A stretch of 64,000 nt of DNA. Source: Yuukianura sp. NJ FZ-2021 (taxonomy: Eukaryota). The position numbers were made by a program, and so were the translations under genes. This document shows positions 1-64,000 of this stretch, piece by piece (the stretch's first letter is position 1; the number at the start of each line of letters is the position of its first letter). Where the stretch lies: positions 6,324,001-6,388,000 of the forward strand of contig CM102283.1 in NCBI GenBank assembly GCA_046563655.1. Reading direction: 5' to 3'. The notes beneath the pieces were generated by a model, which was given only the letters and a program-made list of their open reading frames with translations, made no database searches and was not told where the DNA came from.

Positions 1-2871
1 CCTGGACACATCGCTGTATCCGTCAAGCAGATTGTATCCTGATTGTGGGAATGGGTGATGGAGAGCCAACTATTGGAAAGACGGAGAAGCAATTGGAGCA
101 CTTATCAATCAGGACGCAACGTGAGTTGGTACTTTTACATCGGGAAGGCGGTGACAAGCCTAGAAACACGGCGCTTTGGCTGAATGCTAGAACCTGGTGC
201 TCGTCTCATCATCATCTCCAATGTCCGAAGCGGATGTTTTCGAAAAAGCCGAAGAACGTGAGTGTTTTACTTGGACTTTAACCAGTATTTTTTAAAGAAT
301 AATTTAATATGCTTGGAATTTCTGATGTTGCAGATTGATTACTTTGAGTCAATCAGAAGAGTCGAGCCAAGTGTGCATTCGGATTTCTCGAGATTGGCTC
401 GATGGTTGACTGGAACTTCAGTTGGACTCGTTCTGGGCGGAGGCGGAGCACGAGGTGCTGCACACGTTGGAATGATTAAGTCAATCCAAGAAGCAGGAAT
501 ACCCATTGATATGGTTGGGGGAGTCAGTATTGGAGCGTTTATGGGTGCTCTGTGGTGTGCTGAGCGAAATGTCACCACGATGACGCAAAAAGCAAGGGAA
601 TGGAGCAAGAAAATGACTCAATGGTGGCGCCAAATTTGGGATCTCACATATCCGGTTACATCCATGTTTACAGGACACGGGTTCAATCAAACTATCAAGG
701 ATACCTTCGGGGATGTACAAATTGAAGACTTGTGGCTACCCTATTTCACAGTTACGACGGATATCACGTCTAGTCAGATGAGAATCCACACCCATGGTAC
801 GTTCATTCTTCATTTAAATAGTAGTTATGAAAATATTCAAATTCCAAACTCCTTTCCTTTCCTACTTTTTGCCTTTCCGTTTGCCTTAATATCTTTTCTT
901 ACCTTTTTGAATTGATTTTTGCTAAAAAATAATTTGCGAAACTACAGACTTTTTGGACATGATGTAATTTGTGGTTGTGTGATTGATAACATAGGATCCC
1001 TTTGGCGTTACATTCGGAGTAGCATGAGTCTCTCTGGTTACATGCCACCTCTCTGCGATCCTCAAGATGGTCATCTTTTACTGGACGGTGGTTACACCAA
1101 CAATTTGCCTGGTACACATTAATAACTCCGCACGATGGACGGCTAAGCATGCTCGACTTATGACATTCGTCCATGCTTAGCCAGAGTCCATCGCAGGCAA
1201 ACATTGAGCCAAGAGTTTGATTGAATTCATATGAGAGCTGGGCCGCTTTTGTCGCTGAATTCCGGAAATGCGAAGTACAAAGCTTGAGAGCATTACATTT
1301 TTGGCGCTTCCGGTTGTCCTGTCCAGATTCCTTTTCCTTATAAGCGTTTCAGTTTTCCTTTTACCCCTTTCCAGCCCGTTTCCGACCAACCAAAGTACTA
1401 GAATGCTTTGTTGAGAAGTTTACGGAAAATTTATTGTTTAGGTTGTCTCTGGCGTTACGTCCGGGCAAGTATGTCGTTCGCCGGAGTGTTCCCACCTTTA
1501 TGTGACCCGGAGGACGGCCATTTATTATTGGATGGATGCTATTCAAACAACGTCCCGGGTCTCAAATGAATTCAAACCAAACTTATTAACTTAAAATTCA
1601 TTATGATTTGTTATGTAAAAGTTGTACATTGTAATATCGTAAAAACAGTTTGGTCAAAAAGTGAGAAGATCAAACATAAGAAAACCAAGCGTAACCTACT
1701 ATTTGTAGTGGTTGTTTCCACTTTTTGACCTTGTCACTTTTTGATCAAATTATTTCGACCATTTCACCTGCTACGGTAAAACTTGATTGTTGCTAAATTG
1801 TAATTTTTGTGTAGGAGATGTCATGAAAAGCAGAGGTGCGTGCCATATTTTGGCTATCGACGTTGGATCTCAGGACGACACTGATTTGACCAATTACGGA
1901 GACTCTTTGTCCGGCTGGTGGTTGCTTTGGCAGAGATGGACTGGTCACTTCCGGACGAATGCCATCAAAGTTCCAAATTTGCCGGATATCCAATCCCGAC
2001 TGGCGTATGTGTCCTGTGTGAAGCAATTAGAGGAAGTCCGGAATAGCGACTACGTCCACTATGTTCGACCACCGATTGATAAGTACAAGACTCTCCAGTT
2101 TGGCAGTTTCGACGAAATTAAGGTAAACTGAATGGAAGTCATGTTTAGACTCTGGTTAGAAGCATTGTTGCTGGATGGATAAAATATTTCTTCCACTTTC
2201 CTCGAAAGTGGTGGATATATCTGGATTTTATTGGCTTGTCCTGGACGAAACTCCGTTTCGTTCGTCAGGAACTGTATTTTATTTGGATTTATTCATCTAT
2301 TACCTGGACGAAATGCTAGCAAAAGGCTAACAGCAACACTTGCTACATGTATTCCGGATTATAATTGATTTGATTTTTGTAGGAGGTGGGATACAATCAC
2401 GGCAAGACCTATTTCGATGGAATGCTTAGGGGAAGTCAACTGTCGCCGAAGGGGTCTGGGCCATTGGTCAATCCACAACAAATACTTCAGCGTGTCGCTT
2501 CAAACAGGAACTTGAGCAGTTTGGGTCGATCGATGAGTGGATCCTACAATTTTAATGAAATGGCGCAACTTGTTTGTCAAGTCAAAGGCAACTATTCTGC
2601 GGACGAGTATTCAGGAGACGAAGACTACACTGATGACGAAAACGGATACATCTCAGAACCTTCAGCAGAAATCCTTCACCTCGCCAAAAAAGAAGTAAGT
2701 TCTAAAGAATAGTGCTTGGCACTACTGAAACAGTATGTATTGGCAGTATGCTTTGATGAAACGGTGGTTTTATAAGATTCTTTTGACTTTTAGTATGAGC
2801 AAGAGCGTGAGGATGGAACGCTTAGTCCTGAGCTGCGTCGCTTGGAAGATGCGGAATTAACTGATGCTTAA
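1..2871 (+). CDS. sws: Neuropathy target esterase / swiss cheese (PNPLA6/7-like patatin phospholipase), 3' part; multi-exon, 5' end outside the window
   Basis: Patatin motifs GGGARG, GVSIG (catalytic Ser) and LLLDGGY; NTE-typical [12 protein letters not shown] and [14 protein letters not shown] introns join ORFs 45, 262, 919, 1787 and 2386. Stop TAA at 2869-2871. Confidence 0.93.
995..1111 (+). other. sws: sws alternative exon A (117 nt, DGG version)
   Basis: atag|GATCCC...CCTG|gtacac, phase 1-1; encodes [39 protein letters not shown]. Confidence 0.9.
1442..1558 (+). other. sws: sws alternative exon B (117 nt, DGC version), probable mutually exclusive partner of exon A
   Basis: tttag|GTTGTC...CCGG|gtctca; same length and phase as exon A; encodes [39 protein letters not shown] with no stop codon. 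Confidence 0.85.
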
Positions 2872-3081
2872 AAAGACCTGATTTTTTGCTCCAAAGATAT
2901 CACTCTACTTCTCTATGTACTTCGTGGCTTTAATTGTTTGAATTCTTTGAATTATTGTACTATTCCATGGATTCTAGGAATACGTATTATTTAAATGTCA
3001 TTGTCTAAATTATTCGTTATGAAGCGCTTTTATTCCGGGTTTACGAATATAAAAATAATCCATGAATTAAAAACGAGATTT

Positions 3082-5286
3082 TCATTGTTCTCTTGTGATC
3101 TGTTCGACGTTGGGGGAGCTTTGATTAGTCAACTCTGGGTCTAGCAGTGACAGAAAAGCACCAACCAAATGAAGTGATCCAGTGACGAGAACATTGACTT
3201 TTGTATCTTTTGACATTTCGTCTAAATATTCCATCGCTTCGTTGATAGAATGTGGCAGTTCCAGAGTCCGTTCTGTTGGACATAATCGTTTCCAAATAGA
3301 GCCAAGCTTAATTGCTTTTTCCATTACGTCTGTTTCATCCCTCACTGCGGACCAGTTATCTACACAAAACAAGTGGAAAATTTTCAAGACCATTACAAAC
3401 TTATTATCTAAGAAACTCCAGAAATAAACAATGATTTTTCTTGACTCACCGGCAGCGCCAGCTTCCAGAGTGACAATTGGACAAAACACGGCAGAATCGT
3501 AGTGGTTCGAAATGGCTAGCGGACGGAGCATCTCCTCGGCGTTTCTATCTCCGGTGACGTTGAACAGCAAAACTCTTAGGGTTGATTTGTCATCAGCGGT
3601 TTGACGAAAGAACCACTCGTGAGCAGCCATCAAGCTTTCAGCAGTATGAGCGCCATCTAGGAAGTATGTGAGTTGCGAACTCCGCTGGAGAATCTACAAA
3701 TGAGAATCCAATTAGTTTTAGCAACTACCATTTATGGTATTTACATTGTCTGAATCAATTTACCTGAAATCGACCTGGCCAGAAGCAATTTGCAAGTCCG
3801 GAGCGATGCCAAGACAGAAGCGGAAACGGTTGACCAATCACAGCTTTAGAAATTGAACCTGATAGTCGCTCGGGATATTTTTGTTGAATGAAGGTGTTTG
3901 CTAGCTGAATTGCGAGCGAGGCATTCAAACGGGTGACGGCACTGTCATCCTTGAACACTGGAAGTCTCTCGTAAGAAGTCAACGGCGGTGCAATAAGTAA
4001 AGGACACTGTTGGGTGTATAAACAATACTTGTTCAAGTAATGCAAAAACAAAAAGAAACGAAAAAAGAAGCATAATACTTGCAAATACCTTGGCTTTCAC
4101 GGCATGATCATGCAATACTTGGAGAATATAATTCGGATGTGTTGGAACCGTGAAACATGGAACACCCGTTTTCATGATCCCAGCCTTTGCTAAAGCTATT
4201 TCTTCAAGCGTGTTTCCCAGTACGTGTTGATGTTCCAGTGCTAAGGAAGTGATTCCAGTCACAATCGGTCTCCTACAAGAGTGCATAAATTATTGTCAAT
4301 TTTGCTTTTAGCTAATTTGTGTAAAATGTGTGCAAAAAGCATTCAATCGTACGTCATCAATTGTCAATCGTCAATTGATTTGACCAAACCAACCTGACTA
4401 TATTCGTAGAGTCCATCGTCCCGCCCATTCCGACTTCCAAAACGACCACATCCACCTTTTCTTGGAAAAATGCATAGAATCCCATACAAGTCAGAAAACG
4501 AAAGTAAGCCGGCATATCATCTTCCGATTCCTGAAACCACAAACTTTTATGTTAAACATGAAATTGTACTGAATTACAGCTTTCAGTCTATACCTTAGAA
4601 GATTCCATGTTTCGGTAAACGTGGAAAAAGTACTTTGCAAACTTGTCCTTGGACAATGGTTTCCCATCAATACGAATCCTTTCTCGTACAGCAACTAAAT
4701 GTGGCGATGAGTAAAACCCGGTTCGAAGTCCGGCATGACGAAGAATGCTTTCGACAAAGGCACAAGTCGTTCCCTTTCCTTTGGTCCCAGAGACATGAAT
4801 AACATTTAGCGTATCTAACTGATCTCTTGTGAGTCCACCACGTTCAAGATTCCGGACAGTTTCCGCGAGTACTTCTTCGGCAGATACGTGTGGATTTCGG
4901 CTCCAATGCTGCAAAGTCTTCACGTTGGATTGAAGCGTGTTCAACTTTTTAATTGCATCCTGCAAATCAAATGAGGAAGTCAGTTGTTTTGTTCATAAGA
5001 GCTCAACGATAGTTTAGTTAGTAACCTCGTAAGTGTTTTCGGTCTTTACTGTTGAAGTTGAAATACTGCGACATGGATGAGGCGAAAAATGTGTTGTGAC
5101 AATAGACCGACTCGAGCACACGGCGCAAGACGTCATGACGCTGGCAAGTGGCGTTGTCCTTCCTGGATGATTATGTCGCGACACCAATAATGAAGCAATT
5201 TGGGTAGCTCTTGAGTGTATGAAGGGAGACTTCGGAATGAACACGTTTCGTTGTAGTGTACTAAACACTTTAGTAGTTAGAACCAT
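3082..5286 (-). CDS. FPGS: Folylpolyglutamate synthase with a mitochondrial-type N-terminal extension; multi-exon
   Basis: DAIKKLNTLQSN, IHVSGTKGKGTTC, GFYSSPHL, LEVGMGG, KAGIMK, WPGRFQ, YFLDGAHT and LVTGSLHLVG. The first coding exon is Arg/Ser-rich. Confidence 0.93.
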
Positions 5287-6394
5287 GAGCCTAGAAATAG
5301 GACATGAAGATTTTGCCCTGCAAACACAAATTACATAATAATTCAAAAAGAAGTTGAGTTGACCTTCAATCTTATCAAGCAAAAACTCACTCCCATTTAA
5401 ACTGGTACTTGAGGTGTCAAAGGTCACTTTTGACTTGTCTGCGCATGTCGTTTCTGCAACAGTGTAAGAAAATTCTGAAGCATTCGTGGTTTCGTGCGTA
5501 ACTCATCATGATAATGTGGCCATACTTACGTTTACGTTAGAAGTGACATTGTACCAGTGCGTCATTTACTTCATCTTTCCGGTTCCGCAAAACAAAATTC
5601 GTGCATTTGAATCTTGGAGTTACTGAAAATTTTCATCACAGATTCACAGACCGTACGTCAGTTCCGTAACACGAACAGATTGGAATTAAACTTCATAGAG
5701 TCCTAATAAAATCATTACCTCGTAAGCAATTCCAGAAAGGCTGTCTCCGTTCCTCACCTTTGACCCGCCCCAGTCACACGATTTTATGTTCAAAGTTCAT
5801 AATTTGATGATGACCTTTGCTTTTGCTGAATTCGCCTTCTCTTGTCTCTTGTTCTAGCCGAAAACAAAACAGTGAATCACCAGCTGACTTCCTTAAAGCT
5901 TAAGTTACCCGCTTCTGGGATTCACTGGTGGTATTGCCTCACTTGGGTTGTTGAGTTGTTACAGCTCATCCTACCACGCTCTTTTCTTCACAGATTTTAA
6001 TTTACCAAATATTGTGTTTTCATAATTAAATTAATTAGCAAATAATTAGTTAATTTACTTCTTAACTCATCCTCATAAGACGCGTACTCCAAAGAATGAC
6101 GCTATGAAAGTTTTGAACCAAAGAAGGCGGGATTTTCGCCCACTATTTTCCATGATTTGATGTTGACAAATAAAACAGGTGACTTCGTTGTTGCTGGAAC
6201 TGGAAGGACAAGGAAGGCAGGTAAGCATCAGTTGATCTGTTGATGGACGTTAATTATTTAGGGTAGCAATTATAATTAAGTACATAATAGCAATTAGTAG
6301 TTGTAAGTTCTCAAAGCACGTAGTACTAACACAACAAAGGTAGAAAGGCTTCAATTTCAAACAGTACTTGAGTTTGTTCGATTCAAAACAGGTC

Positions 6395-8492
6395 ATGGAG
6401 ATGGAGCCGGAATCCCCTAATGAAAATCAGCAACGCTCACCGGAAACTGAGAATACTGGGGTGCAAGTGGATCGAACAGAACCGTTATTGGTATCCGACT
6501 CTGAGACTGACCCGCCATTTATTACTGAAGAAGACGATTCAGATGATTTGAACAGACTACTTTCTGGTAACAGTCAGTTTTCCTTAGCCACCGAATCGAG
6601 ACTCCATTCCGAAGTGGATACTCTGGAGGAGAGCCAGAAAGCAGATTCAATTACAACGTCTAACGACTCCTCGACAGCGGCTGTTGATGAGCTGTTTGAC
6701 CAAGATGGACGTGAAGGTGGTATGGACTTGTCATGTGACGAAGAATGGAAAACTCAGAAACGACACGTTTTTATTCTGAGTGAATCTGGGAAACCAATTT
6801 ATTCCAGGTAAAATAGAGAAACTTGATGGACTCACATTCTATTACTCACTGAAATGTGCTAAAGTTACGTAACATGTTTACTGATTTCAGGTTTGGGAAT
6901 GAAGATAAACTGGTGACACTCTTCGGTTTAATGCAAGCCCTCGTCTCAGTTGTCCAGGATGATGATGACACTATTCGTTCCATTTCCATTGGGAAGGTCC
7001 GAATTGTGTTTCTACTTAAAACCCCACTGATTCTCGTCGGCGTTTCTCGACAAGGCCAATCAATTTCCCAGATGCAGACAGAATTGATGTAAGTCTCCAG
7101 TTGTAAAAACAAACTGATTTACATTTTTGTTGTAATTTTCCTCTTTATCTCCACAGGTACTACTATAATCAAGTTGTCAGCATTCTTACATTGAAGCAAC
7201 TGGAAAAGATTTATGAAAAGCGGAGAAATTACGACCTCCGCCGTCTTCTAGCCGGTATGTACCACCAGGATACCATGAAACTCTGGTTGATGTTGTGATG
7301 CAATTAGTTTTTGAAGAAACTTAAATTTATTCTTGCAGGGTCGGAACGTCTTCTAACTTCACTATCGGATTCCATGGAAGACGATCCCAGCTTCATGTTG
7401 GGTGCTGTCCGATGTCTCCCACTTGCGAACAACGTTAGGGAAACAATAGCAAACACTATCATCCAACACACTACAAAACTGAAGGACGTTGTGTTTGCAA
7501 TACTAATTGCTGGGAACCAATTAGTCACGCTTGTTAGAATGAAGAAATGTTTTATGCATCCTACGGACCTTCTGATTATACGAAATCTTGTCAATGCCTC
7601 TGAATCTTTCAAGACCGGGGAGAACTGGACCCCGATTTGTCTTCCACGATTCGATCCAAGGTATTTAGAACTACTCAAAAAGACTGTCTAATTTAAAAAA
7701 AAAGTAAGCATTGGAAATTGACATTTGAACTAACCTTTCAGCGGTTTCGTGCATGCCCACGTATCTTACCTGACAGACGACTGTGAAGCATGTCTCATTT
7801 TACTGACTGTGGATAGAGATTCCTTTTTCGCATTATCCGCGGCGAAGCAAAAAATTGTCGAGGTATTTGATGTTTTTTTTAGTTAGAAAATACCCTAACC
7901 ATCCTCAATTTGTGTAAGTCAAACTTATTTTTCAGAAACTTTGCAACACAAACTGTCTGGAGAGCATCACAACCGCAATTAAAAGCTCATGGCCAACCAT
8001 GAGTGCCGTATCAATTCCACAAATTCGACATTTCATCTACAAGTCCAAACATATCGCACAATTCACATCCACAAATCTATTAATGTCTGCTGTCGAATCC
8101 CATGAATCACCGACTCCAACCTCAGGAGAACCAAACAGTAACAAAGGACCGAGAGCTTGTCCAGCATTTCTGCGACTGTTTTCTACATACTCCAAAATCC
8201 ATGCCAGACTGCATAATCATTCAAGGCCACTGAGGCTCCTGTATACCGTCGGAAACAACGAAAACTTTATGGGATGGGTACGATCTCAAGAAAATCAGCT
8301 TCAGAATTTTACTTTTCGTGGGGTTAATTTTAAAATTTTACGATTTTGCAGGTAACGAGTACTTTTGAGTTGTACTTGACATTTGAGCCTTTCACGAAGA
8401 AGCCTGTAGCTATTGCTGGAGTGGAAAAACTGTTGAAATGGGTTAAGAAAGAAGAAGATCGTCTATTTATTACAAACTCGCCCACTTTTTAA
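6395..8492 (+). CDS. MON1: Vacuolar fusion protein MON1 homolog; multi-exon
   Basis: HVFILSESGKPIYSR, NYDLRRLL, NWTPICLPRFD, C-terminal LLKWVKKEEDRLFI. Confidence 0.92.
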
Positions 8493-8565
8493 GTAATATT
8501 AATTAGGAAATAGTTTTAGCTGAATTGCATTATTGAGTCATAGGAAATACAAATTGAAATTCTTC

Positions 8566-11500
8566 TTACATAATAAACTTCTTCGCATTCGAATTGAAAA
8601 CTTGTTTGCGCTTCACGAGGATGGGAGGTTCATCATCATCATCATCGTCGCCACTATCATCATCTTCATCAATGACAAGATGTGGTGACATGTCATTGTC
8701 AGTTCCCTCTTCCTCGTCATCTCTATCATCTTCATCATCATCGATAAAGTTTGACATATCGTTGTCATTTTCTTCATCTTCATCATCAATGAATTCACGA
8801 TCTTCATCGTTCTCTTCCTCTTCAGCAGAAACTTCTTCAGAAGATTCAGAGTCCGCTGGCTCTTCCATTTCTTCATCACTCTCCAGACAATCTTCCCCGT
8901 CAAAGGCATACATAGCCAAGGAATTCTTGGTCATAATGATTCCCTTCTCCCACAAATCGGCACAAACCTGGATCTGTTTGAAAAAAGAAAACGCATTTCA
9001 GTAATCAATTGAATTGACGTTAGTAATGAACATGAGGTTGTCCATTCTTACTTTAAGATCCTGATCTTGCCCTGGAATTTTTTCAACTGCAACGAATTCC
9101 GGGTAAGATGTAAACAAGAATTCCACCGCAGGGCCAGCATTGTCCGGTAGTTCCAAATATGCTGGCTCCTCCCCATGATATTCAAGTGAATTTTGAGCAT
9201 TGAAGTACAGGCGCAAACTCCCTTCTTCCAGGACTAAGCGACAGGCATGACGACGAACCAGCTTCACTTCTACTTCACGACCCATCTCGACTCTATTGAG
9301 CACTGTTCCCTCGTGTATGAATTCACCGTCAGCAAACACGGTTCGACGTTTCTCCTAAAATTTTTAAAGAAATCAGTGTGTCATGAATAAGTTGACGATA
9401 AAAATGAAACTAAAATGAAACTGAATTACCTTGGATGAGAGAAATGGCGGTAGGGAGTCCCATACGAGCTTCTTCCCAAGCTGATCCACGGCCAAGTCAC
9501 AAGACTTTGTCAAAATCCCTGCAGCCAGTTTCTTAACTTTCGTCTGGAATGCTTCTCGTTGTTCCAGAATATGTTCCTCGGTCCTGTCTTGATGAACAAT
9601 TCCCATGTATGACAAATAGTCCAGTGGAAGGCCGCGACGAAGCTCTAAAGTGCTGGCCATTGCCTCCTCCAAAGCCATTGGCAAATACTGAAAAGTCAAA
9701 CGATTGTAAGTTTCTTTTGCAAATTGCCGTAACTTGAAATGTGTTAACTACTTACAGCGCTTATCAAATCTCCATAAGTATTAGTTTGATAGGCAGAAAT
9801 TGTGAGGTGCAGAGAGTGCTCATCGGTACAGTTAGCTTGATGAATGATTCCACGGGGAAAGTACAGGAAGTCACCGGGACCCAACGTCACATCCAAGATA
9901 GGAGCCCCCAATTTGTCCTTCTCTTCATTGAAGTTCTTACTGGAAAATCGCGGTAGTTGTTCATTCTTTTGCCGGGGTTTGTATAGCTTCCAATTCTTGT
10001 AGCCCTCAATTTGGAGTATGAAAGCTGTAAATGCAAGTTAATTGAATAATAAGTAATACATCATGTTTCGATTATTATATTTTAGCAGTACCCAGTACAG
10101 TTTAGTAAAAAATCGAGACAAACATACCTTCAATGTCATCAAAATGCGGTGCGAAACCTTGTGAATCTGAAACAGCAAATTCATTGTTACTTAGCTAATA
10201 TGATCTCCAATCAAGTTTAAATTGGTTTCATCCGAATGTTCCATAGTAATCACCTGGCGGTGTAAGGTAAGCGTTACATCCGACAAAAGTTCCCAAATAC
10301 TCCTGTAATTGATTTTTAAACATTTAAGCGTGTGATGCTGCTTATAAATAAGTAAAAAATAGCAATTCGAACCTGCAATGCAGCGTTCATTCTCCAAATT
10401 GGCTTGATATAGGTTTGTGGATTTAAAAACCGGACGGAGTTTCCGTTACTGAAATAATCCCAAACTACTGCCGGAAGAGCTCGTGTGCCATCAGCTGGAT
10501 TGTGTGTTTGGCGTTCTCCGTCTAAATTGAGAAAAGTAAAGTTAAAATTAGACTAATCTTAAGCTCAATTACTCGTGTAATTCGGACTAGCCAAAATTTT
10601 GGAAACTCGGTTTAAATTCTGTTTCAGGTAAAGTGTCTCACCGATGTAAGAAGTGATGTCAATGTTTTTCCCAAACTTGATATTATTTTTTCTGAGAACG
10701 TCATCAAGGGTTGATGAGGTCATAAGCCATTTGAAAAGGTCATGTTTCTCAGTTCGTTTCAGATGAAGCGGTTTCTTTTCCCAGTGCTCGGCGAAGAATG
10801 TCTCCGTGGTCATTGGATGAATAAGCCATTCGAAAACATCTTTTCCATGTAAAGCGCTATCATAAATAGGTGCAGAATCGAAGAGCGATTCGATGGACGC
10901 CAGTCGTCGTGAAGTTCTTGTTGGCACGGCAGGAGGAGCAGCAGATGCAGAATGTTGCGCATTCGATTGCTTCTTTTTCTTAGGCTTCAATCCGTTCGAT
11001 ATTTGTGGCGCTGGAACTGGGACTTCTTCCTCGTTTTCATCATCGCTCTCGACCACGACTACTCGCTTTTTCTGTTTTGGTTCAATAGGTTTTTTCTGTG
11101 GAGCTTCAAACGTATTGCTGGACGGTTCTGCCAATTCCAACCGTTTTTTCTTTTTCTTCTTCTTCTTATTTAAATCGTTCAATCCAGGAGTAGAAGCTGT
11201 GGGCGACGACGTATTGTTAGTATGGTCCTCACTGGTCATCAATGATTCGGATAATTTCCTCTTCTTGTTCTTTTGTTTCGGTTTACTTGCTTCAATTGAT
11301 GGAGGCTCAGGTTCTTGTTCTTCGCGTTTAATAACGTTTTTCTTCTTCGGAGATGATGGTGCTGGAACACTTTCTTGCTTAACATGATCAGCATTGCCTT
11401 TGCTCTTCCGTTTCCTATTCTTTTTCTTCCGGGAACGTACGCTTGTATCCTCAAAAGACCGAACGCCTGGAATCTGGTTGAAGAAAAAATCAGTTCACAA

Positions 11501-11611
11501 GACAAATAACTAATTTCAACACCGCATAAGCAAGTTTACCAAGTTCTTGTAGACAGCAAATGCAGGTACTTTCGATGGGTTGAAACCCTGATCGTCCGAA
11601 TCGCTGTCCAT
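8566..11611 (-). CDS. NO66: JmjC ribosomal oxygenase / histidyl hydroxylase NO66 (RIOX1-like); multi-exon
   Basis: FFAEHWEKKPL, YLTPP, QGFAPHFDDIEAFILQIEG, LLYFPRGIIHQA, LRRGLPLDYL. Basic Lys-rich N-terminus and acidic C-terminal tail. Confidence 0.9.
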
Positions 11612-12327
11612 TTTGGTCGTTAGTGAGACGTCCTTCAAGAGGTAAACAGTATTTGACTAATAATGACACACAGAATTAGTATGTTACAGAATTACAACTC
11701 TTTCCCGAGACTGATGCCGGAGAGAAGCTGTAGAATGGCAATTATTATTATCGGTACCTTGTCTTGCCGGGCGACAAACGCAGCACGGTCCGGACAATGA
11801 TAAAACAATGGACAAAGACGTCAGCTCCAGCGGAAACTTGTAGAAAGGATTGATTGCTAATGGCATTCAATAAAATAAAATTAGTTCGACTTATTAAATT
11901 GCATCTAAGTCTTAGCTTGTTAGCTTACCTTCCTTGTTCCCTTTCTAAATTTAATCGGTTAATTGGCCTAAAACGTTAGTTTCTTCCACAGTTGGTCGGT
12001 GCAACTGCAAGCTCAGTCAAACATGTGCTTCCCTCCCTCACCATGTTCGGAATTCGGATGGCAAATGCTCCATTCGAGATTCGAATTCGAATAACATTGC
12101 TAAAAAAAAACATTTTTTTTTGCCTCAAAAAATTTGAAATTATTGCTCGCGCCATTCAACACATATGATAAAAAGAGCAAAAAAAATTGTTGTGAGTGTG
12201 ACACAGAAACATGTGTTGATCAATCAGAAATTAATTAATTAATTATTTAATTTGTTATAATTTAACAAATAACAATTAGGGATAGGTTATCGTTTCTTTT
12301 TGATTCATAGGAAAAGTATTCCCGAAG

Positions 12328-14783
12328 ATGGGTGGAGTAGGAGTAGGTCCGATTCCGGCAGGTTGGTTGAATTGTCCCAATGCAGGAACGGTAATTGACG
12401 ATACATTCTTAGCATTCAAAACACCACTACAATCAGCCTTTGATACTCAACTAAGGAAGAATCGACGCTGGAATCCTGACTGCGTTTTTCGCTATATAAA
12501 GGAAAATGAGGTGGGTCTGGTATAATAATGAAATATTTACATCAGATAAATTGTTGATCTTATGTAATAATTTGTGATTATCCGCAGATACCAATGGGTC
12601 TCTGGATTGATTTGACAAACACCGATCGATACTTCAACAAATCCGAAGTAGAAAAACATGGAATCAAATACCTTAAGCTAAAAATTGGAGGAGGTGGGGA
12701 GGTACCATCACCGTCTACCGTGAAAAAGTTTATTACACATTGCCAATCGTTCCTGGACACGCATCCGGGTAGTGTCATAGGAGTACATTGTAAGATTCTA
12801 GTGGTAGTGGTATAAGAAATGTGTTCATGAACTTGATCTCCTTTAAAATGACTTTATGAATTCAAATCAAGGTACCCATGGTTTCAACCGGACTGGATAC
12901 CTCATCTGCTCATTCCTTACTCAAGTGAAAAGAAAATCCATTGACGACGTGTTTACCGAATTTTGCGTTGCTCGTCCACCCGGAATTTACCGACAAAGCT
13001 ACGTTTCGGCTCTCTGGAAAATCTTCTCAACTCCGAATTTACCGATCATGCCTTCAGTTCGTGAGCCTTTCTGGAGCCAAAGATCGGCTCGTGCCGTGGG
13101 ACACAACAGCAAACCAACAGCGCAAAATATTAGCAACCCAACATCAACATCCTCATCTTTAATAGTATTGAAGCGGCAATATGTTCACGATTTATCCCAT
13201 CCATCTTTACCAGCAAAACGCGCCTTTATTGATCAGTCAAAACATCCACAATTTTTCGGGAATGTTCCTGGAATTCATTACGTTGATAATCCATTGCTGC
13301 GAGAGCAAGTCTTAACTGATGTCCGACGAATGTGCCTGGCTTCTACAAGTTCACACAGCACAGCACCAGTTCCACCAAGGTTTGTCTTCTAATCATGAAA
13401 CACTCAAAGCTTAAAATTGTCTCTTAATCCTAATTAGTTGGATTTTGATATTGTGGGCTTAGTTACTTCAATGAGTACCCTGGAAGACAAGGCAATGACA
13501 TCCGAAAAGAACATTTACAATTGATAAACGAAAACTACGTGGTGACATGGACTGCAACAACATCTACTAAGTATCTACTGCTAATTAAGGCTCCCCAGCA
13601 AGTTTTCTTTATCGATACGACCTGTTCCGTCTTCCAAGTCCATGGAATGACATTCCCTGACAGAAGAGACTTCCGGAAGGCCCACGTCACTGACACACTT
13701 CTTGAAGGGGTAAGTCCTGCGATACAGTTGTTGACATTCGGTTCGAAATGACTATATGTTGCTCTATTCCTTCAGGAAGCGGTGATGTCCAGTTATCAAG
13801 GGGGTGTACTACCGCGATTCTTTGTTCATGACATTATCTGCTTTCACGGCAGCCCTCTCTGTGATGTCAATCACAAGGACAGGATATCCGTCATCAAAAA
13901 GGAAATTCTGGAACCGAGAATGTCGTGTCTCAAAAATGGAATTATTCTCAGGAGGAAAGAATCACCACTTTGGCTCAATACGAAACCGTTTTGGCCTAGT
14001 TGTGCTGCTAGTGACATCCTTCAGGTTCGGGATGACTTTTGCGTTGAAACCCCAGTGGGATTACAATTTATGCACATAAATGAGGTAAACCAAACGCAGT
14101 CGCTCATGCTACTCAGAATTAGTGGTGCTAAATTGCTTGACATCCAACTAAAAACTAAAGTTGAGTAGTGTAGTCATTTCATTTCAATTGGTAATGTGTT
14201 GTTTCTTTGTTTAGCCGTACAATCCTCGGTTTGGTAGTTCCGCACTGAACTGGAGAAGAAACAATTACGTCAACTTCCGGATATCAGTTGATTTTGTGTA
14301 AGTTTTTTCTTGACATTCAGTTTTGATTTGCTCTGTGAAGACACGAAATTGGACTGTGTGTTTGCTCATCTAATCGACCGTCGAATCCGCTAGTTTTAAT
14401 AACATCAAATTTGAAATCTAGGAAACGAAATGCTGATCTGTTTCTATTGGAGCTCATAACTCCGTTTGCAACGATACCGCTTGATGGTCACATCGAAAAA
14501 TTTGACGGAAGAATAGGAGTGTTCAAGTACCACGCGGAAAAAAAGCAGTGGTGGTTTATGGAGGAAGCCAACACGTTTGTACCTGGATCATACGGTGATG
14601 CTCTAAAAGGTAAATGCTTGGCAAATTACTTATAACAAGTCAAATGCTCCGGGGATTAATTATAATTCTACTTTGTGATTAAATTATAGTTATGTCCATG
14701 GAAGGGTTGGAGCCACTGTCCGAGCAAATCCTCCTGGAAGCTATCAATCACAATCAATCCATAATTTCATCGATACCAAATAG
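12328..14783 (+). CDS. mRNA-capping enzyme (RNGTT)-like paralogue: intact RNA 5'-triphosphatase plus degenerate guanylyltransferase domain
   Basis: GPIPAGWLNCP, FLAFKTPL, GLWIDLTNTDRYF, GVHC|THGFNRTGYLIC and ARPPGIYR. The downstream region aligns to the GTase fold (YPGRQ, TLLEG, PRFFVHDII) but lacks KxDG. Confidence 0.82.
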
Positions 14784-15292
14784 TTAATGATCAATTATTT
14801 CTCCAAGTATTGCTTCGGTAGCATTCGATTCCCAAGTACTTAAACCACACGCTAAGGAAAGACGCGTTAGCTTTAGATTTGAAGAAATATATTTAAATAA
14901 AAGCGTTAATTATTAAGTAGCGAAAGCTACTTTATGTTTCGACCTTGACTGTCTGTCTGGCCGGCCAATGGCGGCAGTTATCTCGGAAGCGGCTCAACAT
15001 TTCCGCGATCTATTTCCACCAGTACTATTAGGACCACGGGATGTTCACTATTAAATAGCATCCCGTTGGGTCAATTACGTCCGGGTGAATGGTAAAGGTC
15101 AATGAGTTCTATTTGAAATAGAAAAAAGGTAAACATCGTTTGCATTATGACCTGAGAGTGTAAAGTAATATTTAGTACGCCTATTATTTATCGGGCATGG
15201 AACTCTGTAATACAAATACATTCAACGTGTTTTAATTTAGTCGTAGAATCTAAATATTGAATTTGAAATTCACAAGCCCACGCGTCCTTCCG

Positions 15293-16279
15293 TCACTCTT
15301 TCTCTGGCAAGTCATTCGGCTCCTGTTTTTGCCGCTTCCGGGCTCGAATGTCTGCCAAAGTTTCTTCTATCGTTCTTTTGTCCTTCTTCTGCTCACTGGA
15401 GACTAAATAATTTTTTAAAAAAAATCAAATCATGCAGACGTAATTCCTGTTGAAGAAACCCTCACGAAATGGACATTGACTTGACTTACCAAAACCATAC
15501 GATCTCTCAACTACTGTTGTCTTTGCGGCAGCCTTGGCTACAGCTAATCCACCTTTTGGAAAAAAAAAAAGTTTCTGTTAACATTCCTTTGATTCCGAAA
15601 GTTTCCTCGATAAACATGACGTTTACAAACCAAGGTGCTTTTGATATTTTTGAAGGTACTCTGGTTGTAGTTTTTTCCTAGTTTCGGTGGTGCTAGTTTC
15701 TTGGGAAGAATCTTGATCATTGTCTTCTTCATCTTCTGGAGGTGGAACATAAACTTCATTCCGCCGCATTGCAGCAAGTTCCGGTTCGGAAGGTACTGTA
15801 TGCTGTCGAAATATAATAACGTGGCGATCCACTTCGTCTTCGCCAATGGAAATGGGAACCAGACTTGCACCTTCTGCTATATCGTGTCTGCAAAATCAAC
15901 AAGAATTAAATTATGACTATAGTTCTAACGAGAACAAACGACAGAATTGCTCTTACATGATTGACCGATGGATTTTGTCCATTGTTCCAAACGTGAGCCG
16001 AGGTCCTTGGCCTTCATCAGTATCAAAACTAGTTATCTTCTTGGTAACTTCTTCACGGAAGGTTTGAATCCTTTTCTGTGATGCTTCCTGTTGCTTCAAT
16101 TGCAGCTCTCGTTGTTCTAAAAATTGCCAACAAGAAAACATTACTTATGCGTTAGATTGCTCATTGCTCCAATACGTCATAAAGAATTTGAGTGGCCTAC
16201 TCTGTCTAATTTTCCGCTCTTTCTCGTCCATAACTGGAGGGGCCGTCATTTTCTTTAAAATTGAACCAAGCAAATCCAT
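15293..16279 (-). CDS. SPAG7: Sperm-associated antigen 7 homolog (R3H domain)
   Basis: MDLLGSIL start, MDKIHRSI, PSEPEL, KYQKHLG, C-terminal RTIEETLADIRARKRQK. Confidence 0.85.
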
Positions 16280-16585
16280 TGTAAAAGTTTCTAAGAACAC
16301 ACGAGTTCGAGGTCAAAGTTAATCAAATGCGGAAGCTTGAGAAACAAATTCCGAATCGGTCATCGACAATCCCAAATTCGGAATTTACATTCGGAAGACA
16401 CTTTGGTATGCTTTGTAGTTGCTTCCGTTCATGTCGTTTACGTGATTCTTCCTACTTTCAAAGTGTTAAATTACTTTAAAATGCTAAACTGATCTCTTTT
16501 CAGTTTCCAAATTGAATTCTCCAAAACAAAAATTTTGGAAACAAAAAATTCAAACAAGATAAGAGAAGTTTTTCAAAAAATATTA

Positions 16586-16645
16586 TTTTCGCGCCTTTTT
16601 GTTTTCAAAAAACTGAAAATCTGTGCAAATTTTTAACCCGCGAAA
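16586..16645. promoter_or_regulatory. Two E2F-like sites in the divergent SPAG7/RPA3 promoter
   Basis: TTTTCGCGCC at 16586-16595 matches TTTSSCGC; CCCGCGAAA at 16637-16645 is a near match on the reverse strand. RPA3 is a replication gene. Confidence 0.45.
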
Positions 16646-17021
16646 GTCTATCAGCTGTTTACTTCGTTCCCGCTTTATCCTTTGTCATTGAAGTTTTAAG
16701 TTTTCTTCGTTGCGTGGAGGTTAATTGGTTTTTTGAATTGAAGATTTAATTAATTGGTGATTAGAGAAGGCCTTTCCTCTGGAATTTAGATTCGAATCCG
16801 CACTATTTACATAGTTGAGTACAAATTGTTATTGGGCTTGGGCAGGTACCATACGACTGGTAAGCTCATTTGTTTACAATCACGGCCACGGGCAAATGCG
16901 ATTACGATAAAGGTTTTCATGCAATCTTATAAATTCTGTTATCTAATTACTAATTGTAACGGTTGATAATTAAAGGTTCTGTGAATTTGTGACTTAAAGC
17001 AGCACATCAAAAGCGATCCAA

Positions 17022-17538
17022 ATGGCTGATAAGTCAACTCAAGTACAACGTGCCCGGGTCAATGGCGCATACATGCAACCGAACCATGGAAAGCCGGTGT
17101 GCCTCCTTGGAGTAATTAGCAAAGTAAGTTTAACAATTATGTGGAACGGAATTTCTTTAAAAAGTAAAAAATTTCAGATAATAATAGTTGAATGTGTTAA
17201 ATTAAATTTCAGAGTGATGGTGGACAAGCTTTTAGTCTCAAAGCTTCAGATGGCGCTTCAATCAATGTTCGCATGCGACAACCATTGACGGAACCGCTAT
17301 CAGGCCTGATTGAAGTTTGCGGAATCGGACAAGGGAAAAATCTTGTCCTTGGCGATAGCTACATCACTTTCCCGGAGGGAGTACAAAATTCATTTGGTAA
17401 CCAGATTCAGATTAGTAATTACCGTTTTACTTTTCTTGATGACTTATGTTCTGCCCAGCAGATATGGCCTCTTACAATGACCTTGTTGTCCTTGTGAACA
17501 CAATTGACGAAGAAAAAGGAAACCCTTGGAAGCCTTAA
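17022..17538 (+). CDS. RPA3: Replication protein A 14 kDa subunit; three coding exons
   Basis: RARVNGAYM, GKPVCLLG, PLSGLIEVCG, F|DMASYNDLV; about 120 aa OB-fold size. Confidence 0.82.
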
Positions 17539-17927
17539 GTCACTCCCGCCTTACGACTGCTCTTATCTGCATCCATCCCTACTGCTCTCATGAAAACTTC
17601 AAAACGTCACTCCATCGTCTGGAGTCGGGAGGGCGCGACATGATTTTACTGTATTGTGTCGCTCCTAGCTTCGATTCTGGATTTGCTATTTCCTAGTTTC
17701 GGTAGTACATTACTAAATTCGTACTTCGCTTCATCCTTTCAACAACATTTCTAGTAAAAATATTCATTTCGTAAAATAATCCAGATTCCTTGAATTTAGA
17801 AACGTGATTTTTACTTGCTGATTTTCATAATTTTGATACGAGCTTTTGGCAAAAAGTGAATTGTACTTAGAAATTTGGAAAAAGTTTCCGTCAATCAGTA
17901 CTTTGAGTACGCTGCGTCTTGAATTGT

Positions 17928-19710
17928 CTATGGTGCGTCGATAATGATGATTCCATCAATCACTGGCCAAATCTGGATATCTCCAGCTAGTTTCCCAGAA
18001 GGAGTTCCAATTCGCAGAAACTTCTCGGGATCCATGGAGATTGTAAGCAGATTGTGATCTTTCTGGATCAAAACGTTTTCAGTCTCAACTCCACGAATGT
18101 CCACCTCAAATCGAACTCCGGTTGGTGATCCTGGAATTACGGTCAGGTTTAAAAGTTAAAATACAAAGTTAAATACTCAAAATTACATTAACATTAACTT
18201 TGTTCTGTTCTCACCAGGGAGATTCGACGCTGTTCCTTTAATTCCTTTGGACTTCATGATGTAACCGTTGAAAAGTTGAAGGCCCTTCAGTTCCTTTGAC
18301 GTGATTGGTGGAGGTGGAATCAACCCCATTTCAATTCCCTTAGATCTGGAGAATATCCAAGTAATTGCATGATTAATTATGAAAACTAAGCTAATCTAAT
18401 TAATCGCGTAACAATTTCTCACTTTACCCCAGATTCTTGTAGATTTCTTTCTCTCGAGTCAGTTTCTGCGTCTGCTCACTGTACCGAGCCAGGTCTTCTT
18501 TGAAAGCCTCGGCTGCTCGCTGCTCATACTCCGTCATGTCCTTATTGTATTTGTTCATGGCCTTGGCAAACTTGGTCCAGTAGTCATCCCATTCCTTCGT
18601 TCCAGGAAAAGCTACAAACCAAAAAAAAAAAAGTAAAATTTTGAAATCATTTTTATTTTCAAAATTTAAGTTTTTCATGATTTTGATTCTACCTTTGCAG
18701 ACTCCAATGTTCGGCTGTGGCGGTGGATTGAGTTGCAGAAACGGTGGGATATCAATATTCGAGCCACGATCCAAAACAGAATCAGGTTTGCTTGTACCTC
18801 CTTTTTGAGCCAAACGTTCTTGTGAAGCTGCGCTTGGTAGAAGTGTGGACTTACAAAGATCGTCAATTTTTTTCCGATTCTTTAGAATTGACGTTGGAGT
18901 TGTGACTGGACAGAACATTCCACCATCCTTCCCAGCAACACAATGGCCAGCATCTGCCTTTGTTCCAGAGAAGCTCACTTTGGCAGGCGATACGGTCTTG
19001 GACTCTGCTGGTTTCACAATCGTGTCACTTGCTTTCATTTTGGCGCTGCTGGCTTTTGTCATCTTGGTGTAGCTGGCCTTGACCTTGACCGAACTTCTCT
19101 TCACTTTTGCCTTCGACACTTTTTTCATTGCTACTGCAAGAGTCGTTTTAGATGCCACGTCAGGAAGACTGCTTGACTTTGACCCTGCAGGTTTGTCCTC
19201 AGAAGAATTCTTTAGTGAAGTTGATGCAATTGCCGTAGACGATTTAGACCCAACTTTTGTTTTCGAAATTTTGGATTTTGACTTTCTAACTTTTTTGGAT
19301 TTCTTGACAGAAACAGCAGCAGTGGTAGCCTCGGAGTCAGTTTTTTCAACATCTTTGGAAGATTCTGTCCGTGGGGCCTTGGCAGCAATGGATTTTGATT
19401 TTCTGAGACGATGCGACGACTGGGCAGAAGTGGCAGCCACGGCTGTCACCTTGGCTGAAGTTGTTTCCTTGAGAGCGATTGATCCAGAAGAAGCAAGTTG
19501 CGTATTGTTATTGAGCAGAGGCGGTCCACTTCTTCTTGGAGCGACAGCCGCTGCATGGTGCCGTATTTCTCGAAGAAACACGGACTGGAGACGCTGCTGC
19601 TCCCGTTGTTGCTGGATTCGCTGAATTCTGCGTAGTCGTTCTTGTTGCGACCATTCTAGAGAGCCAGGTATGAAAACTCGCTCCGTGAAGGCTGTCGATG
19701 ACAACGACAT
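17928..19710 (-). CDS. Large basic (K/S/A-rich) protein with coiled coil and C-terminal divergent alpha-crystallin/Hsp20-like domain
   Basis: Long ORF 18424-19713 plus spliced 3' exons encoding VRFEVDIRGVETENVLIQKDHNLLTIS...FLRIGTPSGKLAGDIQIWPVIDGIIIIDAP*. Confidence 0.6.
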
Positions 19711-20482
19711 CACGTCAAAATTTTGAAAAAATTGAACTCCTGCTCTTCAAATTTTGAATTTTGAGTATCAGAAGTATCCTCTCTTGACTGGAAGAGCGGA
19801 GAGTGCCTGTGACGTGAATTTGAAATTTTGACACCTTTGGTTGTCAAAGCTGTCATTTTGTTTTTCTGTAACATTCAGAATGTTTGAAGGTTCAAAGTAC
19901 GCGTTGGCATAACAATTTTTTGAACAACATTTTTTCACAACAGAAAATTGGTTTTAGGAAAATGTCAGAAACGGAAAGTTAGCATGGTCCCGATGACTTC
20001 CGTGACCTTATGACCTCAAAGTTCAAAAGTCACTTTTGGATCAAAGTGACTTCGGAAGTGGTCTCGATGCTTTCCGTGACCTCTTGACTTTGAAGTTTGA
20101 AATTCAAATTTTTGTCAAAATTGGCAAAAATTTGAGCTTGTACAAAATCAATACGTGGCGTATTTTGATAAAAAATGTCAATTTCTGTTTCTTCGACTCG
20201 CCCAATATTTAATATTTGAAATGCTTGATGAAAAATGGTTGTAAATTTGATTTATTATTCCGCTTCTTCTTGCACTCATCAAACCCTGTTATTATGGAAA
20301 TGAGATGAGTTCTAACAGAAGAGCATGGGAAAATGAGAAAGACAAGAGAAAGTTTTTCATTGTCTGAAGACTTTGTATAAGATGAAAGTAAACGAAGAGA
20401 AAAAGTTCATCTTCGAGGAATGTTGAATTCTGATGAGATCTGCTGGTCGTGCGTTGTACCATACAAAAAGTTTAGAGTTTAG

Positions 20483-23400
20483 TTACAGCAACGGAGTAGA
20501 GCCTCCCGGGGTCAACGGCGTTCCCGAATCACGCTGGTCGCCGCCACGGCGGGTGGGTTTTGAACTCGTTTTTTGATTCCCTTGACTCCTGCGGCTGAAC
20601 AGGCCCAAAAACGTTCTACGGAATTCCTTGGAGAAGAGCATGTAGATGTAGAAAGTTATGGAGTAGTTGGTCACTTCTAGAGAGTTGGCTACAGCTCGAA
20701 ACACCTAAATTCGGGTAATGGACACTTTAAGTTAATTAATTCAATTAAGAAAGTTTAATTAAAGTTAATCCTTTTATACTTGAAATGCAAGTGACTGGAG
20801 TAATTGTTTTGTAATGAGAATGCTCAGGAGTACCATTGGGGTCACGCAGATGAAAAACAAGACTGACGTTGACCCCAGCAGCAGCATAATTCGGGATTCC
20901 TCTTGGTACTTTTTCTTTTCGTCACGACTAACTTTGCCTGAAAAAAGGTAGGTTAGTTTTAGGTAAGTTTTGGGCTCATTTCTGTTCAAAATGTCAACAA
21001 TACACAAAAATTTTCAACAAGGTTCGTAAGTAAACAAAAAAGTTTTTTTCTACACCAGGTTGTCCAATAACTCGACTTCAATTTTTTAAAATAATTTGCA
21101 AAATTTGCTTCGCCGTGACTATCTTTGGTTATGATTTGTATATCATGTAATAGCAGTTGATGCAGAAATTTGTAGATTTTTGGAAATCTTGAGTTATTAA
21201 AAAACCTGTTGTAGGAAATACAATTTGGTTGTCAAGAAACCTTGATTTTCAGTTTTTTCTGAAATTTTTACTTGCCTGTCATTCGACGCCTGTTTCTGCA
21301 GGTTCTTCTGTACGCAGCGATGATTCGTAGATTGAGAAAGGCGAGGAGCAGGGTTGGTCCAAGTCGAAAAACAATTGCTAATACCCAGACATAAGTTCTG
21401 TAAAACGGAGATGCCAAGAACTTCGTTCTCTCCAATTTCTCAAACATCGGGAATCCTAGAATTTTCAAAAAACGAAATCTTTTTTGAAACAGAAAGTTAA
21501 CAATGAGAAGTCGTTACTAACTAATCCCTTGCCATCAGGCAACCATTAACTTCCCATTTTGAAACAGAAGGCGACCGAAAAGTAGCAGAAAGCGAAGAAG
21601 GGCTTAGGAGTCAGCAGCTTCTCGACTTTCACTTTTCTTAATGCTTAGCAATTTTCCTAAATACGTGTTCTCGAAGCAGAAATGAAATTCTAGAAAAGCT
21701 CAAAGATATTGAATTTCAAACACGTTAGTTTTTCTAAATTTGCTGAGAATAAACTAGTAGATACAGAAGCCGGAAGGAAGTTTTGGTTTTTGGCATGTGA
21801 CTAGACTGGGTAAAAACCAAGATCTGATGAAGGCTGTAAGAGGACAAGGAGAGAAAAAGTCCCGAGAGAGATGTTCAACAGAATTCGCCAATTCTAGTGA
21901 GATTTGCACAGAATTCGCGAATTCTCCAAAAGATAAAAAATATCATTTCCATAAATTCACTCTCAACTTCTTCAAAATATGCTAAGAATGGGAGATGCGT
22001 TTAGATGTAGCGTTTTGAAAAAAATTTGAAAAACTAAAAAAAAAACTTATCACACTCACAATCTATCGTCAGCTTCTTGAGGATGGACGTGTTAGATGTA
22101 GCGTACTAAAAAATTTGCCAAATTCAAAAGATTCAAAAAAAGCTGCTACATTCACAATTCATCGTCAGGTTCTTATAGGAAGGACGTGTGAGATGTAGCG
22201 TTCTAAAAAATTCGAAAAATTTTCAAAAACGCAAAAAAAAAATAGGAGATTCACAATTCATCGTCAGCTTCTCATGGAACCCGATTTTTTTTTTAAATTC
22301 GTGTAATCTAAGATTAGATCTTCCTCTGAATAATGCGAAACTTCATCTTGTCACAAAAACTGTTTCCCCCGGAAGAATTTTAATCCATTCGCCTCCCGCC
22401 GTTCAGAATTTTTTCACAACCCGTGTTTCTCAAATTTCTAAAAATTTGTCAAAATGAACCAAGGAAAATGTTGAAAAGTGTCTTTTTTCCTTTTTCCTAA
22501 AGAATTTCAAGTAAGAACTCCACAGAAACTTAAATTCTTCCTCCACTTTCTCTTTTCAACGGAAAACGGAAGGAATGAGGATGAGAAAAAGTTTGTTCAT
22601 CATCTTCATCAGCAAAATTTTTCTTTTTTTGGTTGAAGTAAACCAGAACACTGATTGTTCCCTTTGTACTTCTTTTATAGTTTAAAGCAATACTTAAGGG
22701 AAAACTTCAATTTTAACTCCGAAGAGCATAGGCTTAGGCTTTCGGTTTTTACGACCACGGTTACAATCACTCAAATTCTGGTTTACTGCAACCTGAAATT
22801 TTAGTAGCGTCACTGTTATGAGAACTCTGACTGGTGAAAGCACTATTAATTTCTTATGATTCCAGAATAAACAAAAGTACCCTCCGGTCTGTTCTGGACA
22901 CAAATCCCAACTTGCAATAACAATTAGTGCTAATGGAATCGATTCTTAAGAGCGGGCGTCTCTTGCTCCTTAGTTCACTTGCACTTTCTCGACTTAACTT
23001 TCTCCAGCCTACTTTCAAACTTAACTGAACCTCAAAGGCCCTTAAGGGCTCTCTAGGATTCCAAGAAACAGGAGAAGGTATTTAACGTCATATTGTCAAA
23101 GTCAAAGGAAACAGGAAACAAAGGAACAAAAGTGTCCAGGAATTTGTGAAATGCAGGACATAGGCCACAATAGAACACAAAATTTAATTTCCAGAAAGCC
23201 GCCGGAAGGAAGGAGAAGAAAGTCCTGCACGACGAAGCATCCTGCTTCCAAGTTATTAAATTTTTCAGTCTGTTAACTCTCTTTTGTCCGTATGTCATTT
23301 CAAAACCACAGACTTGTAGGTTATTTAATCTAACATATGTTAGGCCATAACCTAACAATTTCACCAAACCGAAAAACCTAATAAAGTGGAATTAGATTTT

Positions 23401-26400
23401 CCACAACTCTTTCGAAATTACATTTCGATTGCTTTGCTTGAGGCTAAATTCTAAAAATTGAATTTTTTTAAAAGAAATTTTTTCCAAGCGTAACCGAATC
23501 TGTGTTGGCTTCAGTTCAGAAAAATTTGCCAAAATAAATTTGGGTTTGACTCTTGGCTCGACTTTTCGAAATCTTTATCAAAATCGTGTCATTTTGAATT
23601 CTCAATTTTGAATTCATTGGAGCCTAGTCAAGAAACCGGGAGGTTTGGGTTTATGTGAAAGTCAGGATAAATCAGTGTCACATTTCTCAAATAGATTTGA
23701 TATATGGGGAAGGGTGACGAAGCGATCTGTGTGGTTTGGAGTCTTGTGAGCCCTTTAAGGGACAAATTGAGAAAAACTGCCAACTTCTGTCCAAGTTCAA
23801 TTCAACTTTCTTCTTGTCTTCCTTTGAACAAAGTTTGAGGCGCCTCAATTTGTGCAGTGGCGGAGAAAGGCGGGTGTTATGAACAAAATCCTTTTTGTTC
23901 CACTACGAAACCAATCCTCTCGGCAGCCTACACGCTTCCAGCGTGCAGCGTTTCCTTCCAGCGTTCAGTGTTCGCTTCCAGCTACCCACACAGTTCCTTT
24001 TTCTTTTAAGATGGAAGTGTCCAGGTTTTGGTGCTGGAAGTGTCCATTCATCCAGAAGATGCTTCCTGACTCTTCCTTTATCCTCCCTCTGTTAAGTTAC
24101 GTTTAGACTTTCACTCGGGGCCAAAATAATATTGTTTTCTCTGGATGCTTTTAGCCTCGGCGTGTCCTGGACACAGAATAGAGGCTCATTTAGGGTATTA
24201 AGTCCCCACCACCTAGTCCACTCTTTATGGAGTCCACTGCGGTGGCCAGTATTTCTGGAGAGAATGGACTCAAGGATTTAGCATTTGAGATATGGAAGAA
24301 AAGGAATTGGAAATTGGAGAGAAAGAGTAATGGACAAAACGGTGAAATTGAACAGCAGGATCCTACGCGTTTTAATCACAGCCATAAACTTCTACTGCTG
24401 CCGAAAGGTCATTGACCTCTCAAAAGAATTCCCATGGCAACCAGACAAACGACCAAATAATGAGCTGATCTTTGTGTTTTTCAAAAAAACTTTAGTAGAT
24501 TTCAGTAATTATTTTTTTGTTCCTCATTTCAAGCACGTCTCACAAACTTTTTGAATCAAATCCGAAACTCTCAGAACGAAAAACTTTCTCAAGATTCTTC
24601 AACTGAAACGAAAATCGGACTGGTGAGTTTCACTTAACTTCGAAAATTATACCAAAACAAACACTTTTAACTGAAATTTCCCGCTTTTTTTAGATTTGAA
24701 AATGAGTCGTTGTCAAAGCGCCAGTGGCAGTCGTTGTCAGAGTGCCAATGGCAGTCGCCGTGGCAGTCGCTGTCCAAGTCGCCGTGGATCCAATTCCAAC
24801 TTGGCCCAAATGATGCTCCAATCAGCTCGTCCAGCAGGCGGAGCCTGTTGTCGCTCCGGATGTACCGTTTGTATTCCCGCGCCTTGTCCAAAACCACCAT
24901 GTCCACTTGGAATCTACGTCGAACGAACCAAGTCACTCAAACCGAACGTCGAATTTGTACCGAGCTGTGCCAAACTTGACGGTCTCTCGACCTACCGCGA
25001 ATTCTTTTACCCAAAATGTGGAGATCGCGTCAAGTCCTTCAAGCCAACTACGTACATCGATCCATCATGTGCAAAAATGGATGGATTGACGACATACCGC
25101 GAATTCTACTACCCGAAATGTGGACTTAAAGCGGAATCGTTCAAGCCTGCAACGATGGTAGACTTTTCTTGTGCCAAAATGGAGGGCCTTACGACCTACA
25201 AGCACGACTACATTGGAGTTTGTGGTGAACGGGTCAAGTCTCTCAAGCCTTTGACACAATTTGATCCGTCGTGTGCCAAAATGGACGGATTGACGACTTA
25301 TCGCATGAATTACATTCCGTACTGCCCGAGAGAAATCGGACGACCGGAGTCACTCAAACGGCTCAACGAAGTCGACTTTTCCTGTGCACCGTTTGATGGC
25401 ATGACGACATACCGTGGAGACTTTTGGTGCAAACCGATCGTTCGTGTCCAGAGTCTCAAACCGACAGTTCGTGGAGCCTTCAGCGATGCACCGTTTGCCG
25501 ATCGCACGACTTATCGCAACGACTATCATCCGTTTCACTTTGATAAGAACTGTGGCGGTGGAGGACCCTGCATGCCGGTGCCTTTTGGACAAGAAATGTC
25601 GCCACATCTCTTCTGTGCCAATACGGCTGACTGTTGTGACACAACTCAGAATGCACAATCGACTGGAACTGCGGATGCTCAAATGGGATCGTGCGGTGAC
25701 GGAGGTGGAGCAGATTCGGCAGCGGATTGCCCAATCACGGTTTCTGTTGGAACCTGCTAGGAAGGAGAAGCCTGATAAAAATACGCCAAGATTCAAATCT
25801 TCCCACTTCACATTCAAATATACAAAAGCAATAACAATAATAATGTTTGTCCAAATACTTAAAAAAACGAAAATAGAGCAATTTTGTCAAAACTGATCCA
25901 AAAAATATTACTTTCTACAAATAAAAACGAAGATGAACTTTAAATTTTCCAGCCTCACGTAAAATTGCAAACATAACAATATTAATTTGATTATTCAATT
26001 CTGGAAGAAAAAAAAACAACGAAAAAAGTTACGCCTTTAGATAAAATTTCGAATTGTGAGAATATCCCCAATCATAATTTCAAAAAATAAAAACGAATTT
26101 AGAAAACTGGACCAACATTGTTAAAACTACTAAAAATATTGCTTTTTACAACTAAAATGAAAATGAACCTCATAAAAAACATGGAAGGGAAGTAAACATA
26201 GTGCTAAATATTAAATATTAAACCAAAGTGAGAAAGTTTTGAATTTGTTTGCTTTTCAGATTCAGAAATAAAATATGCAAACGTCAGTAAATTTTAGCTG
26301 ATGAAGTTCCATTTTTTTGAGTCAACAGGCAATGTCTTTCCAAAATTTTCCTTCCAAAAACTTCTACTTTCTGAAACTTTTAAGTTGGTTTATGATCCTA

Positions 26401-29400
26401 ATAAATCCATATTTCACACTTTCATATGCTTACTTTAGGTTCGCTTGCCAGAAAACCTCAGCGAAATCTTTTTTTCAAAAAAAAATCTTTCCAAAAATGG
26501 AAACGTGAAAGTGGATTTAGAACAAAAAGTGGAGGAGGATATCCCTCTTTCACCAGAAAACAAAACCGGAGAGAGAAAGCTGCTTTCCCCACGCATTTGT
26601 GGTGGTGGAGAAAAAAAAACTTCGTGCTAAATCACTCTATTCTATTCCCTTCTTTCACCCTGTGGCATAAAACGTGTATCTTCTGCTGGATCTCCTGAAT
26701 GCATTCGGTTTTCCAGTACCAGCATTTCGGTTTTATCCAGGATAACTAAAACGTCTGATCCCACAAATTTCCTGTACGTTTTCTCTTTTCCTGCTTCCTG
26801 CAGCATGTGCACCATGTTTTCCCGGTTTGTGTTTTCCAAAAAAGTTGGAAACTTTAGAAACTTACTCTAGTTTTACTTTTCCCGTTTTTTTTCCTGGGAA
26901 GTAAAAAAACAGGAAATTGAATACCGTTAGTCTAGTTTTTCTCGCTTTTTCTCGCTGGTTTCACTCATAGTGTCGCTTCGTGTGTTCATTAATTGGATGG
27001 GAAGCTGAGGAATTAGTAAGGCCGAGTCAATTTAGATAAAAATTATTCACAGTCCAGTACCTCCGTATCTCCTTTCGGTTCACTTTCACCGCAGAGTCCG
27101 AAACTGCTGGAAATGATAGTCTTTTTGGTCTCCGTGTGGTGATGAAAGTGAAATTTCCTAGATTTCCCTGCGGATTCATTTTTAGCGACACACCTAAAAA
27201 CCTAACATAAAGTGTACGAAAACGTGAAGACTCGAAGGTTCCGCATGACTCTATTATTAACCTTCCTTCAAATCAGACCAACCACAAAGTGAAAGCATTC
27301 AACCCCACGCAGTAACCGGACACGCATGAACGGGGAGCTCCGAACGAGCAAATTTTTTGGACCAAAACGCTTTCTTATGGAAGGCCACTTCTTGACAAAT
27401 ATTTTTATAGAGAGAGATTTATGGACAAGTATTTCCGTGGATGGATACTTTTTTCTCGAAATTTATTATTATTATTATTATTATTTTTTTTGAAAAACTA
27501 AGTTTCTCAGGTTTAGGCTTGGGTTTGGTTAATTCTGCACATCGATGAAAGCAATATCAATACTGAATGTATAAACACATTTTTTAATAAAGCGTCGTCC
27601 ATAAGCAACTGATCTATTTGTGGCCGTCCAGAAGAGTCTGGGAATCACGTAAAACCTTTCTATGGTGAAAGTTGTATGACTATGATAAAATAGGGAATGT
27701 CACATTACTACCTTGGTAAACGCATTCGTTGACCTCTGCCCGGAGCGTGTGCGGAAGGTAAATGACCATTGTGCCCAGACTAATTCCAGTCACCACCCAA
27801 CCGCTCGAATTGAGTCTACTTTTTTCGGGATGTACGACAGCAAAGTATCGCTCCAGCGTCAGTGCCACTAGCAGCATTACTCCAACTCCTACAACAATAA
27901 AAAAAGGACAATAAATTGACAATATTCGAACGAAAAAAATTGTTTGTGTCTGAAAATTAGGATTTTCGGAGAAAAAGACACCCACACGGTGAGATTATAG
28001 GCCTTAGGCCATGTGGTTAACAACCACTTACGAATATTACTTTTCGCTGGAAACGAACTTTTTTGGAAAATATTACGGAAATTACGAACATTTTGGAACA
28101 GACATGAAAAGTAAAAGTTTTAAAGAGGAAGTAATCCGCTCAGTAAAAGTTTTCAACAGTTGAAAACCTAAAAAGTCGTAAAAAAAGTAAAAATGAAATT
28201 GAAGTCATCCTATTTGTTTAGTAAATTGTTACGATCCGTAAAAACTTTTTTTCGTTGAACTTTTGAACTCGGTTTTGTTCAAACAATTATGTGACTATGT
28301 GCCTTTTGACCATAATCTGATCTTGTCTTTTTCTGTTTCCAGTTTCCTCTAGTTTTACTGTCAGTTTAGTTGGAATATAAAACAAGAATGAACAAAGGGA
28401 GTAACTATGAATAAAATTCAAATGCTTTTAGTCTTTTAACCTTATAAAACCTTACATAACATAGTCCAAAACTCACCGAGTGCTGAGTTTCCTAAGTACA
28501 GCTCCAGATGAGTATGGAAAAAAGCTTGGTAGAAATTGGTCCAGGCTGAAGCCGGTTGAAAGTGGATTCGGAATCCAAATGGAATGGCCACCAGGAGAGC
28601 TAGAAGTGACGCTCCAGAGTAACCTACATTGTTCAAACAAAACAAAACAAGACATTTACAAACATCAAAGACATAAATACAACCCGAGGCACTACTGCTA
28701 GAAACTACAAAGTATAAACTATACTGGCTGGAAATGTGCTGGCCGACTAAGAGAATCAAGAGACATGAACATGACACCGCGATTGGCCCACTGTGCACAA
28801 CTCCTTTTTCACTCTGGACATTCTCCAAATGGACATTAGACCAAGTTTCTTTGGTACTTTATGGCTCTTTTTTGGTGAAATGTTAGGCTATGCTATATGT
28901 TAGGTTAGGTTTCCAGAATTGTGTAATTGAAAGCGAAAGTGGTAATGGGGTCCTAATGGAATTTCCTCTGGGAGATGACCAAAAAATCTGAGAACGACCA
29001 CTGGGCCGAGACTGTATAACTACACGTCCTTTTAATTTTACGCCCCCATAATCCAATCCTAACATAGTAAAGTGAAACGGAACTTTTAGTTGAAATTCTA
29101 CACGCAGTGATATATACCCTAAGTACTGGCAGTACTTTGGCGTCATTCCCACAACGACCCAGGAGATTTACCACAACAAACTCCGAATATTTCACATTCT
29201 TTGGCTCCTCTGTCGAATACAACGAGCAAAGAGAAACGACTTTAGTACAAACCAGAAAAATCCAAATCCTTTCAAACAATTTTCAAACTGTCAAAGACTT
29301 TACAAGAGTAAATTTTTGAAAAAAAAAACTTTTCAAGAGGGAGTTCAAGTTACATGGAACTTTGGCTTTTTAGCATACTTTGGAATACTGGCAAAGTAAA

Positions 29401-29901
29401 GTTTGGAAAATGTGGTAACGCTAAAGCATTATTTTCTGGCAAATTTCGAGAGAACTAAAAGCTTGGAATGTCATCTCGATTTACACGGTCACTTTGCTGA
29501 AAGTTTTAGTCTCTTTTTACAAAGTGACTCCAGATCGAATCCCAGAGGACTTGAACCCAAAAAAAAAATCTATAGATTTCCCCAGGGGTGGAATACAGAC
29601 TCTGTACTCTCGATGTCTAAGTTCATAAAAAAGTAGTGACAAATTAAGTTCCATTTTGTATCAAAATTTAATTAGTGATTTTGTGACAAAAACTGAAAGC
29701 TTTGAAGCACGTACCTCTCATGTAGACAAAAGCGGTTCCTTTTTGGTAGTTTTTTTGACTGAGGACAATTAGATTCAATGTATTGCCCAGTATGCCGAGA
29801 GAACACAAAACTGGGAAGATGACTCCATAGGTCAAGTATCGAATGACCCCGAAGTCCTCTTGGTGAAATGTACAGTTAACTTCTAACTTAGAGGACTCCA
29901 T
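20483..29901 (-). CDS. Rhodopsin-class peptide GPCR (FMRFamide/sex-peptide-receptor-like group), six coding exons with long introns
   Basis: TM1 GILGNTLNLIVL, TM3 ALTLERYFAV, TM5 LLAFLNLRII, TM6 FFICVTP, TM7 EVTNYSITFYIYMLFSKEFR. Compatible splice phases where checked. Confidence 0.85.
21995..22280. repeat. Three tandem copies of a ~90-97 bp unit (AGATGTAGCG...TCACAAT..ATCGTCAG) in the GPCR intron
   Basis: AGATGTAGCGT recurs near 22003, 22093 and 22190; ATCGTCAG recurs near 22065, 22161 and 22260. Confidence 0.75.
24702..25760 (+). CDS. SAXO/FAM154-like microtubule inner protein (Mn-motif repeats), single coding exon, nested antisense in the GPCR intron
   Basis: Six ~34-aa repeats of the type DG(L/M)TTYRxxY/F preceded by S(F/L)KP. 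Cys-rich termini; 352-aa uninterrupted ORF. Confidence 0.75.
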   Translation: MSRCQSASGSRCQSANGSRRGSRCPSRRGSNSNLAQMMLQSARPAGGACCRSGCTVCIPAPCPKPPCPLGIYVERTKSLKPNVEFVPSCAKLDGLSTYREFFYPKCGDRVKSFKPTTYIDPSCAKMDGLTTYREFYYPKCGLKAESFKPATMVDFSCAKMEGLTTYKHDYIGVCGERVKSLKPLTQFDPSCAKMDGLTTYRMNYIPYCPREIGRPESLKRLNEVDFSCAPFDGMTTYRGDFWCKPIVRVQSLKPTVRGAFSDAPFADRTTYRNDYHPFHFDKNCGGGGPCMPVPFGQEMSPHLFCANTADCCDTTQNAQSTGTADAQMGSCGDGGGADSAADCPITVSVGTC

Positions 29902-30479
29902 TCCAAGATTCGAATGCGCGTGAGGGGACACGCTCCGACAATTTCATCTGCAGAGATCACCCACTCGACTGAATGAAGATCAGCGAGGGAAAACGAGTTT
30001 TGGTGACTTTCTTTAGTATACTAGAAAGTCCACTTCTCTTCTGCGTATGCGTTTGGCCCAGTTTGATACTTTTCCTCTCTCCCTGTCCTTCCATTTGCAA
30101 TTATGACTTAAGTAAGGCAAGGGCGGAAGTTGAACTTAATTACATGTTTGTTGGCCACAACAGCACGAGTCCTTGGGTGTTTCTGTGTGATTAATCTATA
30201 AATTATTTCACTTTGACAAGAAAGTTCTAAAGGAGTAAAATAAAGGGTTAAAACAACCTGTATAATAAAACGTTGCGTGTTTATGAGCAAAATGTAATAA
30301 GGACTTAACGCGTTTTCAAATTACTTGGTAAAAGGTTAAATTACTTTGTAAAAGGTAAAATTTAAATATTAAATTTGGAAAAATACGGAAACAGTAATAG
30401 TAGCAATTCATTGTGCAACGTGGGGTAAAAGCTTAGCTGAGATGATTACATATTTATATTTTTACGTTGATCGCGTTGA

Positions 30480-31150
30480 CTAGTAAGGATGGTGGCGGTT
30501 GTTCCGAGCCAATCGTTCGAGGTATAAGAAGTACAGTTTTCGGTTGTCTTCGTAGTAGGCGTGGTTCATGGCGGGCATGTAGGGATGCTTGAGTAGCAGA
30601 TCTGGCTCGTTGATTGTGAGGCAGTTGATTCTCTTTGACAAAGGAATGTCATCCGGGGGAGGACTGTCGCTTCTCGGTCGTTTCCGACCCATACCACCGA
30701 CGGCGCCGCTGCCGCAAGATCCATCGTCACTGAAACAAATAACAATTGCACAATTAATAGAACTGAGTTATTAAACATTTTAATTGACGTTTACTAGATT
30801 TATTAAACCTAATCGACACATCTACTCCCAACCTGTAAACTGACATACCGGATACCAACTTTCCATCCTCGCTAGATTAGTCTAATCATTAGACTCTAAT
30901 GATTAGACTAATCTAGCGAGAATTCTAATTCTTAATTCTAAAATAGGGAGGATAATCTAAGATTAGACTCTAATCTTATATCAAAAACGTTTCTGTATCA
31001 AACTGCAAGGCTTTACTTCAACGCATATTCACGCAGAAGTAACGAAAATCGGTTTAGAATTTCCAATAGCTGATTTACTAAATCAACTAACCTGCCACTC
31101 TGTAGAGAATACGATTGCTGCGACATGTTCACAGTCGTCACATATGACAT
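30480..31150 (-). CDS. Small nuclear protein, possibly FAM104/VCF (p97 cofactor)-like; two coding exons
   Basis: MSYVTTVNMSQQ...SG|SDDG...GRKRPR (NLS-like)...PLSKRINCL...YYEDNRKLYFLYLERLAR. Phase-2 GT-AG intron. Family assignment is tentative. Confidence 0.55.
30868..30920. repeat. Perfect 26-bp inverted repeat with a 1-nt spacer
   Basis: CTCGCTAGATTAGTCTAATCATTAGA-C-TCTAATGATTAGACTAATCTAGCGAG. Confidence 0.95.
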
Positions 31151-31930
31151 CGTCTAATCGATTGATGACCCAGGACACTGTTCTTAACTTTCCTTCTTCT
31201 CGGATTGCGGACTAATTTAGACTGTGAGGATCAGGAGTAGGGCCACCACCATAACGTTTGACCCGTGTGGACCGACGACCGAGGCTACGCTGCAATTTCT
31301 AAGTTTTGAACCAAATTCTGCGTGGGTGCAAGAAGTTATCCCCAAGGAAAGCGATGACCTGGAAGCTGACCAACGATCCCCTCAACTGTAGATGCAGGAA
31401 CTGCAATTAATTAAAAATGCGAAGTTAATTTAGTTAATCGAAATGACAAATAATGAACAAATTTTTTCACAAACAGAGAATGATTGACAAAAAATGACAC
31501 AAGCAAAATCATATGTAAAAAAATGAGGAAATTTTTTCCCAATTTCAAAATTTTCCCGCGTTGGAAACGTAAACAAAAGCGACGCTTCTAGTTTTGCTGT
31601 TACAAAGACGAAACAAATTGTTATAAAACCCATCGTTCTATGGGATTTCTAATTAGTATTTTGAAATATTTATTCTAATTATAAACCATATTTAAATATT
31701 TTTAATTATTATTAAATTCAATAGCCATTCCTTACTTGATGTACAATAGTTACCAAGGTTTATATAACAACAATCCCTCTTCCTCACAAGTTTCCATTCT
31801 TAGGTTGTTTAAAAAGTTGTCAAATACCTATATCAAAATATAAGTGAAATTTTTATTTATTTTTTTCACAGAGTCAATTTTTGAAAAAATTTTAAACAAG
31901 TAAAAAGTTTTTGAAAACTTGTGTTGAAAA

Positions 31931-32729
31931 ATGACTCGTGCAATGACAATGAACTTGCTTGTTGTTTTGATTATAGGTTTCATTTTGGATTCTTGTTCAA
32001 ATGCAAAGTTGAGAGATGTACGTAGAATAGATTCAGATTCGCCTGACTATGACGACCTCTATGAAGAATTGGATACTGAATATGCCCAAGCCTTTTTCAA
32101 AACAACTGCTGCTCCGGTTAGTCACTGCACCGAATAATTAGTTCAGGTTAGGTTATAAAAATCGACAATTCGGTGACTAATTTTACGTAATTTTAAATGT
32201 AGACAACGGTTAAGCTGCAAGAAACTCCAGAAATTCCGAATCAGAATCTAGAAACTCCGAAAGCTCCGAGTGAGCAAACTGAAGACATTGTGAAGCGTCT
32301 GCGATGTGATAACCCTTGGTTCTGGAACACTTTTAAATGTGTTTGGCTTGACCTTCGTGAAAAGAAACGTTTACCCCGAACTCAAAAGAATGCCAGAAAA
32401 GCGGGTATCGTCATAGGCATAATCAGTCTCCTCGTTTTTCTTCCGCTGTGTTGGATTTGTGGTAAATGCATCACTTTCTATCGATACACGATTTCAGCAA
32501 AATTAAAGGAAATCTTAATTTAAAAAACTTCGTTTGACCTACCTTAGTGATTGCTCTCTACTTCCGTTCAAGAGTGACCAAATACTCGAAACTGATGGAT
32601 CGGTACATGAAGGAGTACATGCCTGGATCAATCATTTTGCCCAACGGCCAGGTCAAGTACTACGACCCCACCCCAGAAGAGGAAGAAGCTTTTGAAGACC
32701 TCATTCATGCCATGTCTTCACCAGTTTAA
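31931..32729 (+). CDS. Uncharacterised type-I membrane protein; three exons
   Basis: Signal-like N-terminus (LLVVLIIGFIL), T/P/E-rich stalk, hydrophobic segment GIVIGIISLLVFLPLCWIC|VIALYF, short cytoplasmic tail. GT-AG introns keep the frame. Confidence 0.7.
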
Positions 32730-33190
32730 GCCCAAGGCGGATCGCTGTTCGCTGTTTGAACAAACATTTTGGCTGTTTGAACAAGCCCGAATTTTGCCTG
32801 AATTCTACAAACCCGAATTTTGTCTGAATTCCTTCAGCTTACGAAAAGTCTAAAATTAGTCTACTCCAATCTTGTTCAGAACAGATCCCGTTTTGAACAA
32901 AATTAAAATACCTCAAATGGCCACTTTCAAACTTTTTAAAAAATTGGTATAACTATTCTTAAAATTAAATTTTTAAATTAAGCGGAAACAAATGGTACAA
33001 ACTGCAAATAAAAGAAAATCTTAAGAAATTTTGTAAACTTCAATGAATCACGAAAAATCTTGTACCTGCTGGAATATTTATGAAATCGGAACCATTTTGA
33101 AATGAAATTTTGAGGAGAGGTCACGAGGTCACAAAATTTTTTGCTTAAATTCTGGATCTGTGTTTCCTACGTTCCTGTTGCACACGGTTT

Positions 33191-33256
33191 CCAAAAAAGG
33201 GAAGACTCCTAAGAATAGTTTCTAGATGAAACAGAAGAAGAGGCTCCTAAAAATAG
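33191..33256 (+). promoter_or_regulatory. Muscle promoter module: CArG box (SRF) plus MEF2 sites upstream of Mhc
   Basis: CCAAAAAAGG at 33191-33200; CTAAGAATAG at 33209-33218 (near-MEF2); CTAAAAATAG at 33247-33256 (perfect MEF2 consensus). Confidence 0.65.
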
Positions 33257-33446
33257 ACATGGCTTCCACTGCAGCCTCCGAATCTTCCTAGCTTCCGCCA
33301 TTCTACTTCCTCAGAAGTCTCCGAGAAGTTCTCGTGGAAGAGTCTCCCGGAAGCATTCAGTTAGTGACCCACATTCAATACTTGACCTCTGTTCATTGTT
33401 GAGTCTGACCTCTGACCTTGTTGCAGGAGAGGATCCTTAAGTAACC

Positions 33447-36400
33447 ATGGTTATTGAGCAGAAGTTCAAGGAGGGCGAGGAGCCTGATCCAACCGAGTAC
33501 TTGTTCGTGTCACTCGAGCAACGTCGGATTGATCAAACCAAGCCTTACGATGGTACGATCAGGGGAATTTTCAGAAATTTTTTTAAAAAATCGAAAATTT
33601 AAAATTTTTATTTTTCAAAATTTTAACTTAGGCAAAACTGCCTGCTGGGTTCCTGACGAGAAGGAGGGTTTTGTGGTTGGCAAAATCACGGGAACAAAGG
33701 GAGACTTGGTGACGGTGGAGTTGCCGGACGGTGCTGGAGAAAAAACTTATAAGAAGGCACAAGTAGGGCAGGTCAACCCGCCAAAATACGAAAAAGCAGA
33801 GGACATGAGTAACTTGACCTACCTCAACGACGCTAGTGTGCTGCACAACTTGAAACAACGCTACTACCACAAGCTCATCTACGTAAATCCAAATTTCGCA
33901 AAATTCAAAATTCCAAATTTTGAAAATGGCCCTAAAATGGTTTGTTTGAACATAGACGTACTCTGGCCTCTTTTGCGTCGCCATCAATCCTTACAAGCGA
34001 TATCCCATCTACACTGCTCGAGCAATGAAGATTTACCATGGACGGAGGCGAAACGAAGTTCCACCGCACATTTTCGCCATTTCCGATGGAGCCTACTCTG
34101 AAATGATGACAAGTGAAGGACCAACATTTATTTTATATTAATTGATTTATATATGAATTAATTATTTTATGTATCTATGTAACATAGACCACCAAAACCA
34201 GTCTATCTTGATTACGGGAGAATCTGGAGCTGGGAAAACAGAAAACACAAAGAAGGTCATTGCCTACTTTGCCTCTGTTGGAGCCAGCTCAAAACCAGGA
34301 GCTGAGAAGAAGGTCAAAAAAATTTCAAAATTTTGAAAAAACTAATTTAAATCATTTTTTGAAATGTTTTAGATTTCTCTGGAAGACCAAATCGTCCAAA
34401 CTAATCCTGTACTGGAGGCTTTTGGAAATGCCAAAACAACGCGTAACGACAACTCCAGTCGATTCGGTAAATTCATTCGAATTCACTTTGGCGCTTCTGG
34501 AAAATTGGCTGGAGGAGACATTGAAACTTATTTGCTGTAAGTGTTAATAAATGTTGTAAATCAAATAATAAATATAATAATATAAATAATAATATATTTA
34601 ATAACTTATAGGGAAAAGGCTCGTGTCATTTCCCAACAACCACTGGAGAGATCTTACCACATCTTCTACCAAATCATGTCCGGCGCAGTTCCAAAACTCA
34701 AGGGTAAAAAATGAAAAACTGTTTTTAATTTTATATAATGTTGCTTTTATTATATATTATTAATATTTAACATTTATATAACTTATGTGTAAATTTGCAG
34801 AGACGTTGCTCCTGTCCAACGACATTCACGACTACCACTTTGTATCTCAAGGAAAAATTACCATTCCTGGAGTCAATGACGGAGAGGAACTGGAACAAAC
34901 CCATGTAAAGACTTAAATAATTATGAATTAATTAATGATTAAAATAATTAAAATTTTAAAATTTTACTCCTAACTTCATATTTTTTAATTTTTTCGACCA
35001 CCCTAGATTGCCTTTGAAGTGCTGAACTTTAGTGAAGAGGAGCGAACCAACGTCTACAAACTTACGGCTTCTGTCATGGTAAGTTTTTGGACAAAATTTT
35101 TTCAAATTCAATTTGAAAAAGAAATGCTTAAAAAAAATTTTTTTTTCAGCACATGGGAGAATTGAAGTTCAAGCAAAAGGGACGTGAAGAACAGGCAGAA
35201 CCCGACGAACAAGCTGTAAGCGTCAATAAAACTAAAAAATATTTAACAAAAAATTTTTTTTTTTTGAATTTTGAAAATACTTGAGGACTTTTTTGAAAAT
35301 GTGTTTAGGAAGGTGACAAAATTGGAGAGCTTCTTGGAATCAAAGGAGAAGATTTGTACAACAACTTCACGAAGCCCAGGATCAAGGTCGGCACGGAGTT
35401 TGTGACGAAAGGTCAGAATGTGAATCAATGTAACTACGCCGTGGGCGCCATGTCCAAGGCCATGTTCGATCGACTCTTCAAGTTCTTGGTCAAGAAGTGT
35501 AACGAAACACTGGACACCAAGCAGAGCAAACAACACTTCATCGGTGTACTGGATATTGCCGGCTTCGAAATCTTCGACGTAAGACTACAATTTCAATATC
35601 AAAGGGCTCAAAAAGCCCTAAAATCCGAAATTTTGAAATTTTAATTTAAAATTTTGGTTTCTGAAACTAGTTCAACGGCTTTGAACAACTGTGTATCAAC
35701 TTCACCAATGAAAAACTTCAACAATTTTTCAACCATCACATGTTTGTCCTGGAACAAGAAGAATACAAACGTGAAGGGCTGGACTGGATCTTTGAAGATT
35801 TCGGAATGGACTTGCAGGCTTGTATTGACATGATGGAGCGGGTAAGTTCAAAATTTCGAAAAATTTCAAAAAATTCAGTTTTAAAAATAACTTCTTTCTA
35901 CTTTCTCTAGCCCATGGGTGTCTTCTCCATTCTTGAAGAAGAATCTATGTTCCCCAAGGTACAGTTTCGCCACAAAAGCTTACTTCAACACTCCGTTGAC
36001 CTCTCGTGACCTTTTGATTTCTTTGTTGACCTCTTCTGACCTTTTCACTTTTTGTTGACCTGTGCTGAACTTTTGACTATGTTTTAGGCCACTGACCAAA
36101 CCTTCAACGAGAAATTGAACGTCAACTTGTTGGGCAAGAGTCCTTGCTTCATCAAACCGAAGCCACCGAAGCCAGGCCAAGCCGAGGCTCACTTTGCTTG
36201 CGTCCACTACGCCGGAACCGTCCCTTACAACATCGCTAACTGGTTGGAGAAGAACAAGGACCCCCTCAATGACACTGTCGTGGACACTTTCAAGAAGGGC
36301 ACCAACGCCCTCTTGTGTGAGATCTTTGCTGATCATCCAGGTCAGTCTGGTGGCAAGGACGAAGGCGGTGGCAAGGGAGGCAAGAAGAAGGGCTCTGGAT

Positions 36401-39400
36401 TTGCCACGGTATCATCCTCTTACCGTGAGCAGTTGAACAATCTGATGACGACCCTTAAGGCCACCCACCCCCACTTCATCCGTTGTATCATCCCCAATGA
36501 AGTCAAGACGCCTGGACTCATTGACTCTGGACTTGTCATGCACCAGTTGACTTGCAATGGTGTACTTGAAGGTATCCGTATTTGCCGAAAGGGATTCCCT
36601 AACCGAATGATGTATGCTGACTTCTGTTTCAGGTACTGCAAAGTTTTTGAAAAAGTGAGCCTAACTTTAGGGTTTTTGGAAATTTTGAAAAACTTGTTTT
36701 TGTGGTTTCAGATACCAAATCTTGGCTTCTGCTCAAATGTTGGCCCAGAAAGATGACAAGAAGATTGCAACTGCTTGCTTTGAGCATATTGGACTGGATG
36801 CTGACAAATGGCGAGTTGGTCACACCAAAGTGTTCTTCCGAGCAGGAGTTCTCGGAGAGATGGAAGAATTGCGTGACGACAAGATTGGCAAGATCATTAT
36901 GGATTTGCAGGCGCATATTCGCTGGTACTTGACCCAAAAACAGTACAAGACGCTCAGGGAACAACGACTCGCTCTGGAAGTTGTTCAGCGTACGCTTCGA
37001 TCTTATGTAAGCAAGAAGTTTCAAAACAAAATTACATCTTTTTGAAACTTCAATTTTTGAAAAAAAAAATTTACCGACTTTCATTTTTTTTTCCATTTTT
37101 CTTTACTGTAGGTTCGACTTCGCTGCTGGCCATGGTGGGGCTTGTGGAAACTTATCAAACCTACCCTCAAGGTCTCCAACATTGCTGAGGTTTGTTTTTT
37201 TAACTTTTAACTTTTTTCAAAATTTTATTGTTAGTACTTTAGAATTTATTAACTGAATTTTTTTTGACATGCGCAGGAGATTAAGAAGTTTGAGGACCGA
37301 ATTGCCAAGGCCGAGAATCTTCTGAAGGCGGAAGAAGCTGCCAGGAAGGAGGAAGAAGCCAAACAGAAGAAGTTAGATGACGAACGCAACGCACTTTTGA
37401 AATTGGTCGACGATTTGAAAAACAACGCCAGTGGAACCATGGGCACTGTCCAGAAACTCCAAGCCCAAAAATCTGATCTCGACTCTCAACTTAACGTAAG
37501 ACCACCGCCAATTTCAATTTTAATTCTCCCGCTGTTGGTAATTTTGAGTTTACATTTCGCATTTTTTTAATTTTTCAGGACCTCTCAACTCGTCTTGCGC
37601 AAGAGGAAGAAGCCCGCCAACTTCTGGCCAATCAGAAGAAGAAGATTGAGAACGAAATGAACAAGTTCAAGCAAGACCTGGAAGATCAAGGCAGCCGATT
37701 GACCGGAGCTGAGCAGGACAAGGCCACCAAGGAACAACAAATCAACAACTTGAAGGCCGAGTTGGCCCACCAGGAGGATCTGATCATGCGCCAGACGAAG
37801 GAGAAGAAAGCACTCCAGGAAGTGATTCAGAAGAGTGGCGAGGAAGGTCAAGCTCAGGAAGACAAGGTCAATCATCTTAACAAGATCAAGTCCAAGTTGG
37901 AGCGAAATCTGGATGAACTTGAGGATTCACTGGAGCGGGAGAAGAAGATCCGATCGGACATTGAGAAGAACAAGAACAAGGTAGAGGGTGACTACAAGTT
38001 GAGCACTGAGGCTGTCGCTGATTTGGAGCGAAACAAAAAAGAACTCGAACAGACAATTCAGCGAAAAGATAAAGAAATCTCGTCAATTTCCGCGAAACTC
38101 GAGGACGAAAATGCTCTCATCGGAAAACTCCAGCGACAAATCAAGGAGCTCCAGGCAAGTTTTCAACTTAAAATCCCAACAATTCCAAAAAACCCAAAAT
38201 TCAAAATTTAAAAATTTTTAAAATATGAACTTAGAAATCTCAGAAGTTCAAAATTTTGAATGTTTCAGGCCCGTCTGCAAGAGCTCGAGGAAGAACTTGA
38301 GTTGGAGAGACAAGCTCGTGCCAAAGCATCCAAGACCCGCAGCGATTTGGCTCGCGAAATGGAAGAACTTGGTGAACGACTTGAAGAAGCCGGTGGACAG
38401 ACCACGACCCAAATTGAATTGAACAAGAAGCGGGAAGCCGAATTGATCAAACTCCGTCGCGAAGCTGAAGAGTCCAACATTCAGCATGAAGCCTCCATGG
38501 CCAACATTCGCAAGCGACACAACGACGTCGTGTCTGAAATGGCCGAACAAGTCGACTCGTTGAACAAACTTAAGGCCAAGGCCGAGAAGGACCGACAAGG
38601 AGTCGTCACTGAATTGAACGAACTTCGTGCTGCCATGGATCACTTGAACAATGAGAAGGCTGGACAACAAAAACTGGGCAAACACCTTCAACAACAAATC
38701 CAGGAGACACAGGCCAAGTACGACCAAGTCGCTAACGCTTTAAGCGAAGTTGATCAAACCAAGAAGAAGCTGGCAATTGAAAATGGTGACCTCACGAGAA
38801 ATCTGGAAGAGTCGGAGTCTAACATTTCGAAATTGAGTAAAGTCAAGGTCAGTTTGGCCACTCAGTTGGAAGACATGAAGCGATTGGCTGATGACGAAAG
38901 TCGGGAACTGGCAACACTGCTCGGCAAATTCCGAAATGTCGAGCATGACCTGGACACTCTTCGGGCTCAGTTGGAAGAAGAAAGTGAAGTCAAAGCTGAA
39001 CTTCAAAAACTTATCTCCAAAGCTCACTCGGAAGCTCAGATCTACAGGTTAGAAGCAAATTTTTGAAAATTTTGAAAAACAGTTTTGGAAAATTAGAAAA
39101 CTTCAAAATTTTGTATGTTTTCAGGAACAAGTTTGAAACTGAAGGCCTTTCTCGCACTGAGGAATTGGAAACTGCCAAGTAAGATAATTTCTGAAACTTC
39201 AAACATTTTTTTTTAAATTCGTTTTTTTTCTTGGAAATTTTGTTTTACCTTCTGCGCAGGACCAAACTTCAAGCTCGTCTGCAAGAGGCTGAGGAAACTA
39301 TTGAATCTTTGAACCAGAAGATTCCGTTCTTGGAGAAGACGAATGGAAAACTGTCATCTTCGCTGGACGAAATGGTCACTGAAGTCGAGAAGGCTCAGAG

Positions 39401-41348
39401 TCTGGTTGTCCAGTACGAGAAGAAGCAAGTTTACTTCGACAAGATCATCAACGAATGGAAGGCCAAGGTCAATGACCTCACCAACGAGCTGGATGCCAGT
39501 CGCAAGGAAGCCCGAAACTACTCCACCGAACTCTTCCGAGTCAAGGCCATTTACGAAGAAAATGCTGAGCAAATCGAAGTTGCCAAACGAGAGAACAAGA
39601 ACTTGGCTGAGGTAATGTCAATTCTTAAACCTCAACAAAGAAAATTCAAAATTTAGAATAATTTCACTATTTTTTTTTAATTTTTCAAAATTTAGGAAAT
39701 TAAAGACCTTGTTGACCAAATAACTGAAGGTGGTCGCAACATCCACGAAATTGAGAAGCATAAGAACCGACTTCAAATTGAAAAGGAGGAGCTCGAGGCT
39801 GCCCTAGAAGAAGCCGAGTCTGCGCTTGAGCAAGAAGAAAACAAGGTTCTTCGCGTCCAATTGGAATTGAGCCAAGTTCGACAAGAAGTTGACCGTCGTC
39901 TGCAAGAGAAGGAAGAGGAGTTTGAGAATACTCGCAAGAATCATCAACGGTAAGCTTAAATTCAGAAGTAATTGAATTAATCGATTAATTGCCTTACTTT
40001 TTAGAGCGTTGGACTCCATGCAAGCCAGTTTGGAAGCCGAGTCCAATGGAAAACTGGAGGCTCTGAAGATGAAGAAGAAGCTGGAGTCGGACATCAACGA
40101 ATTGGAGATTGCTTTGGACCACTCCAACAAGTCCAATGCTGAGGCCCAGAAGAGCATCAAGAAATACTTGCAAGTACTCAAGGAGAACCAATCCAATCTT
40201 GAGGAAGAGATTCGACTTCATGAGGAGTTGCGTGAAGAGTACGGAACGACGGAGAGACGTGCGCATGCTCTGAGCAACGAGCTTGAAGAGTCACGAACCC
40301 TGTTTGAACAGGTATAGACTTCAAGGAATTCGCATTGGTTTTAGAAAATGGCGGTAAATTTTGAAATTTTGAATTTCTAGGCTGACCGTGCCAGACGAAT
40401 CACCGAACAAGAACTGTTCGATGCCCGTGATCAGTTGAACGAACTTGGCGGACAAGTCAGCAACCTCGGCGGACTCAAGCGGAAGTTGGAAGGACAACTC
40501 CAGGCTCTTCATGTAAACTTAAAAAAAAATCAAAATTTGAAAACTTTTGCTTTCAAAAACTTTGAACTTTCTGAAAATTGTAAATTTTTGAATTATAGAC
40601 CGACCTAGAAGAAATCCTCAACGAAGCCAAGAACTCCGAGGAGAAGGCCAAGAAAGCCATGGTTGACGCCGCTCGTCTTGCTGATGGTAAAAATCTAAAA
40701 CCTAACAAAATCAAAATTTTAGAATTTCGAAATACGTTTTCATTGTTTTTATGAAAATTTCAGAATTGCGTGTTGAACAAGAGTATGCCAGTGGCCAGGA
40801 ACGAACCCGGAAGGAGTTGGAAGCCCAAGCCAAGGAATTGGCCAGTCGCCTTGAAATTGCTGAGCGTGATGCACTCAAGGGCTCCCAGAAGATCATTGCC
40901 AAGTTGGAGACGAGACTGCGCGGCCTTGAGCAAGAACTGGACTCCGAACAGCGTGCCCATGCCAACGCCCAGAAGAACCTCCGTAAAGGTGACCGTCGTG
41001 TCAAGGAGTTGACCTTCCAAGCCGAAGAAGACCGCAAGAACTACGAGAAGATGCAGGACCTCGTCGACAAGCTCCAGGGAATGCTGAAGACCTACAAACG
41101 CCAAATCGAAGAAGCGGTAAAATTCCAAACTCAAACTCAAAAAAGTCTAAAATTTTCATTTTTTCCAAGTTTCATTTCATTTTCAGGAGGAAATTGCTGC
41201 CCTCAACTTGGCCAAATTCACCAAGACGCAACAAGAGCTGGAAGAGGCCTATGAGCGTACCGAGGCAGCCGAAATGGGCCTCCAGAAAATCCGAAGCGGA
41301 GTACCTCAAGGGCGTGGGATGAGCCGCGGTCCGTCTGTCTTCAACTAG
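33447..41348 (+). CDS. Mhc: Muscle myosin II heavy chain; many short introns
   Basis: GESGAGKT P-loop, [37 protein letters not shown] region, full coiled-coil rod ending [18 protein letters not shown]. Confidence 0.97.
35995..36085. repeat. Three tandem ~30-bp units, each TGACCT-N4-TGA(C/A)CT, in an Mhc intron
   Basis: Units at 35997-36012, 36027-36042 and 36056-36071. Confidence 0.8.
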
Positions 41349-41834
41349 AATTGTCACAATAAATAGAGTTTTGCTGCAAAAACGAATCCAAATGCGTCTC
41401 TTTCGTGTTTTTTTTTTGACTGGAACGAGCAGGGTTTCATCCTCTGGTTTTTGGCGTTGCGTCTCTTTTTGAACAGAGGCGAAAACCAGGAGCACTTTTA
41501 TGGATTTTTAGACAGAGTCCTGCGTCTTTGATCTTTTGAAGAGAAAGAGACTTTCTCCTGGAAGAGAAAGGCATTATGCACAACATGAGGTTACTGTAGT
41601 AAGGGTTATCTGGAGTCTCTGGAAGGAGGACATTTGATTAGTATTGGCTTCCCTTTTGAGTAGATACGCCACGGAGGCTGCGGCTGGTGTCCTGGAGCTG
41701 GAGCAACTGCGGGAAAAAAATCCAGAGTGAAAGTGAAATTAAGATGTTGAATTTCAACTAAACTTGAAACTTTCTTTTTAAAATTTGATTTTCTTTTTAC
41801 AAATTTACTGGATTTTGAATCAGCAAATTCGAAG

Positions 41835-43815
41835 ATGCTTCTTATTTCGCTTCTGAGGTGAGTGGAAAGTGCAAGTGCTGGACAGGTTTTAGTTGATCTA
41901 GGAAAAAAATGTTTCAAAATTTCAAATCACTTGTAATTTGACAATTTTTTGTGAAATTTTTGTATAGCTCACTGTTTATCCCTTTGCATGTCACGGCGTC
42001 GACCGATGCCGAGATTCACATGGCCGAGTTGAAAGCACTTTCCAAAAATATTAGTCTCATTCTTGACTCGTTTTCTCATAATTATGATAAACGGGTTAGG
42101 CCAAATTACGGTAAAAAAAATAAATTTTGAAGTTGACAAAAAACAAAAATTTCCAAAATGAAAACTTTGTTTTAAGCTTTGAATTTTTAATCTTGGCTTC
42201 TTTAAAAAAACAGGCGCAGATGCAGTAGTGGTGGGAGTGACGATGTACGTTTTAAGCATTTCTGCCGTTTCAGAAGTAGAAATGGTACGACGTCATTCCA
42301 AAAATTTCCAATTTTCTAAAACAAACAAACAGATTAAAAACTTTTTTTTTGTGGAAACAGGATTTTACGCTAGATTTTTACTTTCGCCAAATGTGGAAGG
42401 ATCCTCGGCTAGTATTCAACGGTCCCAAAAACGTTCGAACGCTGAGCGTCAGCACGGAGTTTCTCAAATCCATTTGGGTTCCGGACACTTTCTTCGTCAA
42501 CGAAAAAAAGTCGTATTTCCACACAGCAACGACGAGTAACGAATTCCTCCGGATTTCTCAAGCGGGTGACATTACTCGCAGTATTCGACTCACTGTTACT
42601 GCCAGTTGCCCTATGAACTTGAGATACTTCCCAATGGACAGTCAGTTGTGTTTCATTGAAATTGAATCCTTTGGATACACCATGAGGGACATCCGATACG
42701 AATGGGCAGCAGACATTGGCGTGTCAAACGAAGTTTCCCTGCCGCAGTTCAAGGTTCAGGTACGTAGTCAACACAATTCCGTAACTGGCGGCAGTAGTTT
42801 GGCTTCCCAAAGTTGCTCAAATGCATGTTTGTTGACATTTGGTTGGACTTGACAGGGCTACAGACAAAGAGCAAACGAAATTAGTTTGAGTACTGGCAAC
42901 TACTCTCGCCTTGGTTGTGACATTCAATTTGTACGTTCGATGGGCTACTACATGATTCAGATCTACATCCCATCTAGCCTCATTGTCGTCATCTCGTGGG
43001 TGTCGTTTTGGCTCAACCGAAATGCTGCTCCAGCAAGAGTGTACTTGGGAATTACAACTGCAAGTTCAATTAAATTACATCAAAATTGTTACTTTGAATT
43101 TGATTTAACGTAGTATTTGACAATTGGTACTTGCCTGCAGGTCTTGACAATGACAACTCTTATGTCGTCGACAAACAAAGCCCTTCCAAAGATCTCATAC
43201 GTAAGATTTGACGAATCCTTAGTTGATTTAATACTTGATTGACGAATGACTGATTCATTCCAGGTGAAATCCATCGACGTTTTTCTTGGCACTTGCTTCG
43301 TTATGGTATTCGCTGCACTACTAGGTAAACGACGTTTGAAAATCTTAAGCCCTTCTGAAAACAAAATTATTGATTAAGTTGGGAATTTGTAGAATATGCC
43401 ACAGTAGGCTACTTGGCCAAACGGATTCAAATGAGGAAGAACCATTTTGCAAATTTGCAAAAAATGGCTGTCCAACTGCAGTATTCTCGGCCTAACGAAG
43501 GCCATCAATGCTGGGTAACATTATCAACTGCTCAGAAACTGTCAAGTAAAGTTCAGAAGTTAAACTTTGTTACAATTACAGGATCCAAGTACGAGCAACG
43601 CAGTTCATCGTCCAAACAATGTCCTCCACCAAATCATTCCCATCAATCCTAACCAGATTTGCGGAATAACCCCTTCAGACATTGACAAGTACTCTAGAGT
43701 CGTGTTTCCAGTTTGCTTCATCTGCTTTACCTTGTTGTACTGGATTATCTACTTGCATATTTCGACTGAATACCATGCTGACCTTGTCATTCTCAAAACA
43801 AAGGAGGAAGAGTAG
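41835..43815 (+). CDS. Rdl: RDL-like GABA-gated chloride channel subunit (Cys-loop receptor), divergent paralogue
   Basis: Signal peptide [45 protein letters not shown], Cys-loop [29 protein letters not shown]2 [26 protein letters not shown]. Confidence 0.92.
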
Positions 43816-44089
43816 TTACTGAAACGATGGAGATTGAGCATAAAGAGAAATAAGATTAGCAATAATAACCTTTCCTATATAAGTTATTAGAAAGTAAATC
43901 AGATTCACTTAAGCAACTTATTTATTTACCTTACACCGTTGTTGTCTCAATTTATTCGTATTCAATCATCAATTGAAAGATTCAGGAATTGGAGGTGGGG
44001 AGAGACGATAGAAAATCATTGTGAAAGTAAGAATTGGATGTGGATTGGCTTCGTTGATGAGTTAATCTAAGCGAGTGGAGAGCGATGAC

Positions 44090-44506
44090 TTAAAGTTCCT
44101 TGAGTTCAGCTGGAAGATCGTATTTGGGATGCTTATTCTCCCAGTGTTGTTTGTAAGTTTTGGGGTCCGGCATTTGGGCCTGTAAACAAGTACACATTGG
44201 GGTCACTCCGATAAAACCTGGCATGGTCAATTTATTATCACTGTGGTTCACTTTTCTACATACCTTGCATTGGGCGCAGACAACGCTGAGTCCCTTTGCG
44301 GCTGCCTTTTGTTGATCGGCTAGAGAGTGACCTTGAGCCTTCTTTGCCTTGGCCTGAAAACAACCGGAATATAAACATTGGGTCATGTTATTTCTTAAAC
44401 TTTACGAGAATCTTCGAAGATAACATCCAATACAAAAAATAGGTACACTAACCGCTTTTTCTTGGGCTTTTGCCTGAGACTGCAACTTTTGTTGACCTCG
44501 AGCCAT
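44090..44506 (-). CDS. ZNF706: Zinc finger protein 706-like (4F5 plus C2H2); three exons
   Basis: MARGQQKLQSQAK, DQQKAAAKGL, CAQCK|AQMPDPKTYKQHWENKHPK. Confidence 0.92.
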
Positions 44507-46169
44507 GATTGAAGTGTATTCAACAAAGAATCAGGATAATACTATGAGTCTTCAACGACTTTCTTCTTCGCGACGAACCAAGAACGATAGATTACAGCAG
44601 GATTGCCTTCTATCTGCTGTTATTTGACGTCACCACTACAAGATCACGTCCGGGGTTCCGTGTCCGACTCGAATGAAAGATTTCAAATTTAGGTGTTAGT
44701 CCTTTTGTGTCGTAGTAGTTAAATTGAAAGTGGGACAATTGTTGCAAATAGAACTGTGACGTTACACCTGATTAATTAATTTTGAAAAATTTCCCTCAAC
44801 CACAAACGAAGACAGCAGAAAGGAGATGATAACAATGGATGGAAAAGAGAATGGATGAGAGAGAAGAGAGAGAGGGAGTGAGAGTGAAATGATGAGAGGA
44901 TGGGAAGAATTTGTTAGGGTAACACGGAGTTATCCCCGTTGTAACCTCCAGAACCACCACCGCAACGCTAGGTTCTATTTACGCATCAACTCTATCTTTA
45001 TGTATTACACATCTACCTATCAACCAACCACCCAGTAGCTACTTACTAAAAATCGCATTTATAATCAATCAGCAAACTATCCAACTTTATAATAGAGGAG
45101 ATGTAGAGTTTTATTATCCGTAGCAACAACAACTGAAAAATAAATAAATCAATAAAACTAAAAATATGAAGCACAAGCTTCAAATCTAATAAAGAGGGCC
45201 ATTTTTTCTTTGACGTTAGCTTGAATCTGAATACAAGAAACTGTTTAAAAAAGGTTTTTAATACAATTAAATTCATGTGGCGTTTTGTCAATTTTTTTTT
45301 CACAAAGCGCAAATGTTTCGGTTTTACATCGTGCTGTAAATAGCTTTGATTAAAATTGGGTCGGTGTACAGAACAGCACGTACTGTAGCAACTACGACAT
45401 AATGTTACCTAAGTGCCAAATGTTACGACTTCGCACAAGAGAAGACTGGTTACGGTACGGATAGGGCAGTTAGGTCTTGGTCATATTGTGTGGTTACAAC
45501 AGGAAACTTCTGCTTTATGTCAACTTGGAATTGTGAAATGATATTTTGAAATTTCCGCTCTAACGGCCACTTGTTCTTGTTGTTGTTTTAGTTTAGGTGG
45601 ATTACACTGTCGTCAGCTGATGCTGATGAACACGTAAGAAACGGAGAAGCTTATTAGATACACGTTAGGTTAGACGTTAGGTAATTAGTAGTAGTGGAGG
45701 GTCAGTCATCAGCCTCGTAGGTCACTCAACGGTCACTGCCATTGTGCCATTATTGGATTATCAACAACATACTGGAATTCTCTTGGTGGATGGCAGTGTC
45801 TCAACGTTTCCTTTCCCGGGGTTGACTGACGGAAATTAGTTGAGCAAACTACGATTGACATACGATCGACGTACGGTACACGTAAGTCCTTCTCCTTACA
45901 GAATTCAGTTTAGTATAGGTGCAGTTAATGAGCATGCTCTGATTTTTAGGTAAAGTCCTACTACTTATACACACATCTTTCATTCGCACATAAATACATC
46001 TTATGTAAGTTGGATCATGATCATACTGACTGATGCGGGTTAATTGGTAATGGAAATGCATCTTCCCCTAACCTTCCACCATTTATACAACGCACACAAA
46101 CTTAAGCTACTGTTAGGTACATACTCATGCATTGGTTCCTTTATTTTTCCGAAGACCTGATTTAACAGG

Positions 46170-49100
46170 ATGTCAGACTCTTCGAGACTTTCAGCTTCAT
46201 CGAACAGTAACGCTGAACTCGCCAAGCAGTACCGAAAGAAGTACCCAAACGATCCGGACTACAGTTTGTTTACCGTTCACTTTTCGGCCCAACTTGAGTT
46301 CCAGGCATACACTGGAAGCAGGGTGGGGAAACATGAAACGTTGCAACACCTTGAATTAATTTTATATTCCAATTTCCTGAAGCACCTTATGAAACATCAA
46401 TCGAAACTGAAGGAAATTGCGAGCTCAATTTATCGAGAACATCAGCGGGGATTGACCGAAAAGCTTTTCGGAGAATTCAATAAAGACACGCCACTCAAAA
46501 CCAGGGTCATCAATGAAATACATTCCTACGCCGAATTCATGGGCTCCAGTACATCTACGTCGAAGACCCCTCGGCGCTATTTGTTTCAAAACAACGCAAC
46601 GGAACTTCAAAGGATATTGGCTCCTGACTACAACTACAGATCTGCCGTTACTCATGTCAATCTGAGTGACCCGTTTAATCCAATCCATACGACGCTGAGC
46701 TACCCACTGTTTTGTCGGGTGGTGAATACGCAGGTTCATCACAGAGATCCCAGCATAGATACGAACGTTCTCAAGAAATACAACCGCCATGACGAAACTT
46801 ACAAGAAGAAGTACATTGGGCATATGTGCACTGTAGCAGAGACTGATCATGAATTCCTCCTTGCAATTATATCAGCATATGGAGCGGATCCTCGGAAGTA
46901 CCCGTCTTCAGTTCTGGAAATGATGAACGATAGGAAGTTCATCAAAGAATTGTCTGGAGGCAACGAAGCTGTCCCAGAACGAGAACCGGAACCGTCTTCG
47001 ATGAAATCGTTTACAGATCTCTCCAGGACCAGAGAGACGGGGTATGCGGGCGACAAATGTATGCTTCGCACAGTGTCTACTAATTGCTATAAGTTGTCCA
47101 TCCATACTAACTCCTAACTCGAAATCCTTCAAAGTATTTAAGCGGGATACGTCACTAAAGCTGGCTAATTAATTGTGTTTATGGGTTAAATGTTCAGGTG
47201 TATTCCATCTTCCATCCAATCATGCCAGATATTTTTCATTACTATTTTTAATGTGGCAAGCCTAATTCCATTTTAAAATCTTGGGCGAATTCTATGGTTA
47301 ATTTAATTCTTATGTTTCAGAACGCCTGATATTGACACACATCTGGAAGTGGGATCTACGGAGCACCTTGATACAGATTCTGGAAGCTTCAGCAGTACAA
47401 GAAAGGGAGGGGGCAGGGACAATATGGACCAAAGTGGCAATGCTAATGATATTGACATTCTTTCCCAGGATGAATTCAATAAGTCCTTGGAAAAGCCGTG
47501 GACTGAATACCACGGAACAAAGTTTGCTGTCAACATTCCGGACAATTGGTAAACAACTACTTGGATGATTTGATTTTGTTTTGATTATTTTTTTGTTGAT
47601 TGATTGATTACAAGAATTTTTGCAATCTCTGTGTAGCTACTTGGAGTTCAAATCGGGTTTCCCATATCCAAACAATCGAGAAGGGATATTGAAGAACTGT
47701 CTGAATGTGCTGATTTGGGATTGTGAACTCAACATGTGGGATCCGGGCACTTTCAAGATCAAGCGCCTTGCTGACAGTTTTCCGAATCATGTTAAACAAA
47801 TCGAGCAAGATTTGCTGAAGGCACTGCCGAATTCTTCAAAGGCACAAAATCAAGACACTGCATACAACGTAATGAAAAACAACAGATCACTTCTCCAACT
47901 AGCTCTGTTGCCACAGATGAACGACTCCAATGCTGGCAACATAACTTCAAGTGCCACTTCTATTCCAAACGATTGGTCACCAATTCAAAGTTATCTGCCT
48001 TTCGAAACGTTCAAAACTCTCATCTTCAAAATGGCTAAGAAAGATTCATTCTCACCGTCAATCTTTCCGGACATTGATTTGGAAATCTTGAAGTTGAGAT
48101 ACGTCGAATACATGTCCGTTAATCTACAGAATCAGATCAATCAGCAGTTTCTTTTGGGGGTCTTCCATGCCTATGGACATGACGTTACGGTATACCCAAT
48201 CAGAGTTCTCCAACTAATGAAGCAAAAGGAACTACTTCGACCTCGTACTGTATTGCATGATGTTATTGGCGGTATAACAACTTCGAGTGACGCATATGAA
48301 CAAATCTTTGAAAATGGGATCTCGATTCCGAAAGAGCTTCAATTGATTCCAGCTCCGGTAAATCGATTACGAAACTCCAATTTCAGATACATATTTTTTC
48401 AGTTCCTAACCATCTTACTTCTTCAGATGTTTGACGTCGTGACGAAGACATCCTCCGGGGGAACGAAAGATAAATCAAACGAAATTCCAGGAAAGTCTGT
48501 ACAACCACCAGCGTCGACTTCTGGTGCTGTATCAAACGGCATCAAGCAGCCAGCACCCTCCGTGAGTCCAGCTCCAATTCCACCAAACCCAGTCGTCAAG
48601 CAAACAAATCTGGATTCGCCGCACACCATTCCCTCGAGTGAATTTTTTATTTGTTTGGCTCCTATTTGGAGGAAATTCTACGGCGAAAGGGCTGTGGATA
48701 TGCCAACTGCTTGGTATTACTTACAAACATTAAGAATTAATTAATTATTACTACTTATTATTAAACTAATTATTGTTAAAGTCGATTCTCTGATGTAGGT
48801 ATGGATTTTTCAAATCTCAGTTTCCGGAAATAAACAATATGGGTGGTATTCTGGATACTTGCATTGCAGTTTTACTCCAGGATCAAGCAGATTCAAAACA
48901 TTCGAAAAATTGGAAAATCCCACGCCTCCGACCTCATTTTGATCACATGTTCAAGGAGATTGAGAGAGATTTCAAGATTATTGACCCTGGAAAAACTAAA
49001 GTAGAAACACTAGGATGGCAAAACCTTATGGAAGGTGGCAAGTCTCTTCTTCAGCAAGGGCTAATTAAGCCGTCTTCGGGTGGACAAATTGTTCCACAGG

Positions 49101-52100
49101 GCAAGGAGTGGGAGCCAATGCTCTGCGCGTTGCCGTTTCCGTGCTTTGTAGCACATATTCGTTGGTATCTGAAGACCAACAACAAAGGAAATCTGCAAGG
49201 TCTCGGTGATAACGTCCTGAAGTTACGTTATGTGGAATATTTGTCCATTCGGAGTCGGAAGTGTACCCAGTTTCTTCTGGGACTACTGACTGCATATGGA
49301 CCTAACATCTTGGCCTACCCCCTCAGGGTTCTTCAGATCTTGCACAAACGAGAGTTACTGGATTCTTCAAAGAGGCTGTGCACTGTGCTTGCTTTACTGG
49401 ATTTTCCCAAGACCGATTATACCAATATATTCAATACCACACTCCCGGTGAAGACTCAAGAGCAGGTAATTCGGTTTTTCATCCTCCGATATTCGTTTTA
49501 AATTTTTCTTTTACGTAATGCCATACTGGAATACCAAATCCTAAATTCATACCGCCGCTTGCTAAGTATATTTCTATTTGTAGTGTCAGCGTGCGTCCCC
49601 TTCGCCTACTACTACGAACATACCGTCGTTGCTGACGATGACTCCACAGCCACATACGTCTAGAGACATGACGCAAGGAATGCTTCCAACTCAAGCAGAA
49701 GGAATATTGCCAATTCCAGCTCCAGCAAAAAGCCATACGACTTGGAACGGAAATAACAACATAAGCACGGAAGAGTTGACTATATCGTCAGAAACGTTCT
49801 TTGAATCCGTATCGCCATCTTGGAAGCAATTCTATGGAGAGGGAAACGCTAAGCCCGTCCCAGGGAACTGGTTTAGCAGATACAAATCACAATTTCCCGA
49901 ACCGAATGATGGAAATGGAATTTTGAAGAACTGTATAACACTTCTTCTCCAAAATAGGAGAACTATTGGCGACGACAAAGCAGCGGTAATCCCACGTTTT
50001 GCTGATGAGTTTCCTGAAGCTTACGAAGATATTGAAAGCATCGAGCAGAGCCTAAGGACCTCAGTTCCAAAGCATCCCAACGTGGAACGATCTCCAGGCA
50101 GTGGGTATTATCATCATTTGATGTCCAACAACAAATCACTTCTGCAAGCAGCCTTAGTGGCGCCGGTGGAATTGAATCCAAGAAGCTCAAATGCACCAAA
50201 AAATCCTGCGGCTGTTTTCCAGCCAACCGACTGGTGTCCAAGTCGCAGTGTATTTCCATTTCCAGCCTTTGAGGTTTAATTTCAATTTTTAAAAGTTTGT
50301 TTATATCCGCACCCTTTTGAGTTTTTAAAAAGATTTTGATTTCAGGCTCATGTCAAATGGTACGTCAAACGCAATGCAGGGCATACTCTGGACTTGGATA
50401 CAGAAGTCATGAAGCTGCGATTTATAGAATACGTGTCAAGTTTCATGGTGAACACGAACCAATTCCTACTCTGTGTGTTTTCAGCCTATGGCCCACATGT
50501 GCTCAATTATCCTGTTAGAATTTTGGAAATTCTGAAGCAACGTAAGCTGCTGAAACCTGGAACCAAATTATTTGATGTTATCAAGCCGGCGGTGCAAAAA
50601 GCGTACTGCCGTATTGTTGCTGCTGCTGTGCCAGTGATGACAAACGAGAATTTAAAACAGGCAAATACTGTGGTACAACAATCAACGACAAGCAAGCAGA
50701 ATTCGGTAAGGACGTATACGTTCATTGTAATCGAATTGTCATCTCTTAGGAACCACTCATCACATGTATTTTCACTTTTAACAGTTGACTGTTGATTGCA
50801 AATCTGAGTCTTCCCCGTCAACTGCATCTTCGTCTCCTGCTCTACCTAAACCTAAAAGTGCAAGTACGCCTCTTCCAGAAAGCACGTTTTCGGATTGGCG
50901 AAAAGAATGTGAGAAAGCGTTAAAAGAGATTCGCAAAGACTGCCCCATTCCACTCGATATTCCGGAAGAGTATTTCGAAGAATTGTATGAAAGCTACTCT
51001 GAATTGGCTGGAGATGACCTCACGAATTCCAATGCCTTTCGGTTGTTTATTCTTGGAGTCTGGACTGGAAGTCATCTCATGAATTTCAAGTCCGAAGGTA
51101 CGCCGGAACCCACACCAAGTAGGCCAGAATCACGTCTTAACTCGGAGTCATCGAGCTTTAGCCGAAGCCAATCAGAAAGCATGAATGAACCTATGACTGT
51201 TGCTGTTGCACGAGAAGTTACCGCATATGTTGGTACTGGTCGTTCCCGCTCTGGCTCAGCGGCTGAGTCTTCAGTTGCACCTGAACGCTCTCTTGTATCG
51301 TGTTTTCCGGGAACTGGAGAATTACGTATTGATGACGCTGGTGTTCGGCTGATCCAAAGCTTCGGAAGTACTTTACGTCAAAGCGTTGAGATTATCCACA
51401 ACTCTTTTGTGAGAGCTAGAAAACTGGAACTCGAAACGCTTGATAGAATCGAAGATGAATTTTCGGGTAATTTTCTTTACTAACATTAGAGTTCCTAGTC
51501 TTATTTTCTGCAACTTATTTTTTTTTATATGATAGGTGTGGGAATGCGTGAGTTTGTGAAGGAATTGTCCTGGCGTATCTGCTGGCTTTCTAACGAGGAT
51601 GATATAAAATTGACTGCAAATCTTATCCAGAAACTCGTCGAGAAGAAATTGATTTCACAGCCATATGTAAGTAAACTGTGTAATTTTGATGCAGAATTAA
51701 TTTTTAGATACAGAGTTACGAGATGTTTGAATTTTAATTACCGATTTTTTCTATTTCTTCATAGGTGATCGACAGTGTGCGGCGTGGCGTGATCAAAAAT
51801 TTACCAGAACTGCTGGTAAAGATTCTCAACGTGAGTTTCATAAAAAAAAAGACTGATTGATAATTAGTTAATTGATTGATTTCATGATTAATTTAATGTT
51901 CCACAGGTTACTGGCCGAGTGTCGTCGTTTCTTGCGTACTTGTTTCTTGGAGAGGACGATTTTTGTTGGTTTATAACGCTGACTGAAGACTTACGTCGTG
52001 ACTTTGTGCCTGTTTGGATGGATTTGTTCAAAAAGACAACTGAAGTTCTCAAGCGAAAGACTTCAGAAGTGGCAGTACGTGAACTGTTTTCCAGAACTCC

Positions 52101-52125
52101 TGGTGCTCAAGATATCATTGGGTGA
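46170..52125 (+). CDS. Uncharacterised ~1,640-aa protein, 11 exons: four copies of an unrecognised ~230-270 aa domain and a helical (MA3/HEAT-like?) C-terminus
   Basis: ORFs 46170, 47349, 47620, 48839, 49629, 50394, 50785, 51529 and 51919 join through phase-compatible GT-AG introns. Recurring SLLQ, LPF, KLRY/FVEY and QFLL...AYG...YP.RVL motifs. Confidence 0.8.
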
Positions 52126-52966
52126 AAAGAAGTGCTTAAGTGTAGCTTGTACTACAGAAATTACGTTTGTATGCGCATGTAAGAATGTTTAATTGTGTAA
52201 CGTGTTGTGTATGGCACATGATTATTTTTGAACAGAATTATGTTCACCTGATTAATTATAATCGTGTTGCAAATGCAATTTATGTGCCTTACTAATCAAG
52301 GTCAAATGCGAGACTCATACTAAGTCAAGACTAGTTTCAGAAAATCCTGAAAAGTGTTTTTTGAACTTCTTCTGAACTTTGTAGTTTGGTTGTAATTTGA
52401 ATGTCTTCCAGCTTACTATTCTTGTCAGCAATCATTTTTCGGAGGAGTGTATTCGGCTTTTGATTAATTCAAAATAATTAAGCGAAATTGCAACTAATAA
52501 TTCGACCTTATTTTTGTCACTTTGATCGGCCTTAAGTAAATATTGGAAAATTGGGGATTTTTTTGAGGTCATGTTCGTTGTTTTGAGTTTTTTGATACTT
52601 TCAAAAAATGCTGTTCGAAATGACTTGTCACTTTTGGTTTTATGTTCGTCCTACCATACCAAAAATAGAAAAACTTTCACTTTTTTGAAACTTTTTTTGG
52701 ACTCTGCTGTTCAACAGAAAAAGGGAAATCTGAAGCTATAAGTTCAAAAAAATAGAGCAAAGTGATCACCTTTTGGAAAATGGTTTCTAAAAATCCTAAT
52801 GTTTTTATTTCCCTTGAGGTTTTAAAATACAAAAATCTTTTCTTTTTTCTTAGTAAAAACTAAATCTTAGCGTTCCTAATTCCATAAAGTAATTTAAAAT
52901 CTACTGGTTGAATTTCTGGGCTTGTGATGTTCTTAAATTCAAATTAAAAATGCGTAATGTCGAGAT

Positions 52967-55638
52967 TTAGAAGAATCCGTCTCCTGTTGGATCGTTCAGC
53001 CAGGGGAAGTTTGATGGGCTATAAAAAAAATTAATCAGGATTAATTTATATTAATTAAAATAACTATATTAATGTATATTTGTTAGTTTTAGTCAAAGTT
53101 AGGTAATTGCCCCTTACCATCTCATGCAAGTGTGAAGACGAATAGTTTCTCCAGGGATTTCCTTGCTAGTGAGGGAGCAACTGTTGGGCACCAGACAACT
53201 ACGACTGTCAACGACATTGCACTTGTCTTTCCATGGGTCAAAGTTCTTGATTTCAGACAAAGTTCTTGGATTTTGGATCCATTGAATGACTTGCGTCATT
53301 GTGACAAAGTAAGCATCCGGGTATTTCTGAATCACTTCGTCAATCCAGAACAGAAAAGCTTCCAGAAACTCCGGATTGTTTTTCAACCAAGCTGCGTGGA
53401 AGTACAGACCCAGCGGAGCTCGATTTTGAAGGTAATGTCTAAAAAGTATTTTAAAAATTTAAGTTGAAATTTCTAAACTAATTCATTTTTTTTTTGAAAT
53501 TTTAGAAATTACCGCTCGAAGTTGTAGTTGAGGAAATTGTAAAACTGGTCACCAGTCAGAATGTTGTTGCAACTGTCGACCATAGCACATCCAGCCAGTT
53601 CTTCGTCAATGGTCGGATCCTCTCGTCGGTCAAGTTCGTTCATCACAATTTCCCAGACAGCATGAGACCGTGTTGGACAATTTTGAAGATTTCCGTGACA
53701 TTTATGTGGCATCCGGAAGTACATTGTGTATGGCCAGAGTGGTGGATTCGTCAGAGAGGCTGTGACGGTAGAATCGTACAGAAATGCTTGTTCTTCCATC
53801 ATCACAAACTGATTGTTCCCGCCAACTCGGAGGTATGGAGCTCTTAAACCAACGATTGAATTGTCGGTGATGTTTGAAAACTTTTCGATAATGATGCGCA
53901 TGCCTGCCATCTCTTTGGCCCAGTCATCAACTGTTGCGTTGGTCCAAAAGTTTTCATTGTCATTGTGGGTTATAGAATGCGAAGCAATTTCGTGTCCACG
54001 ACGATGGAGATCCTAAAATTTTTGAAAACCGGATTTGAAATTTTATTTTTAGATTGGACGAGGAGAGAGAAATTTCTAAATTTTTCAAAAAATTGTTAAC
54101 CTGGACTGCGGAGTAGTTGGTGTACTTGTGAGAAAGGAAGAACGTGGCCTTGATGTTGCATCCGTTTGGATTTTTCCTGTTCTTGAAAATTTCATCGTAC
54201 AACTCAATGTTGTTGTTGTTCACAGCATCATCAAAAGTGACTGTAATCATCTGCGGAATGTCTTTGGCCTTGAGGTCACCAGGAATGGATGTCCCATCTT
54301 CTGAGCAAAAACAGTCTGGGAGGACACATACTGACTTGTCACAGGGTGGAGCTCTGTTTGGATCATTGTTGATGTCACAGTAAGTTTCATCAGATCCATC
54401 CTATGTAAAAACCAGAGGTCAGTGGCACAAAGGTCATCAACTTTTAAAAACAAATTTGTCAATTAACATGCAAAAACTAACTTACAGCACAGTCTTTTTC
54501 TGAGTTACAGAACAGTTCTCTGACAATACATGTGCCATCTCCACAGGCCAAGTGACCATCCTGACACAGCGGCTCATCCGTATACAAAAGTGGCTTCACC
54601 TGGAGCATAATTCAGTCAAATTAACTTTTTTAGTTTTCATGCAATGAAATGATTCAATTGCATGTAATTTGCAACTTGTTATGCACAAAACTCACCCTGC
54701 GTTCCTTATTTTTCTTTAGGCAATTCTTGACAGCCTCTTTCCAGTCACAAGTTTGCTTTTCTATGTCAAAGGCCAAACCTGCAGGACATCTAATAGCCTG
54801 AAGACCGGAGTTCGTACATTGAATTACATCTCGACAGCCATCGCCTTCTCCACCGACCAATCGGAACCATTCTCCAGCCTCCTTGTCCTTACACAGCTCC
54901 TTTTCAAATTCCTCTGTTGACTTGTCTCCATCTTGTCCTGGAACATCAACGCCCAACAAACATTGAATCAGACTGGTCCATTTCCTGGCATTCTAAGCTT
55001 ATATGTCCCTTGTGATTAATTATAGTAACTAGTAAGTCATGGGAAGGGCGTTTCAATTAAGGAAATGCCTTAAAGGTTATCAAAAGAACACAAAACCTTG
55101 AACCTTGAACAAAAAAGGAGACAAAACAGAAATGGCGAACGTAAATTGCGAAATGCTTGGAAAAAACCTAGTATGACTCATCAGAAATTTACAAATTGCA
55201 GTTTCTCAAGGGAACGCACCATTTTTCTGATGCAAATCATCTGCATCTAGGACTAATTTCCAAAGAAACTGCTTGGAATATGGACTAAGGTCAAAGGTCA
55301 ATGACGCTAAAGTTTGAAATTTAGCGCCACTACATTCTTTAAACTAAAGTGAAATCCTCGGTTCAAAATGGCGCCAAGGACAAGTTTGAACTCAACTCAT
55401 CAAGGAATGTTTTGGAGAAACAGAGTTCTGCGCAGCGTGGGTGTCAAACGCCGGCCATGAAACGACACCCTCATACGAAATCGAGCCAAAAATTGCGCCA
55501 ATTTTCGAAAACCAAAAACAGCAACATGGATGCTGGTCTACTTTTAATCATCTTGAGATCAGAAAAAGAAAAAGCTCTTTAGTTACCGTGAATTGTGATG
55601 GTGAGCGACAAAAGGAGGAGGAGGAAGAGCGACTTCAT
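52967..55638 (-). CDS. CDA1: Chitin deacetylase 1 (serpentine-like; chitin-binding + LDLa + CDA domains)
   Basis: Signal exon MKSLFLLLLLSLTITIH; CBM14 KELCKDKEAGEWFRL...CPAGLAFD; LDLa; TFDDA, HSITH and RAPYL motifs; ends FPWLNDPTGDGFF*. Confidence 0.92.
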
Positions 55639-57265
55639 TGTCTTCCTACTTTGAAAAAGTTCCTCCCTTCAGAATCTGCGCTCTAATTCTTGATTTCCGT
55701 CAGAGAATCTTGATTAATTGAGCAGCAAAAGTCCAATTTGAGGTCAACTGATGGGTGACACTGATGTAAGATGCAGTAATGACCAGAATATCCAAATGCT
55801 TTGACTGTGTGACAGACAATAAACTGTTAGTTGTTGTCTTCCCCTGAGCAGGATGTGTAATGACCACTAGGCAAAACTTGTTCTTCAAAGGGAAGGAAAA
55901 TTCAAAAGCTCAAGGGATGAAATTAATTGGCATTGGAAGTTGGCAGGGCTCCTTTATTGCTACAGTTCTGCCTCAACTTACTACCAAAGTTATACTGCTA
56001 AACATTTCTACTGCCTCTACATTAACGTTAACTTTAGCATTATTGTTGGCAAGGAGAGAGCCTACAGGGATACGCCAACATTCATTTTCCAAAGGCATCC
56101 ACCCCTTACAACAATATCCTCCCCCTGGTTACCCCCAACTTGAAAAAGAGAAAGGGAAACTTATTTTCCATTCGTAATGCTACCAATTCCTAATTTTAGT
56201 CATTCTGCCCTAAATTTCAATTTAAATTAGGTTAGGAGACTAATCTACTCTTCCCATGCAAGCCCTTAGAAAAGTACCCCCTCTAGAGCAACAACAGTGC
56301 CCTTCATCCATGAAGAAACATGAAAGTTTTTGTTTGTGCTTAACATTGTAACTTGTCACCTCCAGCAATCAATCATGCTTTTGAAATGTTTAGAATTTAC
56401 GATTTTTCAAGGTGCTTCGCAATTTAAGAGAAAAAGACAGTACTTACTCATCTTCTTGTTTTTCATTGTCCTCGCTATGCAATTCTGAACACATCTTAAG
56501 CTTTAAGGACCTCAAGCATCAAGTTTTTGCTTAGGAAAGGGAGAAGTCATCCCCTTCATCTTCACAAGTCACGATGTCACATGCCTTTAAGCTGCTTAAG
56601 AACATGATGCATGATGCTTAAGTAGTTATGTGAGGATGTAGAAATTATTATGTCATATTATTACATATTAATTTAACATTTCATAACCAAACCGGCGGCA
56701 TCCTCCCATGTCCATTTTACACACTTTCTGGTTGTTAGGATTGAGAATATTTTATACAAGCCCAGAAGGAAGTAAACCACAGAGGCGGTAAAGCCAGTGG
56801 TTAATGTTAGCCTTAAAACAGTATGTAAGTAAGTTAAAGTAATAAAGATAGTAAGTAGTGACAGGAAAAGTTACTATATGTTTTGTATAAGTCTGCAAAC
56901 TGCTCACTACAACGAGAGTAATAACTGGCGAAAAAAAGTAATTAGGGGAGTTACCTGAGAATTGTATATTACCTTGTTGCAATTTGCAAATTAGTTGCAA
57001 TTTTCTGATTCCCAATTGCCTCCCTTGCTGATCGTTTGTAACTAACTAATTGAGGAAGTTGGTCAGTTATAGCTTCTTGATTTTGGTCGTTTTTTTGCAT
57101 TCAATTTCTTACATGATTTTTTTTCATGTTTTTAGCTTTTATGTTTCAAGGGATTTTATGAAAAAAATGTACCCTTCACCGATTTTTTAACTGATCATGA
57201 ATTCAGTTCTTGCAGCGTCACATGACTTAAGGCGTTTTTGAGCGTTAACTTCCGAATATTCCTTC

Positions 57266-57345
57266 AGCGGCAGCTTCGTAACATTCTTTCCGCGGTAACT
57301 TCGTAACATTATTCTTTCCGCGGTAGCTTCATAACATTCTTGCAG
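57266..57345. repeat. Short tandem repeat (~24-27 bp x3, CTTC(G/A)TAACATT...TTCCGCGGTA) inside a probable non-autonomous element fragment
   Basis: Three consecutive CTTC(G/A)TAACATT units. The surrounding 57200-57516 contains repeated TTGCAGC motifs. Confidence 0.55.
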
Positions 57346-58362
57346 CACCTTCAAAGCGTTTTTCAGCAGTATCTTCACAACAACGTGCTTTCAGTGCTAC
57401 CATTACGTTGTTGCAGCAGTACTGTTTAGTACTTTCACAAAAACGCCTTGCAGCAGTAGTGGCAGTTGTACTTGAAGTACTTTAGTCGGTTGCTGAAAAG
57501 GAGTTTAGCTGTGGGAACGCCAGGCTGAGAGCGCCATCTGCCGGAAATTAAGATTTATTTGGCGCTAAAATTCAAAAATGTAATTTTAAAAACTACTAAA
57601 AAATAAAACACAATCGAAAAGGGAGAACTCCTTTGAGAAATGGCAAATGCTTATGATCATTCATGAACAGGAACACGAAAGCTTGACGATGACGATGGAA
57701 CGATCTTGTGGTGTTTCTCTCCAGTGTTGTAGATGTGCAAAATGGACTAGACTATGAGGAAGTTTGCAAAGTTCGCAAAATTATGGATGATTCGAGAATC
57801 GCGAACTTGCGTTTACTTTAGTGTTTGGCATTTGACGAGGACGAGGGACGTTTGGCATAACTTCTTGTTGAGTTTGAGTCTCCAGACGGGGATTTTAGTA
57901 ATGAATTTAGTAGACGAAGAATAAGGAGGGGACGTGAAAAGAAGAAGATTTCTAGGGTAGGATAGTTTTAAACGTAAAAAATCTCAAGTCAATTACTTTC
58001 TACTTATACAAGACCACGAAACGACTCAAATCAAGAACAAACCTCTTTCGTTAGAAGCCTAGTACTCACATAAAGAGAGTCCAAATCTCAAACTACTCAA
58101 CTTGAAGTGTTAACTTTTTATTTGGACTCTGGTATGGTCGTAGTTGGTTGGTGGATAAGCATTTCAATTAAGTAATTGAGTTCACTTAGATTCTTTGGAT
58201 TGATCTTTTTCTGCAAAAGATCAATCAGTTGAACAAGGATTTCTCAGTAACTCAAGTCTCCATCACATCCCGTCAACTGAATGGTTGCTAATTTTTCAAA
58301 TAGAGATTTCTCTAAGTCAATGGTTCATACACACGGCTTTACGTTTTCAAACGTCTTCGAAA

Positions 58363-59237
58363 ATGGCAATGGTAAGCCCTCCGGAACCAACACTTATGAT
58401 GGATATGATTTATGTAAGAATGGCTAACTAATTGATGCGTATTTTGTACTTCCTAGGTGCGAATTCCAGGTTCATCCTCGCATATCGAGTATAAGAACTA
58501 TTCCTTCCTCATTACGGAGAGACCAAATGACCTCATCATGCAGAGTTACATTGACGACTTGAAGAAGTACCAAGTGACCCATGTCGTCAGGGTATGCGAG
58601 CCCACATATTCCACTGACAAGTTGGAACAGAATGGAATTGGCGTTATGGACCTTAGCTTCTCAGACGGCACACCACCTCCACAAGAGGTTAGGAGCCCAT
58701 GACCTTCAAGTGTAACCCTGTGACTTCCTCCAAGTGATTATGAATGTGGCTGTACTTAATTCATTGATTAATCTAATGCGATTGTTCTGTTACAGGTGAT
58801 TGATAGCTGGTTTAATTTATTGCGAACAAAATACGCTGGCCATCCAGGAACAGCTGTTGCCGTGCATTGCGTTGCAGGTTAGTTCTGTGACGGTGTGAGA
58901 TATCCGCCCGTCACAGTCCACAAAGTACTTCCGATTCTTAGAATAATATTAACCAGAAGTTAACTTTTTAATAGGTCTAGGACGTGCCCCAGTTCTCGTT
59001 GCTCTAGCTTTGATGGAACTTGGCATGAAGTATGAGGATGCAGTGGAACTTATCCGATCGTAAGTACCATCTAAAGTCTATAATCTAGTTAATCATGTTG
59101 GTAATTAACTTAATCTTTTGTTTAGAAAACGCCGTGGAGCTATAAACGCAAAGCAGTTGGGTTTCCTAGAGAAATACAAGTCCAAGTCAAGACTTAGGAA
59201 GGCCAATGGAACTGATGGTAGTTGCAGCATCTCCTAA
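58363..59237 (+). CDS. PRL-1: Protein tyrosine phosphatase type IVA (PRL-1-like), prenylated
   Basis: [47 protein letters not shown]-terminal CAAX-like CSIS*. Confidence 0.92.
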
Positions 59238-59871
59238 AAAATCAGCAGCAGGAGCTTCGTCGACCTTCTGCCACCGTGATTCCCTTTTAGTTGTCTCTTT
59301 CTCTACTTTACTTAAATATTCATTATTCTCTCATGAAGAATATACTTATCATAAGCTGGATAATAAATGTGTCAAAAAACCCCCATTCAGTATTTCCGGT
59401 GGACAAACTGACCTTGACCAAACTATTGTTAAACAGCAACACTACTTTCTTATGTCCACTTTCTCCCAGAAACAAACAAAACTTAATTTTCTATTATTTC
59501 AACTGAATCAAACACCATGAAGATAAGGATCTAAAGCCCCACCAATTGTAAATTAATGATGCTCATTAAAAGATTTGTAAAAACACAAGACTTGGCCAAC
59601 TTAGACTGAAACAAGAGACAAATTTATTATGTACTTAGAATCGTAAGTGTAGTTCCAATTGAAACTCCCAAACATTGTTGATGCTGAAGACTCCTTGCGA
59701 CGAAAAGAACGGGGCAGGGAAGGTGGCGGATGGGATTTTGGGTGGGGTGTCAGAGCATACAGACAAAAAGAACAGAAAGTGGTGGCTTCCTTGGTTTTGG
59801 TAAATTGAGTGTGACAAAAAGTAACTGCTGACTCTTCCACTAAAAAAACAGTAAGGTGAGGTGACTGCTTC

Positions 59872-61514
<1,643 letters not shown>

Positions 61515-63028
61515 CTTTACTTAGACTGACGAGTAAAGGTCCCGGTTTGAGAGATCGACTGCAAAACACAAAGAAAAATCTCTGTAAGATAAAGACTCTT
61601 CTAAACTAAAACGATATCGATTGAAACTAATGTTCAAAAGAAAGTATCGATCTCTTTCGTTCACAATGACTTGTCCTTTCTCATGAACTAGGTAGGAAGT
61701 GTAAAATGAGTCAGACTATCATGACGAAGGCGAATGATTACTACTATTACAAACTACCCTACTGTTACTATGACTGTCTTGCCCTCGTGCCTTTGTAATG
61801 CGGCGGAATTGCAGAGACGGGTCCGGCACGATTGAAGGACAAGTGAATCCGAAACGCAATGACTGACTGGATCTTTTACGAGTGTGGTTACTTGTTAAGG
61901 TGTGATTAGTGGTAGTTTAATTGATGATTACCTCTGTGTTGGAAGAAGCGGACGGTGGAGTAGGTGTTGGTTGAGTAATTGGTTGTTCGGTGGTAGTTGG
62001 GTATCGGTATCCAAATCCAAGAATTGTCGTAGTTCTTCCTTCTACGTCTCTGCCTTGGTCGTGTGGTGCCTGTCTCCAGCTATATAGGCGGCAGCAGGGC
62101 GTGGTGGACTATAGGCAGACGCTCCACTCCCCCTCTATCTCCCACCCCTCTGCATCACTTTCATGCCACCAGAGGGCTTTCCCTGCAACCAACACGCATA
62201 CGCAACTACTCAATCAATCGTTAATCCAATCAATCGATCCATAAACTATAGTAATTTCACTCACCTTCAATTAATTTAGAAGTACTCTGTAAAAAGTGGA
62301 GTCGCCAGTATTCAATTGGACATCAGATTTTGGAAAGAGGCGATGAGTAAATTTTGTTCCTGAAGATGCATCTTCAACAGCAATGAAGATGAAGCGATGG
62401 GTGGATCCTGAAACCAAAATAAAAAAGAACATTTAGTATTTAGTTTTCTACATTTAAGAAAATGACGAATAAAGTTAATTAAATTCCGTATTTAGTAATA
62501 AACGGTAGTACAATTAATAGATTTTTAACATTTGCTTGGCAAAGGCCGAACTCAAAAAATATTCAACTTCAAATGACAGAGAAATATAAAAAGTCACTTG
62601 AAAAACAAACTTAACTTTTAGAATCATCGGTATAATAGAAATTCGTATTGTTGAAAACATTCCAAAATTTTGAAATTGTTTTCATTTCAGGATTATGGGG
62701 AAAATGTTCATACACAACAGGCGTCAACTTTGCATTTGCAAAAAAAAAAATATTGAATTTTTTAAACATTAGCTTGTCACTTTCTATAGTGTCATTTAGC
62801 AGCAGTGGAGCATGTTTGTGTAGAATTGAAGGAATTACAATTTCGTGAATTGAAATTGAAAATCTTCCAAAATGTTCAAAAAACAATTTTTTGGTGAACA
62901 ATTTCAATTTTGAAGTGACGCTTTTTTGAATTTGTGAGGCGAAAGGTAATGTTTACTGAAAGTGAAACGCAATCCGATAAGCCTACCGGGAAAAGTCCAC
63001 ATTCAAATACCGTTTCCACTGCTATCCC

Positions 63029-63292
63029 CGGTTGAAGTAAGCTTTAACGACCATCATTGTGGCCGCACAATGTAGCCAGTAGCCACTCCAAAATTTTGAG
63101 TGGCTACGGCTAGGGCTACAATATGTAGCAACTTATGTTGCCACTTTAGGTTAGGTGTTTTTGCGATAAAGCGGCTACTTAAGTTGTTGCCAATGTAGCC
63201 TCCCATTGTAGCTACTGAAAATGGTCGAGTGGCTACACTGTACGTCTACACAGTGGGTCTACCACCGTGGTCGTTAAAGTTTATGGCAACCG
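63029..63292. mobile_element. MITE-like non-autonomous element (~264 bp)
   Basis: Perfect inverted core CTTTAACGACCA (63042-63053) / TGGTCGTTAAAG (63268-63279), extendable to 25 bp with 4 mismatches. Internal inverted GTAGCCACTC/GAGTGGCTAC motifs; no ORF. Confidence 0.6.
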
Positions 63293-63566
63293 CTTTTCCC
63301 TGTCCAAAATCCATATTCCACCTTAAAATTTTGAACTTCAATTCAATTAATTGCCTGTCTCACACCTAATACCTTAGGTAATTGTGAGTTAAATTAAAGT
63401 GGACAGAAACGTATGGAGAAGTAGGAGTGGAAGTGTCATTGTGACTTTAAGAAAAACAGATGCTTGACCTTGATGCTTTCGATTGAAGAAAGTTAAACCG
63501 AAACTCATCATTTTAAAACAACTCGACAAATCTGGAAGAGGAAGTTAACTTACATCTGGGACTGAG

Positions 63567-64000
63567 ATGGTAACTGATTCGGATCTGGACGAGTGGATAG
63601 CATTGGTCAAGAAATGCAAATATCTTCCAGAAACTTATCTTAAGGTAAGAAAATAACTAACAAATAACACTAACAATTTCCTAATAACAATTGTTATCTA
63701 ACCATGGACATAATCAATTCTAGTATCTGTCATTCTCAACATTATTTAGAAACTGTGCGCTCTGGTGTCGGAGATTCTAGTGGAAGAGCCTAACATAGTC
63801 CCTATTACTACACCTGTAACGATTTGTGGAGACATTCATGGACAGGTAACGAAACTAGAAAGTTAACTGAAGGCCTTGTACTTGAAATGACAACGACAAG
63901 GACAAGGGCATGACAATGAAAAATGGAAATGTAACGTGCCAATGTTTCGGATACTTTTGTTTTTCAGTTTTACGATTTGGAGGAACTGTTTCGACAAGGA
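63567..64000 (+). CDS. PPP6C: Ser/Thr phosphatase, PP6 catalytic subunit-like, 5' part (runs off the window)
   Basis: [17 protein letters not shown] (PP6-type CKYLPE), [20 protein letters not shown]. Confidence 0.8.

Follow-up and report, generated by a model that had tools for sequence, protein, structure and literature searches.

Can a member of the capping enzyme family that appears to have lost the means to cap still be of use to its host, and if so, for what? This question is raised by a gene of Yuukianura sp. NJ FZ-2021 located in the window, i.e., the whole stretch of 64,000 nucleotides that was analysed (assembly GCA_046563655.1, contig CM102283.1, positions 6,324,001 to 6,388,000). 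The gene encodes a protein related to RNGTT with a well-preserved triphosphatase and a guanylyltransferase whose catalytic motifs are gone.

Gene structure and family origin

The gene is intact and consists of eight exons (12328-14787, plus strand), which encode 605 amino acids in a frame that is open throughout. All seven introns are of the GT..AG type with a length of 66-130 nt, and neither RNA genes nor repeats were found in them. The start at ATG 12328 proposed in the initial annotation is borne out by the gene model, whereas its end at 14783 belongs to a stop codon of another frame and has to be moved to the TAA at 14785-14787. The gene is composed of the following features:

12328..12510, plus strand: exon 1 with the ATG at 12328; N-terminus of the triphosphatase domain
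12352-12366 and 12373-12381, plus strand: IPAGW and CPN in exon 1, respectively; canonical enzymes have PxRW and CPR
12588..12789, plus strand: exon 2; triphosphatase core (GLWIDLTNT...), the 3' end of which splits the P-loop Cys codon
12872..13379, plus strand: exon 3; remaining P-loop and last part of the triphosphatase, then a linker of poor conservation and the beginning of the nucleotidyltransferase-like domain
13463..13709, plus strand: exon 4; first part of the nucleotidyltransferase-like domain with the motif I remnant WTATTSTKY (Pfam PF01331, 6.1e-10)
13653-13670, plus strand: FPDRRD in exon 4, the two Arg of which (13662-13667) align with R330 and K331 of the human CTD pocket
13776..14084, plus strand: exon 5; motifs III and IIIa partly kept (Pfam PF01331, 1e-07)
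13698-13784, plus strand: motif III LLEGEAV of exon 5, running across intron 4; partly kept (LLEGE)
13818-13838, plus strand: motif IIIa FFVHDII in exon 5; partly kept
13899-13901, plus strand: Lys in exon 5 that aligns with human R386
14215..14297, plus strand: exon 6; motif V remnant NWR (14248-14256), followed by the shortened OB loop
14422..14609, plus strand: exon 7; degenerate OB-fold remnant with the motif VI site FMEEANTFVPG (14555-14587)
14690..14787, plus strand: exon 8; C-terminal helix (LEPLSEQILLEAI) and stop codon TAA 14785-14787

The protein aligns over its whole length with metazoan RNGTT, has the same order of the two domains as RNGTT/Mce1/CEL-1 with an identical P-loop, and is about 34% identical to the RNGTT enzymes of beetles. 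The best PDB matches of both halves are RNGTT structures, namely 1I9S, 2C46 and 8P4x for the triphosphatase exons (1e-10 to 1e-15; exon 2 against human 2C46 with an E-value of 1.7e-15) and 3RTX, 3S24 and 8P4A/B for the guanylyltransferase exons (about 1e-10). Judged by these similarities, the window protein clearly derives from the RNGTT family. Membership in the PIR1/DUSP11 family was considered and rejected, as the two phosphatase exons match RNGTT with 1e-10 and 1e-15, but DUSP11 with only 2e-4 and 2e-3; moreover, PIR1 proteins have no guanylyltransferase-like half, whereas the window protein carries a guanylyltransferase-derived half of 350 amino acids. An exon of an FPGS gene neighbours the gene.

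Unequal preservation of the two halves

The triphosphatase half has remained close to the canonical form. Its P-loop HCTHGFNRTG (amino acids 128-137, 12786-12897, split by intron 2) is intact, as the initial annotation had noted, and fits the HCxxxxxR(S/T) cysteine-phosphatase pattern of RNGTT. Of 53 triphosphatase columns in which 111 canonical RNGTTs agree to at least 95%, 44 are kept, and the domain HMM gives 220 bits compared to a canonical median of 330. However, PxRW and CPR have each lost their Arg, a residue that canonical enzymes conserve to at least 95% (positions 14 and 20 of P0003). Gly and Asn, respectively, stand there in the window protein as well as in the two copies from other sources introduced below, L001 and the Allacma protein, and P0002 has lost one of the two Arg. 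This exchange could stand for an altered or weakened triphosphatase function, so that the “live” triphosphatase of the initial annotation holds with regard to the P-loop, while activity can only be called plausible. The loss of these residues, together with a CTD pocket kept beside the cysteine-phosphatase, would also be in line with a shift to a non-RNA substrate, e.g., phospho-CTD or another phosphoprotein. We regard such a shift as very unlikely, because the P-loop and the 44 canonical positions are unchanged and nothing points positively to a new substrate.

The guanylyltransferase half presents a different picture. The Lys of the motif I KxDG is the nucleophile that forms the enzyme-GMP intermediate. 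In the window protein motif I reads WTATTSTKY (13548-13574), with Thr (ACT, 13551-13553) at the position that aligns with human Lys294 in HMMER, and Thr, Thr and Ser stand in place of the Lys, Asp and Gly of the RNGTT motif. RNGTT motifs III and IIIa are partly kept, motifs IV and V are lost: motif IV is VGLQF (14055-14069) with Val instead of Asp, and motif V has changed from KWK to NWR (14248-14256), by which both Lys are lost. The motif VI RxDK is absent, and its site reads E.ANT. All these losses had been recognised in the initial annotation and are confirmed here. Only 37 of 82 guanylyltransferase columns with at least 95% identity in the 111 canonical RNGTTs are kept, 45 differ, and the nucleotidyltransferase domain HMM gives 127 bits versus a canonical median of 367. 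This motif loss is far beyond chance; KxDGxR is kept by every full-length protein among the matches listed (P0023-P0141). Without motifs I, IV, V and VI, the guanylyltransferase should be unable to work by the known mechanism, and the earlier statement that the duplicate cannot cap would hold to this extent.

No exon with WKxDGxR that could restore motif I was found in any frame between 11500 and 15300, which also speaks against alternative splicing as a way to regain KxDG, an objection that had been raised with the initial annotation. It is barely conceivable that the protein is still a guanylyltransferase by means of a relocated nucleophile. Candidates would be the Lys of STKY, which lies at the Arg position of KxDGxR and is common to the window protein and L001, and the KFDGR of exon 7 (14498-14512), which fits the pattern K.DG.R. 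Against both stands the concomitant loss of motifs IV, V and VI. In addition, KFDGR is located in the OB region and absent from L001, and its resemblance to motif I was dismissed as accidental.

Conservation of the gene and its relatives

A syntenic orthologue (L001) was found on a metagenome contig. It encodes 537 amino acids that are 47% identical to the window protein, with an intact P-loop and WLGYSSKY as motif I. Both genes have six intron positions and phases in common and are followed by the same minus-strand gene. Synonymous sites between them are saturated (pS 0.81-0.84, above the Jukes-Cantor limit), with 23 of 82 four-fold sites agreeing in the third base. As the constraint on the dead domain is thus derived from one very distant pair with saturated dS, it is expressed as dN and not as a numeric dN/dS; dN amounts to 0.34 for the triphosphatase, 0.49 for the nucleotidyltransferase-like part, 0.70 for the linker and 0.77 for the C-terminus. 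Because the orthologue is saturated at synonymous sites and shares introns and synteny, we conclude that the gene is maintained by selection, and the young pseudogene that the initial annotation had allowed for does not apply. In a divergent haplotype (run X5), exon 1 has seven synonymous and five non-synonymous changes, corresponding to a pN/pS of 0.21 that is based on the first 40 of 177 differences listed, all at 12043-12576. A duplicate that decays slowly without a function of its own would explain the very long branches and the loss of the OB core in L001. Yet it is highly improbable in view of 605 open codons and seven intact introns in the window gene, the frame and six intron positions kept in L001 despite the synonymous saturation, and the pN/pS of exon 1.

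A third copy is probably encoded by the springtail Allacma fusca (CAG7834741.1, P0001); its annotation says no more than [quoted passage not shown] Like the window copy, P0001 has an intact P-loop but none of motifs I, IV and V, and both share six deviations at triphosphatase columns that are invariant in canonical enzymes (about 1.7 expected, P = 6e-4). In trees P0001 groups with the window copy and L001 with SH-aLRT values of 89-99, although long branches meet there. On the other hand, P0001 shares only 27% identity with the window protein, has a branch of 6.99 and a detectable OB fold, and lacks the Arg pair of the CTD pocket. It therefore belongs probably, long-branch attraction being possible, to the same clade as the window copy and L001. 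An AlphaFold model of P0001 matches human RNGTT, but the underlying alignment consists mostly of canonical enzymes, possibly with a bias towards the canonical fold. An intact P-loop, a lost motif I and PxGW in place of PxRW occur together in all three copies, and the motif IV Asp is missing in the exon-5-sized fragments P0006 (= L001) and P0007. We therefore propose a clade of RNGTT paralogues with a dead guanylyltransferase, the defining features of which are, on the level of sequence, present in more than one species.

In the trees, the position of the window gene among the enzymes of arthropods and others with long branches is only loosely defined. A word-based search with exon 3 gave five matches, and an exhaustive HMMER search started from exon 5 yielded 16 at E-values up to 1e-3, of which only two (43% and 37% identity) are closer than canonical enzymes. 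Among the best 120 of 1029 matches of a search from P0001, all full-length proteins are canonical except P0001 itself. Literature searches found no published description of such an RNGTT paralogue, and to our knowledge animal RNGTT is regarded as a housekeeping enzyme that does not vary and is present in a single copy.

As capping is essential, we infer that the gene is a duplicate and that a separate canonical RNGTT is present in the genome. Capping is split between Cet1 and Ceg1 in yeast, and it could have been split again here by complementary degeneration, with this copy contributing the triphosphatase in trans and another RNGTT copy, possibly one with a weakened triphosphatase, contributing the guanylyltransferase. 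In this case one would expect the triphosphatase to be the best-kept part of the window copy, which it is, and the reverse situation is found in the nematode Ditylenchus dipsaci (P0016), where the P-loop Arg is changed to Leu and KxDG is kept. Nevertheless, we consider a second split quite improbable, since the one canonical springtail enzyme examined (Orchesella, P0032) has an intact P-loop, and the long branch and the exchanged N-terminal Arg residues speak for a new rather than a conserved role.

Possible Pol II contacts and proposed role of the dead domain

The initial annotation had suggested that the pseudo-guanylyltransferase/OB fold might bind RNA or the Pol II CTD. In human RNGTT, R330, K331 and R386 are the basic residues of the pocket for the Ser5-phosphorylated CTD (CDS1; PMC8034621). 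The alignment has R, R and K at these positions in the window protein and R, R and R in L001, and the two proteins have the same FPDRRD loop. RNGTT is described as being anchored to Pol II mainly by an OB loop comprising residues 476-484 (PMC11139899), and this loop, by which the human enzyme is attached to the Pol II stalk, is about nine residues shorter in the window copy. Compared to RNGTT, the OB fold is barely detectable, with 17.7 bits for the window copy and -1.8 bits for L001 versus a canonical median of 169. Because the orthologue L001 has lost the OB core, the OB fold appears to be dispensable, and the C-terminal half may be eroding rather than repurposed. Binding of the CTD thus gains some support from the kept basic pocket, whereas a use of the OB fold is made less likely by its decay and by the short stalk loop.

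A docking function of a dead domain has a precedent in CMTR1, whose catalytically dead GTase-like domain is described to keep the protein on the Pol II stalk (PMC11139899). However, the dead domain of CMTR1 is fused to a 2'-O-methyltransferase and arose independently, and in the window copy it is the OB part, the stalk anchor of RNGTT, that decays. The CMTR1 case and the kept CDS1 residues would fit a regulator that docks to Pol II via the Ser5-phosphorylated CTD and either competes with the capping enzyme in a dominant-negative manner or removes the 5' phosphates of nascent transcripts and so blocks capping. We rate this as rather unlikely, as the anchor loop is shortened, L001 has no OB core, the CDS2 residue R411 is Asn in the window protein and Thr in L001, and P0001 has no Arg pair, although only few residues are compared here.

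Instead, it is moderately probable that the gene is a conserved, lineage-restricted offshoot of RNGTT encoding an RNA 5'-phosphatase that does not cap and in which the pseudo-guanylyltransferase serves as a scaffold. According to this proposal, the N-terminal cysteine-phosphatase-type RNA 5'-triphosphatase domain would be retained in a nearly canonical form, and the guanylyltransferase half would have become a pseudoenzyme, with a nucleotidyltransferase-like part that is presumably still folded and under purifying selection and an OB-fold part that is decaying. The nucleotidyltransferase-like part would have neither the nucleophile nor the contacts to the GTP phosphates; an enzyme-GMP intermediate could therefore not be formed and capping would not take place. 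PIR-1/DUSP11 (PIR1 family) and the baculovirus BVP are described as RNA 5'-polyphosphatases (bioRxiv 10.1101/2020.08.03.235143; PMC5066614), and the likeness to them would concern solely the proposed mode, i.e., a cysteine-phosphatase acting on triphosphate ends of RNA without capping. The dead nucleotidyltransferase domain might then serve as scaffold or targeting module, possibly by docking to the Ser5-phosphorylated CTD of Pol II.

A further step would be a CTD-tethered “anti-capping” enzyme, in which the dead domain docks to the CTD and the phosphatase strips the 5' phosphates of chosen nascent transcripts. This is unlikely, but if true, such transcripts would leave the capping pathway, e.g., towards small-RNA or decay pathways. 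We know of no co-transcriptional anti-capping switch in any animal.

A selected phosphatase-only paralogue in which a fossil guanylyltransferase remains as scaffold would amount to a natural separation-of-function allele, which could reveal roles of the triphosphatase or of the CTD surface apart from capping and could point to an unrecognised triphosphate-RNA pathway in some invertebrates. The decay is graded, with the triphosphatase kept best, followed by the nucleotidyltransferase and then by the OB fold, and this gradation, seen in at least two species, may indicate which parts the new role needs.

Gene structure and descent

The window contains an intact gene at 12328-14787 (+) with eight exons, a predicted product of 605 aa and introns of 66-130 nt, all seven of which are GT..AG.

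Exons of the RNGTT-derived gene
12328-12510, +, exon 1
12588-12789, +, exon 2
12872-13379, +, exon 3
13463-13709, +, exon 4
13776-14084, +, exon 5
14215-14297, +, exon 6
14422-14609, +, exon 7
14690-14787, +, exon 8 including the TAA stop

The initial annotation had put the gene end at 14783, where a stop codon of another frame ends, and the true stop lies at 14785-14787; its other coordinates and all its motif statements were correct, and the ACT codon (13551-13553) said to replace the catalytic Lys by Thr is aligned by HMMER exactly to Lys294 of human RNGTT. The capping-enzyme catalytic domain of Pfam (PF01331) matches exon 4 at 6.1e-10 and exon 5 at 1e-07, and DSPc matches weakly in exon 3. 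Among solved structures, the guanylyltransferase exons hit only RNGTT entries (3RTX, 3S24, 8P4A/B and relatives) at about 1e-10, and the phosphatase exons hit the RNGTT triphosphatase (2C46, 1I9S, 8P4x) at 1e-10 to 1e-15, compared with just 2e-4 and 2e-3 for PIR1/DUSP11 structures and 2e-3 and 7e-7 for baculovirus BVP. As the RNGTT structures outscore PIR1/DUSP11 and the spliced protein can be aligned over its whole length with beetle RNGTTs (33-35% identity), RNGTT and not PIR1 is the ancestor of this gene. No second RNGTT-like sequence was found within the 64-kb window by tblastn; from the essentiality of capping we infer that a canonical RNGTT is present elsewhere in the same genome.

A RIOX1-like gene (-) adjoins directly upstream in divergent orientation. 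Further neighbours identified by similarity in 262-11494 and 33445-55000 are patatin/NTE-like, FPGS (-), Mon1, myosin heavy chain, a ligand-gated chloride channel and chitin deacetylase (-). Just downstream, at 14905-14970, lies a short, very high-copy repeat, where the summed contig word depth of sequencing run X1 rises from ~190 to >10,000 and many contigs terminate with unrelated loose ends.

A syntenic orthologue and a springtail relative

An exhaustive HMMER search with exon 5 returned just 16 proteins at E <=1e-3. Its two best matches (43% and 37% identity) are fragments the size of one exon in which the motif IV Asp is likewise missing. One of them maps to L001, a 6718-bp metagenome contig carrying a complete orthologue of 7 exons and 537 aa with an intact P-loop and the motif I WLGYSSKY. 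The two genes agree in position and phase of their first six introns, and the same minus-strand gene follows downstream (window 15293-15895, L001 2766-3419). This neighbour, which matched no Pfam family, is strongly conserved, for example in an identical 23-aa stretch starting EQKKDKRTIEE.

Synonymous sites between window and L001 are saturated (pS 0.81; the third base is the same at 23/82 four-fold sites under identical residues), yet the proteins share 47% identity; with synteny and frame also kept, the gene is not the young pseudogene that the initial annotation had considered. By region, identity and dN are 58% and 0.34 for the triphosphatase, 36% and 0.70 for the linker, 45% and 0.49 for the nucleotidyltransferase-like part and 30% and 0.77 for the C-terminus; of all exons, exon 4 with its dead motif I is conserved best (54%, tblastn). 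This conservation despite synonymous saturation indicates purifying selection on the dead nucleotidyltransferase domain, at a lower strength than on the phosphatase. The dN/dS comparison proposed earlier yielded dN per region and no numeric ratio, since dS is saturated. Over a shorter time span, and within exon 1, the only exon scored, a divergent haplotype from run X5 differs from the window at 12 positions, 7 synonymous and 5 non-synonymous (pN/pS 0.21).

Two divergent haplotypes of the locus occur within one sample (runs X2 and X5; window 12124-12420). Relative to the window, 1 letter is changed in X2 contig 9 and 23 in X2 contig 10; the X5 contig, compared over 12006-13314, has 74 changed letters and a further 47 gap letters, which implies high heterozygosity or population divergence.

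The best named exon 3 match is a 624-aa protein of the springtail Allacma fusca (CAG7834741.1), annotated only generically, with an intact P-loop and the motifs WFPEEYFRY (I), NALIF (IV) and KWM (V). At 53 invariant triphosphatase columns the window protein deviates in 9 and the Allacma protein in 10, 6 of them common to both where ~1.7 are expected (hypergeometric P = 6e-4), and 5/6 carry the same residue. In trees, window and L001 group with SH-aLRT 99 for the full-length protein and 95 for the triphosphatase alone, Allacma joins them with 99 and 89, respectively, and the metagenome fragment P0002 (PxGW, GIYRQ) with 81, although long branches meet according to a program warning. Placed singly, both lineages fall in one unresolved group of long-branched sequences. 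Because of these two limits, an old orthologous duplication is only the likely origin of the window/L001 and Allacma genes.

The structural check suggested for the window protein was made on this relative. Its AlphaFold2 model (mean pLDDT 78.9, both halves high, linker low) best matches human RNGTT (8W8F at 2.5e-40), with a TM of 0.79-0.83 by target length against 3S24 and 0.81 against 1I9T; the input alignment consisted mostly of canonical enzymes and may bias the model. Full-text searches aimed at inactive or pseudoenzyme paralogues of the capping enzyme, at the triphosphatase and at PIR-1/DUSP11 turned up no paper describing an RNGTT paralogue with a dead guanylyltransferase, and we rate the variant as new within a known family.

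Graded decay and putative function

As reference we used 111 RNGTTs from the searches with 560-640 aa and both P-loop and KxDGxR, a set that leaves out shorter, longer and fragmentary matches. It defines 135 invariant columns (each >=95% identical), 53 in the triphosphatase and 82 in the guanylyltransferase, and served to build the domain HMMs.

Invariant columns kept (window, L001, Allacma) and HMM scores in bits (window; canonical median, minimum)
Triphosphatase: 44/53, 44/53, 43/53; 220; 330, 263
Guanylyltransferase columns, nucleotidyltransferase HMM: 37/82, 31/82, 33/82; 127; 367, 295
OB fold HMM: 17.7; 169, 137

Relative to the canonical set, the scores show graded decay in the window copy, with the triphosphatase best preserved, the nucleotidyltransferase next and the OB fold worst. 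The lost guanylyltransferase positions include three in motif I (Lys, Asp, Gly), the Asp of motif IV, both Lys of motif V and three in motif VI (Arg, Asp, Lys); motif III retains its Gly and Glu, and motif IIIa its Asp. The reading as a live triphosphatase carries a caveat, as two Arg conserved in >=95% of canonical enzymes are replaced in window, L001 and Allacma (Gly for the Arg of PxRW, Asn for that of CPR), only the first being altered in P0002.

In the nematode Ditylenchus dipsaci, the RNGTT-like protein P0016 (UniRef A0A915DGR4) is the reverse case, with P-loop HCTYGFNLTG (Arg to Leu), degenerate DLTNT and intact KxDG. The annotated capping enzymes P0023 (Blomia tropicalis) and P0024 (Darwinula stevensoni) each have a second, partial triphosphatase-like segment, in P0024 with Ser at the P-loop Cys position; annotation may have fused tandem duplicates in these two cases.

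L001 has one last exon in place of window exons 7 and 8 and lacks ~45 residues of the OB core (OB HMM -1.8 bits), so this fold is dispensable. The loop that follows motif V is ~9 residues shorter in the window copy than in canonical RNGTTs. According to passages of PMC11139899, the equivalent human loop (residues 476-484) inserts between RPB1 and the stalk of Pol II, with the OB fold described as the stable anchor. Both losses weaken the earlier idea of a repurposed OB fold.

The human Ser5-P pocket CDS1 comprises R330, K331 and R386, and the second site CDS2 R358, K403 and R411, according to parts of PMC8034621. Mapped by HMMER alignments to chain 8P4B_M and alignment A1, the CDS1 equivalents read R, R, K for the window and R, R, R for L001, those of CDS2 R, R, N and R, R, T, respectively, and the FPDRRD loop is identical in both. 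The pattern, though few residues are counted, fits a domain whose catalysis is lost and whose predicted binding surface is retained.

It is most likely that the protein acts as a non-capping RNA 5'-phosphatase of RNGTT descent, whose fossil nucleotidyltransferase domain would serve as scaffold or targeting module. PIR-1/DUSP11, which dephosphorylate triphosphate RNAs according to bioRxiv 10.1101/2020.08.03.235143 and PMC5066614, provide a working analogy, and the dead GTase-like docking domain of CMTR1, as portrayed in part of PMC11139899, a precedent for the dead domain.

Other open frames in the window

Six long open frames of 151-378 aa follow one another at 46161-51483 (+) and share the recurring motif ...FPxPN..GILKNC...LL...; Pfam gave no match for the two searched, and the frames probably belong to a repeat protein specific to the lineage or to a tandem gene family. 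An open frame at 24675-25757 (+) carries repeats of an SLKP...SCAKMDGLTTYR module and is assigned by Pfam to SAXO1-2 (stabiliser of axonemal microtubules) at 5.1e-19.
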